A DNA stretch of 64,000 nucleotides. It comes from an uncultured Candidatus Saccharibacteria bacterium. GTDB lineage: Bacteria; Patescibacteriota; Minisyncoccia; Phycocordibacterales; CAIRYW01. A program made the position numbers and the translations under genes. Of the stretch, positions 1-64,000 are shown piece by piece. Numbering within the stretch: position 1 is the stretch's first letter; each line of letters starts with the position of its first letter. Location of the stretch: positions 192 to 64,191 of the forward strand of contig CAYUPH010000003.1 in the NCBI GenBank assembly GCA_964446625.1, written 5' to 3'. The notes under the pieces were generated by a model that was given only the letters and a program-made list of their open reading frames with translations, did no database searches and was not told the DNA's origin.

Positions 1-125
1 GGCCCCTTATCCCGAGCTCACCCCTCAACTGCCAGAGAAGGGAAGACTCGAATCGTTAGACGATAGGGCCGTACAGTTTCTAAATTTAGCAGAAAATTGA
101 TTTTTAGGCAAAAAAATTCCGCCCC

Positions 126-329
126 TTACGAAGCGGCGAGACGGACTGCGAACCTTCGAAGATATCGATCTGCTACGTGAGCAATTAGGTTCAGGGTGAG
201 AGATTCATTGATTCCACGGTGATAGTGGTCGACTATTTTCTCTGCTATACACTCCGGAATTCCACATTCACACAAGGTATCCAAGACGCTCTGTTCTACT
301 GAATCATTCGAAAAAAGAGGGGTGGTCAT
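126..329 (-). CDS. hypothetical small protein (67 aa)
   Basis: Intact ORF. -10-like TAAAAT sits 9 nt upstream of the ATG. No recognisable motif. Confidence 0.3.
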   Translation of the reverse strand: MTTPLFSNDSVEQSVLDTLCECGIPECIAEKIVDHYHRGINESLTLNLIAHVADRYLRRFAVRLAAS

Positions 330-346
330 ACTGCATAAATTTTACA

Positions 347-380
347 ATAAAAAAATCCCGGAGGCTATGAGCCTGCCGGG
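347..380 (-). terminator. intrinsic terminator (minus strand)
   Basis: Hairpin tcccggaggct-atg-agcctgccggga (11-bp stem), followed on the minus strand by T7. Confidence 0.6.
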
Positions 381-622
381 AATAGATTGAGGACCATCTG
401 AATGTATTTCTCCCCACTATGAGGAGGGGAGGCTGCGGCGGTCGGATGCGGGCCGTTTTTTTGAGCAAACTCATCAGGCGGAAGACCTTTATCGAATTGG
501 TCATCGTCTCTTTCGTTTGCTAAGATGCCTGTAACAGCACACAAACTCCACCTAGATAATTTTCCAAGGGAGCGTCTCATACCGGGAATTTATAATACAA
601 CAGAAAATAAATTACGCAAGCC

Positions 623-982
623 CTAGCGGTGTTTTAGCTTCACGAGGTGAGCGTGGAAGTGAGCAGGAATACTTGTCTTTGCCATACCGGTCAAAATGTA
701 GTCAAAAGACCGGACAAACTTGTTTTCGGTTTTAAGGCGCATAAACTCCTCTTGCTCCTCTCTAGAAAGCTCTGATTCTGTCACATGTCTTTTTGGAAAA
801 ATGATAAGGCTTTCCGAAGCAACGGCATCATAGGGAAAATGATTTTCGACAATAACAAAATGCTTAAATCTTTTTACTACCTGCTGGATTTTTTTGTCGC
901 ATAGAAAACAGGGAACATTTGGGTTCTGCTCGCGGTATTTTTTGTATGCGTTTTCTGTAAGTTTAGTACGCAGGCTTTGCAT
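623..982 (-). CDS. HIT-family (histidine triad) hydrolase
   Basis: C-terminal HFHAHLV matches the HxHxHxx histidine-triad motif. 119 aa. Confidence 0.55.
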   Translation of the reverse strand: MQSLRTKLTENAYKKYREQNPNVPCFLCDKKIQQVVKRFKHFVIVENHFPYDAVASESLIIFPKRHVTESELSREEQEEFMRLKTENKFVRSFDYILTGMAKTSIPAHFHAHLVKLKHR

Positions 983-987
983 ATTGT

Positions 988-1434
988 TTAGAACAAAGAT
1001 TCTACAACTTCTTTTACATCTGCGCCTTCTGCGGTACCTTTTGATTCTTTTATAACTGCGCCCATTAGGATTCCAATTTTAGCTTTGTCAGTAATTTGAA
1101 GCTCGGCTTTTTTTGCTTCTGCAATTTTGCGAATGTCGTCTTTGCTCATGCTTGCAGGGAGGAGGGTCTCGATGACAGTAAGCTCGGCTTTTTCGCTCTC
1201 TGCAAGGTCACTTCGCCCACCTTTTTCGAATTGTTCAATCGAGTCTTTGCGCTGTTTTGCAAGTTTCTTTACAACTGCAAGAGCTTCCTCGTCTGTTAGA
1301 GTGTCCTGTGGTGTGCGTCCCTTAGCTACGAGCTCGTTTGTAAAAGCCGAAAGGATTCCTCGGTAGACAGAGAGTCCAACCGTGTCCTTTGCAATCATTG
1401 ATTCTTTAATCTTTGCTCGAATTTGTTCTTGCAT
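988..1434 (-). CDS. GatB/YqeY domain protein
   Basis: 148-aa all-alpha protein with the typical YqeY pattern (…LSAFTNELVAKG…TDEEALAVVKKLAKQRKDSIEQF…). Confidence 0.7.
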   Translation of the reverse strand: MQEQIRAKIKESMIAKDTVGLSVYRGILSAFTNELVAKGRTPQDTLTDEEALAVVKKLAKQRKDSIEQFEKGGRSDLAESEKAELTVIETLLPASMSKDDIRKIAEAKKAELQITDKAKIGILMGAVIKESKGTAEGADVKEVVESLF

Positions 1435-1507
1435 ATACTTTTTTATTACTGCCTAATTGGGGTTTATTTTAGCATATGAGAGACTTTTGTTATAATCTCT
1501 GGAACAC

Positions 1508-2197
1508 ATGACTAAAGTAAGGTTTCTCCAGTTAAATATCCAGAAGAAAAAGCATCTTGAGAAGGTGTTTCAGTTCATAAAAGAGGGGGATTTTGACCTG
1601 CTTCTCCTCCAAGAAATTTATGAAGAAGATGCAAAAGAGTGGGCAGAAAAACTTGGGTACCATACGTACGTGGCAAAATATACACACCAAGACAAAGATA
1701 CTGTTGTGATTTTTTCGAAGCTTCCTTTTGTAGACAAAGAGGAATACTACCTCATGGCAAGAGAAATGGAGTACAGTAGCGGACCTGGCTACGAGTTTTC
1801 GCTTCTTCGCGCAAATATTGAAGTAGATGGAAAGGAGGTGGTTCTCCTCTCGGCACATTTACCGGTGCATTACCCGGGAGACGAAGTATCGGAGTACCAA
1901 ATGGTGTGTTACAAAAAGTTGAAGCCCCTCCTTGATTCTTTTCCAGAATTTCTCTTTACTGGTGACTTTAATACTCCACGAGGAACTTTCATCTTTGATG
2001 ATATGACTACATATATGACCGATAATATTCCAAAGGAAGTAACAACAACGCTTGATCCTGAGCTTCATAAAGTGGGGAAGTTGTTCGAGTATGTGGTTGA
2101 CGCTGTTTTTACAAAAGGAGGCTATGTGGTTCAGGATGTAAAACTTTTTGAGGGTCTAAGTGATCACAAAGGAATTACTGGAGTGCTTACTGTCTAA
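1508..2197 (+). CDS. endonuclease/exonuclease/phosphatase (EEP) family protein
   Basis: N-terminal LLLLQE and C-terminal SDHKGITGVLTV, which are EEP-fold catalytic motifs. Confidence 0.55.
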   Translation: MTKVRFLQLNIQKKKHLEKVFQFIKEGDFDLLLLQEIYEEDAKEWAEKLGYHTYVAKYTHQDKDTVVIFSKLPFVDKEEYYLMAREMEYSSGPGYEFSLLRANIEVDGKEVVLLSAHLPVHYPGDEVSEYQMVCYKKLKPLLDSFPEFLFTGDFNTPRGTFIFDDMTTYMTDNIPKEVTTTLDPELHKVGKLFEYVVDAVFTKGGYVVQDVKLFEGLSDHKGITGVLTV

Positions 2198-2216
2198 AAG
2201 AGGGTATAATATCTCT

Positions 2217-3290
2217 ATGCAAACAACAACAATAATTCTAATTGTTCTCGCCGCTCTGCTTTTAAACGCAGGGATTGTCTTTTTTCTTGTACGAAAAAAC
2301 AAAGATGAAAAAAAAGAGGATTCAGGTGGACTGTCGCTTATACTTTCTCAACTGAACGAATTGTCACGAGTAGTTGATTCAAAAATTACAGAAAATGCTC
2401 GTGATGTGCAGGATTCGCTTCGTTTCCAAAGTACACAGTCAATTCGAATTATTCAAGAAGTAACAGAAAAGCTCGCAAAACTCGACGAAACCAACAGACA
2501 GGTTGTGTCTGTTGCGGGGGAGCTTCAGAGTCTTCAAGATATTCTAAAAAATCCAAAGCAAAGAGGAATCCTCGGTGAGTATTATCTTGAAACACTTCTT
2601 AAAAACGTTCTGCCTCCAGGCTCGTACGAAATGCAGTACAAACTTGGAAAAGACGAAGAGGGAAGAGACCTTATACCGGACGCAGTCGTGTTTGTAAAAG
2701 ACAAGATTATCCCCGTTGACTCAAAGTTTAGTCTCGAGAATTACAACAAAATTGTCGAAGAGAAAAATCCTGCGGAAAAAGAAAGGCTTGAAAAAGTTTT
2801 TGTAAACGATTTGAAAAACAGAATTGTCGAGACATCAAAATATATTCAGCCGAGCTCTGGAACAATGGATTTTGCTTTTATGTTCATTCCACACGAAGCG
2901 ATTTATTATGACCTACTCGTGAACACTATTGGTGCCCTTAAAGAAGAAACAGAAAACCTCATTCAGCGCGCTGCGTCAAAGTACAAAGTGATTATTGTGT
3001 CTCCAACGTCTTTCCTTGCATATCTCCAGACAGTGCTTCAGGGGCTAAAGGCAATGCAGATAGAGGAGGAGGCAAAGGATATTGTAAAAAGGGTAGGAGA
3101 ACTAACACTACACCTCAAAAAGTACGCAGAGGTTCACGACAAGCTCGGTAGGTCTATTGCAACGGTAGTAAACCAGTACACTGACTCGTCAAAGGAGTTT
3201 AAGAAAATAGACAAGGATATAATGCGAATTACAGAGGGGGGCGAAAAGATTGGCTACGAGCCTATAAAGCTGGATAAGCCAGAGGAGTAG
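2217..3290 (+). CDS. rmuC: DNA recombination protein RmuC
   Basis: N-terminal TM helix, then a coiled coil, then the conserved C-terminal block (YKVIIVSPTSFLAYLQTVLQGLKAMQIEE). Start moved to MQTTT, internal to the track ORF. Confidence 0.7.
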   Translation: MQTTTIILIVLAALLLNAGIVFFLVRKNKDEKKEDSGGLSLILSQLNELSRVVDSKITENARDVQDSLRFQSTQSIRIIQEVTEKLAKLDETNRQVVSVAGELQSLQDILKNPKQRGILGEYYLETLLKNVLPPGSYEMQYKLGKDEEGRDLIPDAVVFVKDKIIPVDSKFSLENYNKIVEEKNPAEKERLEKVFVNDLKNRIVETSKYIQPSSGTMDFAFMFIPHEAIYYDLLVNTIGALKEETENLIQRAASKYKVIIVSPTSFLAYLQTVLQGLKAMQIEEEAKDIVKRVGELTLHLKKYAEVHDKLGRSIATVVNQYTDSSKEFKKIDKDIMRITEGGEKIGYEPIKLDKPEE

Positions 3291-3317
3291 AATAGGTGAA
3301 AAAAGGTGATTTTAGTC

Positions 3318-3361
3318 CTCCTTTCTACTTTTTCCTTTCTACCTTCTACTACCCGCCCCCA
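3318..3361. repeat. GTAGAA/TTCTAC short-repeat cluster, copy A
   Basis: cctTTCTACtttttccTTTCTACcTTCTACtacc. Shares a 20-mer (gtagaaaggaaaaagtagaa on the opposite strand) with copy C. Confidence 0.6.
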
Positions 3362-3364
3362 GGG

Positions 3365-3400
3365 TTGCATTTTTTGGGGAAATTAGATAATATATAGCCC
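3365..3400 (+). promoter_or_regulatory. sigma70-like promoter TTGCAT-17-TAATAT, leaderless for rplU
   Basis: -35 at 3365-3370 and -10 at 3388-3393. Only 7 nt separate the -10 from the ATG at 3401. Confidence 0.5.
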
Positions 3401-3754
3401 ATGCCTAAAACAGCAACAAAAACACAAAAAACAGACGAATTTGCAGTCATTGCAACCGGAGGAAAGCAGTACAAGGTTTCTGTTGGTGAATCTGTAAAAA
3501 TAGAGAAAATTAAGGGTGACCTAAAGGAAGGGGACAAGGTAGTTTTTGACAAAGTTCTCCTTGTTGATGATGGGTCAAATACTACTATTGGAGAACCTTA
3601 TATTTCTGGAGCTCTTGTAGAGGCAACAATCGCTAAAATCGGAAAAGGAAAGAAGGTGGTTGGAATGCGATACAAGCAAAAGTCTCGTTCTGGAGGTACA
3701 AAATTTGGCCACAGACAGCCTTTCTTTGAAGTCACAATCAACTCAATCAAATAA
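3401..3754 (+). CDS. rplU: 50S ribosomal protein L21
   Basis: FAVIATGGKQYKVSVGESVKIEKI… is the L21 signature. Confidence 0.9.
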   Translation: MPKTATKTQKTDEFAVIATGGKQYKVSVGESVKIEKIKGDLKEGDKVVFDKVLLVDDGSNTTIGEPYISGALVEATIAKIGKGKKVVGMRYKQKSRSGGTKFGHRQPFFEVTINSIK

Positions 3755-3761
3755 TACTCAA

Positions 3762-3792
3762 AAAACCGCCCCTCTGGCGGTTTTTTGTTTTA
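3762..3792. terminator. bidirectional intrinsic terminator
   Basis: A5-ccgcccctctggcgg-T6: GC-rich hairpin flanked by A and T runs. Confidence 0.7.
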
Positions 3793-3933
3793 TGTGGTAT
3801 GGTGCAGAGGCATGAGAAATATACTAATACTTTCTGGTGCAGTGTTCCTGTGTTGGGAAGGGTGCGAGCTCCTAAAAAAGTTTATCAACTTTTGGTTCGC
3901 ACAGCAGTAAATCACAGCCCATCTAGCGCTTCG

Positions 3934-4545
3934 CTAGTGGGCTTTTTTATTCTGTAAGGCAAATCGAAGGGTCTCTTTGTCAGCATATTCGAGCTCAGAG
4001 CCAGTCGAGAGTCCACGCCCGAGCTCAGAGATAGTAAGCCCAAAGTCTCTTAAAATTGTCTCAAGGTAAGCCACTGTGCTTTCACCGTCATGGTTTGTAC
4101 TAAAGGCAAGAATAACTTCGCGAAGGGATTCAGTTTCTTTCATAGAGACGACGAGTTTTAGTAGCTCGCTTTGGCGAATCTTTTTTGCTGGTTCTTTTTC
4201 GAGAACGGGAACAATTCCTCCGAGAATAAAATACTTGCCTTTATAAGCTCCGCTTTTTTCAATAGAAATCATGTCGCTGTCTTTTGCGACAATCATAAGT
4301 TGTCCGGTTTGCCTTGAAGAGTCTCTGCAAATGCTACATGCTTTTTCACCTGCCTTTGGTTCAAAAAATCTTTTGCATTTTTCACAAAGGAAGACTGCTT
4401 TTTGTGCATCCCGAAGGAGGGAAGAGAGTTCGTTTGCATACGAGGTTCCGCGCCCGACAACATAGTACGCAAAACGCCGCGCTTGCCGGGGTCCAATGCC
4501 GGGAAGCTGTCTAAATGCCTCAACTAATTTCTCAAAACTGTCCAT
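3934..4545 (-). CDS. recR: recombination protein RecR
   Basis: N-terminal HhH (LPGIGPRQARRFAYYVV), a C4 zinc finger (CEKCKRFFEP…CSIC) and a Toprim region. Confidence 0.9.
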   Translation of the reverse strand: MDSFEKLVEAFRQLPGIGPRQARRFAYYVVGRGTSYANELSSLLRDAQKAVFLCEKCKRFFEPKAGEKACSICRDSSRQTGQLMIVAKDSDMISIEKSGAYKGKYFILGGIVPVLEKEPAKKIRQSELLKLVVSMKETESLREVILAFSTNHDGESTVAYLETILRDFGLTISELGRGLSTGSELEYADKETLRFALQNKKAH

Positions 4546-4557
4546 CTGTGGAAAACG

Positions 4558-5940
4558 CTAAAAGACCTCGTCTTTTATAAAATCTGAAATGTTGCTCTTT
4601 TCGAGGTTGAGGAATGTTGTTCTTTCTCCGTCAAAGAAGAGTTCAATAGAACCAACAGGTCCGTTTCGGTGTTTGTCTATGTGTATTTGAGCAATGTTTT
4701 GTCTTTCGGTGTTTTCTCGGTATTTGTCTTCTCTGTGGATGAACATAACAACATCGGCGTCCTGCTCGATAGAACCAGAGTCTCGAAGGTCTGAAAGTTT
4801 TGGTCGTCCGTCTCCTCCTCTTTTTTCTACGTCTCGAGATAGCTGTGAAAGAGCGAGAACAGGAACTTTGAGCTCACGAGCGAGTTGCTTAAGAGACCTT
4901 GAAATTTCTGTTACTTGCTGTACGACGTTGTCATTGTGTTTGCTTGAAGTTGGGGTCATGAGTTGTAGGTAGTCGACGATAATTAGCCCAAGACCTTTTT
5001 CTCTTTTTAGTCTTCGCGCAACTGCACGCATTTTTAGAATATTGTTTCCGGCCTGGTCGTCAATAAAAATTGGAGCAGCAGAAAGTTTGTCGAGGGCGTT
5101 TCGAAGGTTTGCAAAATCTTCGTCGCGCGACAGCTTTCCTGTACGAAGTTTCCATGAATTGACGCGCGACTCAGCTGCAAGCATACGATCAACGAGCTGT
5201 CCTGAACTCATTTCAAGAGAAAAGATTCCAACTGGCACACCGTGCTGTGTTGCTGCTTGGCGAGCAATATCGAGTGCGAGCGCTGTCTTACCCATTGAAG
5301 GTCTTGCGGCAAGAATAATGAGGTCAGAAGGCTGAAGTCCAGAGAGCATGCTGTCGAGATCTTTAAAGCCCGTTGGAATTCCTCGAAGCTCGCTTCCTGA
5401 TTTGTGTAGAGCATCGATTCGGTCCCATGCTTCACCAAGAGTGTCTTTGATTGAGATAAATTTTTGCGTTGTACTGCTGTTAGAGATCTCGTAAATACTC
5501 TTTTCGGCGATGTCCATGATCTCGTCTATTGCATTTTCTTCATCGTAGCCGAGTTCGTTTATGTGCTCTGAGACTTCGATGAGTCTTCGAAGCATTGCTT
5601 TCTTTTGAACGATTTCTGCGTAGTGGCGAGAGTTTCCTGCAGAAGGGACCGAGTGAATCATTTCAGCTAAGTAACTTCGTCCACCAATGTTTTCAAGCTT
5701 TCCTTTTTCTTCGAGTTTGTTTGATACAGAAAGGAGGTCAATCGGTTCTGATTTTTCGGTCAGTTCAATCATCGTTTTATAAATAAAACGATGTTTATCT
5801 GCATAAAAAGAGTCAGGAGTAATAATGTCCACAATGTCGTGGATTGCTTCGGGCCTGATCATAATGCTCCCTAAAAGTGCCTGCTCGCTGTCGAGACTTT
5901 GTGGAGGAACTTTCAAAATTTTGCCACCTTGCTTTGCCAT
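4558..5940 (-). CDS. dnaB: replicative DNA helicase DnaB
   Basis: DnaB N-terminal domain, Walker A GARPSMGKTALAL, and RecA-like motifs. 460 aa. Confidence 0.9.
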   Translation of the reverse strand: MAKQGGKILKVPPQSLDSEQALLGSIMIRPEAIHDIVDIITPDSFYADKHRFIYKTMIELTEKSEPIDLLSVSNKLEEKGKLENIGGRSYLAEMIHSVPSAGNSRHYAEIVQKKAMLRRLIEVSEHINELGYDEENAIDEIMDIAEKSIYEISNSSTTQKFISIKDTLGEAWDRIDALHKSGSELRGIPTGFKDLDSMLSGLQPSDLIILAARPSMGKTALALDIARQAATQHGVPVGIFSLEMSSGQLVDRMLAAESRVNSWKLRTGKLSRDEDFANLRNALDKLSAAPIFIDDQAGNNILKMRAVARRLKREKGLGLIIVDYLQLMTPTSSKHNDNVVQQVTEISRSLKQLARELKVPVLALSQLSRDVEKRGGDGRPKLSDLRDSGSIEQDADVVMFIHREDKYRENTERQNIAQIHIDKHRNGPVGSIELFFDGERTTFLNLEKSNISDFIKDEVF

Positions 5941-6026
5941 GTCTCTATTTTACATCTTCCGCATGGCTTTCGCGAATAGACAAAAGAGGATTTTGTGTGG
6001 GCAGTTTGGGGAAAACTTTCGGGGGT

Positions 6027-6062
6027 TTGAAATAAGGCATTTTTCCTATATAATTTCCACTT
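6027..6062 (+). promoter_or_regulatory. sigma70-like promoter TTGAAA-16-TATAAT, leaderless
   Basis: -10 at 6049-6054. ATG at 6063, so TSS is predicted at or next to the start codon. No SD. Confidence 0.5.
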
Positions 6063-6746
6063 ATGAAAGCAGTAATACTCGCAGCAGGCAAGGGGACGAG
6101 GATGGGAGACCTCTCAAAAGAGACTCCTAAACCTATGCTCAAAGTCCTCGGAAAGACTCTAATTGAACATAAACTTCTTTCGCTTCCTGAAAGTGTCACA
6201 GAGGTGGTTATTGTTGTCGGGTACCTCAAAGACAAAATTGTTGACGTGCTCGGAAGTGAATATGCGGGCAAAAAAATCGTATATGTTGTCCAGGAAGAAT
6301 TAAATGGTACTGCAGGAGCTTTGTTTTGTGCGAGAGACATTTTGCAAGGAGAAGAAAAATTTCTTGTACTAATGGGTGACGATATTTATTCAAAGGAAGA
6401 CATGGAGGAGTGTATAAAGCACGACTATGCAATTTTGATTCGAGAGACTGATAATTTGCAGGGAAGAGCAAAAGTTGTTTTTGACGGCGAGGGGCATATA
6501 AAAGATATTCTCGAGAAATATCCCGATCCGGTTTCTGGTTTTGTTTGTACAGGCATGTACACAATCACTCCAAAGATTTTTGAATATACACAAGTTGGAA
6601 TTCCTGGTGGCGAGCTTGGTCTTCCACAAACAATTCTTTCTATGAAAGATGAAGTCAAAATAAAAGCAGTTCAGTCACGTTTTTGGCTAAACATTACGTC
6701 ACCAGAAGATTTAATTATTGCTGAAACTTTTCTAAAGATTGATTAG
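6063..6746 (+). CDS. sugar-phosphate nucleotidyltransferase
   Basis: N-terminal MKAVILAAGKGTRMG…PKPML nucleotidyltransferase motif. Confidence 0.6.
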   Translation: MKAVILAAGKGTRMGDLSKETPKPMLKVLGKTLIEHKLLSLPESVTEVVIVVGYLKDKIVDVLGSEYAGKKIVYVVQEELNGTAGALFCARDILQGEEKFLVLMGDDIYSKEDMEECIKHDYAILIRETDNLQGRAKVVFDGEGHIKDILEKYPDPVSGFVCTGMYTITPKIFEYTQVGIPGGELGLPQTILSMKDEVKIKAVQSRFWLNITSPEDLIIAETFLKID

Positions 6747-8102
6747 TTTTTGACTACCGTCCTTTTGGTCAAGAACACTAAAACCTTCATTTTTGATTTG
6801 TTCTCGAAGTGAGTCTGCAAGAGCATAGTCTTTGTTTGCTTTTGCAGCGCTCCTTTTGTTTAAAAGCTCTTTTACTTTTTCAGGAACATTTAATTCTTCA
6901 GAGAGTCCGAGTGACAGGACGCTATCAAGACGAAGAAGGGTTGCTTTTTTCTCTCCAGGACTTAGGTCGCTACGGAGTAAATCAAATATAAGCGCCACAG
7001 CTTTTGGTGTGTCTAAGTCATCATTTAGAAACTCCTTACATTTTTCAATATAGTTTTCCGAAGCTTCACCTTCCTCGTTCGTGCTTTGTACGAAGTCTTT
7101 TATTTTTTTGTGTGCAACACCCGCAGCCTCAAGCGCTTCAAAAGAAAAATCAATACGAGTTGAATACTTTGCGGTAAGGAGCCAGTAACGATACGCAAGA
7201 GGGGAGATCCCTTTTTCTTTGATGCTACCTAGAGTTACGAAATTTCCCTCGCTTTTTGCCATTTTTCCATTTTGGATTGTGAGGTGGTTATTGTGCATCC
7301 AAAAGTGTGCGATGGGGCTACTATCTCCTGTGTACGCTTCTGCCTGCGCGATTTCGTTGTTGTGGTGCACTGCAATGTGGTCAATTCCACCTGTGTGAAT
7401 ATCAAATTTGTTTCCAAGGTGCCCGATACTAATTGCAGAACACTCAATGTGCCAGCCCGGAAACCCTTTTCCAAAAGGTGCGTCAAATCCGACGTCACCG
7501 TCTTTAGAAAATTTCCAAAGAGCAAAGTCTTTTGGGTCTTTCTTTTCAGATTCGACGCCAACGCGCGAATGTTCTTCTGAGGCGGAAAATCCAAGTCTTC
7601 CGTAGTCTGGAAGTTTTGCTGTATCAAAATAAATTCCATCGCTTATTTTGTATGTAAAACCTTTTTCATTAAGCGCCACAATCATTTTTATTTGCTCTGC
7701 AATCTCACTTGTTGCAGAGATGAGTTCAGAAGGAAGTGCAATATTTAAATCACCTAAATCTTTTAGAAAAAGGTCTGTATATTTTTTTGCTATGGTAGCA
7801 AGGGACCCCAGTGTCATAGGAAGGCCTTCTCGTTTAACTGCTTTTACCATCTTGTCGTCGCCCTGGTCCGCATCGTCAGAGAGGTGACCGATGTCAGTTA
7901 CATTCATAACCTGTTTTACTTTAAGACCGTTGAATTCCAAAGTCTTTCGTAGAATATCAGTAAAGACATAGGCTCTCAGGTTCCCAATATGAGCAAGGTT
8001 ATAAACTGTTGGTCCACAAGAATACATCCGTACTTCTCCCGGAGTAAGGGGTTTAAAAGGTTCCTTCTTTTTTGTGAGAGTGTTATATAAGAAAATCTCC
8101 AT
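6732..8102 (-). CDS. cysS: cysteinyl-tRNA synthetase
   Basis: HIGH-type motif region (CGPTVYNLAHIGNLR) and KMAKSEGN (KMSKS). 456 aa. Confidence 0.9.
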   Translation of the reverse strand: MEIFLYNTLTKKKEPFKPLTPGEVRMYSCGPTVYNLAHIGNLRAYVFTDILRKTLEFNGLKVKQVMNVTDIGHLSDDADQGDDKMVKAVKREGLPMTLGSLATIAKKYTDLFLKDLGDLNIALPSELISATSEIAEQIKMIVALNEKGFTYKISDGIYFDTAKLPDYGRLGFSASEEHSRVGVESEKKDPKDFALWKFSKDGDVGFDAPFGKGFPGWHIECSAISIGHLGNKFDIHTGGIDHIAVHHNNEIAQAEAYTGDSSPIAHFWMHNNHLTIQNGKMAKSEGNFVTLGSIKEKGISPLAYRYWLLTAKYSTRIDFSFEALEAAGVAHKKIKDFVQSTNEEGEASENYIEKCKEFLNDDLDTPKAVALIFDLLRSDLSPGEKKATLLRLDSVLSLGLSEELNVPEKVKELLNKRSAAKANKDYALADSLREQIKNEGFSVLDQKDGSQKLINL

Positions 8103-8105
8103 CTG

Positions 8106-9005
8106 CTATAGCCATTTCTTGTAGCTGAAGTATCCAATAAAGGACGCCACCAGAGCAAGCATCATGAGAATAATAATCCAAAAGTCCCCTTTAAGTCCAA
8201 TTATCGGCATTGTTTCAGTTCGCATAGCAAAAAGGGCGGCAATGAGGGTGAGAGGAAAAGTACAAAACGCCATCATTGTAAGGCTTTTTATTGCTTCATT
8301 TTGCTTAGAAGAAAGGAGGGAGTCGTTTGTGAGACGGAGTTCATCAAGGAGTTCTTTGTTTGCCTGCATACGCCTTTCAACACGCTGATATTCTGCGGAC
8401 ATGTCGTGAATAAGTCTTTCGTACTTTTCTCCAAGAAAATCTTTAAACGCGCTGTGAAGAGTTACAATTGCTTCGCGGTGAGGAAGAATAGCGTTTCGGA
8501 AACGCAAAATGTCTCGGTGAATTCGAGAAAGCTCTTGTACCATTTTTCTCTCTTCTCCTTTGAAAATAGAAGTCTCGGCTTTGTGGAGTGCGCTACGAAT
8601 TGTGTCGACATCGCGAAGGAGTGAGTGGTAAAGATGTTTTGTGAGTCTGTGAAATAGAAAACCTCCGTTGTTCTCTTCGCTATCCATTTCGCCGAGCGTG
8701 TCACGAAAATTATCAATTTGTTTTACTTTGTCGTAGTGGACGGTTATAAGAAAATGTTCACCAACAATAAAATCAATTTCTTGTCTGTGATCTGCTGTTT
8801 TGTTTTGTGAAAGGATAGGGAAGTGAAGGACTAGGTAGACACAGTTTGGATACACAGACACCGTCTGCTTTGGGGTGGGAGAGAGTAAGTCTTCTGCTGC
8901 TTCTTCGGGAATTTTGTATTCTTCCATGAGAAGTCTAATCTCCCTTTCGTCAGGAGTTCCGACATCTATCCATGTAAGATTTCCAATGTTGTGTGTTTTT
9001 ACCAT
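8106..9005 (-). CDS. corA: CorA-family divalent cation transporter
   Basis: Cytoplasmic coiled-coil domain plus two C-terminal TM helices. The motif region reads AMRTETMP instead of the canonical GMN. Lies 3 nt after cysS. Confidence 0.6.
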   Translation of the reverse strand: MVKTHNIGNLTWIDVGTPDEREIRLLMEEYKIPEEAAEDLLSPTPKQTVSVYPNCVYLVLHFPILSQNKTADHRQEIDFIVGEHFLITVHYDKVKQIDNFRDTLGEMDSEENNGGFLFHRLTKHLYHSLLRDVDTIRSALHKAETSIFKGEERKMVQELSRIHRDILRFRNAILPHREAIVTLHSAFKDFLGEKYERLIHDMSAEYQRVERRMQANKELLDELRLTNDSLLSSKQNEAIKSLTMMAFCTFPLTLIAALFAMRTETMPIIGLKGDFWIIILMMLALVASFIGYFSYKKWL

Positions 9006-9098
9006 TTAGATAAGTATAACAGATTTTTAATGAACAAAACTTCGGGGCTGTTTAAAAGTTTTGTTTGCTTTTTATTTGTTTTTTGAAATAATTAAATT

Positions 9099-10322
9099 AT
9101 GAAAAATTTTTGGAAAAAAGTAGGACTTCTTTCGGTTGGTTCATTTATCGTTGCGCTCTCTTTTTTTGCAGGGCTCTATGTTGATGCATCAAACCGATCA
9201 GGAACTGAAGGACAAATTACTATTTATGACAAAGACGGTAATCCACAGACGGTTACTGTAGACTTTTCGCTTCTTTATAAGACTCTTGATGTAATCGGAC
9301 GAAAATATGTTGACCGAGGAAACGCGTCAACAACAGCGGACACAATTGTCTACGGTGCAGTGAAAGGGCTTGTTGATTCGCTCGGCGATCCATACAGCAT
9401 GTTCTTTACTCCTGAAGAAAATGAAGCGTTTGAAGAGGAACTTTCTGGTTCTCTTGAAGGAGTAGGAATGTCAGTGGGTATTAAAGAAGACGGATTTTAT
9501 GTCATTTCTCCAATCAAAAACTCTCCTGCGGAAAGAGCTGGAGTAAAAGCTGGCTACAAGATTCTAAAGGTAGCTGGTCAATCTGTTGCTGATATGAGTC
9601 TTGATGAAGCAGTGAAGCTTATTCGAGGAAAGAAAGGAACGGCAGTTGATGTAGTTTTTGAAACAGAAGAAGGAAAAGAAATCAAAATCACTCTCGTGAG
9701 GGATGTAATTATTGTGCCTTCTGTTGAAACTAAATACGAAGGTAAGGATACTTTCTATGTAAAGATCAATGAGTTCAATGCAAACGCGTCTTCACAGTTT
9801 CGAACAGCGATGAAAGACCTCTATGCTTCAAAGAGACAAAAACTTATTATTGACCTTCGAAATAATCCTGGGGGATATCTCGACAGTGCTGTTGATATTG
9901 CAAGTTGGTTTCTTCCTTCTGGGAAAGTGATTGTAACAGAAGATTATGGTCACGGGTCTAATCCACGAATTCACAGAAGCAGGGGATACAATATTTTTGA
10001 TAACCTTCAAGTCGTAGTTCTTGTAAACGAAGGTTCTGCATCTGCTTCAGAAATTCTTGCAGGAGCTTTAGCGGATTACAATGTTGCTGCGCTTGTTGGA
10101 ACTAAGACTTTTGGAAAGGGGTCTGTTCAAGAAGTTGTCTACCTGGATGAAGGATCAGCGCTAAAGATTACAGTTGCAAAATGGCTAACACCAAAAGGAA
10201 AGTCTCTATCTAAAAACGGTATTAATCCAGAATTTGAAGTAAAAGCAGAAGAAAGTCCGGACGACGCCAGTAAAGACGATAAAGTCTACCAAAAGGCACT
10301 TGAGGTCCTTAAAAGCAAGTAA
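9099..10322 (+). CDS. ctpA: C-terminal processing peptidase (S41 family)
   Basis: Signal anchor, PDZ domain, and catalytic block VLVNEGSASASEILAGAL…TFGKGSVQ. Confidence 0.8.
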   Translation: MKNFWKKVGLLSVGSFIVALSFFAGLYVDASNRSGTEGQITIYDKDGNPQTVTVDFSLLYKTLDVIGRKYVDRGNASTTADTIVYGAVKGLVDSLGDPYSMFFTPEENEAFEEELSGSLEGVGMSVGIKEDGFYVISPIKNSPAERAGVKAGYKILKVAGQSVADMSLDEAVKLIRGKKGTAVDVVFETEEGKEIKITLVRDVIIVPSVETKYEGKDTFYVKINEFNANASSQFRTAMKDLYASKRQKLIIDLRNNPGGYLDSAVDIASWFLPSGKVIVTEDYGHGSNPRIHRSRGYNIFDNLQVVVLVNEGSASASEILAGALADYNVAALVGTKTFGKGSVQEVVYLDEGSALKITVAKWLTPKGKSLSKNGINPEFEVKAEESPDDASKDDKVYQKALEVLKSK

Positions 10323-10340
10323 GAAGGAAGAAAAAACAAA

Positions 10341-10367
10341 AGCCCCGCCGCTAGGCGGGGCTTTTTA
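10341..10367 (+). terminator. intrinsic terminator
   Basis: agccccgcc-gcta-ggcggggct followed by T5. Confidence 0.7.
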
Positions 10368-10427
10368 AAAACTCGACAAACTGCTGTTTTGGTATATAAT
10401 CGGGAGCACAGTTAATAATTCAAAAAA

Positions 10428-10871
10428 ATGAAAGTACTACTACTAAAAGATATTGCCAAAGTTGGTAAAAAATACGATTTAAAAGATGTAGCGGATGGAT
10501 ACGCTCTTAACTTCCTAATTCCTCAGGGACACGCAAAAACTGCAACAAAAGAAGTTGAAAAGGAGGCTGAGAAACTAAAAGCAGAACTTGCAGCAGAAAA
10601 GAAAGTTCACGAGGATCTTCTTGCAAAGAACCTGCATGAAGTAGACGGAAAAACTATTTCTCTTAAACTAAAAGCAAACGACAAAGGACACCTCTTTAGC
10701 GCAGTTCACAAGGAAAACCTTGTATCTGAAATCAAGGCGCAAACTGGTGCGGACATCCTTCCTGATTTTATTGACCTCGGAGGACATGTAAAAGAAGTGG
10801 GAAGCTACAAAGTAAAAGTATCTGCAGGAGGAAAGGAAGCGACTCTTACTCTAGAAATCAGTGCGAGATAA
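10428..10871 (+). CDS. rplI: 50S ribosomal protein L9
   Basis: [32 protein letters not shown]… is the L9 N-domain signature. Confidence 0.9.
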
Positions 10872-10890
10872 TTGAATTAAAAGAAAGCAC

Positions 10891-10921
10891 AAAAAAACCG
10901 CCCGAAGGGCGGTTTTTTTGA
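10891..10921. terminator. bidirectional intrinsic terminator between convergent rplI and rpmA
   Basis: A7-ccgcccgaagggcgg-T7. Confidence 0.75.
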
Positions 10922-10925
10922 GGCT

Positions 10926-11198
10926 TTAGTCTACGTGAGCAATCTTTAGAGTTTTGAAAGTTCCGTCGAAGTTCTTCTTTCTCTTTGATCCAAAAGAGAC
11001 AACTCCAGCTTTCTTTGCGAAGATAGTGTGATCCTTTCCTAGGTCTGTATTTCGTCCTGAAAGAATCTTTGTTCCTCGCTGTCTAACGATGATGTCGCCG
11101 ACTTTTGCCTTTTCTCCGTCGTGGAGCTTAATACCGAGGTACTTTGGCTTTGAGTCGGTCAGGTTTTTGGCCGTTCCGGCGGCTTTTTTGGTTGCCAT
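10926..11198 (-). CDS. rpmA: 50S ribosomal protein L27
   Basis: [24 protein letters not shown]…GTKILSGRN is the L27 signature. Not adjacent to rplU. Confidence 0.9.
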
Positions 11199-11255
11199 AT
11201 TTCTTTTACTTTAAACCGGTTTTGCCGGCGTTTCCATTGGGTTTATAATTTAAAT

Positions 11256-11681
11256 ATGGGCTTAAATATAGAACATTTTAAACAAGAAATCAAGCATTTC
11301 GTTTCCGTCACCAAAAAAGAGCTTTTTAGCGTGTTTATAATACTCTTTGTGGGGATTTCTTGCTTTTGCCTAGGCAGGCTTTCGGCAGAGGAGATAAAAG
11401 GGGAGAGGGGAGATGTAAAAATCGAAAGTTCTGGCCTTCTAGGGGCTTCTGCTGCAGGAATTCCAAAGGAAAAAGAGCCACCTGCAAAGGTAGTTGAAGA
11501 GACTTCGGACAAGTCTACAGGAGAAGAGGTTGTAGCATCAAAGTCAGGAAAAAAGTACCACTACCCATGGTGTGCTGGAGCCAAACAAATAGCAGAGAAA
11601 AATAAAATCACTTTTAAAAACATCGGGGAGGCTCGCAGTGCAGGTTACCTCCCGGCAAGTAACTGTAAAGGATTAAAGTAG
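11256..11681 (+). CDS. membrane-anchored protein with a C-terminal Cys/His metal-binding-like motif
   Basis: N-terminal TM helix, Glu/Lys-rich linker, then KYHYPWCAGAKQI…F…EARSAGYLPASNC. This resembles Ada-type Zn-binding patterns, but the similarity is inferred. Confidence 0.4.
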   Translation: MGLNIEHFKQEIKHFVSVTKKELFSVFIILFVGISCFCLGRLSAEEIKGERGDVKIESSGLLGASAAGIPKEKEPPAKVVEETSDKSTGEEVVASKSGKKYHYPWCAGAKQIAEKNKITFKNIGEARSAGYLPASNCKGLK

Positions 11682-11735
11682 AAGGTAAAAGGTAGAAGGT
11701 AAAAGGAAAAAGTAGAAAGTTTAAAGTAGAAAATA
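11682..11735. repeat. GTAGAA short-repeat cluster, copy B
   Basis: GTAGAAggtaaaagGTAGAAggtaaaaggaaaaaGTAGAAagtttaaaGTAGAA. Four hexamers spaced by multiples of 7 nt. Confidence 0.6.
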
Positions 11736-11736
11736 A

Positions 11737-11766
11737 AAAAAGCCAGATGAACTCTGGCTTATGAGT
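11737..11766. terminator. bidirectional intrinsic terminator
   Basis: A7-gccag-atgaact-ctggc followed by T-rich sequence on both strands. Confidence 0.6.
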
Positions 11767-11962
11767 TTTGAGGTTGAGGTGGTTCCTCCGACTGACGCTC
11801 ACCTCGTAGAAGAGCATTTCGTAACTGCCGCTCAGTGGCAACCGAACCCACAATATCATCCAAAGTCCTTTCAAAGGTTTGACCAGTGCGTTCGGCTTCA
11901 CTTTGTATGTGAGCGATGAGTTCGTGAAGTCGCTTCCTTTGTTCGGGTGTAAAGTTATTCAT
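11759..11962 (-). CDS. hypothetical small protein (67 aa)
   Basis: Intact ORF with helical, charged composition. No motif. Confidence 0.3.
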   Translation of the reverse strand: MNNFTPEQRKRLHELIAHIQSEAERTGQTFERTLDDIVGSVATERQLRNALLRGERQSEEPPQPQNS

Positions 11963-12010
11963 TGTATCTGTTTGTAGTATACAAGAGTAAAAATATTTTA
12001 CACTGTGATT

Positions 12011-12043
12011 CCTTTCTTCCTTCTACTTTTTCCTTTCTACTTT
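12011..12043. repeat. GTAGAA/TTCTAC short-repeat cluster, copy C
   Basis: cctttcttccTTCTACtttttccTTTCTACttt. Shares a 20-mer with copy A. Confidence 0.6.
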
Positions 12044-12070
12044 AGGCTTTCTCCCTTATACTTAACAGGT

Positions 12071-12661
12071 ATGGTAATTGTTGATGTTGAAACGACAGGA
12101 ACAGACCCACGAGTACACTCGCTTCTTTCTATTGGAGCGGTTGATTTTGAAACTGGCGAAGAATTTTTTGAAGAGTGCAGAGCTTTTCAGGGTGCAAAGG
12201 TGGAGGCAGAAGCAACTGCTGTAAATGGTATCAGCGAAAAAGAAGCTTTTAGCGAAGTAAAACAAAGCGACAAAGAGCTCGTAGAACATTTCTTTCTATG
12301 GCTTTCTAAGTCAGAAGATCACACAATTGCAGGGCAAAACCCTCATTTTGATACTTCTTTTATAATTGCGGCGGCAGAAAGGTACCATCTTAATTACTCA
12401 ATTCCAAAGAGAGTTGTTGATTTGCACTCAGTCACGTGGGCGCACATGATCCTAAAGGGAGGGAAGCCCCCTATTGCCTCAAAACGCTCAGATTTAAACT
12501 CTGACAAAATTATGGAGTATGTAGGCATTCCTGCAGAAGCACACCCGCATATCGCAATAGGTGGCGCTAAAATCGAAGCGGAAGCGTTCTCTAGACTTCT
12601 TCGAGAAAAACCTTTTTATGAAGATCAGTATTCTCAATTTCCAATCCCATGGATGAAATAA
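12071..12661 (+). CDS. DEDD-family 3'-5' exonuclease (DnaQ/RNase T-like)
   Basis: Exo I motif MVIVDVETTG and Exo II-like GQNPHFDTSFI. Start moved to the internal MVIVD. Confidence 0.6.
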   Translation: MVIVDVETTGTDPRVHSLLSIGAVDFETGEEFFEECRAFQGAKVEAEATAVNGISEKEAFSEVKQSDKELVEHFFLWLSKSEDHTIAGQNPHFDTSFIIAAAERYHLNYSIPKRVVDLHSVTWAHMILKGGKPPIASKRSDLNSDKIMEYVGIPAEAHPHIAIGGAKIEAEAFSRLLREKPFYEDQYSQFPIPWMK

Positions 12662-13974
12662 ATTCTGTCCCAAAAGAAGGTCAACCAGTTTCTATAGACC
12701 CAAAAGAGGTTCATGGAGGAAGGTTTTTTGGACGGGGCAAAATGTACTGGAAAAGGCTCGGCCCTGGCATAATTACGGGGGCAGCGGACGATGATCCATC
12801 CGGCATAGCAACTTACTCTCAGGCAGGAGCAGGGTTTGGTTTCCAGATGCTTTGGCTTTCTGTTTATACTTTTCCACTTATGGCAGTTGTTCAAGAGATG
12901 TGCTCACGAATTGCTCTTGCTACCGGACGAGGTCTTGCTGCGAATATGAGACTCTTTCTTCCAAAGTATGTTCTCTATGGGACGGCGCTCATGCTTTTTG
13001 CTGCAAATACTTTTAACATTGGAGCCGACCTAGGTGCTATGGCGGAGGCTCTTACACTAATCTTTCCCGGGATTCCGAGCTTTTTATATCTTATAGTTAT
13101 TGCAGGTGTATGTCTTTGTTTTGAAATCTTTGCCAATTACGCCTCTATTGCAAAATATTTAAAGTGGCTGACTTTTGCTCTCCTTGCTTACATAGTAACT
13201 GGACTTATTATCAAATTTTCACTTCCTGATCTGCTGCGTTTTAGCCTCGTACCACATATTAGTTTTACAAAGGACTTTTTCTTCATGATTACTGCTGTCC
13301 TTGGAACAACAATCTCTCCGTATCTTTTCTTTTGGCAGACGTCTCAGGAAGTAGAGGAGGAAAACGAGAAGAAAAACCGTAACGAAAAGGTGGATAGTGT
13401 CGAAAATCTAAAGATGATTCGCTATGATGTATGGTTCGGTATGTTTTTCTCGAACCTCGTCATGTTCTTTATTATCGCGGTCTGCGGGGACACTCTCTTT
13501 AAAGCGGGGATTACATCGATTGCAACAGCAGGGGAGGCAGCAGAAGCTCTTCGGCCTATTTCTGGAAATCTTGCCTCGCTTATCTTCACCTTAGGGATTG
13601 TAGGGACAGGGTTTTTAGCAATTCCTGTTTTGGCTGGTTCAAGTGCTTATGCCCTTTCAGAAAGTTTTGGGTGGAAGGAGGGGCTCTATAAGAAATTTCG
13701 CCAAGCAAAGCTATTTTACCTCACAATCATTGCTTCAGTGGTCCTTGGGCTTATACAGAACTTCTTCCATATCGGTGCTATGAAAACCCTTGTATACTCT
13801 GCGCTCCTCAATGGACTTATTGCACCGTTTATTCTCGTGTCAATCGTTGTTCTTGCCCGGAAAAAGGAGGTTATGGGCCAGTTTGTGAACTCAAAAGGGC
13901 AGTCTTTTGTTGCTATTTTGACTACGGTCATTATGTTTTTGGTGGCAGGAGCGACAATCTTCACACTTCTCTAA
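12649..13974 (+). CDS. mntH: NRAMP-family divalent metal (Mn2+/Fe2+) transporter
   Basis: GPGIITGAADDDPSGIATYSQAGA matches NRAMP consensus motif 1. About 11 TM helices. Confidence 0.75.
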   Translation: MDEINSVPKEGQPVSIDPKEVHGGRFFGRGKMYWKRLGPGIITGAADDDPSGIATYSQAGAGFGFQMLWLSVYTFPLMAVVQEMCSRIALATGRGLAANMRLFLPKYVLYGTALMLFAANTFNIGADLGAMAEALTLIFPGIPSFLYLIVIAGVCLCFEIFANYASIAKYLKWLTFALLAYIVTGLIIKFSLPDLLRFSLVPHISFTKDFFFMITAVLGTTISPYLFFWQTSQEVEEENEKKNRNEKVDSVENLKMIRYDVWFGMFFSNLVMFFIIAVCGDTLFKAGITSIATAGEAAEALRPISGNLASLIFTLGIVGTGFLAIPVLAGSSAYALSESFGWKEGLYKKFRQAKLFYLTIIASVVLGLIQNFFHIGAMKTLVYSALLNGLIAPFILVSIVVLARKKEVMGQFVNSKGQSFVAILTTVIMFLVAGATIFTLL

Positions 13975-14090
13975 TTTTCGATAAAAAATAGTACAATAAG
14001 AGCTAAACCATGTCAAACAAAAAGAGAGAAAATATCCTTATTTAGAGCCCTTTTTTAAAACAAGGAGGGTGTTTTTTCTGCGTTTTTTAA

Positions 14091-14119
14091 TTGACTTTTG
14101 GTCAAAAAGATGCTAGTAT
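14091..14119 (+). promoter_or_regulatory. near-consensus sigma70 promoter TTGACT-17-TAGTAT
   Basis: Read directly from the sequence. Followed at 14129-14149 by the hairpin ccaga-ttagt-tctgg plus T6. Confidence 0.45.
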
Positions 14120-14407
14120 TATGCCTAGCCAGATTAGTTCTGGTTTTTTGTTTGAAGGGGGAGGGCAGAGCCCAAAACCTTCATGCAGACCGTAGGAAAA
14201 CCCGGAAGGGTAGGGATGTGTTAAGGAAATTACGGATTAAAAAATAGGAAAAGGCTTATTATAGAAATCATAGCAGGCGTTGGTCTCCTTGGGTCATCAA
14301 TCACTTTCTCAGGAACACCAGCATCATCTGTCTCTACAGCAACTCCTGTAGTTATAGAACATAATATTGAAGCACCTTCAAAAATTGTAGAAAAAACCGC
14401 CGAAGAG

Positions 14408-14704
14408 ATGGTAAAAGAGAGATTTAAAAATAATCCTCTTATGCAGAAAATCTCATGGTGTGAATCTAAGTTTAGACAGTTTAATGCGGATGGTACTATC
14501 CATCGAGGAGAAATCAATCCAAATGACGTGGGACTATTTCAGATCAATACCTACTATCACCTAGAAACTGCCAAGAAAATGAATATCGACATTTTTACTC
14601 CAGAGGGTAACCTCGACTATGCCGAATATCTTTTCGAGAAGGAAGGATCACGACCATGGAACTCATCTAAAGGTTGTTGGGGACGAGAGATTGCACAGAA
14701 GTAA
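14408..14704 (+). CDS. lytic transglycosylase-like (SLT-domain) protein; start probably upstream of the annotated AUG
   Basis: ES-x-F…GLFQIN pattern (CESKFRQFNADG…NDVGLFQIN) of family-1 lytic transglycosylases. The same frame is open back to 14225 and encodes a signal-peptide-like segment with no AUG, GUG or UUG. Confidence 0.5.
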   Translation: MVKERFKNNPLMQKISWCESKFRQFNADGTIHRGEINPNDVGLFQINTYYHLETAKKMNIDIFTPEGNLDYAEYLFEKEGSRPWNSSKGCWGREIAQK

Positions 14705-14721
14705 TTCTCGCTCCTAATGTC

Positions 14722-14755
14722 AAAAGCCGCTCCCTTGGGAGCGGCTTTTGCTTTT
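14722..14755. terminator. intrinsic terminator between convergent genes
   Basis: aaagccgctccc-ttg-ggagcggcttt followed by tgctttt. Confidence 0.65.
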
Positions 14756-14781
14756 CTAACAAATCAAGCAAGGAGCTTTCT

Positions 14782-15924
14782 TTAGAGGAAGCTTCGAATA
14801 GGGTAGGCGAGAAACTCAAGGAACTTGTCTTTCAAGGGTCTCTTTTTGAAACTCGAAAGGGAAAGAAGGTTACTTTTTTCTAGGTCGCTTACAAACTGAT
14901 TTTTCATTTGCATATTAAAGAGGGGATTCCGAGAGACAATGTTTCCTTCAAAATTGTACCGGAGGCTCAGGTTGTCGAGATTCATGCTTCCTAAGGTAGA
15001 CCATGCGCTATCTATTACAACTGTTTTAGCATGAATCATTTTTTCGTAAAGATAAATCTCCGTACCTCTCTTTAAAAAAGATTCAAAGAAAGTTCGTGCA
15101 CCTGCGTCCACAAAAGGTGTATCGCTCTTTCGAGGTAGAAGGATTTTAATATTTACACCCCTGCGTAGCGCACTAAAGAGAGCTCTTTGGAGTCTCCGGT
15201 TCGGAAGAAAATAAGGAGTAGTGATACAAATTTGATTTTGCGCTTTCTGAACTTGGCGCAGAAGCTCATAGTAAATAAAACGCTTGCGTGGGAGTGGTGC
15301 ATTTGTCATATAGTCAAAGTCTGCAAGGGGAGTGGAGGCGTCTTTCTTTCCCCTATAGTATGAAATTCGTTTATAGTCCTTGTTCCAGGTAGCAAAGAAG
15401 GTTTTTTTCATCTGATGGATTATATGTGGTGCACACAGAGAGACTGTCGTTTCTCTCCAGTGTTCCATTTGGTCGGCAAGGCAAATGCTTCCTATAAAAA
15501 CTTTTGTGTCATCAACAATCAAAATTTTTCGGTGATTCCTGAAATACCAAAAAGTTTCCTGTGCTGGCTCCCAAGGCAAAAGGGGATTAAAGAATTTGAG
15601 TAGTACCCCGGCAGCGCGAAGTCTCTCAGGATCTTTTGATCTTGAAAAATTGTAGCTTCCCACGTCGTCACAAATTACTTTGACTTCGAGGCCTTCACGA
15701 GCCTTTTGAATTAGGAGATCAATAAATCTTTTTCCGATTTGGTCCGAGGCTAAAATATATTCTTCTAGGAAAATACTTTTGGTAGCAGAACTAATAGAAG
15801 AGAGCATGGCTTCCCATGCTTCTACAGAGTTTGTATAAAGCCTCCAGTTTGTGTTGTCTGTATCCACTGGAAGCCCTTCTTTTGGTTCAGCTCTTTCCAT
15901 ATGGGTATTATATACCTTTTCCAA
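14782..15924 (-). CDS. phospholipase D / cardiolipin synthase family protein
   Basis: Two HKD motifs, HRKILIVDD and HAKTVVIDS. Confidence 0.7.
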   Translation of the reverse strand: MEKVYNTHMERAEPKEGLPVDTDNTNWRLYTNSVEAWEAMLSSISSATKSIFLEEYILASDQIGKRFIDLLIQKAREGLEVKVICDDVGSYNFSRSKDPERLRAAGVLLKFFNPLLPWEPAQETFWYFRNHRKILIVDDTKVFIGSICLADQMEHWRETTVSLCAPHIIHQMKKTFFATWNKDYKRISYYRGKKDASTPLADFDYMTNAPLPRKRFIYYELLRQVQKAQNQICITTPYFLPNRRLQRALFSALRRGVNIKILLPRKSDTPFVDAGARTFFESFLKRGTEIYLYEKMIHAKTVVIDSAWSTLGSMNLDNLSLRYNFEGNIVSRNPLFNMQMKNQFVSDLEKSNLLSLSSFKKRPLKDKFLEFLAYPIRSFL

Positions 15925-16325
15925 AGAGTATGCTTTGACCCATTAAATCTCCATTAGTTATTTTTGTAAAATTCCCCTGCCAAAACAAAATAGGGAAAGG
16001 GAATTGGAGTTTTATTTTATTTTTGTTTTTAAATTATTTTTTGTGCACGTTGAAAGTTTTATTTAAAACTCTGTGAGAAAGGTAAAGGGAAGAAGAGGTT
16101 TTGTCTTTGTAGAAGAAGGAGGCTTCCTCTATAGGAGTGTGTCGCACAATATATCTTTTTATCAATAATATACCTAGGCAAAGAGGCTCTTTTCAAACAA
16201 ACCACTTCCCTCGCGCCAAAATTTTTTTTGGGCTGGAGTTTAAGGATTGAGAAAATATTTTTATTTTTTTCTCTTCTCCCCTTTGATCTACAAATAATTT
16301 TTTTTCTAAATTTCTACAAATATTA

Positions 16326-16366
16326 AAAAACCGGATTTTTGCATTTTTCCGGTTTTTCTCTTTTTT
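16326..16366. terminator. intrinsic terminator
   Basis: aaaaccgg-atttttgcatttt-ccggttttt followed by ctctttttt. Confidence 0.55.
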
Positions 16367-16387
16367 AGTGTTTTTGCTTCTTTTTGG

Positions 16388-16645
16388 CTATTTGCTTATG
16401 TTTAGACTGTGAATGAATTCTTTTGCTTTACCAAAGGCTAGGACTAGGAACTTCCAGCTTACTTTGAGTGCATCGACGAGAAGTTCGTAAAGATACTTTA
16501 GTATCTGCCAGATATCTTTTACAACTTCGCTGTTTATAATGTCTCTGAGTGTGATATTAAAAACAAATTTTAAAATAACAAGCGCAAGGACAATAAGAAT
16601 TATTTTTTTTATAAATCCTCGGCTGTAGTTATGTGCTGTATCCAT
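16388..16645 (-). CDS. hypothetical small membrane protein
   Basis: 85 aa with one N-terminal TM helix (IILIVLALVILKFVF). Confidence 0.3.
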   Translation of the reverse strand: MDTAHNYSRGFIKKIILIVLALVILKFVFNITLRDIINSEVVKDIWQILKYLYELLVDALKVSWKFLVLAFGKAKEFIHSLNISK

Positions 16646-16660
16646 GATGTATAAATTATA

Positions 16661-17965
16661 TTATATAGATCCTAAATATACCATCGGATCAAGATATGCT
16701 TTTGGATCAGCAATCGGTATTGTTACTCCTTGACAGTTTTTTGTTTTCTCATTTGGAATCACCATAACCCTGGTTCCTTCGGTTGCAAGGACTGTGAGGT
16801 GTAGATGTGGACCAGTGACGTAGCCAGTTCGTCCAGAGAGAGCGATTTCTTGACCAATTTTTACACTGTCGCCGGGACTTACTTCTATTGAAGAAAGGTG
16901 TCCGTAGAGTGTTGAAAGTCCGTTAGAGTGCTTTATAAGGACCCATTTTCCATACGAGTAACAACCGCTTTTGAGGTCTGTGTTTCCTGTTGCCCATACA
17001 GTTCCGCTTTCGGATGCAAATACTTTTGTTCCATCTGTGGCTCTTAGGTCAATACCATTGTGTGAGCCTGATGTATACAATCTTTGAGCAGCAACTGTTG
17101 AACCGAAGTATTGGGTAATATAAACGTTTTGAAGTGGCCATGCGAGTACACCTTTTTTTGCAGTCGGAAGTTTGTTTGGATCAATTGCAATTTTTAGTTC
17201 AGATTCGTATTGAAAGAGTTCTTTTTCAAATTGCTCTTTTTGTTTTTTCTTTTCGGCAACTGTTTGTTGATAGAGCGCTTCTTGGCTTTTTGTCTGCGAC
17301 AGAAGAACATTTTTTTGCTTTGCAGTTTCTAGAACAGATTGCTTCTTCCCTGTTAATTCTTTTTTAAATGTAGATAGTTCTTCTTTTTTTTCTACCTCTT
17401 CACCTTGTTTTGTTGAGAGTTCTTCCTGGAGGTTTTGAAGTTCGTGAAGCCGCGAGCGAAGGGTTGTACCAAGCCTTGTTACAGACTCAATGTATGCAGA
17501 AAAAGTGCCTAAATCTTTGTAAACAAGAAGATTTTCAATAGCACTTTGTTCATCTGTCATTTGAATGTTTCGAAGAGTGCTTTTCAAATAACTTTCTGTG
17601 TTAGTTATGTCGCTTTCTTTTTGGTTTATTTCACTGCCTAAATTTTGGATAGTGAGATTAGCTTTTTCAATATTCTTTTCGGTAAGTGCAATATCTGTCT
17701 CGAGCTTTTTCTTTGCGAGGTTTAGTTCGTTGATTGCATTTTGAAGAGTTTTTTTATTGCTTCCTACAACGAGGAGTTCGCTTTCTAGTTTTTTAATTTC
17801 CGCTTCTAGGTTTTTGATTTGATCATTTTTACTGTCAATTTTGTCTTGAAGCTCGCTTACAGACGCAGCTTCGAGGACCGCATTTTTTCCAGAATAAAAA
17901 AGGCATCCAGCAAAGATTGCAAAAAGCAGAGAAAGACAAAGTATTTTTTTATTTTTCTGCAGCAT
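16661..17965 (-). CDS. M23-family peptidoglycan metalloendopeptidase with N-terminal coiled coil
   Basis: C-terminal LytM/M23 motifs (HNGIDLRA…, …GPHLHLTV). Long coiled-coil N-terminus like EnvC. Confidence 0.75.
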   Translation of the reverse strand: MLQKNKKILCLSLLFAIFAGCLFYSGKNAVLEAASVSELQDKIDSKNDQIKNLEAEIKKLESELLVVGSNKKTLQNAINELNLAKKKLETDIALTEKNIEKANLTIQNLGSEINQKESDITNTESYLKSTLRNIQMTDEQSAIENLLVYKDLGTFSAYIESVTRLGTTLRSRLHELQNLQEELSTKQGEEVEKKEELSTFKKELTGKKQSVLETAKQKNVLLSQTKSQEALYQQTVAEKKKQKEQFEKELFQYESELKIAIDPNKLPTAKKGVLAWPLQNVYITQYFGSTVAAQRLYTSGSHNGIDLRATDGTKVFASESGTVWATGNTDLKSGCYSYGKWVLIKHSNGLSTLYGHLSSIEVSPGDSVKIGQEIALSGRTGYVTGPHLHLTVLATEGTRVMVIPNEKTKNCQGVTIPIADPKAYLDPMVYLGSI

Positions 17966-19307
17966 GTCGGATTCTGTTTAAGGTTTCCGTCTTGCCGATT
18001 GTACTGCTTATCTGAAATGGATCAGGGGACTTTTCAAGTCCAGAAAGAGCATAGCGAATCGCCCAAAGGACAATCCCCCTTCCCTTTTCTGTTGCAAAAT
18101 CCCATAGCGCGTTTTTAATATTTTCGGATGTAAATTCTTCTTCGGGAATTTCGGAAAGTAAATTTTCGCTTTGCTTTAAAAGTCCGCGCAATTCTTCGTT
18201 AGACACCTCTTTTCCTTTTCGTAGTTTTTCTGGACAAAGAAGCTCACTAATACTTTGGACCGCAGGAGCGCTATAAAAGAAATCAAAATCTCCTGCTTCA
18301 AACAAAGTTTTTACATCTCCCCACTTTGAAATTCGTTCAAAAATAATTGGAATTAGTTTTTCTGTGATCTTGTTTTCTTTGTATTTTTCTGGAATTGCTG
18401 AAAGGACGCCATCTTTTTTCTCCTCTTCAGGGAGAAGCTTCAAATGTTCTTTGTTTATATAATCAAGTTTGTCTCCAGTAAAAACAGCAGGAAATTGCTG
18501 AACACGCTCCAGTGAAAACTTTTGGATAAGTTCTTCTTTTGTAAAGATTTCTTGCTCTCCTCCTGGATTCCAACCAAGGAGAGAAATCGCATTGAGGAGT
18601 GCATCCGGAAGATAACCTTTATCGAGGTATTCACGGACAGGAACCGCACCATTTCTCTTGCCTAGTTTCTTTTTGTTCTCTCCGAGAATTGTTGGAAAGT
18701 GTCCGTAAAATGGAATCGGCGCACCGAGGGCTTCCAAAATAATCATTTGGCGGGGCGTTGAAGTGACATGGTCTTCACCTCGAAGCACATGAGTAATTCC
18801 CATAAGGTAGTCATCAACAACGACAGTAAAGTGGTAAAGCGGATCTGTAATTGACCGTGCAATTATAAAATCAATGTTTCCTTTGTCGTCTTTAAAGGAG
18901 TCAGAAGAAATTTTAATTTCACCTTTTACAAGGTCCTTCCATACAATATCTTTTGCGGTATTTCTAATACGAATTACTTTACCAGTTCCCGATTGGTTTT
19001 CTTCTGCTTCGTAGGCTTTATCTTCTTTGATAAGTCTGCGAAGTTCTTTTTCATAAATGTCTTTCCTTTGCGATTGGTAGTAGGGACCTTCGTCAAAATC
19101 GAGACCGAGGACCTTTAGAACCTCCATCTGTTTTTTATCGGCTCCTTCTTTGTTTCGGGCTGTGTCAGTGTCCTCAAATCGAAGCACAATTTCACCCTCC
19201 TTTTGCCTTGCAAATAGGTAGTTAAATACAAACGTTCGTACATTACCAAAATGCCACTCTCCAGTAGGTGACGGCGGAAAACGGACTTTTATCTTTTTTG
19301 CCTCCAT
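17949..19307 (-). CDS. gltX: glutamyl-tRNA synthetase
   Basis: RFPPSPTGEWHFGNVRT (HIGH region of class I GluRS) and KLGKRNGA in the KMSKS region. Confidence 0.85.
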   Translation of the reverse strand: MEAKKIKVRFPPSPTGEWHFGNVRTFVFNYLFARQKEGEIVLRFEDTDTARNKEGADKKQMEVLKVLGLDFDEGPYYQSQRKDIYEKELRRLIKEDKAYEAEENQSGTGKVIRIRNTAKDIVWKDLVKGEIKISSDSFKDDKGNIDFIIARSITDPLYHFTVVVDDYLMGITHVLRGEDHVTSTPRQMIILEALGAPIPFYGHFPTILGENKKKLGKRNGAVPVREYLDKGYLPDALLNAISLLGWNPGGEQEIFTKEELIQKFSLERVQQFPAVFTGDKLDYINKEHLKLLPEEEKKDGVLSAIPEKYKENKITEKLIPIIFERISKWGDVKTLFEAGDFDFFYSAPAVQSISELLCPEKLRKGKEVSNEELRGLLKQSENLLSEIPEEEFTSENIKNALWDFATEKGRGIVLWAIRYALSGLEKSPDPFQISSTIGKTETLNRIRHAAEK

Positions 19308-19361
19308 ATATAAAGGTGATTATAGCAAAAAAAAAGGAAAAAATCAGCCCAAAAAAGAGCT

Positions 19362-20492
19362 TTATTTTTCGTGAGTAAGTGCAATATCAACTAGCATTTC
19401 AGCAATTTTTCGTGCTGCGTCAGGCTTTGCAAAGGAGAGTGCACCCTCTCTCATTCGAGTAGCACGGTCCGGATTGTCTAGGATGTTGTTTATTTCTGTA
19501 AGGAGAATTTCAGGTGTCATATTGTTTTCCTCAATAACTATAGCTCCACCACTTCGCGCATAGTTATAAGAGTTTTTTCGCTGGTGGTCTCCATTTGAAT
19601 CTGTAATTGGAATGAGGATTGATGGAATACCCCACATAGCGATTTCAAAAATTGTTGAACCTCCTCTTGAAACAATAAGGTTGGTCACAGATGCCGACAT
19701 GCGAAGTGCAAGTGGATTCAAGTAGTCATAAAGGTGATAGCGGGACTTGTGTTCGTGTCCTTCAAGAGAAATTTTTGTCATTCCCTCGATTTCAGGGAAA
19801 TTTACTTTTCCAGTTTGATGAATGATCTGGTAACGGTCAAGAAGAAAAGGGAGTGCATCCACAATGCAGTTATTTATTTTTTGAGCTCCAAGGGAACCAC
19901 CCATAACAAGGATAATGGGCACACCTTTTTCGAGTCCTAGGTATTCGTGTGCCCCATCGCTTTTTGGATCCATGATTTCTTTTCGAAGTGGATTTCCGGT
20001 CCATGCAACTTTGTCCTTATCAAAATATTCTGCTGCTTCAGCAAAGGCAATAGCTACCCTGTTTGCAAACTTTCCTGCTTTTAGATTTGCTCTCCCTGGA
20101 ACACTGTCGCTCTCATGGATGACGATTGGAATACCAAGAATTTTTCCTGCAAAGACAACTGGAATACTCATAAAACCTCCTTTGCTAAAAATGATGTCTG
20201 GAAAGATTGAGAATACTTTAAAAAAACTTTCTATGAAGCCAAGTGCGGTAAGCAGTAGGTCAGGAATGTTTTGAAGAAAATTATAATTGCGTCGCATTTT
20301 TCCTGCGTGGATTTTGTGGAACTCAATCTCATTATCAAAAAGCATTCCTGCATTGTAGGGACTCGGCGCTAGGTAGTGTATTTTTGCTTGAAGAAGTTTT
20401 CGGTCACGAATAACATCTCTAATCGCTTCAGTTACTGCGATGAGTGGATAAAAATGTCCTCCTGAACCTCCTCCTGCAAGTATTATTTTCAT
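19362..20492 (-). CDS. murG: UDP-GlcNAc:lipid I GlcNAc transferase MurG
   Basis: MKIILAGGGSGGHFYPLIAV… is the MurG N-terminal glycine-rich motif. 376 aa. Confidence 0.85.
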   Translation of the reverse strand: MKIILAGGGSGGHFYPLIAVTEAIRDVIRDRKLLQAKIHYLAPSPYNAGMLFDNEIEFHKIHAGKMRRNYNFLQNIPDLLLTALGFIESFFKVFSIFPDIIFSKGGFMSIPVVFAGKILGIPIVIHESDSVPGRANLKAGKFANRVAIAFAEAAEYFDKDKVAWTGNPLRKEIMDPKSDGAHEYLGLEKGVPIILVMGGSLGAQKINNCIVDALPFLLDRYQIIHQTGKVNFPEIEGMTKISLEGHEHKSRYHLYDYLNPLALRMSASVTNLIVSRGGSTIFEIAMWGIPSILIPITDSNGDHQRKNSYNYARSGGAIVIEENNMTPEILLTEINNILDNPDRATRMREGALSFAKPDAARKIAEMLVDIALTHEK

Positions 20493-20495
20493 AAA

Positions 20496-21593
20496 TTATG
20501 TGCGTTTAATATGTCTTGAGATACTAAGTATGATTCCAACTTCGGCAAGCGTGATAAAGAGTGCTGTTCCTCCGTGACTAATGAAAAGAAGCGGAGTTCC
20601 AGAGAGCGGAAAGATACCGAGCATCGCAGCAATGTTTACAAACGATTCTGCGATTATAAGTATAACAATTCCAAGTGTAAGTAGTCTACCAAAGTCATCC
20701 GAGGCGCCTACTGCAATCTTGAGTCCTCTTACAGCAAAAAAGACAAAAAGGAGAATAATAAGTACACTCCCTAAGAGTCCGAACTCTTCGCTTGCAACAG
20801 CAAAAATTGAGTCTCCAATTGGTTCAGGAAGGAAGCTAAACTTTTGGGTGCTTTGACCAAAGCCTTTTCCAAAAATTCCTCCAGAGCCGATTGCAATAAG
20901 TGACTGTTGGATTTGGTAACCAGAAGAAAGTGAATTAGCGGAAGGATGAATAAATGTTTTTATTCGCTCTCTTACATACGGGCGCATTGCAATAATACCC
21001 CCTATCCCAACGAGCCCCACAAGACCAATAATGAGAAGATCCTTTTTACTTGCTCCTGCTGCAAAATACATCGAGAGGCCTGCGAGGACAGTAATCATAA
21101 GTGTGTCATTGTCTGGTTGAAGAAGAAGAAGGACGGCAGCGATTCCTGTAATTACTCCAAAAGGAATGAGTCCGTATGCAAAATGATTTAATCTACTTTT
21201 GTGTTTTGAAAGCCAAAGAGCGAGGTACATGACATAACCAATCTTTAGTGCTTCTGAAGGTTGGAAGTTAAAGCCAGCAATTTGTATCCACCTTTTTGCA
21301 CCCCCGTGCTCCCATCCAATTCCTGGAACAAAAACGAGCGCAGTCAAAATAAGTGAAAAAATAAAAATCACAAGAGACCATTTTTTCCAGAACTTATGCG
21401 GAATAGTCATTGCGACAAATAGTGCAACGAATCCAAGGCAAAGACCAAAGAAAAATTGGTTCGAAGCAATTGCGGTAAACTTTGCTTCTGATCGTGCAAG
21501 AATCCCAAGAGAAGCAGAAGAGAAAATAAAAAAACCTGCAATAGCAAGGATAACAATACTAAAGAAGAATGGTTTATCGATTTTCTTTTTCAT
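20496..21593 (-). CDS. ftsW: SEDS-family peptidoglycan glycosyltransferase FtsW/RodA
   Basis: About 10 TM helices, conserved C-terminus, and a dcw-cluster position between mraY and murG. Confidence 0.8.
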   Translation of the reverse strand: MKKKIDKPFFFSIVILAIAGFFIFSSASLGILARSEAKFTAIASNQFFFGLCLGFVALFVAMTIPHKFWKKWSLVIFIFSLILTALVFVPGIGWEHGGAKRWIQIAGFNFQPSEALKIGYVMYLALWLSKHKSRLNHFAYGLIPFGVITGIAAVLLLLQPDNDTLMITVLAGLSMYFAAGASKKDLLIIGLVGLVGIGGIIAMRPYVRERIKTFIHPSANSLSSGYQIQQSLIAIGSGGIFGKGFGQSTQKFSFLPEPIGDSIFAVASEEFGLLGSVLIILLFVFFAVRGLKIAVGASDDFGRLLTLGIVILIIAESFVNIAAMLGIFPLSGTPLLFISHGGTALFITLAEVGIILSISRHIKRT

Positions 21594-22645
21594 TATCTAA
21601 GAAGAAGAGCTAGTGACATACCAATAATTCCCATGATAAAGGAAATAATCCAATATCGCATAGTAACCTTTGGACCACTCCAGCCGAGTGCTTCAAAGTG
21701 ATGGTGAAGAGGAGCAACAAGAAAAACTTTTTTACCGCGAATTTTTTTTGAGAAGATCTGAATAAGATCAGAGAGAGTTGTAAGAACAAGTGGCAGAGCA
21801 ATTATTGGAAGCGCTAAAAGTCCATGTCCCTCCCCTAGCCTGTCCGTCATAAAAGCGACAACTGTAAGAGTGATTGTGAGTGCCATTGTTCCTGTTTCTG
21901 ACATATAGAAACGAGCTGGTGGAATGTTGAACCAAAGAAATGCGAGGATCCCTCCTGCAACGGCAGCAGAAAAAGCTGCGAGGTCGATTTGGTGTTGAAA
22001 GAATGCGATTCCAGAGTACGAGGCAAATGCAATTGCGAAAACGCCACCAGCAAGACCGTCGATTCCATCAATCACTCCTCCAGAATACATAAAAAGCATC
22101 ACAAGCATAACGAGGACAATCACCCATGGACCTAGAAAGAGTTCGTGTCCGTCAAAAAGTGCAATTGAAGTAATGTCTAGCCTGCTGTAAAACCAGAAAC
22201 CAACAAAGAGTCCAATGAGTGCAACAGCGGTTAGTCTTTTTCGAAGCGAAAGTCCTCCGGCTTTGTAACTTCCGTTTCCTTTGATTTCAAGAACATCATC
22301 AATGAGTCCTATAAATGCGCCAAGGAGAAGTGTTGCAAAAGGAATCCATGTTTGATTTCGAGAAACAAAACCGAGGTCATCAAAACCAAAAGCAAAAAGA
22401 ATAACTGTTGTGAGAATTACTGAAAGCCATACAACACTCCCACCAAGCCGTGGTGTCCCTACTTCTTTTTCTTTGTGGAGTTCATTAAAAATCGGAGTGT
22501 CCTTTCCATCAATACCAACCTTACCAGACTTTTTCTTCCACATTTTATGTTTGTAGAGGAAATCTGTAATAAAAGGTGTGAGGAATAGTCCTCCAAAGAA
22601 TGAAAGTGCAACTGCTACAAATACTTTTATGATACTGTCTGTCAT
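21593..22645 (-). CDS. mraY: phospho-N-acetylmuramoyl-pentapeptide transferase MraY
   Basis: GLIDDVLEIK and other MraY cytoplasmic-loop motifs. 350 aa polytopic protein. Confidence 0.85.
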   Translation of the reverse strand: MTDSIIKVFVAVALSFFGGLFLTPFITDFLYKHKMWKKKSGKVGIDGKDTPIFNELHKEKEVGTPRLGGSVVWLSVILTTVILFAFGFDDLGFVSRNQTWIPFATLLLGAFIGLIDDVLEIKGNGSYKAGGLSLRKRLTAVALIGLFVGFWFYSRLDITSIALFDGHELFLGPWVIVLVMLVMLFMYSGGVIDGIDGLAGGVFAIAFASYSGIAFFQHQIDLAAFSAAVAGGILAFLWFNIPPARFYMSETGTMALTITLTVVAFMTDRLGEGHGLLALPIIALPLVLTTLSDLIQIFSKKIRGKKVFLVAPLHHHFEALGWSGPKVTMRYWIISFIMGIIGMSLALLLR

Positions 22646-22648
22646 ATA

Positions 22649-23218
22649 TTATTCTTTATTTTCTTCATTTGCTTCTGCAGTAGCTTCTTCGTCTGCTCCT
22701 TTTTCAAACTCCTCAATTTTCTTTCGAAGAGAATCGAACTCGGGCATGTCTTCTAATTTTGAAACACCAAGGTGCGACAAAAGATCAAAAGTGCCTTTGT
22801 AAAGATAAGTTCTTTTGTCATTTGGGTCCGGTACACGCTCGACGAGTCCACGCATTTCAAGGTGACGCAAGATAAACTGACTGTTCACTCCTCGGATATA
22901 GTCAATATAAGAACGCTTAAGTGGTCCCGCATAGAGAATGATGGCAAGAGTCTCAAGAGACGCTTTTGAAAGTTCTTTTGATAGCTCGTCTCTGCGCATT
23001 TCCTCTATGAATTTGCTAGCCTCTGGCGAGGTTCCTAGACAGTATTCTCCATCTTTTGAGAGAAGTACAATACCGCCAGTAAGCCTCGCTTCTAGGGCCT
23101 TTAAACCCTCTAAAACAGCCTCTTTTGGAGCGCTAAGTGTATTTGAAAGCTCACCTACTGACATAGGCTCATTTTTCCAAAAAAGGACCGCTTCAAGACT
23201 ACTTGCAATATCGTTCAT
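22649..23218 (-). CDS. scpB: segregation and condensation protein B
   Basis: LEAVLFWKNEPMSVGEL… is the ScpB winged-helix N-domain. 189 aa. Confidence 0.8.
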   Translation of the reverse strand: MNDIASSLEAVLFWKNEPMSVGELSNTLSAPKEAVLEGLKALEARLTGGIVLLSKDGEYCLGTSPEASKFIEEMRRDELSKELSKASLETLAIILYAGPLKRSYIDYIRGVNSQFILRHLEMRGLVERVPDPNDKRTYLYKGTFDLLSHLGVSKLEDMPEFDSLRKKIEEFEKGADEEATAEANEENKE

Positions 23219-23260
23219 GTGGTTTTATTTTACTTGATTTTAAGCTCTTATCCAAACTGT

Positions 23261-23998
23261 TTATCCATAGTGCGGGAGGCCTACTTCTTTGCTTTCAATA
23301 TGTATATCTTCAAAGTGAGCGTGTTGCGATACGTCTACTATCCCCTGCTTTACAAGTTCAAGCATGGCAAGGAAGCCTACAATCACTTCAACTTTCTGTT
23401 CTTTGCTAACGGGCTTTCCGCCTGTAAATTCTCGAAAACTCATTTTTATTGCCCCCTTTACTTTCTCTGCTAGTTTTTCAATCATTTCTTCAATCGTAAT
23501 CACTTTTTTAATTACAGCGGTCTGAATTTTTTCTTTTTTTGGAATCGAGTTAAGTAGTGTATGTAGAAGAAGACTTAGGGATACTTTTTCTATTGACTTA
23601 TGTGGCGCAAAAACAACTTCGCCCTTTGTTTTAAACTCAGCAAAGAAGATTGGGTTTTTCCCAAACCTCTCTTTTATAATTTCTCCGAGCTCTTTTGCCT
23701 TTTTGAGGAGCTCTAGTCTTTTTTCTAGCTGGTCTATACTCTGTTCTTCCTCTTCTGAAAGCGAAAGGTTTGGTAGTAGAGAACGAGATTTTATAAGAAG
23801 AAGAGTTGAGGCAATAACAATAAAATCAGTTTTCTCTTCAACTGCGTCCCCGGGAATAGTTTCTGCATAAGCAATAAACTCGTCTGTAATTTTTGAGAGC
23901 GAAAACTCATTGATAAGAAGCTTTCTCTTTTCAATAAGTGAGAGTAGTAAATCGAGCGGTCCTTCGAATTGTTCTGTTTTAATACGAAAGTCGTCCAT
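23261..23998 (-). CDS. scpA: segregation and condensation protein A
   Basis: FEGPLDLLLSLIEKRKL… is the ScpA kleisin signature. Confidence 0.8.
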   Translation of the reverse strand: MDDFRIKTEQFEGPLDLLLSLIEKRKLLINEFSLSKITDEFIAYAETIPGDAVEEKTDFIVIASTLLLIKSRSLLPNLSLSEEEEQSIDQLEKRLELLKKAKELGEIIKERFGKNPIFFAEFKTKGEVVFAPHKSIEKVSLSLLLHTLLNSIPKKEKIQTAVIKKVITIEEMIEKLAEKVKGAIKMSFREFTGGKPVSKEQKVEVIVGFLAMLELVKQGIVDVSQHAHFEDIHIESKEVGLPHYG

Positions 23999-24069
23999 TT
24001 GGACATTATATCATGGAGAGGATTGTGGCTTGAAAAAAGCTGAGTTTAATATATTCTAGCGACAGGGCT

Positions 24070-24330
24070 ATGAAAAAAACACCTTCTTTTTACGGCTATA
24101 GATTGAAGCTGCTTTTGTGGTATGAACAAGCTTTATATGCTTTACTTACTGCTCTGATGGTTCCAGCTTCACTTTTAGTAGCATTCTTTCCTGTGCCAAC
24201 GGAGCTGTTTGAAAAATACAAAGTGACCGCGGGCAGTTCAATTCTTTTTATGCTCGCATTCTCTCTATTGTGTTTTTCTTTGGAATGCCAAGCACACGAA
24301 GATTATCGCCGACGGCACGAAGATGAGTGA
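24070..24330 (+). CDS. hypothetical small membrane protein
   Basis: 86 aa with two TM helices. Confidence 0.3.
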   Translation: MKKTPSFYGYRLKLLLWYEQALYALLTALMVPASLLVAFFPVPTELFEKYKVTAGSSILFMLAFSLLCFSLECQAHEDYRRRHEDE

Positions 24331-24340
24331 GTCGGTTTTT

Positions 24341-25690
24341 TTAATTCTCTCCCCCTCCCATTTCTACGAACCTTTCGTCGATTCGTTCCATGTCTCGTGG
24401 GAACATTGAAGCTTCTCTAATATTTTTTAGTCCAAGGAGCTGCATAGTAATTCGTTCCGCACCGAATGCGAATCCACCTTCAGGAGGAGCTCCGTATTTG
24501 AAGGCATCAAGAAACATTTTGATTTTCTTTGGATCCATTTTCCATTCTTCAACATGAGCAAGAAGTTGCTTGTAGTCGTTGATTCGGCGTCCTCCTGAAA
24601 GCCATTCTACTCCTCTGCAAAGTAGGTCCATACCTTCGTTTACTTCTGGATTTTCTTGATTTGGGAAAACATAAAATGGTTTCTTTTTTGTCGGGTATCC
24701 ATACACAAAGACAAAGTCTGATCCTGTTTCATTTTTGATAGCTTCACAAAGGTTTCTTTCGTCTTCTGGGTTTAGGTCTTTTTCTCCACGGACATCTCTG
24801 CCAAAAGTAGTAAAGATTTTTTCTTGCGCTTCTTTGAGGCTAAGGGTCGGGGTTTCTGCAATCATTTCAGGGAGCGTCGCACCAAGGACTCGTAGCTCCT
24901 CGCCACATTTTTCTGCAACATTTTTTAAAATTCTTTTTACTGTTCCTTCTGCCATGTCCCGCACATCCCTCCAGCTTTCAATGAATCCCATTTCTGCATC
25001 AAGAGAAAGGACTTCTGTGAGGTGACGAGTTGTCTGTGAAGGTTCTGCTCGAAAGATTTTGTTTACGGAGAAAACTCGCTCGAAGGCTGTCATGACAATT
25101 TGTTTGTAAAGCTGTGGGCTCTGTGAAAGGAAGGCTTTGTGGTCAAAGTAGTCAATTTGAAAAACTTCGCTTCCTCCCTCTGCAACCGCTGGGGTAATTG
25201 AGGGTGCATAAAACTCAAAGAAATTATTTTCTTTCATGTATTCTCTAAAAGAGTCAACGATTACATTTTGAACCTTAAAGATTGATTGGTACTTTGCGTG
25301 CCTTAGAGTAAGTGCTCGGTGATCAAGTTGCACCGGAAGCTCTGGCTCTAGGTTGTCTCCTCCCATATCAAATGGAAGCGACTCGGCTTCTGCAAGAATG
25401 TTTATCCCAAGGATTTCGAGTTCGACGGAACCATTCATTTTGCCTGCTACTTTGTTTTTTTCTGGGCGCTCGTTTACTTTTCCTGTAACCTCTACAACCC
25501 ATTCTTGTCTTACTTTCTCTGCATTTTCTTTTGCGCTAGAGCCAGGAAGAACAACTCCTTGTACTTTTCCTGTCATGTCACGTATGTCGAGAAATATCAG
25601 TTTTCCTTGGTCCCTTCGTACATGCACCCAGCCTTTTACGGTTACTTCCTCCCCTACTTTTGATCCTATGTCTTTGATTAGTGTTCTCAT
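24341..25690 (-). CDS. aspS: class IIb aminoacyl-tRNA synthetase, probably aspartyl-tRNA synthetase (archaeal-type / non-discriminating)
   Basis: N-terminal OB anticodon-binding domain, motif 2 FRAEPSQTTRHLTEVLSLDAEMGF, motif 3 GFAFGAERITM. The upstream T-box UGGC bulge and GAU-A specifier candidate support Asp, but Asn is not excluded. Confidence 0.65.
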   Translation of the reverse strand: MRTLIKDIGSKVGEEVTVKGWVHVRRDQGKLIFLDIRDMTGKVQGVVLPGSSAKENAEKVRQEWVVEVTGKVNERPEKNKVAGKMNGSVELEILGINILAEAESLPFDMGGDNLEPELPVQLDHRALTLRHAKYQSIFKVQNVIVDSFREYMKENNFFEFYAPSITPAVAEGGSEVFQIDYFDHKAFLSQSPQLYKQIVMTAFERVFSVNKIFRAEPSQTTRHLTEVLSLDAEMGFIESWRDVRDMAEGTVKRILKNVAEKCGEELRVLGATLPEMIAETPTLSLKEAQEKIFTTFGRDVRGEKDLNPEDERNLCEAIKNETGSDFVFVYGYPTKKKPFYVFPNQENPEVNEGMDLLCRGVEWLSGGRRINDYKQLLAHVEEWKMDPKKIKMFLDAFKYGAPPEGGFAFGAERITMQLLGLKNIREASMFPRDMERIDERFVEMGGGEN

Positions 25691-26130
25691 TTTTTAAAAA
25701 ATAAATAATAAAGAAAAATCGCCCCTGAAAAACTAACATTGTTAGTTTTTCAGGGGCGATTACGAGTATCGCGGTGCCACCCTGATTTGTAACTCATTTG
25801 TAGGGTTCTACTGTGAAGGATTCCTTCAGTTCTTCCCTGTCCTCGCCGGTGTCTACTCGGGTCGTAGGACTTAATTACTATTGTACACATTTTGTGCCTT
25901 TTGTCATGGGGAGCAAAATGGTGTAGGATTTTTAGTGGCTTGGTTCCATAAAGTGCAAGCGCGAAGGAGTGGTGCCCGTTGGCTGCACTATGGTGCTGAA
26001 TTCTCTTATCCAGGTTTTTTCATGCCTTGAAAGGAGGCTTACCGCGGACATGAAAGCATTCTCTGGATATGTGCGAAGATGCAGAACACTGCGCGGCGGG
26101 AAAAGCGCAGGAGCCCTTGAAGCATCAGCC
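25691..26130 (-). promoter_or_regulatory. T-box riboswitch leader controlling aspS
   Basis: Minus strand carries AAUCAGGGUGGCACCGCG (25770-25788), matching the T-box consensus AAUUAGGGUGGUACCGCG, with a UGGC bulge. AGAGA at ~26060 fits the Stem I AG-bulge/distal-loop region. GGAUAAGAG at ~26003-26011 is a specifier-loop candidate (GAU + A). Terminator hairpin has 21-bp arms (25718-25760) followed by a U-rich tract. Confidence 0.6.
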
Positions 26131-26192
26131 CATTAAAAAAAGAGGGATAAAAGAGAAAATAAAACCCTCACTATAACACTTGATGTTACCTT

Positions 26193-26223
26193 AAGGCGCG
26201 TCATCCTCCGGATGACGCGCCTT
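26193..26223. repeat. perfect 31-bp palindrome
   Basis: aaggcgcgtcatcc-tcc-ggatgacgcgcctt. A weak T-tract follows on the plus strand. Confidence 0.5.
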
Positions 26224-26384
26224 TGACCTTTTACAATTTTAATAAAAGTTATACCATAAATTTGTTTGGAGCTCTTTCTTTGCCTTTTCAGATGTCAAAG
26301 TTAGTCAGGGTGTGGGTCGTCTGTCTAGGTGAAGTTTCGGTGTGTGTTTGGTAGGTTTAAAAGCACACTGAATTGAGCTTCAAG

Positions 26385-26430
26385 AGCTGGTTTCTGCGGC
26401 AGCGGAAACCAGCTTCTCTCTTTTTTATAC
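26385..26430 (+). terminator. strong plus-strand intrinsic terminator with no gene upstream
   Basis: gagctggtttc-tgcggcagcg-gaaaccagctt followed by ctctctttttt. The plus-strand region to its left has no ORF. Confidence 0.6.
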
Positions 26431-26593
26431 AAAGTATCTAGGAATAGTCTGTTAGAATTATTGTAGCAAGGCATATTTCATAACTATACGAGAAAGTCAG
26501 GAAAGACTGTGGGTACGAGTTGTGCTCACATTTCTCGTTCTTGCTCATGGGCGCCTAGGTTTTACCTGGGCGCCCTAGCTTCATTTAGGCTAT

Positions 26594-26622
26594 TGACACT
26601 TTTATATTTTTAATTTAGTATT
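26594..26622 (+). promoter_or_regulatory. consensus sigma70 promoter TTGACA-17-TAGTAT with no ORF downstream
   Basis: Read directly. The ~150 nt downstream hold no ORF over 9 codons and end at hairpin 26744-26773. Confidence 0.45.
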
Positions 26623-26782
26623 CCGAACGGATTCAAAGTGCTTAGAGATGACTGCGCAAAAACACAGAAAATAGACGTGTAGTCAGGCTTCCCCATCCTC
26701 GCTGATGTTGGGAGTTAGACTCTCTTGAGTATTTTGACCAAACCGCCGCGCGTTCCTACCGGGACGCGCGGCAATTCCTTTC

Positions 26783-27337
26783 TTAGAGCCTTACCTTCCG
26801 AAGTCTTTTCCTTGCTTCCTCGTAGTCTGGAAGTATACTCCGAACCTCATTCCAAAAAAGCTTTCCATGATTCATTTGTCTGAGGTGGCACAGTTCGTGA
26901 ACCACAATGTAGTCAAAAAGGTCCTCTGGGAGTGCGTGCATTTTAATATTAAAATTTAAATTCCCACTTACGGAACAACTTCCCCACCTCGAAGACATTT
27001 TTTTAATACTTATCTTTTTGTAGATAAACCCATACTTCGTAGCATAGGCTTCTACTTTTTTGGTGACTATTTCGAGAACCTCTTTTCGTAGTTTCTGAAG
27101 TTCCTTCTTCCCTATCTTTTGTTTCTCTTCTTTTGGTGACTTTTCAATTTGCTCTTTTATCCACGGAGCTTTCTCTTTGAGAAATTTTTCAATAAGAAAA
27201 AGTGGTACATACCGAGGTGCACCGACTTTTACCTTTCCTCCTGGAGCGACTGTGACCCGTATACTTCGAGCCCCGCGTCTTTTCACAAGTGTGTATTCGA
27301 AACTCTCCTCTCCTTTTCCGAGCCTTTTTAACTCCAT
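26783..27337 (-). CDS. YgjP-like (DUF45) zinc metallopeptidase-fold protein
   Basis: HELCHL (HExxH) near the C-terminus, preceded by RWGSC; matches the YgjP/DUF45 pattern. Confidence 0.55.
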   Translation of the reverse strand: MELKRLGKGEESFEYTLVKRRGARSIRVTVAPGGKVKVGAPRYVPLFLIEKFLKEKAPWIKEQIEKSPKEEKQKIGKKELQKLRKEVLEIVTKKVEAYATKYGFIYKKISIKKMSSRWGSCSVSGNLNFNIKMHALPEDLFDYIVVHELCHLRQMNHGKLFWNEVRSILPDYEEARKRLRKVRL

Positions 27338-27577
27338 TTATTTCTTTTTCCAACGGGGAGCGAAACGAATCATAAAGGTAAAGAATTTTGCTTTTAGTAC
27401 AGACATGCCGTCACGACGCATTTGTTCGTAGCACACCTTTTGAAAACCTTTTAGGTCACCCTCATAACATAGCTTTCCGTTTTTGTAGCAGAGACTACAA
27501 TAGTCCGCGGATTCGCGTACTCCAGGGTCCTTCTCAAATGGCATCAGACAGCTTTTACAATTATTGTCGCATTTCAT
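27338..27577 (-). CDS. zinc-ribbon domain protein
   Basis: CDNNCKSC…YCSLCYKNGKLC Cys clusters. Start moved to the internal MKCDNN because the track's upstream extension is low-complexity. Confidence 0.4.
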   Translation of the reverse strand: MKCDNNCKSCLMPFEKDPGVRESADYCSLCYKNGKLCYEGDLKGFQKVCYEQMRRDGMSVLKAKFFTFMIRFAPRWKKK

Positions 27578-27581
27578 ATAT

Positions 27582-27881
27582 TTATTTTTCTCCTTTAATG
27601 ATAATTCTTTTTTCAAATCCACCACGCTCTTCCCTCTTTTGTTTTTGTACAGCATCTGTACTTTCAAAAGAAGAGAGTTTTTTAAGCGCGTCCACGACTT
27701 CTTGTATATCAGCGAGCTCTTCCGGAACTGGATTTTCTTTAAACTCCAAAATCTCTTCCTCAAGCTTTTTTATGAGCTCTACTTTGTACTCTTCGTCGTT
27801 TGCGGCTCTCGCCTCGTAGGGCACGCCTTTTGCGTCCAGGATTTCAGGAATTTTGTCTCGTACTAGTTTGTTGTACTGCAT
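27582..27881 (-). CDS. MazG-like all-alpha nucleoside triphosphate pyrophosphohydrolase
   Basis: MQYNKLVRDKIPEI… is the N-terminus typical of small MazG/HisE-like NTP-PPases. 99 aa. Confidence 0.5.
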   Translation of the reverse strand: MQYNKLVRDKIPEILDAKGVPYEARAANDEEYKVELIKKLEEEILEFKENPVPEELADIQEVVDALKKLSSFESTDAVQKQKREERGGFEKRIIIKGEK

Positions 27882-27902
27882 ACCCTTAATTATACATAAG
27901 TT

Positions 27903-28763
27903 CTACTCTTCCCTCCCTTCTCGTATTTTGTTTGAAAAGTCAGGGTCGTCTGCATAAAGAAGCGCTTCCCTGTTTATTTTGTACTTCTCGCGAAGCGCTT
28001 CTAAACTCTCACCGTTTCCAATAAGTCCAAGATTATACGCGAGTTCATCAGAATACGCAGGCATCAGGACCTTGAAACTAAACGGCACTTTGCCAGGAAC
28101 AAGCTCGTTTACATGCGAGACAATGTTCGTTGTGCAGGTGTTTGTAATAGTGTTATAGAACTCTGGGTCCCTCTGAAGTTTGTTCGCTCGTGTAAGCATG
28201 GAGACAAAAAGCTCGCGAGCTTTCTCTTTGCCAACATTTGTTTTGTAGAGGTACACGTCGTCTCCTCTGTAGTTTGAGCGAAGCTTAATTACATCTCGCT
28301 CGTCTGCGATTACATAGACAAGTTCATACTGCCGCAGGAGTCCCTTTACTACTCCAAAAGACTCCCCTTTTTCTTTTCGAATTTCTGCAGAAACCGCAAC
28401 ATGATTCCCGTTTTCAAAACCAAAAGAAATGAGCGTGTGCGCTGCGCCTGCTCCGTGACCCTTGAAAGGTTCTACCATAAACCATACAGAATCAATTTTA
28501 GACAGATCAAATTCTTTGTCATAGTAGCTCACATCATAGTCAGTTGTTGTTCTGTAGTTTATGTTTCGGATATTTTTTACAAGTACCTTGTCCCCTTCTT
28601 CAAAGATTGCTGTCGCTAAAACCGCCTGGTCGGGAGACCAGTCTCTTTCCATACTCGGGTGAATGAAAACTGCTAGAATCGCATAGACGACAAGGTAAAG
28701 TACAATCGGTGCAAGGAGTATGTAGGCAAGTATTTTAAAAGTTTTTTTAAGTATGGGTTTCAT
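27903..28763 (-). CDS. DUF4105 domain membrane-anchored protein
   Basis: N-terminal TM helix plus YNTITNTCTTNIV, matching the DUF4105 signature YN…NNCTT. Confidence 0.55.
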   Translation of the reverse strand: MKPILKKTFKILAYILLAPIVLYLVVYAILAVFIHPSMERDWSPDQAVLATAIFEEGDKVLVKNIRNINYRTTTDYDVSYYDKEFDLSKIDSVWFMVEPFKGHGAGAAHTLISFGFENGNHVAVSAEIRKEKGESFGVVKGLLRQYELVYVIADERDVIKLRSNYRGDDVYLYKTNVGKEKARELFVSMLTRANKLQRDPEFYNTITNTCTTNIVSHVNELVPGKVPFSFKVLMPAYSDELAYNLGLIGNGESLEALREKYKINREALLYADDPDFSNKIREGREE

Positions 28764-28769
28764 TTTTGT

Positions 28770-31424
28770 TTACTTCAAATCACTTAAATCTTTTTCTTTT
28801 GAAACTTTAAAGTTCTTAAATCCGATTGCCTTAAAGTGTTTATATGCCGACGCGATTTTTTGCTTCTCAGAAGGCCGCAGGTTTTCTAAGTCTTCAACAA
28901 ATTTAGTCTCCCGTACCAGATAAAGTATGTCTCCTTCCTCTTCTTTTACAACTATTGCCCAGTCAGGATTGTATCCACCAAGCGGGGTATCTATTTTAAA
29001 CCAACCAGGAAGCTTTGCGAACACTTTTACTCTAGTGCTATTTTGAAGATTTTGTGCAAATTCTTTTTCTTTTTCACTATCGAATGCTACATGAGAATAA
29101 ATAGACTTTTCAGTTTCTATTGTTTTATTTTCGTATGATTCAAATTCTTGCTCAAGGAGTTTCATTTCCCAATACTTTCCTGTTGGTACATACTGAAGCC
29201 CTTCATTTACAATGAAATCATGTTTACAACCTTCTATTATCACTATTGTACTTCGGATATACTCTTCTGGATTTTTTAAAAGAAGATCAAGATTTGATAC
29301 ACCAGAAAGTATTGAAAATACTGTTTGTTTTGTAAGACTTGTTTCTTGTGCAATTCTTTCAACCACGTTCCCAATGGAAGCTTTCCTATCTATAACCTCC
29401 CCGACACTTTGGTTTTGGTATACGGTTCGTATAGTACCGTTTTTATCCATTTCAAGTTGTACTTTATTTACCACAACAGTAGGTTTTGTGCTTGTGATAG
29501 TTTCGTTTATTTGAGAAATAATATTTTCTATCAACTTTCCTGAGTTAAGTAAAATATTATAGGTAGTCCTTTGCTTGATCTGGTTCCAGAGCGTTTCAAA
29601 ATCTGGGTGCATTTTTGTGAATTGTACAGTTACTAGCTTGTTTGCGTTTCCTGGTTTTGTCATAGTGTAGCCAGCTTCTGTATACTCTTGCTGAAGCGTA
29701 GAAGCAAATGACTCATAGCTTTCATTTGCAATCACTGTAAGGATGTTGATGTTTGATTCGTACACACGATTCCCTTCAGTATCTACTGGAAGCCGAAGCC
29801 CTCGACCAATTTTTTGACGCTTTGTAAAGTCATCATTTGTTTGGATAAGGGTGCAAATTTGGAATATGTTTGGATTATCCCAGCCTTCTTTGAGCGCTGA
29901 GTGCGAGAAAATAAATGCAAGTGGTTCCTCAAAAGAAAGTAGTTTTTCTTTATCTTTCATAATAAGGTCGTATGTAAGTTTTTCGCGCTTTGGTTCCGAG
30001 CTTACATCTGTAGTTTTTCTCCCTTCATGTTGTCGATCTTGAGAAAAATATCCATCATGCACACGAGTAATATCTACATTTTTAAATCGTTCATATCGAG
30101 TCTTCAAGCTTGCAAATTCTTCTTCAAAAATCTTTTTTATAATCGGATCTTCTCCCCGATAGTTTTTCACTTCATCAATGAAAAAAAGTGATAGTACTTT
30201 TATACGATCTCCGAACTGTTCTTGTTTTCGCATATGCGCTTTGATCGCCTCTCGTATTTGCGTACGAAAGAGTTCATCTCTATTTTCAGTATCATCAGCA
30301 GTTGAATAAGCTTTTCCATTAGAAAGCTCTACACCATCATGTTCACTTATTTCAGTCACCAAGAGATTAGCATATTTTTGATTCTTTTTTGATTTGTCAA
30401 AAAGGTCATCACCGCTTTTTATTTTTACTTCTCTGTGTTCATATTCTCCACTAGTGTTTTTCACCTCAAGTAGTACTTGTGCTGTGGGGTTTTCTCCTTT
30501 TTTGAAATTAATTTTCTTTACAGTAAAGACAAAATCGCTAGCACTTTGTACAGTCGCACCCCAGACTTCTACTTTTTTTACTAAACCTTTTGCATAGGCA
30601 TCCACAGGTGTAAGGCGGTATACGAGATTGTGCACTTCCTTATGTGTGGCACTATAGCGAAGCCGCACAAGGGGCTCTAAGAGCTTGAGTGCTTCTTTTG
30701 TTGCAGGACCTTCCATGTTTTGTGGCTCGTCCATGATCACGACCGGTTTAGTCTGTGCAATCATCTTTATATATGATTCTTCACCGTAAGTGTCATCACG
30801 ATCTGTCTGACGGAGAATAGCTGTTTCTGTAGTAAATGATTGTGTCGTCATGATCATGATTTGTATTTCTGGCGACTGTATGAAGTCTCGCACCAGGCGA
30901 AGTTTTGCGGAATCATAGGCAAAATATCCAAATGGCACATTGTCATAAATCTCACGAAAATGTTCTTTTGTCTGCTCTATTGTCTTTAGCACACCCTCAC
31001 GAATGGCCACGCTGGGAACAAGTATGATGAATTTTTTAAGTCCGTATTTCTGATTGAGTTCAAATATTGTGCGGAGATATACATATGTTTTTCCGGTCCC
31101 TGTTTCCATCTCTACAGTGAAATCTTTTAGGTTCTGTTGTTCTAAAAGTAGGTATCCACCATCTTCGAGCACCATAGATTCGCCACTCTGCGTAATGAGT
31201 CTTGAAACACTGCTTTCAATATTGTTTTGTTTTTGTATTTCTTGTAGATTCTCAATAATTCTGCTTTCATCAATATAAAGCTCGTTTGCTATGATTTGGC
31301 TTGGATTTTGAAGTTCAAATTCTATTTTATCTTTTTCAGTATTTTTTCCAGTATCAAAAAGATTAACAATCGCATTGATTGCGTCGAGTTGATAGTCTAG
31401 ATTTTTTGAGAATTTAAATTTCAT
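28770..31424 (-). CDS. res: Type III restriction endonuclease Res subunit
   Basis: SF2 helicase motifs (TGTGKTYVY Walker A; DEPQN motif II), C-terminal nuclease region, 884 aa. Start overlaps the stop of the preceding gene (TAATG). Confidence 0.85.
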   Translation of the reverse strand: MKFKFSKNLDYQLDAINAIVNLFDTGKNTEKDKIEFELQNPSQIIANELYIDESRIIENLQEIQKQNNIESSVSRLITQSGESMVLEDGGYLLLEQQNLKDFTVEMETGTGKTYVYLRTIFELNQKYGLKKFIILVPSVAIREGVLKTIEQTKEHFREIYDNVPFGYFAYDSAKLRLVRDFIQSPEIQIMIMTTQSFTTETAILRQTDRDDTYGEESYIKMIAQTKPVVIMDEPQNMEGPATKEALKLLEPLVRLRYSATHKEVHNLVYRLTPVDAYAKGLVKKVEVWGATVQSASDFVFTVKKINFKKGENPTAQVLLEVKNTSGEYEHREVKIKSGDDLFDKSKKNQKYANLLVTEISEHDGVELSNGKAYSTADDTENRDELFRTQIREAIKAHMRKQEQFGDRIKVLSLFFIDEVKNYRGEDPIIKKIFEEEFASLKTRYERFKNVDITRVHDGYFSQDRQHEGRKTTDVSSEPKREKLTYDLIMKDKEKLLSFEEPLAFIFSHSALKEGWDNPNIFQICTLIQTNDDFTKRQKIGRGLRLPVDTEGNRVYESNINILTVIANESYESFASTLQQEYTEAGYTMTKPGNANKLVTVQFTKMHPDFETLWNQIKQRTTYNILLNSGKLIENIISQINETITSTKPTVVVNKVQLEMDKNGTIRTVYQNQSVGEVIDRKASIGNVVERIAQETSLTKQTVFSILSGVSNLDLLLKNPEEYIRSTIVIIEGCKHDFIVNEGLQYVPTGKYWEMKLLEQEFESYENKTIETEKSIYSHVAFDSEKEKEFAQNLQNSTRVKVFAKLPGWFKIDTPLGGYNPDWAIVVKEEEGDILYLVRETKFVEDLENLRPSEKQKIASAYKHFKAIGFKNFKVSKEKDLSDLK

Positions 31425-32095
31425 TATTTTATTGAAATAATAATATTATTAATTTCATGTTCAAGTACTTTGATTATCTTTTCAATCAACTCGGTGTACA
31501 GGAAAGTTTTCTCCCTTGTTTGTTGTTCTCTTTGTTTTATCCCCGCTCCAGTTCTTGAAAAATTAAAATCAAATTCGTGCGCAATATTATTTCGGCTTCT
31601 AAATAGTGACCTGATTAGGTCCTTTTCTTCCTTAAATAATTCCTCGGGTAAACCAAATGCCTTTAGTATTTCTATAAGTTCTCCATAGTTTTGAAGACTG
31701 TGGTCTGTAAGAAGAGAGACTATCTTTTGACTTAACATATCATCTGATTTACCACTCATTAATATTTCAGACATGATTTTTAGATCAATACTATCGGTTG
31801 TATTACCAGATAATATCTCCTGTGTTTTTCCAATAAAATATTTATGAGATTTCTTGTTATTTTTTCTAACTAATTCAAGCCCATCTTCTACGATCTGTTT
31901 CATAAAAGAGTCTAAACCTGCACATCCTAAAACAATAATAGCTCGTAATAAATCTTGTTGTTGATCTGTTGCTGGACCCCTTTTGATTTTAAGATCGTCA
32001 TAGATATCAAAAAGAGAATCAATTGAATTATGAGTAGCGTCTTTTATCTTCCTACACCTGTCTAATACTTTTACCTTTTTTTCTTTACTCGCCAT
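31424..32095 (-). CDS. HEPN-like putative RNase (Abi-like), inserted in the Type III R-M operon
   Basis: All-alpha 223-aa protein with RSRNNIAHE (R-x4/x6-H) at residues 166-173 in a C-terminal helix. 3-nt gap to mod and 1-nt overlap with res. Confidence 0.45.
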   Translation of the reverse strand: MASKEKKVKVLDRCRKIKDATHNSIDSLFDIYDDLKIKRGPATDQQQDLLRAIIVLGCAGLDSFMKQIVEDGLELVRKNNKKSHKYFIGKTQEILSGNTTDSIDLKIMSEILMSGKSDDMLSQKIVSLLTDHSLQNYGELIEILKAFGLPEELFKEEKDLIRSLFRSRNNIAHEFDFNFSRTGAGIKQREQQTREKTFLYTELIEKIIKVLEHEINNIIISIK

Positions 32096-32098
32096 AGA

Positions 32099-33940
32099 TT
32101 AAACGACCTTCAAATTAATATTCCTTTCAATATTAACTTTTGTTGTATCATCGAGAGCATTATCAAAACATACAAAAATATCACCTGCCGTTAATTTTAG
32201 CTCTTCTACATCTTCTTTTGTAACCTTGTTTGAAAAACTAACAACGAGCTTTCTCTCACCTTCTGTGACAACCCAAGGCTTCAAACTACTCTTTTCCTGT
32301 TCGACTTTTGCATTTAGACCAAAACCTTCTTTTTCGAGGATTTCATACACAACAAACTTTTCATCGTAACTATCCACAAGCGGTTTCTCAATGAATAATT
32401 TTGATTGCTTTTTTAGCTCCTCAATATCATCTTCACTTGTGAGATCATTCCATTTTCGATAGTTTGAAGATGAAAGCTGAAAAGATTTAAATCCTGTATC
32501 ACCTTTTCCTATTTTTTCCCCAGCACGACGAATTCTTTCACGCGAAATTTCAGCAATATTTTTGTATCCTGCTTTGTAAGATTCACTTTTTTCGTCAGTT
32601 TCCTCCGGAAGTTGAACACAAATCCATTTTCTATTTCCCCCATCTTCTGCGTTCAAATCCATCACCGCGTGAGCTGTTGTTCCAGAACCAGCAAAAAAAT
32701 CTAGCACAATATCATCAGTATCATTATCTACTAGAGAGAAGAGGTATTTCAAAAGACGTACATTTTTTGGACTTTCAAAAATAGTGTTTTGGAATAAATC
32801 ATTGAGCTCTGTTGTACCCTCATTATTTATGCCCACTAGTTCACGCGGAATTACAGAAGAAGGAGCTCCTGTACCATCACCAAGATATTTTTTAATATAG
32901 ATATTCCAATTTGCTTGGTCACCTTTTTCATTAACTAGTGGTCCCGTTTTTGTTTGCTTAAAAACAACCATATTTTTTGCCAATGCTTCTTGAAAAGTAG
33001 GCTCTATAAATCTAAACAAATATCCTTCTTTTGGTTTTACCTTTTCTCCATCTGGACATTCAATAAAATATTTTTGATTTGTTCCCCAAGAAGAATTTTT
33101 CCATGCAAAATCTTTTTCTCGATAAATACCTACCGCGTCCTCTTTATTGTACTGTTTTTTCGCTTCCTCAGAGAGAGGTGCGTAGAAAGTTTCCGTCTCT
33201 AGTATATTTTTTGCATAACATATTACATATTGATGAGATTGGTTTACAAAATTACTTCTAATACCACCCCCTGTACTTGAGTGCCAAATAAGATTTGAGA
33301 TAAAATTCTCCTCACCAAAAATTTCATCCATTATCAATCGTAAATTCGCAACTTCATTATCATCAATAGATACAAAAATAACTCCGTCATCTTTTAGAAG
33401 ATTTCTTGCGAGAAAAAGTCGTGGGTACATCATTGTGAGCCAGTCACTGTGATATCGTCCATTTTTTTCGGTATTCGCGGTCATTTTGATACCACCTTTT
33501 GTTTGCCCTGTTTGTTCATAGTAGTCAGCAACATCTTGAGAAAAGTTATCTTTATATACAAAATCCTTACCTGTGTTATAAGGTGGATCAATATAAATCA
33601 TTTTGATCTTTTCTCGATAATGTTTTTGGAGAAGCTTTAAAACTTCCAGGTTATCACCTTCTATAAAAAGATTTTCTGTTTCGTTCCAGTTTTTTGATTC
33701 TTCAGGTTGCGGGATAAGGGTACCTGTAGAGGGTACACGAATTGCTTTAAATGAATTATTTCGTCCTGCCCAGCTGAGTCCGTATTTCTCAATATTCTCG
33801 TCCAGTTTGTTGTTGCCAAGTAAGGATTTTAGCTTTTCGATATCAAATTTGTCTTCTGAGAAGCATTCTGGGAAAATGTCCTTTAAAATCATAATCTTTT
33901 TGTCCAGGGGGTTGTTTGTTGTTGTGTTTACTTTTTCCAT
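32099..33940 (-). CDS. mod: Type III R-M N6-adenine DNA methyltransferase Mod
   Basis: DPPY catalytic motif (IYIDPPYNTGKDF) and AdoMet motif VLDFFAGSGTTAHAV. 613 aa. Confidence 0.85.
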   Translation of the reverse strand: MEKVNTTTNNPLDKKIMILKDIFPECFSEDKFDIEKLKSLLGNNKLDENIEKYGLSWAGRNNSFKAIRVPSTGTLIPQPEESKNWNETENLFIEGDNLEVLKLLQKHYREKIKMIYIDPPYNTGKDFVYKDNFSQDVADYYEQTGQTKGGIKMTANTEKNGRYHSDWLTMMYPRLFLARNLLKDDGVIFVSIDDNEVANLRLIMDEIFGEENFISNLIWHSSTGGGIRSNFVNQSHQYVICYAKNILETETFYAPLSEEAKKQYNKEDAVGIYREKDFAWKNSSWGTNQKYFIECPDGEKVKPKEGYLFRFIEPTFQEALAKNMVVFKQTKTGPLVNEKGDQANWNIYIKKYLGDGTGAPSSVIPRELVGINNEGTTELNDLFQNTIFESPKNVRLLKYLFSLVDNDTDDIVLDFFAGSGTTAHAVMDLNAEDGGNRKWICVQLPEETDEKSESYKAGYKNIAEISRERIRRAGEKIGKGDTGFKSFQLSSSNYRKWNDLTSEDDIEELKKQSKLFIEKPLVDSYDEKFVVYEILEKEGFGLNAKVEQEKSSLKPWVVTEGERKLVVSFSNKVTKEDVEELKLTAGDIFVCFDNALDDTTKVNIERNINLKVV

Positions 33941-34093
33941 AATAAAAGTGTAGCATAGTTTTATAAATAATATTAAGGGGGTCCGAAACGGAGAGGTGTG
34001 AGTTAATAAACAGTTAATCTGGGTGTGTTACAGTGCGAAATGGTATCCGAACACGACTCAATATGTGCCGGAGCGCTCATTACTTCTCATCAC

Positions 34094-34384
34094 ATGAAAC
34101 TACTTACTGCTCTAGCCTCATTGGCCCTTGCCTGCATTTTCGTGAGTTTGCATGCAAGTGCGGAGACTCCCACCTTCTTCCCTTTTCCTCCCAAAATGAC
34201 AACCTATCTTTCCGACCTGTCGGTTATATCAAATCCAGGTTGGTTCGCTATTACCCTCCTCTCTATTGCACTGCTCGCTGTTGTGGGTAGAAGGCTTGCA
34301 GAAAGGCGGAAACAGGCGAAAAGGAAAAAGGGTAAATCATGGGTGAGGTTGGCTACTCCGATTGAGGAGCCTGGGTCTCATTGA
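34094..34384 (+). CDS. small secreted/anchored protein with a C-terminal TM plus basic tail
   Basis: Signal peptide MKLLTALASLALACIFVSLHASA; C-terminal …SNPGWFAITLLSIALLAVVGRRLAERRKQAKRKKG. Start moved to the internal Met. Confidence 0.4.
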   Translation: MKLLTALASLALACIFVSLHASAETPTFFPFPPKMTTYLSDLSVISNPGWFAITLLSIALLAVVGRRLAERRKQAKRKKGKSWVRLATPIEEPGSH

Positions 34385-34392
34385 TTTGTCGA

Positions 34393-34425
34393 GCCGGTTT
34401 GCTACGCAAACCGGTTTTTTTATTA
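34393..34425 (+). terminator. intrinsic terminator, cassette copy 1
   Basis: gagccggtttgc-tac-gcaaaccgg followed by T7. Near-identical to the copy at 35238. Confidence 0.7.
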
Positions 34426-34573
34426 TCTCCGAGGAAACTCTTTCTAAGAAGGGTGCTCTAAATCAAATATAGACGAAATAAGAAAAATATGTTACAGTAT
34501 CCCTTGGTATCCGAGCCGCTTGTTTCAAACTACTAACCTCACAAGCGTATCGGAGCGCTTGTTTTTTGATATC

Positions 34574-35227
34574 ATGAAAAAGATTAGCTCTCTTCTGGCA
34601 GCCTGTGCTGTATGGATTCTTGCCTTTTTTGGTGCCGCTGCTTCGGCTGCGACTGTGACAGGCCTTTTCCTTGCCCCTAGTCCTGCTGGGAGCTATGTTA
34701 CCCAAAATCAAACTTGGGTTCATTTGGAAGGTGTCAATGGAAACACCTTCTATACTTCCAGCACTTACTACCCTGGTGACCACACTTTCTGGATGCAAAT
34801 GCTCCAGGGTCAGTCCTTTTACTGGGATGTGGAGATTCGGGCTCCATATGATACCCACCTCACAATAGGATCCTTTGTCGGCACTAGATTCCCGTTTCAA
34901 GAAAAATTCGATATGGGGGTCAGTGTGACCGGAAATGGTCGTGGGTCAAATACCTCAACCAGCTTTACTAATGTGCTGGAAGCTAACTACTTCGGGGAGA
35001 ACATCGTCAACTTTGCGGCTGACATTTTTCTTTTCGAAGAAACGTGGGATGTTAAGGAGGGTCTAAATTTTTCAACCGACCGGGCCTTGTTCGCTTCGGT
35101 TCGGTATAACTCCCATATCCCTCTCACCATAGCTGTGCCGATCCCTGAGCCGGGACCAACGGTTTTTGTGATAATCGCAGTGATTGTCATAGGGGTTGTA
35201 GTTTTCAGAAAAAGGCCAACTTCATGA
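34574..35227 (+). CDS. secreted protein with a PEP-CTERM-like C-terminal sorting signal
   Basis: Signal peptide MKKISSLLAACAVWILAFFGAAASA, beta-rich body, C-terminal …AVPIPEPGPTVFVIIAVIVIGVVVFRKRPTS (PEP motif, TM, RKR). Confidence 0.45.
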   Translation: MKKISSLLAACAVWILAFFGAAASAATVTGLFLAPSPAGSYVTQNQTWVHLEGVNGNTFYTSSTYYPGDHTFWMQMLQGQSFYWDVEIRAPYDTHLTIGSFVGTRFPFQEKFDMGVSVTGNGRGSNTSTSFTNVLEANYFGENIVNFAADIFLFEETWDVKEGLNFSTDRALFASVRYNSHIPLTIAVPIPEPGPTVFVIIAVIVIGVVVFRKRPTS

Positions 35228-35237
35228 CGAAATTCTC

Positions 35238-35272
35238 GATCCGGTTTGCGTAGCAAACCGGTTTTTTTAATT
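35238..35272 (+). terminator. intrinsic terminator, cassette copy 2
   Basis: gatccggtttgc-gta-gcaaaccgg followed by T7. Same stem as the 34393 copy with the loop triplet inverted. Confidence 0.7.
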
Positions 35273-35705
35273 ACTTACTTACAATATAAAGAATATAAAG
35301 GAGGAGTCCCCACCAAGATGTAAAAGAAACGAGAAAAGAAATAGTAATTTGTACTTGGAGTTTAGTCGGAAGAAGCTCACTCTCTCTTCCCTCTTTTTCT
35401 CTACCAAGGAGAAAAGGACTCACAACAAATGAAAGAAACAGTCCGTTCAAAATCATAACGCCAAGAACTCCTAGGATGTGACCAAACTCTGTGTTAGTAA
35501 GAGTGTTTGTTTTGAAAAGTAAAAGTGAACCTCCTAGAACTAAAACAGTACCAAGCCAAATAAGAGGCTTTGTTACTTTGTGCGTACGAATTGTCGCTTC
35601 GGTCCAATATGAAGATTTGCGTCCAAGGAATCCGTGTATATCAATAACAGTAACTGCTCCAAGTCCGACTACAAATCCTGCGATTGTGACGAATAGTGGA
35701 AGCAT
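35271..35705 (-). CDS. 4-TM membrane protein, paralog A
   Basis: 144 aa with 4 predicted TM helices and conserved His (DIHGF, RTHK, FGHILG). Paralog of 36104-36526. Confidence 0.4.
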   Translation of the reverse strand: MLPLFVTIAGFVVGLGAVTVIDIHGFLGRKSSYWTEATIRTHKVTKPLIWLGTVLVLGGSLLLFKTNTLTNTEFGHILGVLGVMILNGLFLSFVVSPFLLGREKEGRESELLPTKLQVQITISFLVSFTSWWGLLLYILYIVSK

Positions 35706-35708
35706 ACT

Positions 35709-36098
35709 TTATTCTTGTCTAAGAGCTTTTAGCATGTAACCCTTACCTGACTTTTCTGCAAGATGACTTATTCTACCAGAGCGCATTGCGTCAGAAAGCA
35801 CCCTTTCAAATCTTTGGGTGTTGCCAAAGTATATTGCAAACGCATCTTCAATAGTTGGACCCCAACATACAGCATCTCCCGCCCTTCTGTTTGGATTATT
35901 TCTCCATCCAGCCTCAACTGCTTCTACTAGAAAATCAATAGGATCAATTTTCTCATCTCCTTCTACTTGTAGCCCCATCTGCTGCAGGAGCAAGCCACCT
36001 AGTTGAGCTTTATCTACTTTCTCTTTTTTATGAGACTCTCTCTTCGGTGTTCCACCGGGTAGCTCAGCAAAGCTTCTAAATTCTTTTTCTCCTTCCAT
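35709..36098 (-). CDS. hypothetical soluble protein (129 aa)
   Basis: Intact ORF tightly packed between the two 4-TM paralogs. No motif. Confidence 0.35.
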   Translation of the reverse strand: MEGEKEFRSFAELPGGTPKRESHKKEKVDKAQLGGLLLQQMGLQVEGDEKIDPIDFLVEAVEAGWRNNPNRRAGDAVCWGPTIEDAFAIYFGNTQRFERVLSDAMRSGRISHLAEKSGKGYMLKALRQE

Positions 36099-36103
36099 GT
36101 TAT

Positions 36104-36526
36104 TTACAAGAAAAATGCTAATACGAACGCACCTGCCCAGCTAATGCTTGATACTGCGCCAGAGATAAAGAGCGGAATTTTTTCTTTTGTAGTGAGGTCT
36201 TTAAACGCTTTTTGTGTCGACACTCCAAGGAATCGCCCGATGAAAAATCCGTTTACAGTAAGTGCAAGCACAAACGCCATCTTTCCCAAAAAGGCTGGAC
36301 TGTCGTGGAGTAAATATCCACGCTTATCCCAAAAGACCAAAACCCCTGAAACGATAGTTAGAATAAGTCCCGTCCACACAAACCTGTGTGCCTTTCTAAT
36401 TTTGCTTTCCTCTACCCTCTCCACCTTTCCTCTAAACCAATTAAATCCCGCATGGTCTGCATAAAGAATAGAGATAAAAGAAACAACTACTCCAGCGATA
36501 TGAAAGAAAAAGAAAATGTCTTCCAT
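36104..36526 (-). CDS. 4-TM membrane protein, paralog B
   Basis: 140 aa with same architecture and conserved His positions (ADHAGF, KAHRF, LLHDSP). Confidence 0.4.
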   Translation of the reverse strand: MEDIFFFFHIAGVVVSFISILYADHAGFNWFRGKVERVEESKIRKAHRFVWTGLILTIVSGVLVFWDKRGYLLHDSPAFLGKMAFVLALTVNGFFIGRFLGVSTQKAFKDLTTKEKIPLFISGAVSSISWAGAFVLAFFL

Positions 36527-36531
36527 AGTAC

Positions 36532-37017
36532 TTACTTTGCAAGCACGCCAACTTTTAGAGAAGCAAGAATTTGCTCAGGTTTTTGCTGTCCTCCGTGCTG
36601 ATCTTCGAAAAGAGAAGTTCCGTCTTTTCCGCAGATTCTTAGGATCTTGCTTGCTCCTCCTGGATGTCGGTCAATATAGTTTGTAAGGTCGTACACTGAT
36701 CCGTTTATTGTCGTGTAGCAACTAGTTCGGTCGCTGTGTGTTGCAAGGTCTGCAAGTGTGAAAGTTTTTTGAGTTGAATTTTCTCCGGCCACCACACTTC
36801 CTCCTGTGCTTGTCTTTGTAGGAGTTGTCTCAGTTTTTTTTGTTTCTGTTACTGGTTTTACTTCCTCTTTAGGAGCGCTTGTATTTTCCTCCTCTGTTGG
36901 CACCACCTCTTCTGCAGTGTAGCTTCCACCTTCTGGAGCTTTGTCTCGCATGTTATACGCAAGTGCACCACCTCCGATTAAAACTAAAATAACGATCCAA
37001 ACAATTGTTTTGTTCAT
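36532..37017 (-). CDS. membrane-anchored cytochrome b5-like heme-binding domain protein
   Basis: N-terminal TM helix, Thr/Pro/Glu-rich linker, then YIDRHPGG…FEDQHG, the cytochrome b5 HPGG signature with a second His ligand. Confidence 0.55.
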   Translation of the reverse strand: MNKTIVWIVILVLIGGGALAYNMRDKAPEGGSYTAEEVVPTEEENTSAPKEEVKPVTETKKTETTPTKTSTGGSVVAGENSTQKTFTLADLATHSDRTSCYTTINGSVYDLTNYIDRHPGGASKILRICGKDGTSLFEDQHGGQQKPEQILASLKVGVLAK

Positions 37018-37043
37018 ATGTTTTTTATCTGCTAATTTAATAA

Positions 37044-37994
37044 TTAATTTAAAACTCCTATCGCTCTCTTTGCCTCCGCAAGCTTCTCGTTTGCAATATC
37101 TGTCGCTTTTCTTTTTCCTTCCTCCAAGATTTCTTTGAGACTATTTTCGTCCCTTGCAATCTCTTCTCTTCTTTGCCGGAGTGGTGCGATAAATGCTTTT
37201 ATATCTGAAATAAGGGCGTCTTTGAGTGCTTTGTACTTCCCTTTGTTTTCTTCGTAGAGAGGTCTTAGCTCGTCGTCTTTTTTGAAAAGCTTATGAATTG
37301 CGTAAACATTTTGCGGAAAGCCCCCTTCTGAGTCTGTGACAATAGTGAGGACTTTCTTTTCGATTTCCTCGTCACTTGCAAAAAGCGGTATGTAGTTTCC
37401 ATAGCTCTTGCTCATTTTTCTACCATCAGTACCTGGAACAATCGCAACATCTGGAACGATTTGCTCTGTGGGAAGCTTAAAAGTTTCTCCGAATTTAAAA
37501 TTAAACTTGTCTGCTATGTCTCGAGCGTACTCAACATGCTGTTTCTGGTCCTGGCCAACTGGAACTGTATCTGGGCTGTAAAGCAAAATATCTGCCGCCA
37601 TGAGGACGGGATAGTTAAATGTACCCATTGAAACCTCTGTTCCCTTCGCTTCAGCATCTTTGTATGCGTGTGCTCGCTCCAAAAAAGGGACAGTAACAAG
37701 AGTGTCGAAAATCCATGCAAGCTCTGTGTGCGCAGAAATGTCAGACTGCTTAAAGAGTGTTACTTTTTTTGGATCTAGTCCAATCGCAAGAAGATCGATG
37801 AGGAGATTTTTTGAAAGTGTCTGCATCTCCTCTTTGTTTTGTATAAAATTGAGAGCGTGGTAGTCGGCGATCATGGCGAAAACTTCGTTTTCGCTTGAAT
37901 TCGCCATGTCTACCCATTGCTTAAGGGCACCAAAATAGTTCCCAATGTGTGGGCTACCTGTTGGTTTTATGCCGGAAAGGATTCGCTTTGCCAT
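37044..37994 (-). CDS. trpS: tryptophanyl-tRNA synthetase
   Basis: ILSGIKPTGSPHIGNY (HIGH) and RKMSKSYGN (KMSKS). 316 aa. Confidence 0.9.
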   Translation of the reverse strand: MAKRILSGIKPTGSPHIGNYFGALKQWVDMANSSENEVFAMIADYHALNFIQNKEEMQTLSKNLLIDLLAIGLDPKKVTLFKQSDISAHTELAWIFDTLVTVPFLERAHAYKDAEAKGTEVSMGTFNYPVLMAADILLYSPDTVPVGQDQKQHVEYARDIADKFNFKFGETFKLPTEQIVPDVAIVPGTDGRKMSKSYGNYIPLFASDEEIEKKVLTIVTDSEGGFPQNVYAIHKLFKKDDELRPLYEENKGKYKALKDALISDIKAFIAPLRQRREEIARDENSLKEILEEGKRKATDIANEKLAEAKRAIGVLN

Positions 37995-38023
37995 GAGTCA
38001 ATTATATCAGAAAAGGGCACAGT

Positions 38024-39715
38024 CTACACCATGGCTTCAATACCTGGTTTTGGTGTGGCATGGAGCGCTTCGAGCTCAATATAGAAAGTAGAACCTTTTT
38101 CCTTTCCAGGAGATTCTGCCCAGATTTTGCCACGCTGAGCTTCGATAATCTTCTTGGCTACATAGAGACCGAGTCCGGTTCCCATAATATTTGCTTTTCC
38201 TGCTTCAGGAGCACGGATAAATTTCTCAAAAAGTCGAGGCATTACTTCTGCTGGAATTCCAATACCTGTGTCTTTAATTGAGATAAGAAGGTTATCTCGG
38301 TGGTTTCGCTCTATGTGAACATGAATACCTCCTTGCTTTGTATATTTTGTAGCGTTGTCGATTAGGTTTGAAATTACTTGTTTTATTTTTCCTTGATCTG
38401 CGTGAACCATGTACTCTTTTGTATTGTCAAAATCAAAAGAAAGTTTAAGGCTTGCCATTTCAACAGTTGGCATAAGTTCGTGGATTACGGATTCTGTAAG
38501 TTCTTTTAGGTTGAAATCAGAGAAATCGTACTTCATTCTACCTTGCTCAATTCGTGACACATCGAGGTAGTCTCCTACGAGAACGACGAGAGCTTGAGTT
38601 GATTTATACATTGTCTCTACCGCTTCCCTCACCTCAGGAGACAAATTTCCAAAGTCCCCTTCTAGAATAAGTGATGCGTAGCCTTTAACAGCAGTAAGGG
38701 GTCCTCGAAGCTGGTGGCTTGCAAGAGAAATGAATTCTGATTTTTGTTGGTCGAGCTCGCGCAGTCTTGCGTTTGTTTTCTCGAGGTTGGTAGTTAAATC
38801 CTGCAATTGCTCTCGTGTTTTAATCTCCTTTGCAACACTTTTAATGAGAAAGTACCCAAAAGAGATTGATAGTAAAAGATTAAAAGTGTTTAATATTTGG
38901 CTTGCTGTATCTTGGATAAAAAAGAATTGAAATGCCACGATTAAGGAAAGTGTGATAACAAGAACTTGTGCTCCAAATAATTTTATATTAAATATTTTGT
39001 ATCTTACAATCAAAAAAGCTATAACACCTATGAAAATTAAAATACCAAAAAGCCCGTATTGCTCATATGTATAATTGCCTGTTAAGTCAGAAATAAATCC
39101 AACTATATAAAAGGATCCAATAAAACTAACAAGGCCAAGAGAAAGTACTTTTGTTTGAAACTTCTCCTTTGCTTCTGCTTTTCTATAATGAAAAACTAGG
39201 AAACCGGCTGTTAAAACCATTAAAATTATTTTAAGTACGGAAACATAGTCAGCATATAAGTTTTTTTCAACAGCAATACACTCTTCAATGTTATAGGCAG
39301 TTATATTGAATTGTGAGTTGGCAAGCAGAAAAACTGGTGCGTATATAATTACTAAAAAAGCTTTGTAACGTTTCTCTAGGTCTTTATTTGTTGAGAAGAC
39401 ATATACAAAATAAAAGACAAGAAGAAAAATAAGAACACTTACAGTTTCAATAGGAGCCCAAGCTGCCATTAGCTTGCTTCCACTTATATATTGAAACCAG
39501 ATATTTAAATCAAGGAAAGACCAGATTGAGAAAGCGAGTGAAAGACTGAAAATGATTTTTGCGAGAAGAGATTTGCGGTCCTTTAAAAAAATAAAAAAAC
39601 CTAAAAGCAAGGTAAACACAGCTGTGCCAATATGCGAGTATAATAAAATTTCTTTCAAACCTCCAACATATTCTGCGCAATACTTTATGTTTTCTGCTAA
39701 GTTGTATTCAAGCAT
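38024..39715 (-). CDS. sensor histidine kinase with polytopic N-terminal domain (orphan)
   Basis: About 8 TM helices, HisKA H-box SHQLRGPL and HATPase_c G-boxes. No response regulator adjacent. Confidence 0.8.
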   Translation of the reverse strand: MLEYNLAENIKYCAEYVGGLKEILLYSHIGTAVFTLLLGFFIFLKDRKSLLAKIIFSLSLAFSIWSFLDLNIWFQYISGSKLMAAWAPIETVSVLIFLLVFYFVYVFSTNKDLEKRYKAFLVIIYAPVFLLANSQFNITAYNIEECIAVEKNLYADYVSVLKIILMVLTAGFLVFHYRKAEAKEKFQTKVLSLGLVSFIGSFYIVGFISDLTGNYTYEQYGLFGILIFIGVIAFLIVRYKIFNIKLFGAQVLVITLSLIVAFQFFFIQDTASQILNTFNLLLSISFGYFLIKSVAKEIKTREQLQDLTTNLEKTNARLRELDQQKSEFISLASHQLRGPLTAVKGYASLILEGDFGNLSPEVREAVETMYKSTQALVVLVGDYLDVSRIEQGRMKYDFSDFNLKELTESVIHELMPTVEMASLKLSFDFDNTKEYMVHADQGKIKQVISNLIDNATKYTKQGGIHVHIERNHRDNLLISIKDTGIGIPAEVMPRLFEKFIRAPEAGKANIMGTGLGLYVAKKIIEAQRGKIWAESPGKEKGSTFYIELEALHATPKPGIEAMV

Positions 39716-39722
39716 ACTACAA

Positions 39723-40496
39723 TTATATTACAACATTTAGCTTTTCAATATGTCTACCTGTCTTCTCATTATCATACGAAAGCCAATGCATATGTTTTTC
39801 AACTTCAAGGGGTAAGAGTGGGACGATTAGAGGCTTAACACCAAAAAATTTTTCTATAGCTAGTATGCTCGGAAGAACTTTAGCGTTGATAAACTCTCCT
39901 TCTTCTCGGTCTTCTAGTAAGTAGTTCTCAAATAATATTCCGTGGTATATAAATAGTGAAAGGAAATAAAAATAGTAATACCCTCCTTTTAGTCTTGTTA
40001 AGTTAAACCAACTTGTGATGTCTTTTATCTCCATTTTGGAATAGAGACCCTCTTCTTTCAGGAGATTTAGATGGAATTCTCTCAACGGCTCACCCCAAAG
40101 TGTATTAATCTCTGAAAATAGACTTCCTTCATACTCATTAAAATCAACAATTCTTTGAGAGTGAGTTTCGTATACTCCATTCTTGTTTCTTTTATAAAGA
40201 TAAAGTTTACAAAGATGATATTTGTCTGGGTTTCGTGAGACAAATTTATCATCATACTCTAAAAAGCAGGGTTTTAGGTCAATACTTGTGGCTAAGTCAA
40301 TAAAGTATTTACATTCAGTATTAGGAGTGGGAATACATCTACTAAAAAAACCATATTTCTGATCTATTTCAAGAAAAGTGGGAAAATCGTTACCAAAAAA
40401 GTCAATAATTTTTTTTCTTAGAATTGGGTCGTTTTTCCTTTTCTCCAATTCTTTTTGTGCTTCTTCAATCGTTATGTATATGTCCTCTACTTTCAT
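39723..40496 (-). CDS. hypothetical protein (257 aa)
   Basis: Intact ORF 7 nt downstream of the kinase. No motif. Confidence 0.35.
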   Translation of the reverse strand: MKVEDIYITIEEAQKELEKRKNDPILRKKIIDFFGNDFPTFLEIDQKYGFFSRCIPTPNTECKYFIDLATSIDLKPCFLEYDDKFVSRNPDKYHLCKLYLYKRNKNGVYETHSQRIVDFNEYEGSLFSEINTLWGEPLREFHLNLLKEEGLYSKMEIKDITSWFNLTRLKGGYYYFYFLSLFIYHGILFENYLLEDREEGEFINAKVLPSILAIEKFFGVKPLIVPLLPLEVEKHMHWLSYDNEKTGRHIEKLNVVI

Positions 40497-40500
40497 TTTG

Positions 40501-40866
40501 TTATTCAGTACACTGATCTTTTATGTTTATTATACTTCCATAACTATCTTTATTTTTGCATGTGATAATTACACAATTTCCTTCCCCTATTAAACCATCA
40601 CAGGTGAGAGGGGGGCAGTTATTATCTTCACAGAGTGGTGGTTTAGCAGCTGTTCTAAGTATGACTTTATAAAAAGTAAATTCATTGTCACAGTCTTCTT
40701 CCTCGCAGACTGCTTTAAAGCAACTTTCTTCTTGCGGATTACATTCAATACTAGAAAATAAGTAATAGTCTTTTTTTATCATAAATGTGTAGTATGAAAG
40801 ACCGCACACACAAATCGTTACAATAACAGTGATAAATATAAGAAAATTTGATTGTTTTTCTATCAT
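40501..40866 (-). CDS. Cys-rich small secreted/anchored protein
   Basis: N-terminal TM/signal anchor plus 12 Cys in 95 residues (CxxxxC, CEEEDC, CPPLTC, CKNK patterns). Confidence 0.35.
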   Translation of the reverse strand: MIEKQSNFLIFITVIVTICVCGLSYYTFMIKKDYYLFSSIECNPQEESCFKAVCEEEDCDNEFTFYKVILRTAAKPPLCEDNNCPPLTCDGLIGEGNCVIITCKNKDSYGSIINIKDQCTE

Positions 40867-40868
40867 TT

Positions 40869-41795
40869 CTAGCTTAAAAATGTGGTTCCTATAATCATAA
40901 TAATAATAGCAAATGCTTTTTTCGCAATAGCTCCTTTTGAAATATCTTCTTCAGTAATCTTTGGAAACAGAATGGTAATGAGAATACCTAGTAGGAAAAC
41001 AAAAACAGGCTGGGCTCCATTTATCACAACATTTGCCAAGGCTAGTGTTGTAAGGAGTGAGGCGTATACAGCAAACGCATTTCCGGTGGCGGTTAAAAGC
41101 TCACTTCCAATGTTCAGAGCAAGAATACTTTTGCCACTTTCTTTTATTGATGACAAGAAGTCTTTTCGATAGTTTGATTTAAAAACAAAAAGACAAAGGC
41201 CAAATAAGAGAATGCCAAAATGTTCCCAAAAGATTGAGCTCCAAAATGTTCCTTCCTGTAAGGTTCCGTATTTGAAGAGGCTGCTGTATCCTGCAAAGAG
41301 AAATGAAGAAATAAGAGCAAAAAATATTGCTTTCTTTTTGAAACGAATTTTTCCTTCTAGATTCTTTTCAGTAGAAAGAATGAGGGCTCCAAAAACAATT
41401 AAGAATGAAGCAATGGTCTGATTTTTGGTTAGTGATTCTCCAAGAAGAAAGAAACCTTGTATATAAGCAAAGACTGAAATCATTTGAAAGAAAGGCATAA
41501 TAACTGATGTCTCATCTTCATTTAAGGCAAAGATGTAAAAGAAAATTGCTAGTGCATTTAGTAGACCAGAGAGTATAAGTATTAGTTTTTCAGTATTACT
41601 TATACTTAAAATTACTTCAGAATTTAAATAAAAAACTACAGGAATAACTATGATAGAAAAAAGAGTGGAATACAGCATAATGGATCCCACTCCCTTGCCA
41701 GAGTGTTTGAAATATTTATCAATAAGATACTTGTCAGCGTGATTGACGATACTCCAAAGTAGTGGGGCTGAAACTGCAAAAATTAACCAAGTCAT
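40869..41795 (-). CDS. EamA/DMT-superfamily transporter
   Basis: About 10 TM helices arranged as two EamA-like halves. Confidence 0.65.
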   Translation of the reverse strand: MTWLIFAVSAPLLWSIVNHADKYLIDKYFKHSGKGVGSIMLYSTLFSIIVIPVVFYLNSEVILSISNTEKLILILSGLLNALAIFFYIFALNEDETSVIMPFFQMISVFAYIQGFFLLGESLTKNQTIASFLIVFGALILSTEKNLEGKIRFKKKAIFFALISSFLFAGYSSLFKYGTLQEGTFWSSIFWEHFGILLFGLCLFVFKSNYRKDFLSSIKESGKSILALNIGSELLTATGNAFAVYASLLTTLALANVVINGAQPVFVFLLGILITILFPKITEEDISKGAIAKKAFAIIIMIIGTTFLS

Positions 41796-41842
41796 TTATT
41801 TTGTTTATAAGTTTAAGTGTAACATCTTTTGGATTAAAACAA

Positions 41843-42877
41843 CTAGGGTTTACTTTCTAACGCAAGACTTATAAGTTCATCTACAAGATCTTCTGAATTA
41901 ATACCACATTGTTGCCATAGTTTTGGGAACATACTAGAGGGAGTAAATCCCGGAATAGTATTAATTTCATTTATATAAATCTTGTTGTCTGATGTTAAAA
42001 AGAAATCCACACGAGCGAAATCTCTGCACTCAAGTACCTCAAATGTCTTTATAGCCAACTCTTTGATTCTTTGCTCAATTGTTTTATTAATTGGTGCTGG
42101 GATTAGTAACTCACTTCCCTTTTTATCAATATATTTTGCATCATAAGAGTAAAAATCATGGCGAGATATGATTTCGCCACAGATTGATGCTTTAGGGTTC
42201 TTGGTTCCAATAATCGCGCACTCAATTTCTCGTCCAGGAACATACTTTTCTATTAGTATTTTTTTATCAAACGAGAAAGCATGTGAGAGAGAAGTTTTTA
42301 AATCTGCCTCACAAGCTACTTTTGTTATACCCACTGACGATCCTAAATTTGCAGGTTTTACAAAAAAAGGAACACCTAGTTTCTTTTTTATATCTTTAAA
42401 ATTGATTAACCCTAAAGCCTCTTTCCTAAAAACTATAAAATCCGCGATGGGTAACTGACAATCCCGGAGAAGTCTTTTCATTATATCCTTATCCATACCA
42501 ACAGCTGAACCGATCACATCTGCTCCTACATGAGGAATATTAATTGTTTTGAAGAAACCCTGGATAGTCCCATCCTCTCCGTTTGGTCCATGAAGAATAG
42601 GAAAGGCAATGTCTGGTTTTTGCTTTTCTATTATACTTATTATTCCAGATAATTTCGATTTATTCCTTCTTGTTATGACAACAGATTCAAGAAGATGAAA
42701 TTCTTCTTTTGAAAAGAGTGCCCACTCACCATTTTTACTAATTCCAATAAGTGTAACTTTATATTTTTTAGTGTTAAGAGAATTAACTACAAATTTCGCC
42801 GATTTTACAGATACTTCGTGTTCTGCGGACTTGCCCCCGAACAATATTAGTACATGGATTTTGCTTTTTTTCTTCAT
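41843..42877 (-). CDS. ddl: D-alanine--D-alanine ligase
   Basis: KIHVLILFGGKSAEHEVSV N-terminus and an ATP-grasp C-terminal region. Start moved to MKKKSK. Confidence 0.85.
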   Translation of the reverse strand: MKKKSKIHVLILFGGKSAEHEVSVKSAKFVVNSLNTKKYKVTLIGISKNGEWALFSKEEFHLLESVVITRRNKSKLSGIISIIEKQKPDIAFPILHGPNGEDGTIQGFFKTINIPHVGADVIGSAVGMDKDIMKRLLRDCQLPIADFIVFRKEALGLINFKDIKKKLGVPFFVKPANLGSSVGITKVACEADLKTSLSHAFSFDKKILIEKYVPGREIECAIIGTKNPKASICGEIISRHDFYSYDAKYIDKKGSELLIPAPINKTIEQRIKELAIKTFEVLECRDFARVDFFLTSDNKIYINEINTIPGFTPSSMFPKLWQQCGINSEDLVDELISLALESKP

Positions 42878-42933
42878 ATACAGAGTTAAGTATAACAATT
42901 ACTGATTTTATTGCTAAACAAAAAGAAGAGCTT

Positions 42934-44025
42934 TTACAGCCCTTCTTTTTGGAGTTCTTCCACGATTTTCTTTTCCTGCTTTGAGAGTTTTGTAGGGATT
43001 TTGATTTTGACTCGTATGAAGAGGTCCCCTCGTCTTCCACCTGTTGGTACTCCCTTTCCTTTTACGCGAAGCACTTCTCCGAAAGATACTCCGTTTGGAA
43101 TTACGATAGTGAGCGGACCATCGAGTGTTTCAATTTGGTATTCAGCTCCTAGAATTGCATCTGTTAGTTTGACATCGAGATCCATCACGAGGTTTGAGCC
43201 CTCTTTGTGGAAGACTTTGTCTTTTTGAACATGAATTTTTACATAAAGGTCACCAGGCGCTCCGGCTGTAATGGCTTCTCCTTTGCCAGTAAAGCGAATC
43301 ATTTCTCCGTTTTCAATTCCAGCTGGAACGTCAATTCGAATATCCTCCGCGGCTTCATGAACACCTTTTCCTTTACATTCTTTGCACTTTTCTTTTGGTA
43401 CTGCTCCTACTCCGTGGCAGTCTGTACAAGTTCGAGTGGCAGCAATTTGACCAAAGATTGAGCGCTTCATTTCACGGATTGTTCCTTTGCCACCACAAGT
43501 TGCACATGAGACCATGTCTGACCCAGGTTCGGCCCGGTTTCCTTTACACCTTTCGCACACGACATTTTTATTGAGAAGAACATGCTTTTCAACACCAAAA
43601 ACAGACTCTTTGAATGTGACTTCAATATCAATAGAAATGTCCCTACCCTTTTTTTGACTTTGTCTCCTACCACCTCCTCCAAAGAAGTCTCCAAATATGT
43701 CTCCTAGGTCTTCAAAGTTGAATTCGAAACCGCCTCCTGCGCCTTGGCGAAAGCCTCCGAAGTCGAATCCTTCAAAACCTCCGAATCCACCAGCGCCAGC
43801 TCCTCCACCTGCACCAGAAAAACCGTGTCCGTATGTGTCATACTGACTTCTTTTTGCAGAGTCCGAGAGTACGCTGTACGCCTCGCTTGCTTCTTTAAAC
43901 TTCTCTTCGTTTCCCTTTCCTTTGTCTGGGTGATATTGGTGTGCCAACTTCCTGAACGCTTTTTTGATATCGTCCGCAGAAGCACTTTTTGAAACTCCGA
44001 GAATTTCGTAATAATCTTTTTTCAT
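42934..44025 (-). CDS. dnaJ: chaperone DnaJ
   Basis: J-domain with HPD, G/F-rich region, and four CxxCxGxG repeats. Confidence 0.9.
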
Positions 44026-44133
44026 TTTGTTAGTAATTTAAAATTTGAAATCAAAGTCAAATAGTTCTAAGGAAAAGGATTCTCCGCCGCTGCCAAGGGC
44101 AGCGGCGGTTCCTCCCTCCTTTTTCATGGGAGT

Positions 44134-46038
44134 TTATTTATTTTCTCCCTCTTCTTTTACTTCAGCGTCTCGAGCTGCGCCTTCTTCTGGCTTTGCTTCA
44201 CCTGAAGTGTTTCCTCCGGCAGCCTCCTTTTCAGCCGCAGCTTTTTGGAGAATTTCTCCAATCTTAGATACTTCCATTTCAAGCTCAGTGCTCGCTTTCT
44301 TTATTACCTCAAGATCGCTTCCTTCCTTCGCTTTCTTTGCCACGTCTATCTTGTCCTGAATGGCTTTTTTTGTTTCCTCTGGCACTTTGTCTCCGTGATC
44401 ACGAAGAGATTTCTCTGCAAAGTAGATTCCTTGCTCTGCTGTGTTTCGAGTTTCAACTTCTTGCTTCTTTTTCTCGTCGGCAGAAGCGTTCATCTCCGCA
44501 TCTTTTTTCATCTTTTCGATTTCAGCGTCTGTGAGCCCTGAACTTGCTTCAATTCGGATTGATTGCTCTTTGTTTGTGGCCTTGTCCTTTGCTTTTACAT
44601 TTAGGATTCCGTTCGCATCAACATCGAATGTAACTTCGATTTGTGGAATTCCTCGTGGCGCTGGTGCAATACCGTCGAGGACGAATCGCCCAAGGCTTTT
44701 GTTGTCAGATGCCATTGATCGCTCACCTTGTACAATATGGATTTCTACCGAAGGCTGGTTGTCGCTTGCTGTTGAAAATGTTTGAGACCTACTTGTTGGA
44801 ATTGTAGTGTTCTTCTCAATAAGCTTTGTTGCAACACCTCCCATAGTTTCGATTCCAAGAGAAAGTGGGATTACATCAAGAAGAAGGACATCCTTCACAT
44901 CTCCCGCAAGGATTCCTCCTTGGATAGCAGCCCCGAGCGCTACTACTTCGTCTGGGTTTACTCCCATATGAGGCTCCTTTCCAAAGTAGTCCTTCACTGC
45001 CTTTTGAAGTGCGGGCATTCGTGTCTGACCTCCTACAAGAATCACTTCGTTTATGTCTCCTACTTTAAATGGAGATGCTTCAAGAGCTCGCTTTGTGATT
45101 GCCATAGCTTTGTCGATAAACTCTGCTGTAAGCTCTTCAAGCTTTGCTCGTGTAAGTGTAATGAGAAGGTGACGAGGTCCAGATGCGTCAGAAGTAATGA
45201 ATGGAATATTTACCTCAGTTTGCACAGAAGTTGAAAGCTCAATCTTTGCTTTCTCTGCAGCTTCATCAAGTCGCTGAAGAGCTAGTGCATCGCTTCTAAG
45301 GTCAATTCCTGATTCTTTTTTGAACTCGTCAGCTAGGAAGTTTATGATTTTTTGATCAATATCCTTTCCTCCAAGGTGAGCGTCTCCGTCAGTTGATTTT
45401 ACTTCAACAACGTCGTCCCCTACTTCAAGGATAGAAATATCGAATGTTCCTCCTCCGAAGTCGAAGACTGCGATTTTCTCGTCTTTCTTTTTGTTGAATC
45501 CGTATGCAAGAGCTGCTGCTGTCGGTTCGTTAATGATTCGCTTTACATCAAGGCCTGCAATTTTTCCTGCGTCTTTTGTTGCCTGTCTTTGTGCGTCGTT
45601 AAAGTATGCAGGTACTGTGATAACTGCTTCTGTTACAGGTTCTCCAAGACGAGCTTCCGCATCTGCTTTTAGTTTCTGGAGGATCATAGCAGAAATCTCT
45701 TCTGGTCTGTTCCACTTTCCGCCCATTTTTACTTCAATACCTCCAGTGCTTCCCTTTTGCATTTCGTAAGGCACTGACACCTTATCTTTTTGTACTGCGC
45801 TTTCGTCAAAGTTATGCCCGATAAAACGCTTGATTTGATAAACAGTGTTCTTTGGGTTTGTTACTCCCTGTCTCTTAGCGAGGAGTCCTACAATTTTTTC
45901 TCCTGTTTTGCTTTCAGCAACAATAGAAGGTGTTGTTCGAGCTCCTTCTGCGTTCTCGAGGATAGTTGGGTCCCCTGCTTTCATTACAGCAACAGCAGAG
46001 TTTGTTGTTCCAAGATCGATTCCAATTATTTTAGACAT
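44134..46038 (-). CDS. dnaK: chaperone DnaK (Hsp70)
   Basis: [22 protein letters not shown], and EEVD-less acidic C-terminus. 634 aa. Confidence 0.95.
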
Positions 46039-46062
46039 AGATTAAATAATTACAAATTACTA

Positions 46063-46099
46063 ATTAGCAATTACGAATGAAGTTTATTCGTAATTTAGA
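46063..46099. promoter_or_regulatory. palindromic operator candidate overlapping the dnaK promoter
   Basis: TTAGCAATTACGAAT-gaagttt-ATTCGTAATTTAGAA (12/15 inverted repeat; inner 8-bp arms perfect). Overlaps TTGCTA(-35)…TAATTA(-10), about 5-8 nt before the dnaK ATG. Confidence 0.5.
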
Positions 46100-46107
46100 A
46101 TTGGTAA

Positions 46108-46404
46108 TTATTTTGTCGGTGCCCTCGGTTTAGAACCACTAACGTAAATATTTGTACTATATGGAGAAACGATATTTTGCTTCGCTACTTTTGCTTTTTT
46201 GTAGACCGGACAAATTTGCTGTTTAGGTGTGTCTAGAAGGAGGACACTTGGAGCAGACTCTTCGATTTTACCAAGTTCAGTAACACTTATAACCTCAGCT
46301 TTTTGTTTTCCGAATTCATTTGAGACAGCAAAAACTACTCGGTAGACAATACCGTCTCGGGCAATCACTTTTTCGAAAATGTGTTTTCGTGAGGTTGTAA
46401 GCAT
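46108..46404 (-). CDS. hypothetical protein (98 aa) between grpE and dnaK
   Basis: Intact ORF. No motif. Confidence 0.35.
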   Translation of the reverse strand: MLTTSRKHIFEKVIARDGIVYRVVFAVSNEFGKQKAEVISVTELGKIEESAPSVLLLDTPKQQICPVYKKAKVAKQNIVSPYSTNIYVSGSKPRAPTK

Positions 46405-46476
46405 TGCTTTTAGGTCAACAAATTATATCAAAAATTTACACCTGTAAATAATTGACAAAATATATATTCTATTGTT

Positions 46477-47055
46477 TTATTCAAACACTTTAACTGTCGC
46501 CGGGCGGATTTCTTTTCCGTGCATTGTGTAGCCTTTTTGGATTACCTCTGCAACTGTTCCTTTTTTGCTTTCGTCGGCAGTCTCCACAGTTCCAATTGGA
46601 CTGTGTTTTGTAATGTTTACTGTTTCTCCTACGGGGTTTTCTTGTTTTACACCGAAGTTTTCAAGAACTCGCTGGATTTGATTATAGATGTACTCAACAC
46701 CACCTCTCCATGAGCTGTCTACTTTTTCCCACGCTTCTTTGTTTGCCATTGCCATGTCAAAAGCGTCGAGTGCGGGCAAAAGCTCGAGCACAAAGTTCTC
46801 GTTTGCATACTTTGTTAGTTCGCTTCTTGTCTTCTCCTCCTCCCTCTTTGCGTTTGCGTAATCAGCCTTTGCTCTCTGCCAGCCGTTTAGGTTTTCTTTT
46901 GCTTCAGCTTCTAGTTCTTTTACCCGTTTCTTTAGCTTCTTAACAGTCTCAGCAAGGTTATCATCTGAGTATTCCAAAGAGTCGTCCCCTTCGCTCACTT
47001 CTCCGCTTTCGTCCGGAGAGAAAACAATATCGTCATCTTTTTGTGTGTCATCCAT
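46477..47055 (-). CDS. grpE: nucleotide exchange factor GrpE
   Basis: Coiled-coil N-terminus and conserved beta-sheet C-terminal domain (…ITKHSPIGTVETADES…VIQKGYTMHGKEIRPATVKV). Confidence 0.85.
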   Translation of the reverse strand: MDDTQKDDDIVFSPDESGEVSEGDDSLEYSDDNLAETVKKLKKRVKELEAEAKENLNGWQRAKADYANAKREEEKTRSELTKYANENFVLELLPALDAFDMAMANKEAWEKVDSSWRGGVEYIYNQIQRVLENFGVKQENPVGETVNITKHSPIGTVETADESKKGTVAEVIQKGYTMHGKEIRPATVKVFE

Positions 47056-47107
47056 AGTGGAGATATTTTAAGTAAAAAAAAGTATAAAATCAAGGTAATA
47101 AAAAAAG

Positions 47108-47130
47108 TGAACCCAGGGCAGGGTTCACTA
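47108..47130 (-). terminator. intrinsic terminator (minus strand)
   Basis: gtgaaccc-agggca-gggttcac followed on the minus strand by T7. Confidence 0.6.
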
Positions 47131-47153
47131 AATTTTATTTTACATCACATTTC

Positions 47154-47411
47154 TTATTCAAAGTTGAGCCTATTGTCTTTGAAAGTCGCCAGCTTGCGTC
47201 CATTTCCAGTCTGGACGACAAACCCAGTTCCAGTCCATAAAAGAATGGAGTCCTCAATGACTTCTGAGCGCCAGCCCATCTCCTCGAGCGCTTTTTTTAG
47301 TCTTCTTCGCTCTTTTCCTTCTACTCCGCAGTAGTGTGAAAAGAGCGAAATCCAGATGCAGAAGCCAAAAGCTACGGCCCCAACTACCCCTAATACAATG
47401 TATGTGTACAT
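47154..47411 (-). CDS. hypothetical small membrane protein (85 aa)
   Basis: One N-terminal TM helix. Confidence 0.3.
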   Translation of the reverse strand: MYTYIVLGVVGAVAFGFCIWISLFSHYCGVEGKERRRLKKALEEMGWRSEVIEDSILLWTGTGFVVQTGNGRKLATFKDNRLNFE

Positions 47412-47483
47412 ACCCGCACATAATACAACAAAAAACTAAGTTGTAAACAAAACAAAACTCCCTTTCGGGAGTTTTGTGAAGTG

Positions 47484-47876
47484 CTATCGTTTTGACCACT
47501 GTGGAGCTTTTCGAGCTTTTTTGAGACCGAATTTTCGTCTTTCTTTTGCTCGTCCATCTCGTCTTAGAAGTTTCTCTTTTTTAAGAGGTGTTCTCTCTGT
47601 TTGGTCTGACTCTACAATTGCTCGAGCGATTCCAAGAGCGATTGCGTCCGCTTGTGAAGAGATTCCTCCTCCAGCAATCTTGACTGTTATTTTGTATTTC
47701 TTTCCGACGATATCAAGTGGTTTTGTTACCTTTGCCTGAAGTTCTTTTGTTGGAAAATAGTCCTCAAGAGTTCTGTCGTTTATAGCAAATCCACCCTTTG
47801 AATCTGGAGTGATTCGTACTCTTGCAATTGAAGTCTTTCGTCGTCCTACACTTTCAAAATATGATTTCTCTTTCAT
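47484..47876 (-). CDS. rpsI: 30S ribosomal protein S9
   Basis: GGGISSQADAIALGIARA…RRDGRAKERRKFGLKKARKAPQWSKR is the S9 signature. Confidence 0.9.
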   Translation of the reverse strand: MKEKSYFESVGRRKTSIARVRITPDSKGGFAINDRTLEDYFPTKELQAKVTKPLDIVGKKYKITVKIAGGGISSQADAIALGIARAIVESDQTERTPLKKEKLLRRDGRAKERRKFGLKKARKAPQWSKR

Positions 47877-47877
47877 G

Positions 47878-48219
47878 TTAGTTTGTGATTTTGAGGTTAA
47901 GGATCATTTTGCTTCGAAGCTTGTTCTTTGGAAGCATACCCCACACTGCTTTTTTGATAATTTCACTGTGTCCCTTCTTTTCTGCTGTTCGGATAAGAGT
48001 CTCTTTCTTTAGTCCTCCTGGGTATCCAGAGTATCTTGAGTGTGTTTTTGTCTTAAGCTTCTGCTCTGTTACTGCAATTTTAGATGCGTTGATGATTTCA
48101 ACTTTCTCTCCTAAAACTTTGTTTGTAGCGAATTCAGTCGAATTTTTTCCTCGCAAAATAGCAGCTGCTTTTGAAGCGATTCGTCCGATTTTCTGATTTG
48201 TTGCGTCGATTGTAATCAT
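47878..48219 (-). CDS. rplM: 50S ribosomal protein L13
   Basis: MITIDATNQKIGRIASKAAAILRGK is the L13 N-terminus. Confidence 0.85.
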   Translation of the reverse strand: MITIDATNQKIGRIASKAAAILRGKNSTEFATNKVLGEKVEIINASKIAVTEQKLKTKTHSRYSGYPGGLKKETLIRTAEKKGHSEIIKKAVWGMLPKNKLRSKMILNLKITN

Positions 48220-48223
48220 GGTT

Positions 48224-48577
48224 TTAGTTTACAAATTCAATGAGAGCCATTTTGCTCGCATCTCCCTTTCGTCGAGGAAGCTTGATAATTCGTGTGTATC
48301 CACCTTTTCGGTCCTTAAACTTTGGTGCGATTTCAGAAACTAGCTTTTTGTTTGCTACACCTCGTCCAATCTTTGACTCTACTTCTCTTACGCTCGCAAG
48401 AGTTTGAAGTTTTGCCTTTGTGATGAGCTTTTCTACAACTGGCCTAAGAGCCTTTGCTTTTGCTTCGGTTGTCTGGATTTTCTCTTTTGTAATCAAAGCA
48501 ACAGCAAGAGCTTTGTAGAGAGCTTTTCTTTTGTTTGACTTAAGTCCGAATTTTTTTGTGCTTTTACTGTGTCTCAT
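48224..48577 (-). CDS. rplQ: 50S ribosomal protein L17
   Basis: MRHSKSTKKFGLKSNKRKAL is the L17 N-terminus. Confidence 0.85.
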   Translation of the reverse strand: MRHSKSTKKFGLKSNKRKALYKALAVALITKEKIQTTEAKAKALRPVVEKLITKAKLQTLASVREVESKIGRGVANKKLVSEIAPKFKDRKGGYTRIIKLPRRKGDASKMALIEFVN

Positions 48578-48581
48578 TTTA

Positions 48582-49550
48582 TTACTTTAATTCCATATCA
48601 TGATCCTTGAGGATTGATTTGATTTCCTGAATTCCTTTTGTTCCAAGTCCATCAATCTCAAGAAGATCTTTCTCTTTCTTTCGAGCAAGTCCGCCAAGTG
48701 TTCGGATGTTTGCGCTAAGAAGAGCGTTTACTGTTCGCTGAGAAACTCCAATAGACTCAATTCGAGTTTTTAGAACTTCCTCAACTTCTTCTCTGTTTTT
48801 TAGAGGCTCCTCTTTCTTTACTTCCTTTTTCTCTTCTTTTTCTTCTACCTCATCCTCTTCTTTGAAACCTACGATAGCTTTAAGCTGATCGATCATGATT
48901 TTGATTGATTTTTCAAGAGCTTCTCTAGGGGTGATGCTTCCGTCTGTTTCGATAGAAAGAGTAAGTTTGTTGAAGTCTGTTCGTCCTCCTACTCGCATGT
49001 TCTCTACTTCGTATCCTACTCGCTTGATTGGGCTAAAGAGAGCGTCGAGAGCAATGCTTCCGATTTCAACTCGTTCTTTTTGGAGAACTTCTTTTGGAAG
49101 ATATCCAAGTCCTTTTTCGATTTGGAGTTCCATATCGATTTCTCCGTTTTTGTCTGTAATTTCTGCAATGTATGCGTCCGGAGTCATGATTTCAACCTGT
49201 CCAGGAAGTTTAAAGTCTTTACCTGTAATAACTTTTGGTCCTTTGATAGAAAGAGAGATTGTTTGAGGTTCGTCTGTTGCTATGTTGAATCGAACCTTTT
49301 TGAGGTTAAGAATCATTGTAACAACATCTTCTTTGACGCCTTCCATACTAGAAAACTCATGGCTCACTCCTTTTACTTTGATAGAAGTGATAGCTGCTCC
49401 TTCGATTGAAGAAAGGATTATTCTTCGAAGTGAGTTACCGAGAGTGTGTCCGTATCCAGGATAAAGACCACTAATCTCGTAAGAACCAAAGACTCCTTCT
49501 TCTTTGATTACCTTAGGTTTTGAGGGCACTAAAATTTTTGTTTCCGCCAT
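48582..49550 (-). CDS. rpoA: DNA-directed RNA polymerase subunit alpha
   Basis: N-terminal domain (GYGHTLGNSLRRIILSS) and C-terminal HhH domain. Confidence 0.9.
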   Translation of the reverse strand: MAETKILVPSKPKVIKEEGVFGSYEISGLYPGYGHTLGNSLRRIILSSIEGAAITSIKVKGVSHEFSSMEGVKEDVVTMILNLKKVRFNIATDEPQTISLSIKGPKVITGKDFKLPGQVEIMTPDAYIAEITDKNGEIDMELQIEKGLGYLPKEVLQKERVEIGSIALDALFSPIKRVGYEVENMRVGGRTDFNKLTLSIETDGSITPREALEKSIKIMIDQLKAIVGFKEEDEVEEKEEKKEVKKEEPLKNREEVEEVLKTRIESIGVSQRTVNALLSANIRTLGGLARKKEKDLLEIDGLGTKGIQEIKSILKDHDMELK

Positions 49551-49609
49551 AGTTTTTTATATATAAATATAACCGACAAATTATAACCTAATAATTAAAA
49601 TTTGGCAAA

Positions 49610-50212
49610 TTATCGTTTGTAATACTCGAAAATTGCGCTAATGTCGAACATGAGTTCACGTGGATCAGTCTTCGGTGCTCCGACCACCTTCACTTCCTTT
49701 GTCTTCTTGTCTAGATCAAGCCAGTTTGGTGCTGTAACATCCTTTATCTTTTCATCGATATTTGCAAAAAGCTTTCCTGTAAGGCTTCCCCCACGAGGTT
49801 TGAAGACGTCACCTACTCGAAGTTTGTATGATGGAATTGTTGTCTTTGTGCCGTTTACAACAATGTGTCCGTGAGAAACAACTTGTCTAGCATGGCGTCT
49901 TGTTGCTGCAAATCCTGCTCGCATTACTGCGTTGTCTAGTCGTGATTCAAGAACTTCAAAAAGCTTGTCGTTTTGGTTTGTAGACTTACTCTCAAGGATA
50001 CCTTTTACATAGTTCTTAAACTGTCTTTCTGAAACTCCATATGTAAGACGAGCCTTTTGCTTCTCGTTCATTTGTGTACCGAATGCGCTTTTTGCTTTTC
50101 CAAAAGACTTTTGTCGTCTTTCTTTTGATTTCTCGAATTTAGCAGTTTGAGTTTTCTCAAAAATTGGTGCGCCGAGTCGTCGAGCTATTTTGTATTTTGG
50201 TCCTGTCTTCAT
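49610..50212 (-). CDS. rpsD: 30S ribosomal protein S4
   Basis: MKTGPKYKIARRLG N-terminus and S4 domain. Confidence 0.9.
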   Translation of the reverse strand: MKTGPKYKIARRLGAPIFEKTQTAKFEKSKERRQKSFGKAKSAFGTQMNEKQKARLTYGVSERQFKNYVKGILESKSTNQNDKLFEVLESRLDNAVMRAGFAATRRHARQVVSHGHIVVNGTKTTIPSYKLRVGDVFKPRGGSLTGKLFANIDEKIKDVTAPNWLDLDKKTKEVKVVGAPKTDPRELMFDISAIFEYYKR

Positions 50213-50241
50213 ATCTTAAGGTTAAAAACTAAAAAGTAACT

Positions 50242-50676
50242 TTATACTCGTCTTGGTTTAGGAGGACGAGGTCCGTTGTGTGGAACTGGAGTTGCGTCTT
50301 TGATAGAGCTGATTTCAAAGTTTCCTTTAGAAATAAAACCTCTAATAGCTGATTCTCGCCCTGAACCTACTCCTTTTACAATAACTGCAATTTGTTTGAT
50401 TCCTACTGTTTGTGCTTTTCCTCCAATAAGCTCTCCTACTTTAGCGGCAGCAAAAGGTGTTCCCTTCTTTGCTCCTTTAAATCCAATGCTTCCGCTTGAT
50501 GACCAAGCAAGAGCGTTTCCTTTTGTATCTGTAAGAAGAACTTTTGTGTTGTTGTATGTTGATTCAATATTAAGAACCGCTGAGTCTACTCGTTTTTTAG
50601 AAAGCGCTGATACCTGGGCCTTTTCATTTCCCTTTGCATCGCCTGCTCCACCTGTTGCTACTCTTTTCTTTCCCAT
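50242..50676 (-). CDS. rpsK: 30S ribosomal protein S11
   Basis: S11 signature (…SSGSIGFKGAKKGTPFAA…). Confidence 0.9.
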   Translation of the reverse strand: MGKKRVATGGAGDAKGNEKAQVSALSKKRVDSAVLNIESTYNNTKVLLTDTKGNALAWSSSGSIGFKGAKKGTPFAAAKVGELIGGKAQTVGIKQIAVIVKGVGSGRESAIRGFISKGNFEISSIKDATPVPHNGPRPPKPRRV

Positions 50677-50695
50677 GATATATAAAAATTACTTA

Positions 50696-51073
50696 TTATT
50701 TCTTATCAGCTTTCTTTCGACCGCTACCCATAGTTTTCTTTACTCCCTTAAGTGTTCGAGAGTTTGTTTTTGTTCGCTGTCCTCTGGCAGGAAGTCGTTT
50801 TGCGTGCCTTGTTCCTCGGTACGCTTTAATATCTTTTAGTCGTTTGATGTTTCCTGAAACTTCTCGTTTTAGGTCTCCTTCGAGTTTGTATTCTTCTACG
50901 TGCTTTCGGATCTCATTTTCTGAGTCTGTTGAAAGATCTTTTGCAAGCGCACCAAAGTCAATCTTTGAATCTTTTAAAATCTTTTGAGCTCTTGATCGGC
51001 CGATTCCGTAAATAGCGGTAAGGGCAATTTCGAGTCTTTTATCGTCTGGTATGGTGATTCCTAGTATTCTCAT
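50696..51073 (-). CDS. rpsM: 30S ribosomal protein S13
   Basis: MRILGITIPDDKRLEIALTAIYGIGRSRA is the S13 signature. Confidence 0.9.
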   Translation of the reverse strand: MRILGITIPDDKRLEIALTAIYGIGRSRAQKILKDSKIDFGALAKDLSTDSENEIRKHVEEYKLEGDLKREVSGNIKRLKDIKAYRGTRHAKRLPARGQRTKTNSRTLKGVKKTMGSGRKKADKK

Positions 51074-51081
51074 TTTTAGAT

Positions 51082-51198
51082 TTATCCCTGTCTCTGATTA
51101 TGTCGCTTATCACCTTTGCAGATAACACGAACAAGGCCGTTTCGTCGAACGGTCTTACATTTCGGACATATCTTTTTAACAGATGCTTTTACTTTCAT
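51082..51198 (-). CDS. rpmJ: 50S ribosomal protein L36
   Basis: Not in the supplied ORF track. Translated by hand from the minus strand: [38 protein letters not shown]. Confidence 0.85.
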
Positions 51199-51276
51199 AA
51201 GTAACCTTGATAATATAATACAATCTCCTTTTTTAGTCAAAGGATATTTTTCCACTATACAACAAAACCCAAATTT

Positions 51277-51492
51277 TTACAACCTTCTTATGATCCTCGC
51301 CTTTCCTCCATATGGATCAAGCTCCATTTCTACTTTGTCCCCTACGAGAACTCGGATTCGGTGAAGCCGCATCTTGCCTGCAAGGTATGAGAGAAGGTTC
51401 CGTCCGTCTTCTAGGTCAACACGAAAAAGAGTGTTCGGCAAAGCCTCTGTGACCACTCCTTGTACTTTTTCTAGATTTTGGTTTCCGCTCAT
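51277..51492 (-). CDS. infA: translation initiation factor IF-1
   Basis: S1-like OB fold ([35 protein letters not shown]). Confidence 0.9.
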
Positions 51493-51533
51493 TAGTTAGG
51501 ATCAATTGTAACAGTCTCTTTGGGCGCCGTCAA

Positions 51534-52787
51534 TTAAATCTCTACATTAATGTCCTCTGGGTCTTTTGGAAGTTTTGTTCTCCAGAATGGTCGAAGGATA
51601 ATTTGGCCTTTTCCAATAGATTTTTCTGCTCCCATGATTGCAAACGCTTCAGTCTTTGTCTTTCCTGCAAGTTTTTGGAGGAGTTTCGGTATATCTACTT
51701 TGTACTCGAGGACAGTTGTCCCATCAACAGTTGCAGCGATTCCATTTGTAGTTTCGTTTATCTTAACCGTTGCCTTTTCTAAGTCTAGAGTAAAAACTTC
51801 GCTCGTATCCACTGTTTGTCCATCGAGTTTTCCAAGAGCTACTCCAAGGCTTTTTGTCTCAAGAGCGGTTCCCTTTATTTTACCCACTCTTTTTACTGTC
51901 ACTTTCCCCTCGCCTGCGTCCGCTGTGCTTCCTTCAAATGAAATGCTAAGAGCACCCTTAGGGAATACAAAACCTTCAGGAATCTGTGCTCCAAGCTTCA
52001 TTTCAGCCTCTGCTTTTATTTGTTCTTCAAGAGTAGTGTTTGCTTTATCCAAATCTTCTTTTGCTGGAACCTTTACTTTGCCTTCTTCTCCTCCTGTCAT
52101 AGGTGTTTTTGATCTCGCGTAAATAGTGTCGAATTTAGCCGTTCCTTTAAAACCAGGAATAGTAAAGTCGTTTAGTCCTATGTTGTATGCTTTTCCAGGC
52201 TTTTCTGCTGTCACATCCGCCTCGACTGTTCCGGCTGCGGTTCCCTTCTTGCCGGGTACTGTTACCTCCTTGCTAAGTTTGTAAATAAGACCTCCTGGAG
52301 TTTGAAAACGGGTGCCTGCAATCAGTTTTTGAGCTGTAGTGCCACTGTTGTTGTAAATAATTATTTTTCCGGTTGCCTTTTCTGAAACTTCTTTTTCTGC
52401 GGTTGCTGGAACTTCGATTTCTTTTTCATCTGAAATCTCGATTGTTGAATAAAGGAGTCCATCACCTGTCTTTCTGCCTTCTATAGTCCCGCCGGTTCCA
52501 AAAGTCATCTGTTTTGGTGCGATTGTAATGCGAGCCTCGGTAACAAAATAGAGCACTAGGAATGCAAGAACTGCTGCACTCATGATTGCACCAAGCCAAA
52601 GGAAAATTTTTGAACCTCCGCTTACTTTTGGGTATTCAGGATAGTAAATAACATTTGAAACTTCCTCTCTCGTTTTTTCTTCCTTTTTTTCCTCACGCTT
52701 TTCTTCCCTTTTTCTCTCTGCAGGAATAGGAATATTTCGAATAGATCTTTTTTCAGGAGGTATGATGTCTTGAAATGTTTTTTTCAT
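51534..52787 (-). CDS. hypothetical membrane-anchored protein (417 aa)
   Basis: Lys/Glu-rich N-terminus, one TM helix, then a Thr/Gly/Lys-rich extracytoplasmic domain. No motif. Confidence 0.4.
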   Translation of the reverse strand: MKKTFQDIIPPEKRSIRNIPIPAERKREEKREEKKEEKTREEVSNVIYYPEYPKVSGGSKIFLWLGAIMSAAVLAFLVLYFVTEARITIAPKQMTFGTGGTIEGRKTGDGLLYSTIEISDEKEIEVPATAEKEVSEKATGKIIIYNNSGTTAQKLIAGTRFQTPGGLIYKLSKEVTVPGKKGTAAGTVEADVTAEKPGKAYNIGLNDFTIPGFKGTAKFDTIYARSKTPMTGGEEGKVKVPAKEDLDKANTTLEEQIKAEAEMKLGAQIPEGFVFPKGALSISFEGSTADAGEGKVTVKRVGKIKGTALETKSLGVALGKLDGQTVDTSEVFTLDLEKATVKINETTNGIAATVDGTTVLEYKVDIPKLLQKLAGKTKTEAFAIMGAEKSIGKGQIILRPFWRTKLPKDPEDINVEI

Positions 52788-52844
52788 AGAGTAATTTTAC
52801 ATTCTTTTGTTTTAATTGACTAGAGGAAAATTTCCACAATCACT

Positions 52845-54011
52845 TCAGAGTGTTTTAAGAAAAAGAGAGATTGCACCAAGAATAGGATGTGGTTCTTTTG
52901 AACTTGAAACCACAATATAGTTTTTTACATCCTCAGTTGTAAAGTAACTTACTGAAAATGTGTCCGATGAAAAAGATTTGTTCGCAAATGTTTTCTTTGA
53001 AATCCATGTTTCAAGTATCTTTGATTCCGCATCTTTTCCTGCGATAATCACCTCTTTTGGCAAAAGGAACGTTTCTCCAAGGCGCCAAAATGCGTCAGTT
53101 AAAGCCACATCCCATTCGCTTTCTGCTTGTGACAAAATCTGAGTTAGTTCGGTTTCTGCAGATGCTTCGAGAGTACCTTCTTCATGTAGGGATAAAAGTG
53201 AGAGTACGGTCTCCTTTTCTTTTTGGAGCGCTGAAGCAATAACTCGAACCGGAAAATGCTTACCAAAAGGAATAGAAACACTGCCTTTTGGCACTCCTCC
53301 GCGGACAAGCAGAAATTCTGAAACTTCGTGCTCTGGCATACAAAGCACGAAATCTTTTTTGTGTAGAAGGTTTACTACAATTGGAAAGAATGCCATTGGA
53401 ATAGTGTGAAAATTTACCAGGAGGTTAGGAAAAGCGAGGTTTATAACCTCTTTAATTTTTACAGCAACATCTTCGTTCATTGTACTGATGAAGCTTGTGA
53501 CAGTAATACTGCTTGTTTTCTTTCCAATCGAATTTTCTATTTCGTAGCCATTTGCTTTAACGGAAACAATTGCTTCTTCTATGTGAAGTAGGTTTGGTTC
53601 CTTTTCCTTAAGATGCTCCGAAGCGGTTTCTCGAATGAGTTCATTTGTAATAATGAAAGGTTTGTCTTCGGTTTTTGTTGAAGTGACGATTTTTGAAATG
53701 TTCCACGGAGAACCTAGAAAGACATACGCGGTTTTAATATCACCAAACTTAACACCCTTTGCTTTTACTTCTTCAATTCCCTCTTTTTGAAGTTTTTCGT
53801 TTTCCCTTTTTAGAGACGCAAGCGAAAAACTTAGGACACTCCCCTCGGTTTTAGCCTCAGAGAGAACCGCGCTTTGGTGTGCGTATACAATTTCTGGTTT
53901 CTTGTTTGGTTTTAAACGCACAATACCAGTGATCGCCTTTCCGCTTTCAAGTGCAAAGACAAGAGCAGTCTCCTCTTTTCCATTTTTTGTGGAATGTAAA
54001 AAATCGAACAT
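52845..54011 (-). CDS. hypothetical protein (388 aa)
   Basis: Intact ORF. No motif. Confidence 0.35.
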   Translation of the reverse strand: MFDFLHSTKNGKEETALVFALESGKAITGIVRLKPNKKPEIVYAHQSAVLSEAKTEGSVLSFSLASLKRENEKLQKEGIEEVKAKGVKFGDIKTAYVFLGSPWNISKIVTSTKTEDKPFIITNELIRETASEHLKEKEPNLLHIEEAIVSVKANGYEIENSIGKKTSSITVTSFISTMNEDVAVKIKEVINLAFPNLLVNFHTIPMAFFPIVVNLLHKKDFVLCMPEHEVSEFLLVRGGVPKGSVSIPFGKHFPVRVIASALQKEKETVLSLLSLHEEGTLEASAETELTQILSQAESEWDVALTDAFWRLGETFLLPKEVIIAGKDAESKILETWISKKTFANKSFSSDTFSVSYFTTEDVKNYIVVSSSKEPHPILGAISLFLKTL

Positions 54012-54049
54012 ACGAAAATTATATCATACGAAAGCAGTGACTTTCTTCT

Positions 54050-55900
54050 TTATTCGAGAACAGCTTTGATTCGTCTTACTCCAACTGAGACAGCTTCTTC
54101 TTTTTGGATTTTGAATGTTCCTTTAAGTTCGCTTGTGTTCTTTACATGTGGTCCACCACAAAACTCTTTTGAGTATGCGTCCGCAATAGTGTTTCCAATA
54201 TAATAGACTGTCACTGTGTCAGGATATTTTTCTCCAAAAAAGTGAATTGCACCAGTTTTAAGAGCTTCTTCTTTTGGAAGGCTTACTACCTCAACAGGAA
54301 GAGCAAGTTTAATTTTTTCATTCACGATTTCCTCCACGCGCTTCTTTTCCTCATCTGTCATTTTGCGGTCAAAAGAAAAGTCGAAGCGAAGACGCTCGGG
54401 AGTAATGTTTGATCCTTTTTGTCCAACAGTTTTTCCAAGAACATCTCGGAGAGCCTGCTGAAGGAGGTGTGTAGCGGTGTGATACTGAAGCGATTTTTCA
54501 CTTGTGTCTCCAAGGCCTCCCTTGAATTTTTGTTCTGCGCCTGCGCGGGAAAGGTCTTGGTGATTCTTTAAATCAGCTTTAAATTTTTCTAAATCAATTG
54601 TTACACCTCTTTCTTCTGCGAGTTCCTCTGTAAGTTCAACGGGAAAACCAAAAGTTGTAAAAAGAATAAATGGATCAGTTCCTTTTTCGAACTCTTTTAG
54701 TCCAAGAGTTAGAGTCTTTCTAAACTTTTCTTCCTCTTTATTTATCTCGTCTTTGATAAATTCTTTTTTATCATAAGTTTCTGGATACGCATCTTTGTAA
54801 AGTTCAAGAAGCGGAAGAACTAGCTCGCCAATTCCTGCACCTTGAATCCCGAGCTTGTCCCAAAATCGTACAGCTCGTCGGAGGAGTCTTCTGACAAAGT
54901 AGCCCTGTTCTGTGTTAGATGGAGTGACTCCGTCACCAATAAGGAAAACACTAGAGCGGATGTGGTCAGCAACAACTCGAAAGGCATATGTATACGCTTC
55001 GTCTTTGTAGTTTTTACCCGAAAGGGACTCCAGAGTTTTTACGATTCCTCCTAGAGTATCAATCTCAAACACATCATTTGTGTTCATTGTTGTAGCAACG
55101 ATTCTCTCCAGTCCTCCACCGAAATCCACATTTTTTTGAGGCAGCTTCTCAAATCCGCCAGTTACTTTTTTGAATTCCATGAAAACCGAGTTTCCAATTT
55201 CTATAAAACGTCCACAATCACAGTTGGGGTGACATTTCTCGCCGTATTTTGTGTCATGCTCTACAAAATCAAACTCATAGAAAATCTCAGAATCTGGTCC
55301 TCCTGGTTCCCCCTCCGGCATTTTCTCGGGTACCCCGCTTCTGCTCCACCAGTTTTTCTTTACATCATATGCAAAAATCCTTTCTCCCGGATTCATTCCT
55401 CTTTTTCCTGCCTCTTCCTCGTTTATAAGGTCAGCAGACAAAGCTTCAATTCCTTTTGATGCAAAAAGATTTTTCCAAAGTTCTACCGCTTCTGTGTCTG
55501 CAGAAATTCCAGCTTTTTCATCTCCTCGAAATACAGTGACAAAAAGTTTTTTTGCCTCAAGCTGGACAACATCTGTAAGAAACTCAAAAACCCAAGGGAT
55601 TTGCTCAGCTTTGAAATAATCGCCAAGGGACCAGTTTCCAAGCATTTCAAAAAAAGTTGTGTGACGGTTGTCCCCTACATCTTCAATGTCCTGTGATCTA
55701 AAAGACTTTTGAGAGTTTACAAGCCTTGTTCCCTCCGGGTGTTTTGCTCCAAGTAGGTATGGAATAAGCGGTTGCATACCTGAACCAGTAAAAAGTGTTG
55801 TTGGGTCGTTTTCGGGCACGAGTCGAGAGCTAGGAATTACTTTGTGTCCTTTTCCTGCAAAAAACTCTAGGTATTTCTGTCTAACTTCGTTGGTCGTCAT
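54050..55900 (-). CDS. alaS: alanyl-tRNA synthetase, compact form without C-Ala domain
   Basis: AlaRS class II N-terminus (FFAGKGHKVIPSSRLVPENDPTTLFTGSGMQP), editing-domain HxxxH…CGGPH present, only 616 aa. Confidence 0.85.
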   Translation of the reverse strand: MTTNEVRQKYLEFFAGKGHKVIPSSRLVPENDPTTLFTGSGMQPLIPYLLGAKHPEGTRLVNSQKSFRSQDIEDVGDNRHTTFFEMLGNWSLGDYFKAEQIPWVFEFLTDVVQLEAKKLFVTVFRGDEKAGISADTEAVELWKNLFASKGIEALSADLINEEEAGKRGMNPGERIFAYDVKKNWWSRSGVPEKMPEGEPGGPDSEIFYEFDFVEHDTKYGEKCHPNCDCGRFIEIGNSVFMEFKKVTGGFEKLPQKNVDFGGGLERIVATTMNTNDVFEIDTLGGIVKTLESLSGKNYKDEAYTYAFRVVADHIRSSVFLIGDGVTPSNTEQGYFVRRLLRRAVRFWDKLGIQGAGIGELVLPLLELYKDAYPETYDKKEFIKDEINKEEEKFRKTLTLGLKEFEKGTDPFILFTTFGFPVELTEELAEERGVTIDLEKFKADLKNHQDLSRAGAEQKFKGGLGDTSEKSLQYHTATHLLQQALRDVLGKTVGQKGSNITPERLRFDFSFDRKMTDEEKKRVEEIVNEKIKLALPVEVVSLPKEEALKTGAIHFFGEKYPDTVTVYYIGNTIADAYSKEFCGGPHVKNTSELKGTFKIQKEEAVSVGVRRIKAVLE

Positions 55901-55940
55901 GTAAAAAACAGTATAGCGTAACTGCTTCTTTTAATAAAGT

Positions 55941-56201
55941 TTAGAGCACTACCCCTTCACTTCGGAGGATTGCTTCTTTACTTTTGCCTTGGAGGCCGTT
56001 ATACTCCCCCACTTTTCCGTCGGAACGAATGACACGGTGGCATGGAACGGCTTTATCGGTATTTCCTGACATAATGCTTGCCACAGCGCGGTAAGCGCGA
56101 GGACTTCCTGCTTTTTCTGCAACCTCTTTGTATGACAAAACTTTTCCCTTAGGAATTTTTTTTACTACACTTAGAACTTTTTGTTTAAAACTTTTTTCCA
56201 C
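55941..56201 (-). CDS. ogt: methylated-DNA--protein-cysteine methyltransferase (MGMT/Ogt) DNA-binding domain protein
   Basis: 86 aa with active-site PCHRV and HTH. Cys is retained, so this is not an ATL. Confidence 0.7.
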   Translation of the reverse strand: MEKSFKQKVLSVVKKIPKGKVLSYKEVAEKAGSPRAYRAVASIMSGNTDKAVPCHRVIRSDGKVGEYNGLQGKSKEAILRSEGVVL

Positions 56202-56203
56202 TA

Positions 56204-56986
56204 TTATTTCTTTCCGTGTTTTTTAACGTGGTCCCTAAAAGATTCTCCGGCAAAAGTTCTATAAGCACAAAACTCACAAGATTCGCCTTCTTTTGGAATT
56301 TCTGTTCCGTCTAAGCACTTTTTGATTTCAACTAGTTTTTTTTCAATCCAGTCGCATTTACCTTTGTGAGAAATGAGTGTTACCTCAAACTCTAGTTTGC
56401 CGTCGAACGCTTCCTTGTCTGTTTGGCCATTTACATAGACAAAGTATCCTGTATCAGAAACTTTAAAACCTTTTTTGCGAAGGAGCCACTGATACACCTC
56501 CATTTGTCTCTTGTATTGTTCCTGCCACTTCGTGTCTCCAAGGGATTCCATTTTCCCATCCTTTGCAGTTGCTTTGTAGTCAACGACAATGAGCTCGTCT
56601 TTTTTGTTTACCCACACATCATCAATTGCTCCCGAGATAAGGAGACCTGTTTCTTCATCTTTATGCTGTATTCCGACAAAGTTTTCTCGCCATTCGTCTA
56701 CATCTGCATGTGAAAAAGGAACAGCATCGACACCGTACTCTTTCATGAGAGGATGAGCTGTTTGTTTCGCCCTGTGTGTATCGAATTCTTTTTTTAGGAG
56801 CGCGTCTACAGCAATGTTTAGTGTAAATGCAGGTCCCCTAGGTCTTGAAACACCAAGTTTGTTGTCGAGATAGAAACACCTAGGACACTCCATAAAGAGA
56901 TCAATTTTTGAACGCGAAAGTTTCCAGTTTGGTCCTCCATAATTCCAAGCAGAATTTCTGATCTTTGGTTTTGATTCGTATGCCAT
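56204..56986 (-). CDS. PD-(D/E)xK nuclease superfamily protein (Cas4/RecB-like)
   Basis: D…VVDYK (D-x-K) core plus N-terminal CPRC and C-terminal CEFC cysteine pairs. No CRISPR nearby. Confidence 0.45.
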   Translation of the reverse strand: MAYESKPKIRNSAWNYGGPNWKLSRSKIDLFMECPRCFYLDNKLGVSRPRGPAFTLNIAVDALLKKEFDTHRAKQTAHPLMKEYGVDAVPFSHADVDEWRENFVGIQHKDEETGLLISGAIDDVWVNKKDELIVVDYKATAKDGKMESLGDTKWQEQYKRQMEVYQWLLRKKGFKVSDTGYFVYVNGQTDKEAFDGKLEFEVTLISHKGKCDWIEKKLVEIKKCLDGTEIPKEGESCEFCAYRTFAGESFRDHVKKHGKK

Positions 56987-57031
56987 GGTTCAATTATATG
57001 CCAAAACGCATGGACACAAAAGCACGCGTTG

Positions 57032-58123
57032 CTACTCCATTACTCCTCCTCCAATGCACTTCTCGCCTGAGTACACAACAATAGATTGTCCAGGAGCTGT
57101 AATTTGCGCTTCGTCAAAGAAAGCAAAGGTTTTACTACCTTCCTCTTCAATTTTTACCTTTAAAAGCTCGCCGTGGTAGCGGATCTGAGCTTCATACGTT
57201 CTGTCACGCTCCGGTAGGCCTGAAATCCAGTTTGTGCCCTGCAGAGCAATTTTGCTTTTTGAAAATTCTTTTTTATCCTTTTCTTCGCTTACTGTAATTG
57301 TGTTTTTGTCTGTGTTTTTTGCAACGACATACAGTCTTTTTTCGTCTGTTCCTTTTGCTGTAATAACAAAACCGTGGCGTTCCCCTAGTGTAAAGAAGAC
57401 GCTTCCTGGATGCTTTCCAATGACCTCACCTTTTTCGTTTAAAACGTCGCCTTCTTTTTCCTCAATATAATTTTTTAAGAAATCCTTGAAATCTACTTTT
57501 CCAACAAAGCAAAGCCCCTGGCTGTCAGGACGCGCAAATGTAGGTATCTTGCCTTTCTTTGCAAGACTTCGCACTCGTCTCTTCTGAAGAGAGCCTACGG
57601 GAAAAATGATTTTAGAAAGTTCTTTTTGTGTAAGTGTCCAAAGAAAATAACTTTGTTCCTTTGCACTGTCTTTTGCTTTGTGTAGTTCATAGAGGTTTGT
57701 CACTGGATTTTGTGAGACTCGCGCGTAATGTCCGGTTGCTACAAAATCTGCCCCGAGCTCCAGTGCTTTTTGAAGAAAAGCTTTGAATTTTACTTCTTTG
57801 TTGCAGAGTACGTCAGGATTAGGAGTTCTTCCTGCTTTGTATTCGTCTATCATGTAACTAATCACACCATTTTTGTATTCAGAAGAAAGATCAAGGGTCA
57901 AAAACGGAATTTTCAGGTGTGCTGCAACTCGCATTGCATCACGACGATCAGTTTTCCAAGTGCATGTTTTATCGAACTCGCTTTGCCAGATTTTTATGAA
58001 TACTCCTACCACATTGTAGCCAGCCTCCTTCAGAAGGTATGCAGAAACAGACGAATCTACTCCGCCGGAGAGACCGGCAAATACTGTTTTGTTTTGACTT
58101 TTATTCCTCATAAATAGCGCCAA
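57032..58123 (-). CDS. mnmA: tRNA-specific 2-thiouridylase MnmA
   Basis: PP-loop SGGVDSSV near the N-terminus. 363 aa. Confidence 0.85.
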   Translation of the reverse strand: MALFMRNKSQNKTVFAGLSGGVDSSVSAYLLKEAGYNVVGVFIKIWQSEFDKTCTWKTDRRDAMRVAAHLKIPFLTLDLSSEYKNGVISYMIDEYKAGRTPNPDVLCNKEVKFKAFLQKALELGADFVATGHYARVSQNPVTNLYELHKAKDSAKEQSYFLWTLTQKELSKIIFPVGSLQKRRVRSLAKKGKIPTFARPDSQGLCFVGKVDFKDFLKNYIEEKEGDVLNEKGEVIGKHPGSVFFTLGERHGFVITAKGTDEKRLYVVAKNTDKNTITVSEEKDKKEFSKSKIALQGTNWISGLPERDRTYEAQIRYHGELLKVKIEEEGSKTFAFFDEAQITAPGQSIVVYSGEKCIGGGVME

Positions 58124-58152
58124 TATAGAACAGAAACAAGCTTAAAGCAAAA

Positions 58153-59136
58153 TTATTTTAAATACTTCTGCTTGTTTTGTTTGTGTCCTTCAAATGTTTT
58201 TGCGTAGTAAGCAGTTCCTTCTTTGTCTGTGAGAAAGTACAAGTAGTCACTTTTTGTTGGATGAAGCGCTGCGTCCAGAGCCACAAGCCCAGGGTTACCG
58301 ATAGCGGTTGGAGGCAAACCCTTTCTTGTGTATGAGTTGTAAGGTGAAGAGACTTTTAGGTCGTCTAGGGTAAGAGAAAGCGAATCTTTGCTGAGTACAT
58401 ACGCAAGCGTAGAATCGGCTTGAAGTGGCATACCAATTCGAAGACGATTGCCAAAAATTCCAGAAACTATTTTCATATCCTCGGGTTTTCGCACTTCTTT
58501 TTCGAGGATAGATGCAAGGATAATAAGATCTTTGTATTCTTTGCTTCCCTTTTCATAAGGAATCAGGTCTTTTGTTTTAGCCTCAAAGGTCTCACTCATT
58601 TTTGTGGTGACCTCCTCTTCGGTTGCTGTTGGGAGAAAGAAGTAGGTGTCAGGAAAAAGATAACCTTCATTTTCTTTATTTTCAGTAATGAATTTTTCTG
58701 TGTTAAAGTGTGGAAACGTGTTTTGTGCCCTTTCTGCAATCTGACGAAGGTTCCAGCCTTCAGGAACTGTTATTTTAACTGCTTTCACGTCAAAGTCTCC
58801 TCCTAATACTCTTTTTGCAACTGTAAAAACACTTTGCTTTTCCTCGAAAAAGTAAGGTCCAGCCACAGCTTTTTTTTCTCCACCAAATGCAACTACAGCA
58901 GAAACGAAAAGTGATGAGGAGAAAATTACTTTCTCTTCTTTAAGTTTGAGTGCAAATGATCTTATTGTTTCCCCATTCTCCAGCTCCACGATTTTTCCCT
59001 CTGGAAATTTGCTTCCAGTTGTTCCGAAAATAAAAAACAAAAAAGCCAGGAGAGCACCGAGAGCGATGCTTTTTATAAAATGAGTTTTCTTTGGTTCGTT
59101 TTTATTTATCTGTGAAAGGAAAATCTCGTCGTTCAT
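58153..59136 (-). CDS. mltG: endolytic murein transglycosylase MltG (YceG family)
   Basis: N-terminal TM helix and YceG core (LASILEKE…PLQADSTLAY). Confidence 0.75.
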   Translation of the reverse strand: MNDEIFLSQINKNEPKKTHFIKSIALGALLAFLFFIFGTTGSKFPEGKIVELENGETIRSFALKLKEEKVIFSSSLFVSAVVAFGGEKKAVAGPYFFEEKQSVFTVAKRVLGGDFDVKAVKITVPEGWNLRQIAERAQNTFPHFNTEKFITENKENEGYLFPDTYFFLPTATEEEVTTKMSETFEAKTKDLIPYEKGSKEYKDLIILASILEKEVRKPEDMKIVSGIFGNRLRIGMPLQADSTLAYVLSKDSLSLTLDDLKVSSPYNSYTRKGLPPTAIGNPGLVALDAALHPTKSDYLYFLTDKEGTAYYAKTFEGHKQNKQKYLK

Positions 59137-59139
59137 ATT

Positions 59140-60408
59140 TTACACAGGAAGGTTAGGTGGAGCTTCAGACTTCTTGGCGTCAATTCTTCGAAGGCCAGGA
59201 GTTTTCGCAGCTTCACCAGGAAAGTGAAAGATTGTCGCAATACTCTCCGAACTCATCGTAAAGTAGTGGCTCTTGTGTGGAGCATGGAAAGCAGATCTGT
59301 GCTGGTACGCTTCAAAAATATGGTGTTTTCTGTGTGCAGCTTTTTTACCAAACATGTCTTGCCACGGATAGTCGAATACAGTTATATGCTCAGAGCTTAC
59401 TCCAAAACTGTTTAGGTTCGCTGTGTTGTACTGTCTAAAAGAACCAATAAGACCAGGGATGTTAATAGGGTTAAACTTTTCTTTTGGTGCTAGGTAAATG
59501 ACACGGATAAGAGTATCGAACGCGAGTTTTGAAATATTTTTCTCGATAGCCTCTATTGCATCTTTTTGTCCACGCGAAAGAGATACTCCTGTGATTTTAA
59601 TTTCCCCTGCTGCTTGCACGTCTGCTTGTTTTATTTTCTTTATCTCTTCGTTTGCTCCGTGTGACCAGTCAACTTTATCAAACCATGTTCCTGGTTTCTT
59701 GATTTCTTTTTTGTGACTTCGAACTATAACTTGAAGCCAAATTCTGTCGCCTTGTTTTACTGTTGAAAGATACTCGAAAAATGGTGTCATCGGATCAATC
59801 TTGTATTCTTCTTTTGGATCGTCTCCTAGTTTGTAGTCGTTGTAACTCTTAATTGGGTAGTAGTCAGGTTTGTTTAGCTTGAACTCGACACCAAAAAGAT
59901 CAATCTTTCGAAGGTCGAAATCAATATTTTTTGAGTAGTCGTCTACCTCTCTTACTTCAATGTCTGGATATTGCGCATAGAGGTATGACACAACAACTGG
60001 TTTCCAAAAATCCCATGTCCAAAGGTAGAATTTTATTTCCCCTCCGTCTGATACTAGTTCAAGAGAAAACCAAGGTCTTGTTTTTCCTTTAAACCATCTA
60101 TCTATCCAAGTCGTTTCTCCTGATGTTTGGTAAAGAGAGGTGAGAAAAAGCTCCATGGCAAGAGGTGACTTTGCCACTTCTTGAGGAATGATAAGTTCAA
60201 GTAAAATTGCCGAGTGTGCTTTCTCGTGAATAAATTTGTTTCGGTTATACGTGACAAAAGCCTCAAAAAAAGCGAACCCGAGAAAAACAGGTGCAAGAAT
60301 AATAAAGAAAAAATAGCCGTAGCCGAGTGCTGTCACAAGTAAATTTCCAAAGATTGACCAATCTAAAGATTGCATAGAATATATAATATCAAAAAAAGAG
60401 ACAAACAA
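59140..60408 (-). CDS. hypothetical membrane protein (422 aa)
   Basis: Two N-terminal TM helices and a His-rich C-terminus (HRKHHIFEAYQHRSAFHAPHKSH). Confidence 0.35.
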   Translation of the reverse strand: MFVSFFDIIYSMQSLDWSIFGNLLVTALGYGYFFFIILAPVFLGFAFFEAFVTYNRNKFIHEKAHSAILLELIIPQEVAKSPLAMELFLTSLYQTSGETTWIDRWFKGKTRPWFSLELVSDGGEIKFYLWTWDFWKPVVVSYLYAQYPDIEVREVDDYSKNIDFDLRKIDLFGVEFKLNKPDYYPIKSYNDYKLGDDPKEEYKIDPMTPFFEYLSTVKQGDRIWLQVIVRSHKKEIKKPGTWFDKVDWSHGANEEIKKIKQADVQAAGEIKITGVSLSRGQKDAIEAIEKNISKLAFDTLIRVIYLAPKEKFNPINIPGLIGSFRQYNTANLNSFGVSSEHITVFDYPWQDMFGKKAAHRKHHIFEAYQHRSAFHAPHKSHYFTMSSESIATIFHFPGEAAKTPGLRRIDAKKSEAPPNLPV

Positions 60409-60435
60409 AAAATCCGCCGAAGCGGATTTTTTGTT

Positions 60436-61467
60436 TTATGAGAGTGAGTATCTTCCTTGTTTGTCTTTTTTGAAGTGTTTTGCGTTCTGGAGGTTAACGA
60501 GGATTGTGTTTTCTTTGACGTACCTTTCTTTCAGAACTTTGTCGATAATCTCGTCTTTTGTCAGAGGACCATTTTTCTCAAGGATTTTTGCGATAACATC
60601 TCGCACTACTCCGTTGAGGTATCCCCATTCTGAGAGAGCGTAGAGTCCTCGTCCAACAAGAACAAATCGAGAGTCCTTGATAAGTTCGTTGTGAGTTGTT
60701 GCAACGTGTGCTTTCTTTTTGAAGAGCTTTTCGATTGATTTTGCTACCTCTTTAAAGTGAATTGGTGAACCATGCTTTCGGATTGCAAGGTATGCGTAGT
60801 CTCGAATACCTTTTACAGAAATGTTTTTTGAGTGTGATACTCCCCATTCTCCTAGCGGGTTTCGGTTAATCTTCTTAGAAATTGAAAGCCATCGCTTTAG
60901 AACTTCTTCGTTTTTGTATTCTTCACTAAGGTTTTCAAGGTGTGAAAGAAACTCGGAAATAATTTCTGATTCAGGAAGAATTTCTTCGTCTGCGAGGTTC
61001 TTGTATAGTTTATGAAGCGCTTCTTCTACTTTCTTTGCAAGAGCTTCGTCTACATGCCATCTGTGCTTGAAGTGCTCGTCTTCTTTTAGTTTTTTAAATA
61101 GGTTTCCTAGGACAAGTAGAAAGTTGATTTCGTTTTGTAGGAGTTTGTCTTTTTTTGTAATATGGTTTAGAAAATCTTCTTCAGAAACGAAACCTCCGAG
61201 AGCTACAAAAAGTTTTTTTAGTTCTTCAAAAACAGCGTTTGATTCTTTGTATGCGCTTGATTTTCGAATGTTAGAAAGAGACGCATTTTCAATCTGTCGA
61301 ACTCGCTCTCTTGTAATACCGTATTTGTCTCCAATAGCCTCAAGAGTCATTTTTTCTGGAGTTTTGAGCCCATATCGTGCAATAAGCACCTGCTGACCTC
61401 TCTCTGGAAGGACTCCGACAAGTTTCTTTACGACTGCTTTTGGTTTGAAGTTAAATTGTGATGCCAT
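60436..61467 (-). CDS. sigma-70 region-4-like HTH domain protein
   Basis: N-terminal LPERGQQVLIARYGL…TLEAIG…YGITRERVRQIE matches sigma70 region 4. Long helical C-terminus. Confidence 0.5.
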   Translation of the reverse strand: MASQFNFKPKAVVKKLVGVLPERGQQVLIARYGLKTPEKMTLEAIGDKYGITRERVRQIENASLSNIRKSSAYKESNAVFEELKKLFVALGGFVSEEDFLNHITKKDKLLQNEINFLLVLGNLFKKLKEDEHFKHRWHVDEALAKKVEEALHKLYKNLADEEILPESEIISEFLSHLENLSEEYKNEEVLKRWLSISKKINRNPLGEWGVSHSKNISVKGIRDYAYLAIRKHGSPIHFKEVAKSIEKLFKKKAHVATTHNELIKDSRFVLVGRGLYALSEWGYLNGVVRDVIAKILEKNGPLTKDEIIDKVLKERYVKENTILVNLQNAKHFKKDKQGRYSLS

Positions 61468-61539
61468 TTGGGCGTTTGTCTCTTTTATTTACTAATTATT
61501 TTTACCATTATACCTTATAAAAGTCAAATTTTGGGGTTT

Positions 61540-63999
61540 TTAGGGCTTTACAACAATGTTCACGATTCGGTCTTTGACAACAATGACTTTTATTACCTCT
61601 TTTCCCCCTAAATAACTCTGAACTTTAGGGTCCTGAAGAACGATTTTTTTGACTTCTTCTTCGCCTCTCCCCGATTCAATCTCAACCGTACACTTCATTT
61701 TACCATTAATTTGAATAGGAATCATTAAGCTCGCGTCCATTGTGTACTCTTCTTTGTATTTTGGGTATTTACTTTCGAAAATAGAACCCTTTTCCCCCAA
61801 GCTTTGCCAGATTTCCTCTGCAATATGTGGAGCAAATGGAGAAAGAATTTTAGTAAACATAACGAGACTCTCTCTTGTAATTTGTTTTGCTTCGTAAACA
61901 GTATTTACAAAAATCATCATGGCAGAAATAGCAGTGTTAAAAGAAATACTTTCAGTATCTTCCTGAACTTTTTTGATTGTCTTATGGAGCGCGTTTCTTA
62001 CTTCTTTTGGTTCAGTTTCGGAAATGATACTAAGGAGTCCGTGTACTCTTTCAATAAATCGTCTCGCACCGACAATTCCCTGATCGTTCCACGCAACTTG
62101 AGCTCCATGTGGACCTAGAAACATCATGTACACACGAACAGTATCCGCTCCAAAGCGTGCAACAAGTTCATCGGGGTTTACTACGTTTCCCCTACTCTTG
62201 CTCATTTTCTCTCCATCGGGGCCAAGTATGATTCCATGAGGAACTCGTTTTTTGTAAGGCTCTTTTACAGCGACAAGTTTTCGGTCGTACAAAAAGAGAT
62301 TCCAAAAACGAGAGTACAGAAGATGAAGCGTAGTATGTTCCATTCCACCAAAATACATATCAACAGGACTCCAATATTTTTGATTTTTGAGTGAAGAAAA
62401 TTTCTTCTTGTTTTTTGCGTCCATGTACCTGAGCCAATACCAAGAGCTTCCTGCCCACTGTGGCATTGTATTTGTTTCCCTTCGCGCTTTTCCAGGTAGA
62501 AAAAGTTTATGGATGTCTTTTGCAGTGTTTAGAATCTGATTTTCTGGAAGTGCTTCGAGTAGTTTTTCTTTTCCAAGGTATCCCCATGAGCAACCGATAA
62601 TCTTTGTCCTATCCATAAAGTTTTCAAGTTCAAAGACATCACAGTTTGCATCTGTAAAGTAGTACATTTCTGAGACAGGAACCTTCCATATCTTTTCTAG
62701 TTTCTCTAGTTTTTCTTCTTTTGAAAATGAATCCTCAAAAGTTAAAACTTTATCGATTTTTAGTTTAGACTTCTTTAGCATTGGACCAGAATACCTGATT
62801 GATCCAGAAGAGATTACAGCAATGCGTGCATTTTTTATTTTTTTTACTTCTTCAACAAACTTTTCAAATAGCTTGTGTCCACTTTTTGCAACACTCTCGC
62901 CGTAAACAAGAGACTCTTTATGCAATTTGAGTAACTCTTCTTTTGTTAAATCTCCCCCACGAACATGTCTTGGTTTTCGGGTAAAGTAATTCAAGACACC
63001 CTGCTTTGAATCTTCTAAGTCTTTTGACCAACCACATTCGACGCGCGCCTTAAGTCCAGCGGTATATGTATCCCCAATAACCCCATCGTAGTCAAAAACA
63101 AGATACTTTGTTTTCTTTTCGTTTTCTTTGCATTTCGGACACTCAGTTTTTACCCAGCTTTCAATTGCTGCAAGTGGGGACTCGCCAGTTCCTGTGGGTT
63201 CGTATTTTTTTACTTCGGGAAGTTTTACCGGAAGATCCTTTTCGGGTACGGGAACAACTCCGCACTTTTCACAGTGAATAAGTGGAATGGGCTCTCCCCA
63301 GTATCGCTGTCTCGAAAACACCCAGTCGCGGAGTTTGTATTTAGTAACAATTTTACCCCCCACGAATTCTGTAATTTCTTTTTTTGCAACATCAGATTGA
63401 TGACCAGAAAAAGCTCTCGAGTTTTTAAGTTCGCCATACCCTGTAAATGGTTTTTCCTCGCCTAAGTATCTATCAATAAGTGTTTGAACTTCTGCACCTT
63501 TGTAGAAATTTCTCATTTCATCTTTTGGAATCCAAACAATATCATGCTTGTCTGATTCTTCTTGGGAAAGTTCATTTCTAGTTTCATCAATAAGTCGAAA
63601 TACAAGACCTGTAACATCTGCGACTCTATTTACGTCTTTGTGAGTTGCAAAATATTCTGCACACACTTCATCACCTAAAGTTTGTATAAACTCTAGATTT
63701 GTATAACCAGTCTCTTCCGCAACCTCACGTCTTGCACCCTCTACAACATCCTCTCCATCTTCAACACCACCAATGACGAGTGTTTGCCAATTATATTTTT
63801 TCCATTTAATACCAATAATTTTATCTCCTTGGGGATTTTCAATGAGAGCATGAATAGTTTTTCGTCGTATTGTTTGCTTTCCTATTTGTGGTGGATTAGT
63901 CCAATCTGTAAAATGAGGGACGATAACCTCTCGTATCGGCAAGTTATATTTCTTTGCAAATTCAAAATCTCTTTCATCGTGGGCAGGAACAGCCATCAC
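61540..63999 (-). CDS. leuS: leucyl-tRNA synthetase (partial; N-terminus beyond the window end) with NUDIX and HAD domain insertions
   Basis: End of CP1 (AVPAHDERDFEFAKKY), YKLRDWVFSRQRYWGEPIP, CEKCG…CPKC, ARRETNTMPQWAGSSWY, KMSKS, anticodon-binding and C-terminal domains, all in one frame. Two inserts carry GGVEDGEDVVEGARREVAEETGY and LVFDYDGVIGDT…VISSGS…FTDANCD. Confidence 0.85.
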   Translation of the reverse strand: MMAVPAHDERDFEFAKKYNLPIREVIVPHFTDWTNPPQIGKQTIRRKTIHALIENPQGDKIIGIKWKKYNWQTLVIGGVEDGEDVVEGARREVAEETGYTNLEFIQTLGDEVCAEYFATHKDVNRVADVTGLVFRLIDETRNELSQEESDKHDIVWIPKDEMRNFYKGAEVQTLIDRYLGEEKPFTGYGELKNSRAFSGHQSDVAKKEITEFVGGKIVTKYKLRDWVFSRQRYWGEPIPLIHCEKCGVVPVPEKDLPVKLPEVKKYEPTGTGESPLAAIESWVKTECPKCKENEKKTKYLVFDYDGVIGDTYTAGLKARVECGWSKDLEDSKQGVLNYFTRKPRHVRGGDLTKEELLKLHKESLVYGESVAKSGHKLFEKFVEEVKKIKNARIAVISSGSIRYSGPMLKKSKLKIDKVLTFEDSFSKEEKLEKLEKIWKVPVSEMYYFTDANCDVFELENFMDRTKIIGCSWGYLGKEKLLEALPENQILNTAKDIHKLFLPGKARRETNTMPQWAGSSWYWLRYMDAKNKKKFSSLKNQKYWSPVDMYFGGMEHTTLHLLYSRFWNLFLYDRKLVAVKEPYKKRVPHGIILGPDGEKMSKSRGNVVNPDELVARFGADTVRVYMMFLGPHGAQVAWNDQGIVGARRFIERVHGLLSIISETEPKEVRNALHKTIKKVQEDTESISFNTAISAMMIFVNTVYEAKQITRESLVMFTKILSPFAPHIAEEIWQSLGEKGSIFESKYPKYKEEYTMDASLMIPIQINGKMKCTVEIESGRGEEEVKKIVLQDPKVQSYLGGKEVIKVIVVKDRIVNIVVKP

Positions 64000-64000
64000 A

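Follow-up and report, generated by a model that had tools for sequence, protein, structure and literature searches.

The stretch of DNA analysed here, 64,000 nt in length and referred to as the window, carries on its minus strand a gene for an aspartyl-tRNA synthetase (AspRS), aspS, and a leader directly upstream of it; all positions are those of the window (Table 1). The product scores 464.9 bits against NCBIfam NF003483 (aspartate--tRNA(Asn) ligase, cutoff 353) and 369.7 bits against TIGR00458, and has the Pfam domains tRNA_anti-codon and tRNA-synt_2. An earlier note on this DNA had called the synthetase AspRS; the NF003483 score of 465 bits sustains that call, and the GAC specifier of the leader fits Asp.

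The gap upstream of aspS extends over 1,092 nt (25691-26782) and contains no open reading frame of more than 55 amino acids, in agreement with the earlier description of an ORF-free region of about 1.1 kb. No gene was called in this gap in the same contig assembled from other samples (L146-L148), and these sequences are identical to the window across it, so that there is no population variation to use. The leader fills about 180 of the 1,092 non-coding bases, or about one-sixth, and hence a T-box does not explain the whole gap, as had been supposed. The remaining ~880 nt are a separate, highly structured region in which searches revealed neither an ORF nor an Rfam family, nor any resemblance to related loci, phages or plasmids.

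Table 1. Positions of aspS and of the elements of its leader in the 64,000-nt window
Feature	Positions	Strand	Description and basis
Promoter-like site	25880..25907	minus	ATGACA, 16-nt spacer, TACAAT; 10/12 consensus matches; consensus match only
Short Stem I	25839..25870	minus	GUCC-UAC-GA-C-CCG-AGUAGACAC-CGG-C-GA-GGAC; 32-nt K-turn hairpin; family-model alignment, structural parse, pair counts
Specifier	25850..25853	minus	GAC (Asp codon, 25853-25851) and conserved purine A25850, in the terminal loop of Stem I
Stem II	25802..25838	minus	Lower helix AGGG/CCCU; upper hairpin UGAAGG-AAU-CCUUCA; aligns to Stem II of RF00230 and of model R1
Linker	25785..25801	minus	ACAAAUGAGUUACAAAU; AAAUG 25799-25795 and AA 25788-25787
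T-box sequence and antiterminator	25751..25784	minus	A1, 7-nt bulge, A2 with 7-nt loop; folds and model alignments
Intrinsic terminator hairpin	25717..25761	minus	21 perfect bp, 3-nt loop
U-rich tract and short spacer	25691..25716	minus	UUUUCUUUAUUAUUUAUUUUUU..., after the terminator and up to the start codon
aspS	24341..25690	minus	449-aa archaeal-type, non-discriminating-type aspartyl-tRNA synthetase; gene that the leader would regulate

Architecture of the leader

Stem I begins 10 nt downstream of the promoter-like site, and transcription is predicted to start near 25873, about 3 nt before this stem; in related leaders, hexamers resembling −35 and −10 elements lie ~8-12 nt upstream of Stem I. 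The K-turn of Stem I, recognized from its sequence pattern, consists of a 4-bp C-stem, a 3-nt bulge (UAC) and tandem G.A pairs (25863-25862 / 25844-25843), above which a helix of 3-4 bp leads to the terminal specifier loop. The pattern GUCC-UAC-GA...GA-GGAC recurs in 37 unique relatives with compensatory changes in the C-stem. It should be noted that the register of Stem I was set by structural parse, as a MAFFT alignment of Stem I alone is out of register on the 3' side. The distal platform, in which an AG bulge and a distal loop stack on the tRNA elbow, is absent, as the 32-nt stem ends in the specifier loop; the RF00230 alignment deletes 69 of its Stem I positions on the window, and the family model is also without such an element.

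The specifier is an Asp codon followed by a purine in front of an AspRS gene. The same loop register in the 37 unique related leaders gives GAC in 33 and AAC in 4, and the next base is always A or G. The specificity of the aspS leader read from this codon is for Asp, consistent with the identification of the synthetase. The helix under the loop varies freely among the 37 unique Stem I sequences, one pair being G-C in 18, C-G in 16, U-A in 1 and A-U in 1, and another pair G-C in 19, A-U in 9, U-A in 4, C-G in 1 and U-G in 1. The specifier loop of the window reads UAGACA, as opposed to CUGACA in the relatives.

Stem II contains an S-turn (loop E), with AGUA (25812-25809) opposite GAA (25832-25830), and all five pairs of its lower helix show changes on both sides among the relatives. 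In the linker, AAAUG and AA would correspond to the RRRxG...AA purine flanks of Stem III as defined in PMC7583486, but in place of the Stem III hairpin these flanks enclose 6 unpaired nucleotides (AGUUAC); AAUGAG is nearly invariant across the leader family. The Stem IIA/B pseudoknot, which relatives carry just 5' of the linker and which is present in 22 of 39 unique relatives, is missing from the window as a clean 21-position deletion in the family-model alignment, and 15 relatives are without Stem II too. One other leader (L119) shares the architecture of the window, with Stem I and Stem II but no pseudoknot, and it precedes a different AspRS type, so the arrangement in the window is not a one-off deletion.

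The minus strand at 25788-25761 reads AAAUCAGGGUGGCACCGCGAUACUCGUA, in accord with the T-box consensus match originally reported, and the only copy of GGTGGNACC in the 64-kb window lies at 25781-25773. The antiterminator is composed of helix A1, CAGGG (25784-25780) paired with CCCUG (25755-25751), and helix A2, GCGAU (25772-25768) paired with AUCGC (25760-25756), separated by the 7-nt bulge UGGCACC (25779-25773), which fits 5'-UGGNACC-3' and has the UGGC that had been noted previously. This segment folds on its own to exactly the A1/bulge/A2 structure, at −10.0 kcal/mol, and the same antiterminator is predicted for a nascent transcript that ends in the terminator loop, when the 3' arm is still to be made; both helices, A1 and A2, show covariation among the relatives. 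The A2 pair adjoining the bulge is Watson-Crick (G25772-C25756), and the corresponding pair in the relatives (135-179) is G-C in 19 of 20 and A-U in the other one, in contrast with the conserved G.U wobble that closes A2 and is described as the steric sensor of the aminoacyl group (PMC7583486).

The perfect hairpin downstream, described before as having 21-bp arms between 25718 and 25760, has 20 bp within those limits and 21 when the flanking A-U pair (25717-25761) is included. It is the longest perfect hairpin in the 64-kb window, and its core has a free energy of −32.2 kcal/mol, compared with −10.0 kcal/mol for the antiterminator. As the 3' strands of A2 and A1 lie within the 5' arm of the terminator, the two structures exclude each other; the proposed check that an antiterminator can form from the T-box sequence and the 5' arm of the hairpin thus gave a positive answer, these 3' strands being common to both folds. 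The U-rich tract leads to the AUG at 25690 as had been stated, and no Shine-Dalgarno sequence was found inside or adjoining the hairpin.

Related leaders and covariation

The search with RF00230 that had been suggested as a check gave no match at the gathering score of 93 bits, but a sub-threshold match of 26 bits (E = 0.002 in a 1.5-kb search); a search of the whole window with Rfam at gathering thresholds returned nothing, T-box included. Related leaders score 32-49 bits with RF00230. Because RF00230 stays below threshold, the T-box call is not based on it and a covariance model of the family was built instead (model R1, based on 20 related leaders and excluding the window). Model R1 matches 25869-25750 over its full length, with 75.8 bits and E = 4e-16 over 64 kb, as the sole significant match; the proposal of a T-box leader before a class II Asp-type synthetase is thereby confirmed. 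No second T-box was found in the window by motif or by model. The leader shows that T-boxes occur in the candidate phyla radiation (CPR)/Patescibacteria, where the Rfam threshold hides them: with scores of 26-49 bits against a threshold of 93 bits, such leaders are missed by standard annotation.

Covariation was tested on a MAFFT alignment of the family that was not fitted to the structure. In this alignment 93.2% of cells are paired, compared with 37-45% when the partners are slid, and changes on both sides are seen in 13 pairs and 55 cells. None of 500 shuffles reached the observed values for the percentage paired, for the pairs and cells changed on both sides or for the covariation score, whereas for the number of further pair types the observed value was no higher than in the shuffles (255/500).

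The related leaders, forty from metagenomes and seven from genomes, are located 75-210 nt upstream of AspRS genes of two types, archaeal-type and bacterial-type without the insertion domain, and all of the downstream genes that were checked encode AspRS. About 40 related leaders are in CPR-like contigs, and the family precedes AspRS genes in metagenome-assembled genomes (MAGs) labelled Kaiserbacteria, WWE3 and Peribacteria; a T-box is therefore not at odds with a CPR origin, contrary to what the earlier note had implied. The closest AspRS relatives (L001-L023, 67-73% identity) have no such leader, their aspS lying directly after another gene or after a plain intergenic region, so there is no close relative in which conservation of the exact architecture of the window could be followed. 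A literature search retrieved no paper linking T-boxes with CPR, Patescibacteria or Saccharibacteria, which is not proof that the class is unpublished.

Regulatory role and alternative readings

The identity of the leader as a T-box rests on its elements, their conservation and covariation, the position before AspRS genes and the two mutually exclusive folds. We consider it probable (about 0.8) that the 183-nt leader (~25873-25691, minus strand) is a miniaturised tRNA-Asp-sensing T-box riboswitch that controls aspS by transcription attenuation; the leader is thus far shorter than the 440 nt assigned to it before. By analogy with the T-box paradigm, the leader would bind tRNA, sense its charge and terminate transcription. 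In the nascent RNA, Stem I, Stem II and the weak antiterminator would form first. Uncharged tRNA-Asp (anticodon GUC) could then be bound through GAC, with its free 3' end, expected to be GCCA, pairing with the UGGC of the bulge; bacterial tRNA-Asp has G73 as its discriminator. The antiterminator stabilized by tRNA would persist and RNA polymerase would read into aspS, whereas with tRNA-Asp charged or absent, the far more stable 21-bp terminator would form and transcription would stop in the U tract. No tRNA gene was found in the window, and no gene for tRNA-Asp or tRNA-Asn in the 145 loci. On this reading, the leader marks aspS as an Asp-specific synthetase gene under putative tRNA-Asp feedback.

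Although the T-box call of the earlier note is correct, the anatomy that it proposed is wrong. It placed a canonical long Stem I at ~26070-25990, within a leader of ~440 nt, with AGAGA (~26064) as the distal motif and the GAU within GGAUAAGAG (26011-26003) as the Asp specifier. Both strings exist, and GAU is an Asp codon followed by A, but they are not part of the T-box. They are situated upstream of the promoter-like site (25907-25880) and outside the matches to RF00230 and the family model, the RF00230 alignment placing Stem I at 25874 onward and the family model also leaving this region unused. The region has no counterpart in ~40 related leaders, in which Stem I starts ~10 nt after the −10-like hexamers, and a complete K-turn/specifier hairpin homologous to those of the relatives is already present at 25870-25839, with the specifier GAC in its terminal loop. 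The GGAU of GGAUAAGAG pairs with AUCC in every minimum-free-energy fold tried, so that the proposed specifier sits in a helix rather than in a loop. A Stem I and specifier near 26010 were accordingly rejected on the promoter position, the model alignments and the folds, and the long-stem anatomy is very improbable. The resemblance of a T-box motif beside an ordinary terminator could in principle be accidental, as a single match to GGTGGNACC is expected by chance, appearing in 33 of 100 shuffles of the window. However, the family-model match (E = 4e-16) spans 120 nt including Stem I and Stem II, RF00230 gives E = 0.002, and the position relative to the AspRS gene is the same as in the relatives; the family-model match refutes chance resemblance, which has next to no probability.

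More weight, though still little, attaches to a leader that is a decaying T-box relic with no tRNA binding, whose hairpin lowers aspS expression constitutively or terminates an upstream unit. The pseudoknot, Stem III and other elements that matter in studied T-boxes are missing, the specifier loop deviates from the family consensus, and the nearest AspRS relatives lost or never had the leader. Nevertheless, nothing is damaged in the K-turn, the specifier with its A, the S-turn, AAUGAG, the bulge, A1, A2 or the terminator, and both alternative helices are free of mismatches; the same architecture recurs in L119, an independent leader, and 15 further leaders are smaller still; and a 21-bp terminator that nothing relieves would be poorly tolerated in front of a synthetase gene that is essential and present in a single copy. 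Decay therefore appears unlikely. It is more improbable again that the same T-box acts on translation, like the actinobacterial short-Stem-I ileS leaders, with the 21-bp hairpin as a sequestrator rather than a terminator. All short-Stem-I T-boxes described earlier are translational (PMC7583486), and the 3' arm of the hairpin contains AGGGG. This AGGGG is, however, >30 nt from the start codon. The end of the hairpin is 27 nt away from the AUG, and the U tract immediately after the hairpin is the signature of an intrinsic terminator; three relatives (L025, L026 and L031) have a separate AGGAGG 6-8 nt before the AUG, outside the hairpin.

Comparison with known T-boxes

The platform, the IIA/B pseudoknot and Stem III are reported to be important or essential in the T-boxes that have been studied (PMC7583486, PMC11297988). 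According to reviews, T-boxes that act on transcription generally need the platform of a long Stem I, those with a short Stem I rely on Stem II plus the IIA/B pseudoknot, and the discriminator cannot do without Stem III (PMC7583486). With canonical transcriptional T-boxes (RF00230; Bacillus subtilis tyrS and glyQS), the window shares the K-turn at the base of Stem I, a cognate codon followed by a purine, the Stem II S-turn (AGUA/GAA), the 7-nt UGGNACC bulge between A1 and A2, the more stable competing terminator with its U tract and the position before an aminoacyl-tRNA synthetase gene. It differs from them in being without the long Stem I, the IIA/B pseudoknot and the Stem III hairpin, and in the G-C pair of A2 that replaces the G.U wobble.

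The short or “ultrashort” Stem I T-boxes of ileS (Sherwood et al. 2015, as reviewed in PMC7583486) offer a second comparison. Like these actinobacterial class II T-boxes (Mycobacterium tuberculosis, M. smegmatis and Nocardia farcinica), the window has a truncated Stem I with no elbow platform, the codon is near the tip of a short K-turn hairpin in both, and the adjacent Stem II S-turn is presumed to be a clamp on the codon-anticodon helix. The ileS class II leaders act on translation through a Shine-Dalgarno sequestrator, whereas in the window an intrinsic terminator is placed 27 nt ahead of the AUG; those leaders also depend on the IIA/B pseudoknot and retain Stem III, neither of which is present in the window. 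The gene, aspS and not ileS, the specifier, GAC, and the phylum, CPR/Patescibacteria, differ as well.

The NT-box of Clostridium acetobutylicum is an Asn-specifier T-box over the tRNA-dependent Asn pathway, including a non-discriminating AspRS, and is a long canonical T-box with two specifiers. An AspRS-type gene is thus under tRNA-Asn in that system, which resembles the four AAC relatives in this respect, but the window carries GAC.

In the covarying family, which has an intrinsic terminator, the platform and Stem III are absent throughout, and the pseudoknot is also absent in the window and L119. It is possible, at somewhat less than even odds, that the window leader belongs to an undescribed class of miniaturised T-boxes, spread across the CPR and acting on transcription. 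In such a class the codon would be presented in a 6-7-nt loop resembling an anticodon loop (consensus CUGACA[A/C]), and tRNA capture would rest on a loop-loop contact together with the helix between NCCA and the bulge. Neither the platform nor the pseudoknot nor Stem III would be needed, and 15 relatives would do without Stem II as well. If so, these leaders would include a natural sensor of tRNA charge of ~95-120 nt and would contradict the view that transcriptional T-boxes need a long Stem I platform; if they work, they would represent the natural tRNA-sensing core at its smallest, and would be of interest for structural studies and for the engineering of compact tRNA-responsive switches. 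The 15 minimal relatives without Stem II are comparable to the glyQS T-boxes, which are naturally without the Stem II domain and retain antitermination, but glyQS keeps the long Stem I platform and Stem III, whereas all three, platform, Stem II domain and Stem III, are missing from the minimal CPR leaders.

Elements of the leader

The AspRS gene aspS (464.9 bits against NF003483; cutoff, 353) is preceded on the minus strand by a T-box-type leader whose coordinates are collected in the table. The T-box sequence, the UGGC bulge, and the competing hairpin with its U tract are present as read in the earlier note, and the string GGTGGNACC within the T-box sequence occurs only once in 64 kb. The terminator starts with the 3' strands of A2 and A1, and the terminator and antiterminator are mutually exclusive, with ranked energies: the antiterminator in isolation is predicted to fold into exactly the A1/bulge/A2 structure (−10.0 kcal/mol), whereas the core terminator hairpin is predicted at −32.2 kcal/mol. 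Folding prediction for a transcript truncated at the loop of that hairpin gives Stem I and Stem II together with the bulged antiterminator.

Features of the leader, the AspRS gene, and the adjoining non-coding region
Feature	Position	Strand	Description
Promoter-like site	ends 10 nt before Stem I	minus	ATGACA, 16 nt, TACAAT
Stem I	25870-25839	minus	GUCC-UAC-GA-C-CCG-[AGUAGACAC]-CGG-C-GA-GGAC
Specifier	25853-25851	minus	GAC, then A 25850; Stem I terminal loop
Stem II	25838-25802	minus	lower helix AGGG/CCCU; AGUA/GAA S-turn (loop E motif); 6-bp upper hairpin
T-box sequence	25788-25761	minus	AAAUCAGGGUGGCACCGCGAUACUCGUA
Antiterminator	25784-25751	minus	A1 CAGGG/CCCUG; 7-nt bulge UGGCACC; A2 GCGAU/AUCGC
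Terminator hairpin	25760-25718	minus	20 bp (25761-25717, 21 bp with flanking A-U); perfect, 3-nt loop, then U tract
AspRS ORF	24341-25690	minus	449 aa; archaeal-type, non-discriminating type; NCBIfam NF003483
Promoter-like sites	25901-25929, 26230-26257, 26593-26621	plus
G+C-rich hairpins	26193-26223, 26385-26414, 26549-26575, 26745-26772		perfect, 12-14 bp arms; spacing ~165-195 nt; CTCTCTTTTTT next on plus strand after 26385-26414

A structural parse of the Stem I sequences indicates that a short Stem I hairpin opens every leader of the family, in the order 3-4 bp C-stem, 3-nt bulge, tandem GA/GA (the K-turn signature), one non-canonical position, 3-4 bp helix, and terminal loop. The family consensus of the loop is CUGACA(A/C), compared with UAGACA in the window. 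The loop triplet is restricted to Asp and Asn codons, being GAC in 33 and AAC in 4 of the 37 unique Stem I sequences, and a purine always comes after it, whereas the helix beneath it varies freely yet stays paired; one of its pairs is G-C in 18 sequences, C-G in 16, U-A in 1, and A-U in 1, and another is G-C in 19, A-U in 9, U-A in 4, C-G in 1, and U-G in 1. Hexamers resembling −35 and −10 elements lie before the leaders of relatives at a place equivalent to that of the promoter-like site in the window. It can be hypothesized that the specifier loop is akin to a 7-nt anticodon loop (C-U-NNN-A-N), and also that a loop-loop contact compensates for missing domains.

The triplet AAC (Asn) replaces GAC in the leaders of loci L069, L081/L108, L119, L126, and L060, and the downstream genes checked still encode AspRS, of the bacterial type in L069 and L081. 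These variants would be in keeping with a non-discriminating AspRS that has tRNA-Asn as a further substrate and is under tRNA-Asn control.

The earlier note had placed Stem I and a specifier farther upstream, at AGAGA and GGAUAAGAG. Both strings exist, but the promoter-like site is downstream of them and no model match includes them, and GGAU at that site is paired in predicted folds, where a specifier was expected in a loop; the promoter position, the model matches, and this helix pairing largely rule that location out.

Comparison with related leaders

The Rfam T-box model, RF00230, matches nothing in the window when its gathering score is applied. The earlier note regarded the lack of an RF00230 match as evidence against a T-box, but a permissive 1.5-kb search did return a sub-threshold match spanning 25874-25749 (26 bits compared with a gathering score of 93; E = 0.002), with good alignment in the antiterminator only and 69 Stem I positions deleted. 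Because this result is half-way, the question was settled by comparison with relatives. Twenty related leaders, excluding that of the window, were aligned with MAFFT, the alignment being fitted to no structure, and the structure tested comprised Stem I, lower Stem II, IIA, two pseudoknot pairs, A1, and A2. Cells were paired in 93.2% of cases, as against 37-45% with partners slid by 1-3 columns. The numbers of pairs (13) and of cells (55) changed on both sides, as well as the covariation score (0.320; shuffled mean, 0.138), were each reached by 0 of 500 shuffles; the count of further standard pair types (25; shuffled mean, 24.6) was reached by 255 of 500. A covariance model built from the same alignment (R1) matched the window over its full length at 25869-25750 (75.8 bits, E = 4e-16), with a clean deletion of 21 IIA/B positions, and this is the sole significant match in 64 kb. 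Over all loci, R1 gave ~75-125 bits for short-Stem-I leaders with Stem II, ~33-74 for minimal leaders, and at most 45 for canonical long-Stem-I T-boxes caught by the search pattern.

Three architectures are found among the unique leaders. In 22 of the 39, Stem I and Stem II are followed by a compact IIA/B pseudoknot (CGG..GCC-CG..GC). Two, those of the window and L119, have Stem I and Stem II only; no pseudoknot was found in the window, where CCCU is directly followed by ACAAAUGAG. The AAC specifier and bacterial-type AspRS of L119 make it an independent case of this arrangement. The remaining 15 (L086, L106, L136, L085, L128, L133, L070, L120, L111, L104, L078, L087, L071, L131, and L093), all located upstream of AspRS genes, lack Stem II, the pseudoknot, and Stem III; in them the K-turn/specifier hairpin is joined to the antiterminator/terminator by only a purine-rich linker of ~10-22 nt. 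They measure 94-110 nt from Stem I to the end of A1, often with A2 lengthened by an extra hairpin, and may be the smallest natural T-boxes. In Saccharibacteria-like leaders, including L070, L093, L120, and L122, the terminator 3' arm contains GGAGG(G/A)G, and UUUCUCC occurs ~10-30 nt past the U tract, sometimes with a small hairpin between; an additional alternative pairing of the two is possible.

With each species represented by a single genome, a protein-based scan yielded 64 loci with relatives of the window AspRS. Nearly all belong to MAGs with labels such as Parcubacteria, Paceibacterota, Nomurabacteria, Kaiserbacteria, WWE3, and Peribacteria, and some bear the label "uncultured Gammaproteobacteria/Saccharibacteria." The motif GGTGG[C/T]ACC[G/A]CG lies 83-120 nt before the start codon in 6 of the 64, and the R1 search added a seventh leader (L060). 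RF00230 gave 32-49 bits, with E values as low as 7e-8, for all but one of the first six; the exception, L024, had no match at E ≤ 0.01 and scored 79.1 bits with R1. No leader was found for the 23 closest AspRS relatives (67-73% identity). The family is patchy (a leader occurs in 7 of the ~58 species-level loci whose upstream region is intact) but spread over several CPR lineages, contrary to the suggestion that a T-box is at odds with a CPR origin.

A metagenome scan with the pattern AATGAGN{3,6}AANNARGGTGGCACCRCG, which fixed UGGC, so that its matches carry no information on bulge variation, recovered 81 DNA stretches, 40 with an AspRS-like gene starting 75-210 nt downstream. These genes are either archaeal-type, like that of the window, or bacterial-type without the insertion domain, so that one leader family serves two evolutionarily distinct types of AspRS. 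Many of the regulated genes encode bacterial-type proteins; those of L066, L069, L081, L129, and others (~466 aa) match a 590-position NCBIfam model in two stretches, indicating that the usual insertion domain is missing. In L126, the 526-aa reading frame passes after ~85 AspRS residues into sequence resembling a transposase, owing either to the insertion of an insertion sequence or to chimeric assembly.

The remainder of the non-coding region

The leader occupies ~183 of the 1,092 non-coding bases and, contrary to the earlier proposal, does not account for the whole 1.1-kb gap. The ~880 nt at 25900-26782, outside the T-box, contain no ORF of >55 aa, no gene called in other assemblies of the same contig, and no Rfam family, and comparison with 145 related loci, phages, and plasmids showed no similarity. 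Folding predictions nevertheless show strong structure, with energies of −317.6 kcal/mol for the plus strand (z = −8.4) and −262.6 kcal/mol for the minus strand (z = −5.3; 20 shuffles each), which suggests that the plus strand carries one or more structured RNAs in divergent orientation to aspS. Three of the four G+C-rich hairpins have a plus-strand promoter-like site ahead of them, a layout resembling that of two or three small transcription units on the plus strand, and the region may hold plus-strand small RNAs. The hairpin at 26745-26772 may also terminate the minus-strand YgjP-like gene (26783-27337). The usual terminators of the genome resemble bidirectional A-run/GC-stem/T-run hairpins (e.g. 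3759-3787, 10890-10920, and 60403-60436). A putative 28-codon ORF, MKAFSGYVRRCRTLRGGKSAGALEASAH (26050-26136, plus strand), falls inside the region formerly presumed to be Stem I, and GAAAGGAGG lies at 26029-37, 12 nt upstream of its ATG. In the whole 64 kb, ARAGORN found no tRNA or tmRNA genes, and no Rfam family reached its gathering score.

Proposed mechanism and comparison with studied T-boxes

The leader elements, their covariation, and their fixed place before AspRS genes are matters of observation, and the T-box identity is solid. By the T-box paradigm (PMC7583486), the GUC anticodon of uncharged tRNA-Asp would pair with the GAC specifier, the S-turn of Stem II would clamp the codon-anticodon helix, and the 3' GCCA end of the tRNA would pair with the UGGC bulge, stabilizing the antiterminator and allowing RNA polymerase readthrough; without such binding, the 21-bp terminator would form. 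Control is predicted to be transcriptional rather than translational, since a U tract directly follows the hairpin, whose end is 27 nt away from the AUG, and, in relatives, a separate AGGAGG lies outside it.

In the part of the literature that was searched, with much of the remainder out of reach, no paper tied T-boxes to CPR, Patescibacteria, or Saccharibacteria; within this limited coverage, the domain-poor transcriptional architecture and the host phylum appear to be undescribed. A review reports short Stem I forms in translational T-boxes only, and for transcriptional ones the elbow platform is described as essential (PMC7583486); it is absent from the window leader. Stem III, described as indispensable for the discriminator, is surrounded by RRRxG...AA purine flanks (PMC7583486). 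AAUGAG is nearly invariant in the family, and AAAUG and a later AA in the window fit these flanks, but no Stem III hairpin was found between them, only 5-6 unpaired nucleotides. The window leader also departs from textbook T-boxes in having no pseudoknot, and the conserved G·U wobble next to the bulge in A2 (PMC7583486) is a G-C pair in the window. Together with the UAGACA loop, these departures lower confidence that the leader functions exactly like the studied T-boxes, but they leave confidence in its membership of a conserved leader family unreduced.

Follow-up and report, generated by a model that had tools for sequence, protein, structure and literature searches.

[quoted passage not shown]

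Why does a Type III restriction-modification (R-M) operon, instead of having the abutting two-gene mod-res layout, hold a 672-nt gene between its two subunit genes? The operon lies on the minus strand of the window, that is, the whole 64,000-nucleotide stretch of uncultured Candidatus Saccharibacteria DNA that was analysed. In the initial annotation the inserted gene, here called X, was described as HEPN-like and as the possible core of an undescribed three-component system.

32099..33940, minus strand: mod, a 613-aa open reading frame (ORF) encoding a Type III N6-adenine DNA methyltransferase (Pfam, PADLOC and sequence motifs)
32096..32098, minus strand: TCT spacer between the mod stop and the X ATG, the upstream edge of the cargo slot (homology to the related locus L075 stops at 32108)
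31424..32095, minus strand: X, a 223-aa solo HEPN protein of the RiboL-PSP-HEPN family, predicted to be a metal-independent endoribonuclease, as cargo between mod and res
28770..31424, minus strand: res, the 884-aa Type III restriction subunit, an SF2 helicase with a C-terminal PD-ExK endonuclease (Pfam, PADLOC)

The ORF list of the window, together with sequence inspection, confirmed the coordinates and junctions that had been annotated. All three genes run in the same direction with almost no space between them: the TAA stop codon of mod is followed by the 3-nt gap and the ATG of X, and the TAA stop of X overlaps the res ATG by one base at position 31424 (TAATG). Translation of res is physically coupled to the termination of X through this overlap. 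No minus-strand terminator-like site was found in the window sequence within mod, X or res. The GC content was 0.32-0.38 over 29-34 kb compared to approximately 0.41 in the flanks, a drop that fits an acquired island.

Both R-M proteins had the domains of a Type III enzyme, an N6/N4 amino-methyltransferase in Mod and an SF2 helicase with a PD-(D/E)xK nuclease in Res. Mod matched the Pfam N6_N4_Mtase profile at 3.9e-35 and the PADLOC MTase_III profile at 2.7e-184, with residues 1-609 covered, and its translation contained the DPPY and FAGSGTT motifs. Public gene calls place the mod start 16 codons downstream, giving 597 aa; unlike that start, the 613-aa ORF begins where the PADLOC profile alignment begins, at residue 1. 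Res matched the Pfam profiles ResIII (6.6e-16), RE_endonuc (5.7e-35) and DEAD, as well as PADLOC REase_III (1e-226), and carried TGTGKT, MDEPQ and PD...ETK; the NCBIfam Type III endonuclease model gave 318 bits, which is under its equivalog cutoff of 564. With mod and res intact, the operon is functional-looking and was probably acquired horizontally.

The HEPN-like character of X was upheld by the Pfam search, in which the protein matched PF18735 (RiboL-PSP-HEPN) with 44.2 bits (gathering threshold 28.4, E 2.7e-11) over profile positions 9-191 of 191. Abi_2, another of the families originally suggested, gave no Pfam match at E up to 1. The AlphaFold model (pLDDT 95.5) comprised 8 helices in one helical domain, in keeping with the all-alpha fold that had been proposed and with the all-alpha up-down helical bundle of HEPN proteins. 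The HEPN signature, Rx4-6H with a polar residue after the arginine, was present as R168-N169-N-I-A-H173 within RSRNNIAHE (X residues 166-174).

31577..31594, minus strand: codons of the Rx4H catalytic motif R168-N-N-I-A-H173 (cga aat aat att gcg cac), identified by family conservation

That this motif would be conserved in homologs was borne out by an alignment of 137-151 X-family representatives, in which R168, H173 and D176 were invariant (R168 and H173 across 151 representatives) and N169, E174 and I171 were conserved at 99%, 97% and 93%, respectively. R166, R168 and H173 had been put forward as mutagenesis targets; the latter two stand, but R166 is not conserved across the family and the catalytic arginine is R168, so that the residues to mutate in X are now corrected to R168 and H173. 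The family HMM matched X at 2.5e-57 and X aligned with all of the invariant residues; the same protein was encoded on 11 contigs from several metagenomes. A search of the PDB with the X sequence gave no match to a solved or characterised member, no P-loop family matched at E up to 1, consistent with a single HEPN domain, and neither HepT-like nor NTP_transf was matched in X or its neighbours, the likeness to HepT being structural only. The profile match and predicted structure show X to be a true HEPN protein, belonging to the RiboL-PSP-HEPN family; RNase activity and a role in defence are predicted from homology across the whole X family.

Comparison with related operons provided the main new result: the mod|res junction serves this R-M lineage as a slot for variable cargo. 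In a metagenome survey of 60 related operons, 32 had canonical abutting mod and res genes (median gap 2.5 nt) and 28 carried inserts unrelated to X at the same junction, with a median length of 1.3 kb and a range of 0.2-4.9 kb. Nearly all of these inserts (25/28) contained co-directional ORFs of at least 90 aa. The cargo families included AAA_21/AAA_15, RhuM, YhcG/DUF1016, AIPR, HepT plus MNT, PIN, Schlafen-AlbA_2, HerA, GHKL, NYN and Trypsin_2; AbiEii-like ATPases and complete toxin-antitoxin (TA) pairs, such as HepT/MNT, were among them, and several cargo proteins were without a family assignment. Cargo differed between operons whose Res proteins were 84-97% identical. The same mod-cargo-res layout was present on Chryseobacterium and Rhizobium plasmids.

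Operons with closely related Res proteins held unrelated cargo in the slot, among them L075, the closest relative of the R-M genes (Res 89%, Mod 56% protein identity). In blastn comparisons, the window matched L075 at 33791-33283 (83%) and 32722-32108 (72%), with nothing in the block between, and again from 31429 onwards, ending precisely with the res stop (28770; 84% DNA identity). On the mod side the homology ended at 32108, 9 nt short of the stop codon, and the swap boundaries were clean. The cargo has been replaced cleanly between a conserved mod 3' end and a conserved res 5' end.

32722..33283, minus strand: central mod block without DNA similarity to L075 (gap in the blastn matches), presumed target-recognition domain

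This last assignment is presumed from the known architecture of Type III Mod proteins, and would imply a specificity different from that of L075.

Recurrence of X homologs between mod and res in other taxa had been put forward as a check, and they did recur there in three loci. In L070, an X homolog (41% identical) likewise lies between mod and res genes, whose products are 63% and 64% identical, respectively, to those of the window; such an ortholog at the same position suggests that the arrangement has been maintained over the long term. In L043 and L046, which belong to two other phyla, a HEPN gene and a small beta-flower (Bflower) gene lie between a different, unrelated Type III mod/res pair. 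X-family cargo is rare in the window's own R-M lineage, having been seen only in the window species and L070 and in 0 of the 28 other cargo-bearing operons. At 49% identity, the nearest relative of X stands solo between trmD and rpoB, and its 8.8-kb contig (L001) carries no R-M genes.

The wider X family normally pairs with a Bflower gene (PF21784), not with R-M genes. Of 63 genome loci, 45 had this partner directly upstream in the same orientation; the other 18 had no detectable adjacent Bflower gene, although some of these were at contig ends. Many of the Bflower-paired relatives scored under the PF18735 cutoff. When the Bflower-HEPN cassette was defined in this analysis as a family HEPN gene with an upstream Bflower gene, X supplied the former and lacked the latter: a six-frame translation of the 64-kb window gave no Bflower match. 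L070 also lacks a Bflower gene, and its absence from this diverged mod-X-res operon hints that the partner's role may be taken over by the R-M context. Cernunnos, a related beta-flower protein, reportedly has experimentally observed anti-phage activity.

Taken as a combined restriction and RNA-targeting defence locus, the original reading is a reasonable one, supported by the HEPN identity of X, the conserved motif and the recurrent position between mod and res. The proposal of an undescribed three-component system is not supported as it was put. Against it stand the unrelated inserts at the same junction, the different cargo of L075, the solo location of the closest X relative and the usual pairing of the HEPN family with Bflower. 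Furthermore, Anantharaman et al. proposed in 2013 that HEPN RNases of at least 16 clades provide the R-M operons in which they are embedded with a second defence layer, the experimental paradigm being PrrC (PMC3710099). Since X is but one among the many defence genes that occupy this position interchangeably, the locus is a new example of the established layered-defence idea and not a new kind of system.

The R-M-linked clades of that study, which include solo AbiJ, Abi2/AbiD/F, ApeA, AbiU2 and EC042_2821, resemble X in being solo HEPN genes in conserved R-M neighbourhoods, for which a multi-pronged defence against DNA and RNA was proposed (PMC3710099). However, its 'Ribo L-PSP-HEPN' row lists an L-PSP fusion and a ParB operon only, with no R-M link; in the text of the paper 'type III' came up solely in CRISPR-related passages, so that no mention of the mod|res position of a Type III R-M system emerged. 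X has the conserved Rx4H motif and near-whole profile of PF18735 in common with that family but is without the L-PSP fusion and, unlike most of the PF18735-related proteins found, is not part of a two-gene cassette with a beta-flower protein.

On balance, we favour reading X as cargo: a HEPN endoribonuclease gene, catalytically intact, in the hypervariable mod|res slot of an acquired Type III operon. The conserved mod and res ends would act as homology arms through which cassettes are exchanged by recombination. X would be made together with the R-M enzyme and stay latent until a phage escaped restriction, whereupon it would cleave RNA and arrest or kill the cell, as a second layer of the abortive-infection type. 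By analogy with solo Abi HEPN proteins, X most likely senses infection alone and not via obligatory contact with Mod or Res, because its closest relative is solo outside any R-M locus and the slot accepts self-contained modules. Several points count against this explanation: the missing Bflower partner leaves the silencing of X without an explanation, the Bflower-less mod-X-res operon of L070 favours a guard model, the contig of the solo relative is short enough that an R-M system may lie elsewhere in that genome, and co-location in a hotspot is no proof of a defence function.

Silencing is what a PrrC-like guard arrangement would account for. In this possible, but less probable, scheme the Mod2Res complex binds and silences X, which is freed to cleave tRNA, mRNA or rRNA and abort the infection either when the complex is lost or by a phage anti-restriction protein, whether an Ocr-like DNA mimic or some other inhibitor of Type III enzymes; the R-M proteins would replace Bflower as regulator in a true three-component unit. 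The position of X within the operon, translationally coupled to res, favours stoichiometric co-production. In addition, neither of the X-subclade genes that lie inside R-M operons, those of the window and L070, is accompanied by Bflower, which is present at most family loci; the arrangement is kept despite the divergence of all three L070 proteins, and the family has also come to occupy this junction in a second Type III lineage, unrelated to the first. There is also precedent. The PrrC anticodon nuclease of the Type Ic EcoprrI locus (hsdMSR), a latent RNase that comes into play when restriction has been defeated, is the accepted model for such a second line, and R-M guards are an accepted category (PMC3710099; PMC12707154). 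Ronin (hsdMS plus the RonA toxin) and the Type III system EcoR22I, both of them R-M or R-M-derived loci, cause cell death upon sensing anti-restriction proteins, with Ocr as a trigger for EcoR22I, which shows that programmed cell death can be coupled to a Type III enzyme (Silas et al. preprint). PrrC and X are both HEPN-family RNase genes inside R-M operons, but PrrC belongs to another HEPN clade and a Type I locus and has an N-terminal ABC/Rad50-like ATPase regulatory domain, whereas X is a bare HEPN domain of the RiboL-PSP family, with helices specific to its family, and is encoded in a Type III operon. EcoR22I needs nothing besides mod and res, and RonA is a 61-aa membrane toxin; unlike the window, neither has a HEPN gene between mod and res. 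Moreover, L043 and L046 retain Bflower despite their R-M embedding, the closest X relative lies outside any R-M locus, X-family proteins are absent from the other cargo-bearing operons, and so many unrelated, self-sufficient modules occupy the slot that position alone is no sign of physical coupling. Rather doubtful, too, is the fuller version in which the junction is a dedicated defence-cassette exchange site and the HEPN protein, having shed Bflower, now has the Mod-Res complex as its sensor and inhibitor, a three-component restriction/abortive-infection machine in which an uncharacterised HEPN family would give Type III systems their equivalent of PrrC/EcoprrI.

It is unlikely that X is a toxin which, with an RNA or small-peptide neutraliser, acts mainly to maintain the R-M island by post-segregational killing rather than to sense phage. 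AbiD and AbiF, distant relatives of RiboL-PSP-HEPN (PMC3710099), are single HEPN proteins like X that act in abortive infection and are silent until infection, as type III TA toxins paired with an ncRNA encoded upstream of them (PMC13064643), and most X-family genes are preceded by a small partner gene to which they are tightly coupled. Neither the Abi_2 match nor the ncRNA of AbiD/AbiF was found for X, however: 3 nt upstream and a 1-nt overlap downstream leave no room for a partner, the window has no Bflower homolog, there were no tandem repeats or Rfam matches, and synonymous-site conservation at the mod 3' end was not raised (0.45 compared to 0.48 in X and res). The HepT-MNT type VII TA system requires a HepT-like match and an adjacent MNT, both of which are absent at X. 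More improbable still is a regulatory X, an RNA-binding HEPN protein that tunes res expression, for example by delaying Res after entry into a new host, and is no defence effector. C proteins delay Res synthesis after an R-M operon enters a new host, and such a role would suit the coupling of res translation to X. Non-catalytic HEPN proteins typically lose the motif, but R168, N169, H173 and other polar residues are kept across the X family. MtlR is one of the HEPN proteins that are non-catalytic (PMC3710099); against a tuning function, over half of the related operons manage without an insert and others hold nucleases or ATPases there. Equally improbable is an inert hitch-hiker, captured into a recombination hotspot and now non-functional or unexpressed. 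Rapid cargo turnover and the rarity of X-family cargo are consistent with this idea, but the X ORF is intact with all family-invariant residues, the same protein recurs across metagenomes, and L070 has the diverged ortholog in the same position.

The preferred reading, X as cargo, makes this locus a concrete, testable Type III case of the layering of R-M with an RNase, an idea for which good experimental support comes from Type I (PrrC) alone. It also draws attention to a widespread Type III lineage, rich in CPR/Patescibacteria and present on plasmids of cultured bacteria, in which approximately half of the operons use mod|res as a slot for Abi, TA and nuclease genes. Like the P2/P4 hotspots (PMC9122126) and chromosomal integron cassettes (integron preprint), the slot has a fixed position between conserved genes and anti-phage cargo that exchanges rapidly. 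In contrast to both, it is bounded by the genes for the two subunits of a single R-M enzyme, whose operon takes in the cargo with translational coupling, and the 3-10 nt junctions leave no room for att-type sites. New defence genes could usefully be sought in this slot. PADLOC 2023 models gave 0 matches for X, a Bflower-linked HEPN and a Bflower protein, and the Bflower-HEPN two-gene cassette, absent from PADLOC, is spread over many phyla.

The 223-aa open reading frame X lies between the two genes of a Type III restriction-modification (R-M) system. The coordinates of all three genes, the 3-nt gap and the overlapping stop and start codons reported in the initial annotation were confirmed from the sequence.

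32099-33940, minus strand: mod, 613 aa, Type III methyltransferase (Pfam N6_N4_Mtase, 3.9e-35; PADLOC MTase_III, 2.7e-184)
31424-32095, minus strand: X, 223 aa, HEPN protein
28770-31424, minus strand: res, 884 aa, ResIII helicase and RE_endonuc domains (PADLOC REase_III, 1e-226)

The mod TAA stop codon is separated by 3 nt (TCT) from the ATG of X, and the TAA of X shares a base with the res ATG, as TAATG. No terminator-like sites were found on the minus strand inside the mod-X-res unit, and a consensus scan within it gave no excess of promoter-like matches over chance. The GC content of the unit was 0.32-0.38, compared to approximately 0.41 in the flanks, and the same X protein, in this layout, was seen in 11 contigs from several metagenomes. 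The start of mod is annotated differently in public gene calls, which begin 16 codons later (window 33892-33940) and give 597 aa rather than the 613 aa of the longest reading frame; with the 613-aa frame, the alignment to the PADLOC Type III methyltransferase profile already begins at residue 1.

The assignment of X to the HEPN proteins, made in the initial annotation from the sequence alone, was borne out by Pfam profile PF18735 (RiboL-PSP-HEPN), which X matched at 44.2 bits (gathering cutoff 28.4) over nearly the whole profile. There were no matches to PADLOC or NCBIfam profiles or to PDB sequences. An exhaustive HMMER search recovered 619 representatives at 50% clustering, nearly all of them standalone proteins of 215-255 aa; a word-indexed search had yielded just two matches. 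Among 137-151 representatives R51, S133, Q135, R168, H173 and D176 were invariant, and D48, D62, K66, N169, E174, R189 and R192 were at least 90% conserved. From this conservation the HEPN motif is R168-N-x3-H173; the proposed arginine-histidine motif is thus retained throughout the family, with the invariant R168 as its arginine rather than R166, which is not conserved. An AlphaFold model from the deep alignment contained eight helices (pLDDT 95.5, pTM 0.90); an AF2 model from a two-sequence alignment was unusable (pLDDT 53). X therefore has a HEPN fold with an intact active-site signature, in a tightly packed, co-directional and stop/start-coupled arrangement with intact R-M genes, and is expected to act as an RNase. 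PF18735 has been placed by a review under PD-T4-2, PD-T4-5, PD-T7-3 and ApeA; X matched no PADLOC model. Searches for X gave no matches among phages, one weak match among plasmids, four contigs in IMG/VR and a weak match to phrog_13503.

Homologs of X were found to recur between mod and res, a point that the initial annotation had wanted checked, and they did so in two forms. On a 1.36-kb contig (L070) an X homolog with 41% identity (P0003) lies between a Mod C-terminus (62% identical to that of the window) and a Res N-terminus (55% identical), with spacers of 8-9 nt and no additional gene. In an omnitrophican genome (L046) and a gammaproteobacterial one (L043), the mod and res that enclose a member of the X family belong to a different Type III lineage, and a gene of approximately 100 aa comes before the HEPN gene. 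The Res proteins of these two loci were only about 22% identical to that of the window, and their Mod proteins shared 57% identity. The nearest relative of X, at 49% identity, stands alone between trmD and rpoB, and a scan of metagenomes for the X subclade found nothing. At L046 (769-11381) the operon has a TraG/VirD4-like coupling protein, a Fic protein and a caspase-like peptidase as neighbours, and the region resembles a conjugative element carrying a defence cluster. Res of L043 (10671-13391) is split into two reading frames, one of 673 aa with the helicase and one of 213 aa with the endonuclease domain, reflecting either a frameshift or pseudogene or else an assembly error.

Comparison with L075, the closest R-M relative of the window operon, delimited the exchanged segment. 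At the DNA level, 84% identity across res set in 5 nt ahead of the start codon and ended precisely with the stop codon, and mod kept 72-83% identity until 9 nt short of its stop, with the exception of a central block (window 32722-33283) that had no similarity to L075; between the end of mod and the start of res there was none either. The divergent central block fits a replacement of the target-recognition domain, which would have changed the specificity. Immediately downstream, an Lnb_N-domain gene (27903-28763, 286 aa) on the res strand begins 6 nt past the res stop with no terminator-like site between them and may be co-transcribed with res; it lies outside the mobile unit because the homology to L075 runs precisely up to the end of res.

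The named homologs of Res suggest a CPR origin. Its close relatives carry different genes at the same junction.

L075:4137-4996 (Res 89% identical to that of the window): a 195-aa protein and one of 88 aa whose C-terminus is hydrophobic
L076:3645-4990, for L076/L077 (Res 70%): a Zn-ribbon protein, a 137-aa unknown protein and a 217-aa transmembrane protein
L078:2933-4296 (Res 64%): a trypsin-like protease and a 221-aa transmembrane protein
L079:1932-4898 (Res 60%): a GHKL-like 666-aa protein, KTSC and an NYN RNase

The 195-aa protein of L075 had a weak, below-cutoff match to RnlA/RNase-LS-like HEPN proteins and a YRHEPLH (Rx4H) motif, so this cargo could be another HEPN toxin with its partner. 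The 221-aa transmembrane protein of L078 is related to the 217-aa one of L076; several cargo proteins of L076, L078 and L079 had no family assignment. Even between Res pairs 84-97% identical the cargo varied in size or presence, and the slot is hypervariable. A metagenome scan by Res alignment gave 80 loci, and in 60 of these the C-terminal end of mod and the N-terminal end of res could both be located. The canonical mod-res arrangement was present in 32 of the 60 (median gap 2.5 nt) and an insert of 189-4863 nt (median 1.3 kb) in the other 28, of which 25 had co-directional reading frames of at least 90 aa; no member of the X family was found among these 28 inserts. By BLASTP, 45 of 54 cargo proteins were singletons. 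The Pfam families represented included AAA_21/AAA_15, SMC_N, RhuM, YhcG/DUF1016, AIPR, HepT plus MNT, PIN_12, Schlafen-AlbA_2, HerA, HATPase_c_3, PIF1, Dcm plus Vsr, and DUF1828/1829. Among annotated plasmids, the insert layout was found in Chryseobacterium (mod-PDDEXK-res) and Rhizobium (mod-DUF262-res), and the canonical layout in B. cereus and E. faecium. On the Chryseobacterium plasmid (NZ_CP044508.1, 47405-53907) an AbiEii/AbiGii-family toxin gene directly follows the mod-PDDEXK nuclease-res genes; this is another case of layered defence genes clustered together, here from a cultured organism.

The X family usually occurs in a two-gene cassette. Neighbour clustering of 63 species-representative genome loci, a sample drawn from the family subset sharing EQDLLRAM and hence weighted towards one part of the family, identified a same-strand gene of approximately 100-120 aa directly upstream of the HEPN gene; the two frequently overlap by 4 nt. 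Its product is a PF21784 "4-fold beta-flower" protein (Bflower), detected with a family-specific HMM at 45 of the 63 loci. No Bflower gene or remnant was found across the whole window, nor was Bflower present at two other X-subclade loci (L001 and L070). No fused Bflower-HEPN proteins were found. Cassette loci (L007-L069) span many phyla, for example L009:9651-10675, L010:9699-10705 and L023:9624-10651. The Bflower protein carries (GYP)n repeats, PYRGYPGYPGYPGYPGYPGYPG, as a tail at its C-terminus (e.g. L010:9699-10013, L011:1922-2236), and this tail accounts for the weak Pfam "Collagen" matches. On a Paceibacterota contig, a 38-aa stretch after the pair (L048:1223-1336) is 50% identical to the Res N-terminus of L046 and may be the remnant of a decayed res gene. 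The beta-flower fold has been described with no function given (PMC10584680), and Cernunnos, a beta-flower cassette, has anti-phage activity in Vibrio. Neither Bflower nor its HEPN partner is included in PADLOC 2023, and the pair is a candidate uncharacterised defence or toxin-antitoxin pair.

A proposal that covers at least 16 clades and takes PrrC as its paradigm sees HEPN genes inside R-M operons as multi-pronged defence (PMC3710099; PMC12707154); for the RiboL-PSP-HEPN family, PMC3710099 gives only a fusion to L-PSP and an operon with ParB. The mod-X-res unit is a real feature, rightly recognised as containing a HEPN gene, but rather than the undescribed three-component system first suggested it is a variant of this known concept. 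Type III EcoR22I and Ronin both link cell death to R-M, and neither involves a HEPN gene. Neither the mod-res cargo slot nor the pairing of Bflower with HEPN was found described in the searchable literature, which lacks much subscription content, and these two are the more useful leads.

X would be co-produced as a latent RNase alongside the R-M enzyme, giving a second, abortive-infection-type layer, and cargo would be swapped by homologous recombination in the conserved mod and res ends. How X might be activated can be read in two ways. Autonomous sensing of infection is slightly favoured because the closest relative of X is solo, the slot also holds self-contained toxin-antitoxin pairs, and Bflower is kept in L043 and L046. 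Activation via the R-M enzyme, as for the guard PrrC (the HEPN anticodon nuclease of the EcoprrI locus), is slightly less favoured; it would agree with the loss of Bflower specifically in both R-M-embedded members of the X subclade and with mod-X-res having been retained over the long term. An RNA antitoxin for X, of the AbiF type, was also tested, and the evidence did not support it.

In the rest of the window, ARAGORN found no tRNA or tmRNA genes (1-64000). Further stretches of low GC content (0.31-0.35 vs approximately 0.41) lie at 16001-18000 and 39001-43000, the latter containing an EamA transporter gene and two reading frames (257 and 121 aa) without a recorded Pfam family.

Follow-up and report, generated by a model that had tools for sequence, protein, structure and literature searches.

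Two genes encoding proteins of the secreted type lie in tandem on the forward strand of the 64-kb stretch of DNA that we analysed (the window). Each is preceded by a putative promoter and a predicted leader and followed by a hairpin:

34007-34034, + strand: putative promoter of gene 1, with a -35-like TAAACA (34007-34012), a 16-nt spacer and the TG-extended -10 box TGTTACAGT (34026-34034)
34040-34093, + strand: predicted 5' UTR of gene 1, ~54 nt, without a Shine-Dalgarno sequence
34094-34384, + strand: gene 1, an ORF of 96 aa
34391-34421, + strand: intrinsic terminator 1, with a 12-bp stem, loop TAC and T7
34470-34498, + strand: putative promoter of gene 2, with a -35-like TAGACG (34470-75), a 17-nt spacer and the TG-extended -10 box TGTTACAGT (34490-98)
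34505-34573, + strand: predicted 5' UTR of gene 2, ~69 nt, with two mutually exclusive hairpins
34574-35227, + strand: gene 2, an ORF of 217 aa
35241-35268, + strand: intrinsic terminator 2, with a 9-bp stem, loop GTA and T7

A first-pass annotation had placed all its sequence features correctly and had described a duplicated expression framework. Indeed, both genes are built on the same leader and terminator.

The host of the locus can be assigned to the Paceibacteria-type CPR (Patescibacteria) bacteria. A TrpRS gene 2 kb from the locus had best 80 genome matches of 57-76% identity, which belonged to Patescibacteria/Paceibacterota or to unclassified bacterial MAGs; Patescibacteria/Paceibacterota was the sole phylum named among these best 80. 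The same locus and flanks were seen on 12 or more contigs, which come from several independent samples, and the locus is therefore not an assembly artefact. It is surrounded by housekeeping genes and a type III R-M system, and EPS genes are not among the neighbours. Some strains have the adjacent R-M island and others lack it.

Within the window, the two genes have the top GC content (0.488 and 0.476 vs 0.403 ± 0.035) and the highest GC3 among 53 genes, and they are the only + strand genes inside a run of ~49 kb of - strand genes. Both were missing from the closest relative, which is otherwise syntenic, and no homolog of either gene was found at the syntenic site in 80 related Patescibacteria loci. 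Based on composition, strand and absence from relatives, the two-gene islet is probably lineage-specific and horizontally acquired. Two observations argue against horizontal transfer: no donor was found, and the nearest single-domain homologs reside on contigs of 37-39% GC, compared to 47-49% for the islet.

The upstream similarity reported by the first-pass annotation goes far beyond chance. The arrangement TGTTACAGT-N6-TGGTATCCGA is present at 34026-34050 and again at 34490-34514, with no other match when up to three mismatches are allowed (0.01 expected), and CGGAGCGCT comes next, at 34069 and 34551. While all three shared blocks are present, the first, which had been read as leader RNA, more probably belongs to the promoter, as TGTTACAGT fits a TG-extended -10 box. 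The strain variant TGATACAGT differs from it at the 'n' position alone, TGnTAnAGT is kept in all four leader copies, and the L088 allele retains TAGACT-N17-TGTTAAAGT.

The promoters of this genome carry TGnTATAAT-type boxes. In nine genes, four of them with a perfect TATAAT, exactly 6 nt separate the end of the -10 box from the ATG; in several more the distance is 7-11 nt, and the box is often TG-extended. Shine-Dalgarno sequences are absent. This shows that the mRNAs of the organism are mostly leaderless and devoid of Shine-Dalgarno sequences, a leadered mRNA being the exception in this genome. Genes 1 and 2 therefore stand out: no -10 box adjoins their ATG, and TGTTACAGT lies 59 and 75 nt upstream instead.

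SigX/SigW-type promoters have the form TGTAAC-N17-CGAC, and TGTTAC-N16-CGA(A/G)C, identical in both leaders, resembles them in spacing and motifs. It could thus represent the -35 and -10 elements of an ECF-sigma-type promoter, in which case the two genes would form a small envelope-stress regulon. We consider this very unlikely. The L088 copy reads TGTTAA, so that the AC of the -35 core is lost while the -10-like TAAAGT is kept; the motif has no further copies in the 64 kb; the sole sigma-related gene seen encodes a 343-aa Sigma70_r4 protein; and the genome's own promoters are the TG-extended -10 boxes described above.

We also considered and rejected the possibility that gene 1 is preceded by a further ORF or extended at its N-terminus, starting at GTG 34025 or ATG 34040. 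Counted by hand from the strain alignment, this region has 5 non-synonymous to 1 synonymous changes between strains, and the extension from GTG 34025 is therefore non-coding. At 34040, the four copies of the leader have the codons ATG, TTG, TTG and CCG.

In leader 1, GGTATCCGA (34042-34050) is predicted to pair with CGGAGCGCT (34069-77), enclosing a 4-bp inner stem. This fold (-8.0 kcal/mol, z 0.12) is no better than those of shuffled sequences, with -12.5 kcal/mol and a z of -0.71 in the strain variant, and that of leader 2 is only modestly better than shuffles (z -1.85). Two hairpins are predicted for leader 2, a long one at 34510-34554 (outer stem UCCGA/UCGGA, inner stem GCCGCUUGU/ACAAGCG; -15 to -18 kcal/mol) and a terminator-like one at 34541-34562 followed by T6 (34563-68; -10.3 kcal/mol). 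They have ACAAGCG in common and are mutually exclusive. In the L088 copy of leader 2 the stems are identical and the loop is different. The inner stems enclosed by the two boxes differ between leader 1 and leader 2 and cannot be aligned with each other; the shared stem shows no variation among the four copies and thus lends no covariation support.

A shared cis-regulatory RNA in the leaders is plausible. In its more specific form, a trans factor (protein, small RNA or metabolite) would bind the conserved 5' box GGUAUCCGA and co-regulate both genes; in leader 2, binding would shift the RNA out of the read-through hairpin and into the terminator hairpin. The mutually exclusive hairpins, the L088 copy with its identical stems and variable loop, the recurrence of the same two boxes around different inner stems and the exceptional status of leadered mRNAs in this genome all speak for such a riboregulator. 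We nevertheless regard it as a tentative option on the unlikely side, given that leader 1 has neither a terminator nor significant stability, that the shared stem does not covary and that common descent of a duplicated promoter/UTR suffices to explain the similarity. Furthermore, Rfam gave no match at the gathering threshold in the window and noise alone for 33900-35300 at E values up to 10, and the pattern is missing from relatives, genome representatives, JGI metagenomes and IMG/VR. The promoter pattern itself gave 0 matches in genome contigs. An 18-mer of leader 2 that occurs in nine viral contigs was dismissed as coincidence, its flanks there being an unrelated conserved phage gene. Similar to attenuators and 5' stabiliser stem-loops (e.g., the ompA-type 5' hairpin), both mRNAs have a stem at the predicted 5' end, and leader 2 has predicted alternative antiterminator and terminator hairpins; in contrast to these systems, the leaders match no known family.

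Near-identical terminators had also been claimed for both genes, and the similarity again proved far beyond chance. The 21-nt palindromes CCGGTTTGC-TAC-GCAAACCGG (34394-34414) and CCGGTTTGC-GTA-GCAAACCGG (35241-35261), each followed by T7, are the two sole matches in 64 kb with up to two mismatches (0.00 expected from shuffles). Both were called intrinsic-terminator-like, with stems of 12 and 9 bp, six GC pairs each and 3-nt loops, and the hairpins start 6 and 13 nt past the stop codons. The loop GTA of terminator 2 is the reverse complement of the loop TAC of terminator 1. This apparent inversion of the triplet is a polymorphism rather than a designed feature and flips freely between strains: the loop of terminator 2 reads TAC in strains L004/L005 and GTA on either side of the L088 cassette. 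An interpretation of the palindromes as integron attC sites was rejected, each being a 21-nt perfect hairpin with T7, i.e., a plain terminator. The terminator pattern had no matches in JGI metagenomes and IMG/VR, and among 100 loci scanned, the promoter and terminator patterns were confined to contigs of the same species and to L088.

Both proteins begin with the cleavable-looking signal peptides that had been noted previously, of the form MK(K)-hydrophobic-ASA. In the gene 1 protein, the signal peptide (residues 1-23, …HASA|E) is followed by a 27-aa ectodomain, a TM helix (51-65) and a 31-aa basic cytoplasmic tail. The suggestion that this protein ends in a sorting-like signal did not hold. 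The first-pass annotation had cut the C-terminus short, and 31 residues (RRLAERRKQAKRKKGKSWVRLATPIEEPGSH) lie beyond the hydrophobic helix, so that the helix is not C-terminal, unlike in sorting signals. Neither the full protein nor the TM segment matched any NCBIfam model, and there is no LPXTG motif; a motif, TM helix and short basic tail at the extreme C-terminus, recognised by a model, are not what this protein has. Gene 1 encodes a small bitopic membrane protein and not a sorting-signal substrate.

Compared to L004, the gene 1 of the window has 24 synonymous vs 8 non-synonymous codon differences within codons 12-60 and is 100% identical from about 34276. With the frame intact across strains, this demonstrates that gene 1 is a real gene under purifying selection. 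A word-indexed search found no homologs and there was no family match; gene callers usually do not call the gene. These last observations would also fit a non-functional gene 1, decayed from a cassette of the gene 2 type with loss of the ectodomain, as would the shared framework and weak local matches between the two proteins (ISNPG vs IPEPG; the end LATPIEEPG vs IAVPIPEPG, 6/9, E 0.057). The purifying selection and the intact signal peptide, TM helix and basic tail make such decay very unlikely.

The gene 2 protein consists of a signal peptide (residues 1-25, …AASA|A), an all-beta ectodomain (~26-185), Pro-Glu-Pro (191-193; nt 35144-35152), a TM helix (196-211) and an RKR cluster (212-214). 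By inspection, its N-terminus has the MKK, hydrophobic stretch and ASA|A of a Sec signal peptide; homologs align over it, and AF2 gives a helix for residues 2-22. A lipobox reading of LAAC in the signal peptide was discarded: the Cys is residue 11, is followed by a hydrophobic stretch and the ASA site, and is not conserved in homologs. With an alignment, AF2 predicted ten strands flanked by an N-terminal and a C-terminal helix at a pLDDT of 90.7; the single-sequence prediction reached 38.

Gene 2 at first appeared to be an orphan, as a word-indexed search returned the query alone, but an exhaustive HMMER search overturned this. Using phmmer against 1.84 billion representatives, we found 572 relatives at E ≤ 1e-3 and 112 at E ≤ 1e-10. 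By homology, gene 2 belongs to a family of secreted proteins of ~200 aa, mostly with canonical PEP-CTERM ends, and of repeats in giant adhesin-like proteins. The ~200-aa homologs align with gene 2 from end to end, with nearly invariant PEP columns, and relatives with several domains also contain Calx-beta, PKD, TSP3, Big_9, BACON and He_PIG. The ectodomain of the family is not spanned by any Pfam or NCBIfam model, and a PDB relative of the fold was not detectable. Taken with the structure prediction, this points to a large family undescribed in Pfam or NCBIfam, with at least 572 cluster representatives and a confidently predicted all-beta fold. A search of metagenomes with the family alignment gave six short contigs only. 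One homolog with a canonical tail (P0013) lies among compact housekeeping genes resembling those of a small genome, and a distant one (P0152) sits within an integron-like array.

The NCBIfam family NF038129, an uncharacterised PEP-CTERM protein of ~194 aa, is similar to gene 2 in size and layout. It was matched weakly by 23 of 32 gene 2 family members and by the sister allele of gene 2 (P0053), the matches reaching into the domain (profile positions 100-194). These scores were far under the cut-off (best about 20 bits vs 65) and gene 2 itself gave no match, which suggests at most a distantly related sister family.

The gene 2 protein ends in ...AVPIPEPGPTVFVIIAVIVIGVVVFRKRPTS, as quoted in the first-pass annotation, where this end had been likened to a PEP-CTERM signal. 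It shares with PEP-CTERM proteins (TIGR02595/PF07589; exosortase EpsH/XrtA) the signal peptide, Pro-Glu-Pro, hydrophobic helix and basic cluster followed by the stop, here three residues past the RKR, and it is homologous over its full length to model-passing proteins. When the family is aligned, P191-E192 falls into the P and E columns, which hardly vary, and 25 of 32 homologs match TIGR02595 (E ≤ 1) and 22 of 32 PF07589. The sister allele (P0053/L088) passes TIGR02595 with 20.8 bits. The full gene 2 protein matched neither model. Its isolated tail reached 11.4 bits against TIGR02595 (E 0.47), below the curated cut-off of 16, and 9.7 bits in an HMM built from homolog tails, vs 24-47 for the training tails; its helix is rich in Ile/Val rather than in Leu/Gly/Ala. 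The proposed likeness thus stands for the register and the sister allele but not for the score of the tail itself, and together these comparisons support a derivation of the tail from a PEP-CTERM signal.

The sister allele further revealed how the gene varies. Its leader is 74-96% identical in DNA to that of the window and its terminators are the same, whereas identity falls to 14-46% for the core coding DNA and to 21% for the protein core; at the C-edge, which includes PIPEPG, it is 75%. The ectodomain of gene 2 is therefore hypervariable between strains within a conserved frame for expression and anchoring, i.e., the locus is a strain mosaic. This is akin to mosaic or variable surface-protein loci (allelic replacement through homologous recombination, adhesin/pilin-like), with leader, signal peptide, C-edge and terminator kept around an unalignable core, a sharp recombination boundary inside gene 1 and a strain-dependent R-M island next to it. 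It differs from them in that two alleles were seen, with no silent donor copies, recombinase or invertase and no sign of programmed switching.

That PIPEPG is exactly conserved between alleles otherwise so divergent could be due to selection for processing and not to shared flank ancestry. The processing enzyme would have to be encoded elsewhere: as the first-pass annotation had stated, the window holds no exosortase or sortase gene according to precomputed Pfam data and a further search of its first 6.6 kb, and no exosortase or sortase family was found in the window or within ±10 kb of it (~84 kb of a contig of at least 354 kb). PEP-CTERM/exosortase systems were reportedly described by Haft and colleagues, in 2006 and 2012, for bacteria with outer membranes and EPS loci. 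CPR bacteria are not known to have an outer membrane. The locus accordingly departs from the Gram-negative setting with an associated EPS biosynthesis locus, its host being a member of the Patescibacteria and its neighbours including no EPS genes.

A functional exosortase-type system would cleave the gene 2 protein at the PEP motif and attach it to an envelope acceptor. The register of this motif with canonical homologs, the model-passing sister allele, the conservation of PLT-AVPIPEPG (75% of amino acids) between alleles with 21% identical cores and the setting of P0013 among compact housekeeping genes of small-genome look all favour such sorting. Weighed against the lack of an exosortase or sortase family in the region searched, the sub-threshold tail with its atypical helix, the host outside the described range of the system and a literature search that yielded no link between exosortase and Patescibacteria, it appears doubtful; moreover, PLT-AVPIPEPG could be a mere recombination flank.

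Our best explanation, to which we assign a probability of roughly 60%, is an acquired islet of two genes forming separate units, with a plainly anchored gene 2 product and a bitopic gene 1 product. Each gene would be its own transcription unit on a duplicated framework of promoter, 5' UTR and intrinsic terminator. The promoter would be a TG-extended -10 box, TGnTA[C/A]AGT, giving rise to a UTR that lacks a Shine-Dalgarno sequence and measures ~54 nt in gene 1 and ~69 nt in gene 2. Its predicted 5' end (GGUAUCCGA) would fold back onto (U/C)CGGAG(C/U)GCU, and the resulting stem-loop may stabilise the mRNA, with possible attenuation in leader 2. Gene 1 would provide a small bitopic protein with a cleaved signal peptide, the 27-aa ectodomain exposed, one TM helix and the 31-aa basic tail in the cytoplasm.

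The gene 2 product, in turn, would be a Sec-exported, single-domain, all-beta surface protein. Following cleavage of the signal peptide, the PEP-TM-RKR segment would hold the domain outside the cytoplasmic membrane. Considering that no outer membrane is expected and that the ~84 kb inspected contain no exosortase, this segment is most likely a plain type-I membrane anchor, without processing. A role in adhesion or host contact is likely: the domain is found again in giant proteins that also contain Calx-beta, PKD, TSP3 and Ig-like modules, and its core is hypervariable from strain to strain within a conserved frame for expression and anchoring.

In CPR bacteria, which spend their lives attached to the cells of a host, the proteins of the contact zone are very poorly known. 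A surface protein of the PEP-CTERM family in a CPR genome is unexpected, yet it does not constitute a new kind of system. Gene 2 varies between strains, is foreign in composition and has expression signals of its own; it is either a trace of gene flow from neighbouring bacteria or a hint of a sorting pathway that has gone unrecognised in CPR. The analysis also defines, incidentally, a large domain family that recurs in PEP-CTERM proteins and giant adhesin-like proteins. It is quite unlikely that Paceibacteria-type CPR use genuine PEP-CTERM/exosortase-like sorting without an outer membrane to display hypervariable ectodomains exchanged as cassettes. If true, ectodomains would be swapped between a conserved leader/signal-peptide frame and an equally conserved PEP-anchor/terminator frame, which would represent a host-contact variation system in episymbionts.

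Genes 1 and 2 are the sole plus-strand genes within a minus-strand gene run of about 49 kb. The first-pass annotation had seen here tandem surface-protein cassettes, and the two open reading frames, the leader blocks and the terminators that it described are present in the sequence as stated. Independent samples yielded at least 12 contigs on which the locus has identical flanks, which excludes an assembly artefact. The neighbours of the cassettes are housekeeping genes and, directly upstream, a type III restriction-modification (R-M) island. For the TrpRS gene, 2 kb from the cassettes, the 80 best genome matches (57-76% identity) belong to Patescibacteria/Paceibacterota or to unclassified bacterial MAGs, with no other phylum named among these 80. 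The features are as follows:

28770-33940, minus strand, type III R-M island (Res, 884 aa; HEPN RiboL-PSP; Mod, 613 aa), GC 0.31-0.36
34094-34384, plus strand, gene 1, open reading frame of 96 aa
34394-34414, plus strand, terminator palindrome 1, loop TAC, T7
34574-35227, plus strand, gene 2, open reading frame of 217 aa
35241-35261, plus strand, terminator palindrome 2, loop GTA, T7
35271-35705 and 36104-36526, minus strand, two small multi-TM proteins adjoining the cassette and flanking a 129-aa gene
61540-63999 and past the window end (in full at 6428-9928 of locus L107), minus strand, leucyl-tRNA synthetase-like gene (Pfam), 1166 aa

The HEPN RiboL-PSP gene is wedged between Res and Mod in the R-M island. 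The two multi-TM proteins, neither with any Pfam match, are paralogs of weak similarity (26% identity, E 3e-4), and only that at 36104-36526 is conserved in the locus of the closest relative (L006). In the precomputed Pfam list, a NUDIX domain match lies between the two tRNA-synt_1 halves of the leucyl-tRNA synthetase-like gene. The window holds no tRNA, and no Rfam family reached its gathering threshold there.

A word-indexed search with the gene 2 protein returned the query itself only. An exhaustive phmmer search of 1.84 billion cluster representatives recovered 572 relatives at E<=1e-3 (112 at E<=1e-10), many of them about 200 aa long and aligned from signal peptide to C-terminus. These ~200-aa relatives have the motifs TRFPFQ, GNGRGxNTS, FAxDFxQxEE and GSxRYNSxIP in common and close with textbook PEP-CTERM tails, e.g., VPEPSSFALAGLGVGLVFIRRKRM; among 32 aligned members, 25 match TIGR02595 and 22 match PF07589. 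P191-E192 of gene 2 fall in the nearly invariant PEP columns of this alignment, so the earlier guess of a PEP-CTERM-type protein was right for gene 2 by homology. The gene 2 tail is divergent from the family tails: taken alone it reaches 11.4 bits on TIGR02595, below the cut-off of 16, the full protein gives no match to this model, and a tail HMM built from the homologs assigns it 9.7 bits vs 24-47 for the training tails.

The ectodomain of the family (window 34649-35130) is covered by no Pfam or NCBIfam model and is only weakly related to NF038129. AF2 with an alignment confidently predicted ten strands between the signal-peptide helix and the C-terminal TM helix (pLDDT 90.7), and neither Foldseek against PDB and BFVD nor a profile search of PDB sequences found anything significant for this fold. 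The domain occurs either as a single copy with a PEP-CTERM tail or repeated 2-7 times within giant proteins, beside Calx-beta, PKD, TSP3, Big_9, BACON and He_PIG domains, a setting that is extracellular and adhesin-like. The ectodomain and its homologs P0003-P0151 constitute an undescribed family of extracellular domains, all-beta in the predicted fold, with at least 572 representatives (E<=1e-3).

A sister allele of gene 2, P0053, was found on the 880-bp contig L088, flanked on both sides by the same terminator. The leader of this contig is 74-96% identical to leader 2, whereas identity with gene 2 is just 14-46% in the core coding DNA. At the protein level, identity is 56% in the signal peptide, 21% in the core, 75% at the C-edge including AVPIPEPG and 38% in the TM helix plus tail. 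P0053 passes TIGR02595 with 20.8 bits; by NCBI's criterion, a bona fide PEP-CTERM signal is therefore present in the cassette lineage, and the TIGRFAM check suggested earlier succeeds for the sister allele and fails for gene 2's own tail. The 10 nt before the upstream terminator of L088 match the 3' flank of gene 2, not that of gene 1, and we tentatively suggest a possible tandem pair of gene-2-type cassettes in this genome. The signal in P0053 would fit a functional exosortase pathway in this host, which we nevertheless consider unlikely: the ~84 kb made up of the window and the 10 kb on either side contain no recorded sortase or exosortase family, and our literature search found no report linking exosortase to Patescibacteria.

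In the gene 1 protein, the signal peptide spans residues 1-23 (HASA|E) and is followed by an ectodomain of 27 aa, a TM helix at residues 51-65 and a basic cytoplasmic tail of 31 aa; searches with this protein found neither a homolog nor a family match. The helix that had been taken as C-terminal is thus internal, and the assignment of a PEP-CTERM or sorting signal to gene 1 was wrong. Weak likenesses to the PEP segment of gene 2 (ISNPG; LATPIEEPG, 6/9, E 0.057) may go back to a shared cassette ancestor or be due to chance. The window and the contigs of a second strain (L004/L005) are 100% identical from ~34276 through gene 2. Upstream of this point, window 34128-34275 differs from L004 3513-3660 by ~20% of nucleotides, mostly synonymously, across the leader and the 5' two-thirds of gene 1. 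The sharp mosaic boundary indicates recent recombination between strains. In gene 1, 32 codons differ (codons 12-60), 24 synonymously and 8 non-synonymously, which shows a reading frame under purifying selection.

Downstream of each gene lies the palindrome CCGGTTTGC-NNN-GCAAACCGG followed by T7, a perfect 9-bp stem with a 3-nt loop. These are the only two copies in the window with up to 2 mismatches allowed (none expected by chance); a terminator scan called both terminator-like, and their likeness spans 37 nt at 86% identity. The inverted loop triplet had been noted as a feature of the pair, but the loop differs between strains. Both terminators read TAC in L004/L005 (the second at L004 4626-4646) and GTA in L088 (11-31 and 844-864), the orientation flipping independently at each terminator, strain by strain. 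Small loops between perfect inverted repeats are known to flip, and the TAC/GTA difference carries no functional distinction.

Shine-Dalgarno sequences are essentially absent genome-wide, and almost no window gene has the motif. In nine genes the -10 box stops exactly 6 nt short of the ATG (a perfect TATAAT in four), and in several more it stops 7-11 nt short, often TG-extended; example sites are 11250-11256, 23998-24010, 37994-38006, 39715-39727, 54011-54023 and 56986-56998. From this spacing, a leaderless signature, host mRNAs appear to be leaderless almost throughout. Genes 1 and 2 have no ATG-adjacent -10 box. They share TGTTACAGT-N6-TGGTATCCGA at 34026 and 34490, the sole two window matches at <=3 mismatches (0.01 expected), and CGGAGCGCT downstream at 34069 and 34551. 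TG-T-TACAGT lies 59 nt (gene 1) and 75 nt (gene 2) upstream, each copy preceded by a -35-like hexamer at a spacing of 16 nt (gene 1) or 17 nt (gene 2), and TGnTAnAGT is kept in all four leader copies (TGTTACAGT, TGATACAGT, TGTTACAGT, TGTTAAAGT). For these reasons the first shared block, previously considered part of an RNA leader, reads better as a putative extended -10 promoter element. An ECF-type promoter, TGTTAC-N16-CGA, is less well supported, as L088 reads TGTTAA in place of TGTTAC.

The extended -10 element predicts transcription starts near 34040 and 34505, which would place GGUAUCCGA at the 5' end of each mRNA. In the predicted fold the pairing partner of this segment is (U/C)CGGAG(C/U)GCU, and the two enclose an inner stem of 4 bp in leader 1 and 7 bp in leader 2. 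The leader 2 hairpin reaches -15 to -18 kcal/mol (z -1.85 vs shuffled). It cannot form together with a second, terminator-like hairpin, ACAAGCG...CGCUUGU + U6 (-10.3 kcal/mol), which lies immediately upstream of the AUG. Leader 1 shows no stability beyond that of shuffled sequence (z 0.12) and has no terminator hairpin. The shared stem is invariant among the available copies and hence gives no covariation signal to test. The leaders are most simply explained by a duplication of promoter and UTR; the 5' stem-loop of the UTR would stabilise the mRNA, and leader 2 may in addition act as an attenuator through the terminator-like hairpin. A candidate upstream ORF for gene 1 was rejected, its start codon not being conserved and changes there being mostly non-synonymous. 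The exact occurrence of the leader 2 18-mer GGTATCCGAGCCGCTTGT in nine IMG/VR viral contigs (L092-L100) is coincidence, as the match sits within the coding sequence of a conserved phage protein, and the flanks are unrelated.

The GC contents of genes 1 and 2 (0.488 and 0.476) are the highest of the 53 window genes (mean 0.403, sd 0.035), as are their GC3 values. Both genes are oriented against their neighbours, their predicted transcripts are leadered, and they are missing from the closest relative, though the HK-TrpRS-cyt-b5-TM140 synteny is kept there. The adjoining R-M island is variable: some strains carry it, and in L004, which does not, an Lnb_N gene directly abuts the upstream region of gene 1, with the junction within a few bases of 33941. 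Together, this points to a probable horizontally acquired islet in a recombination-prone spot. Elsewhere, the gene 2 family is represented in a Rhodocyclaceae MAG, in a genomic context typical of ordinary free-living bacteria and in a cassette array resembling an integron. Further members lie on low-GC contigs that lack Shine-Dalgarno sequences and have TG-extended -10 promoters; these contigs may be CPR themselves. The array, around the PEP-CTERM homolog P0152 (L090/L091; JGI 3300056624, 2.48-Mb contig, locus coordinates 4000-19000), comprises ~30 short same-strand ORFs, with 121/131-aa ORFs recurring at regular spacing, a YoeB/YefM toxin-antitoxin pair, acetyltransferases and Imm-NTF2; it looks like a chromosomal integron cassette array.

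As a whole, we assign the explanation of an anchored surface protein within an acquired islet a probability of roughly 0.6. It would be a long shot, more so than a working exosortase pathway in this one host, that CPR bacteria display exchangeable hypervariable ectodomains by exosortase-type sorting. The cassette system is a known type in an unexpected host, rather than a new kind of system.
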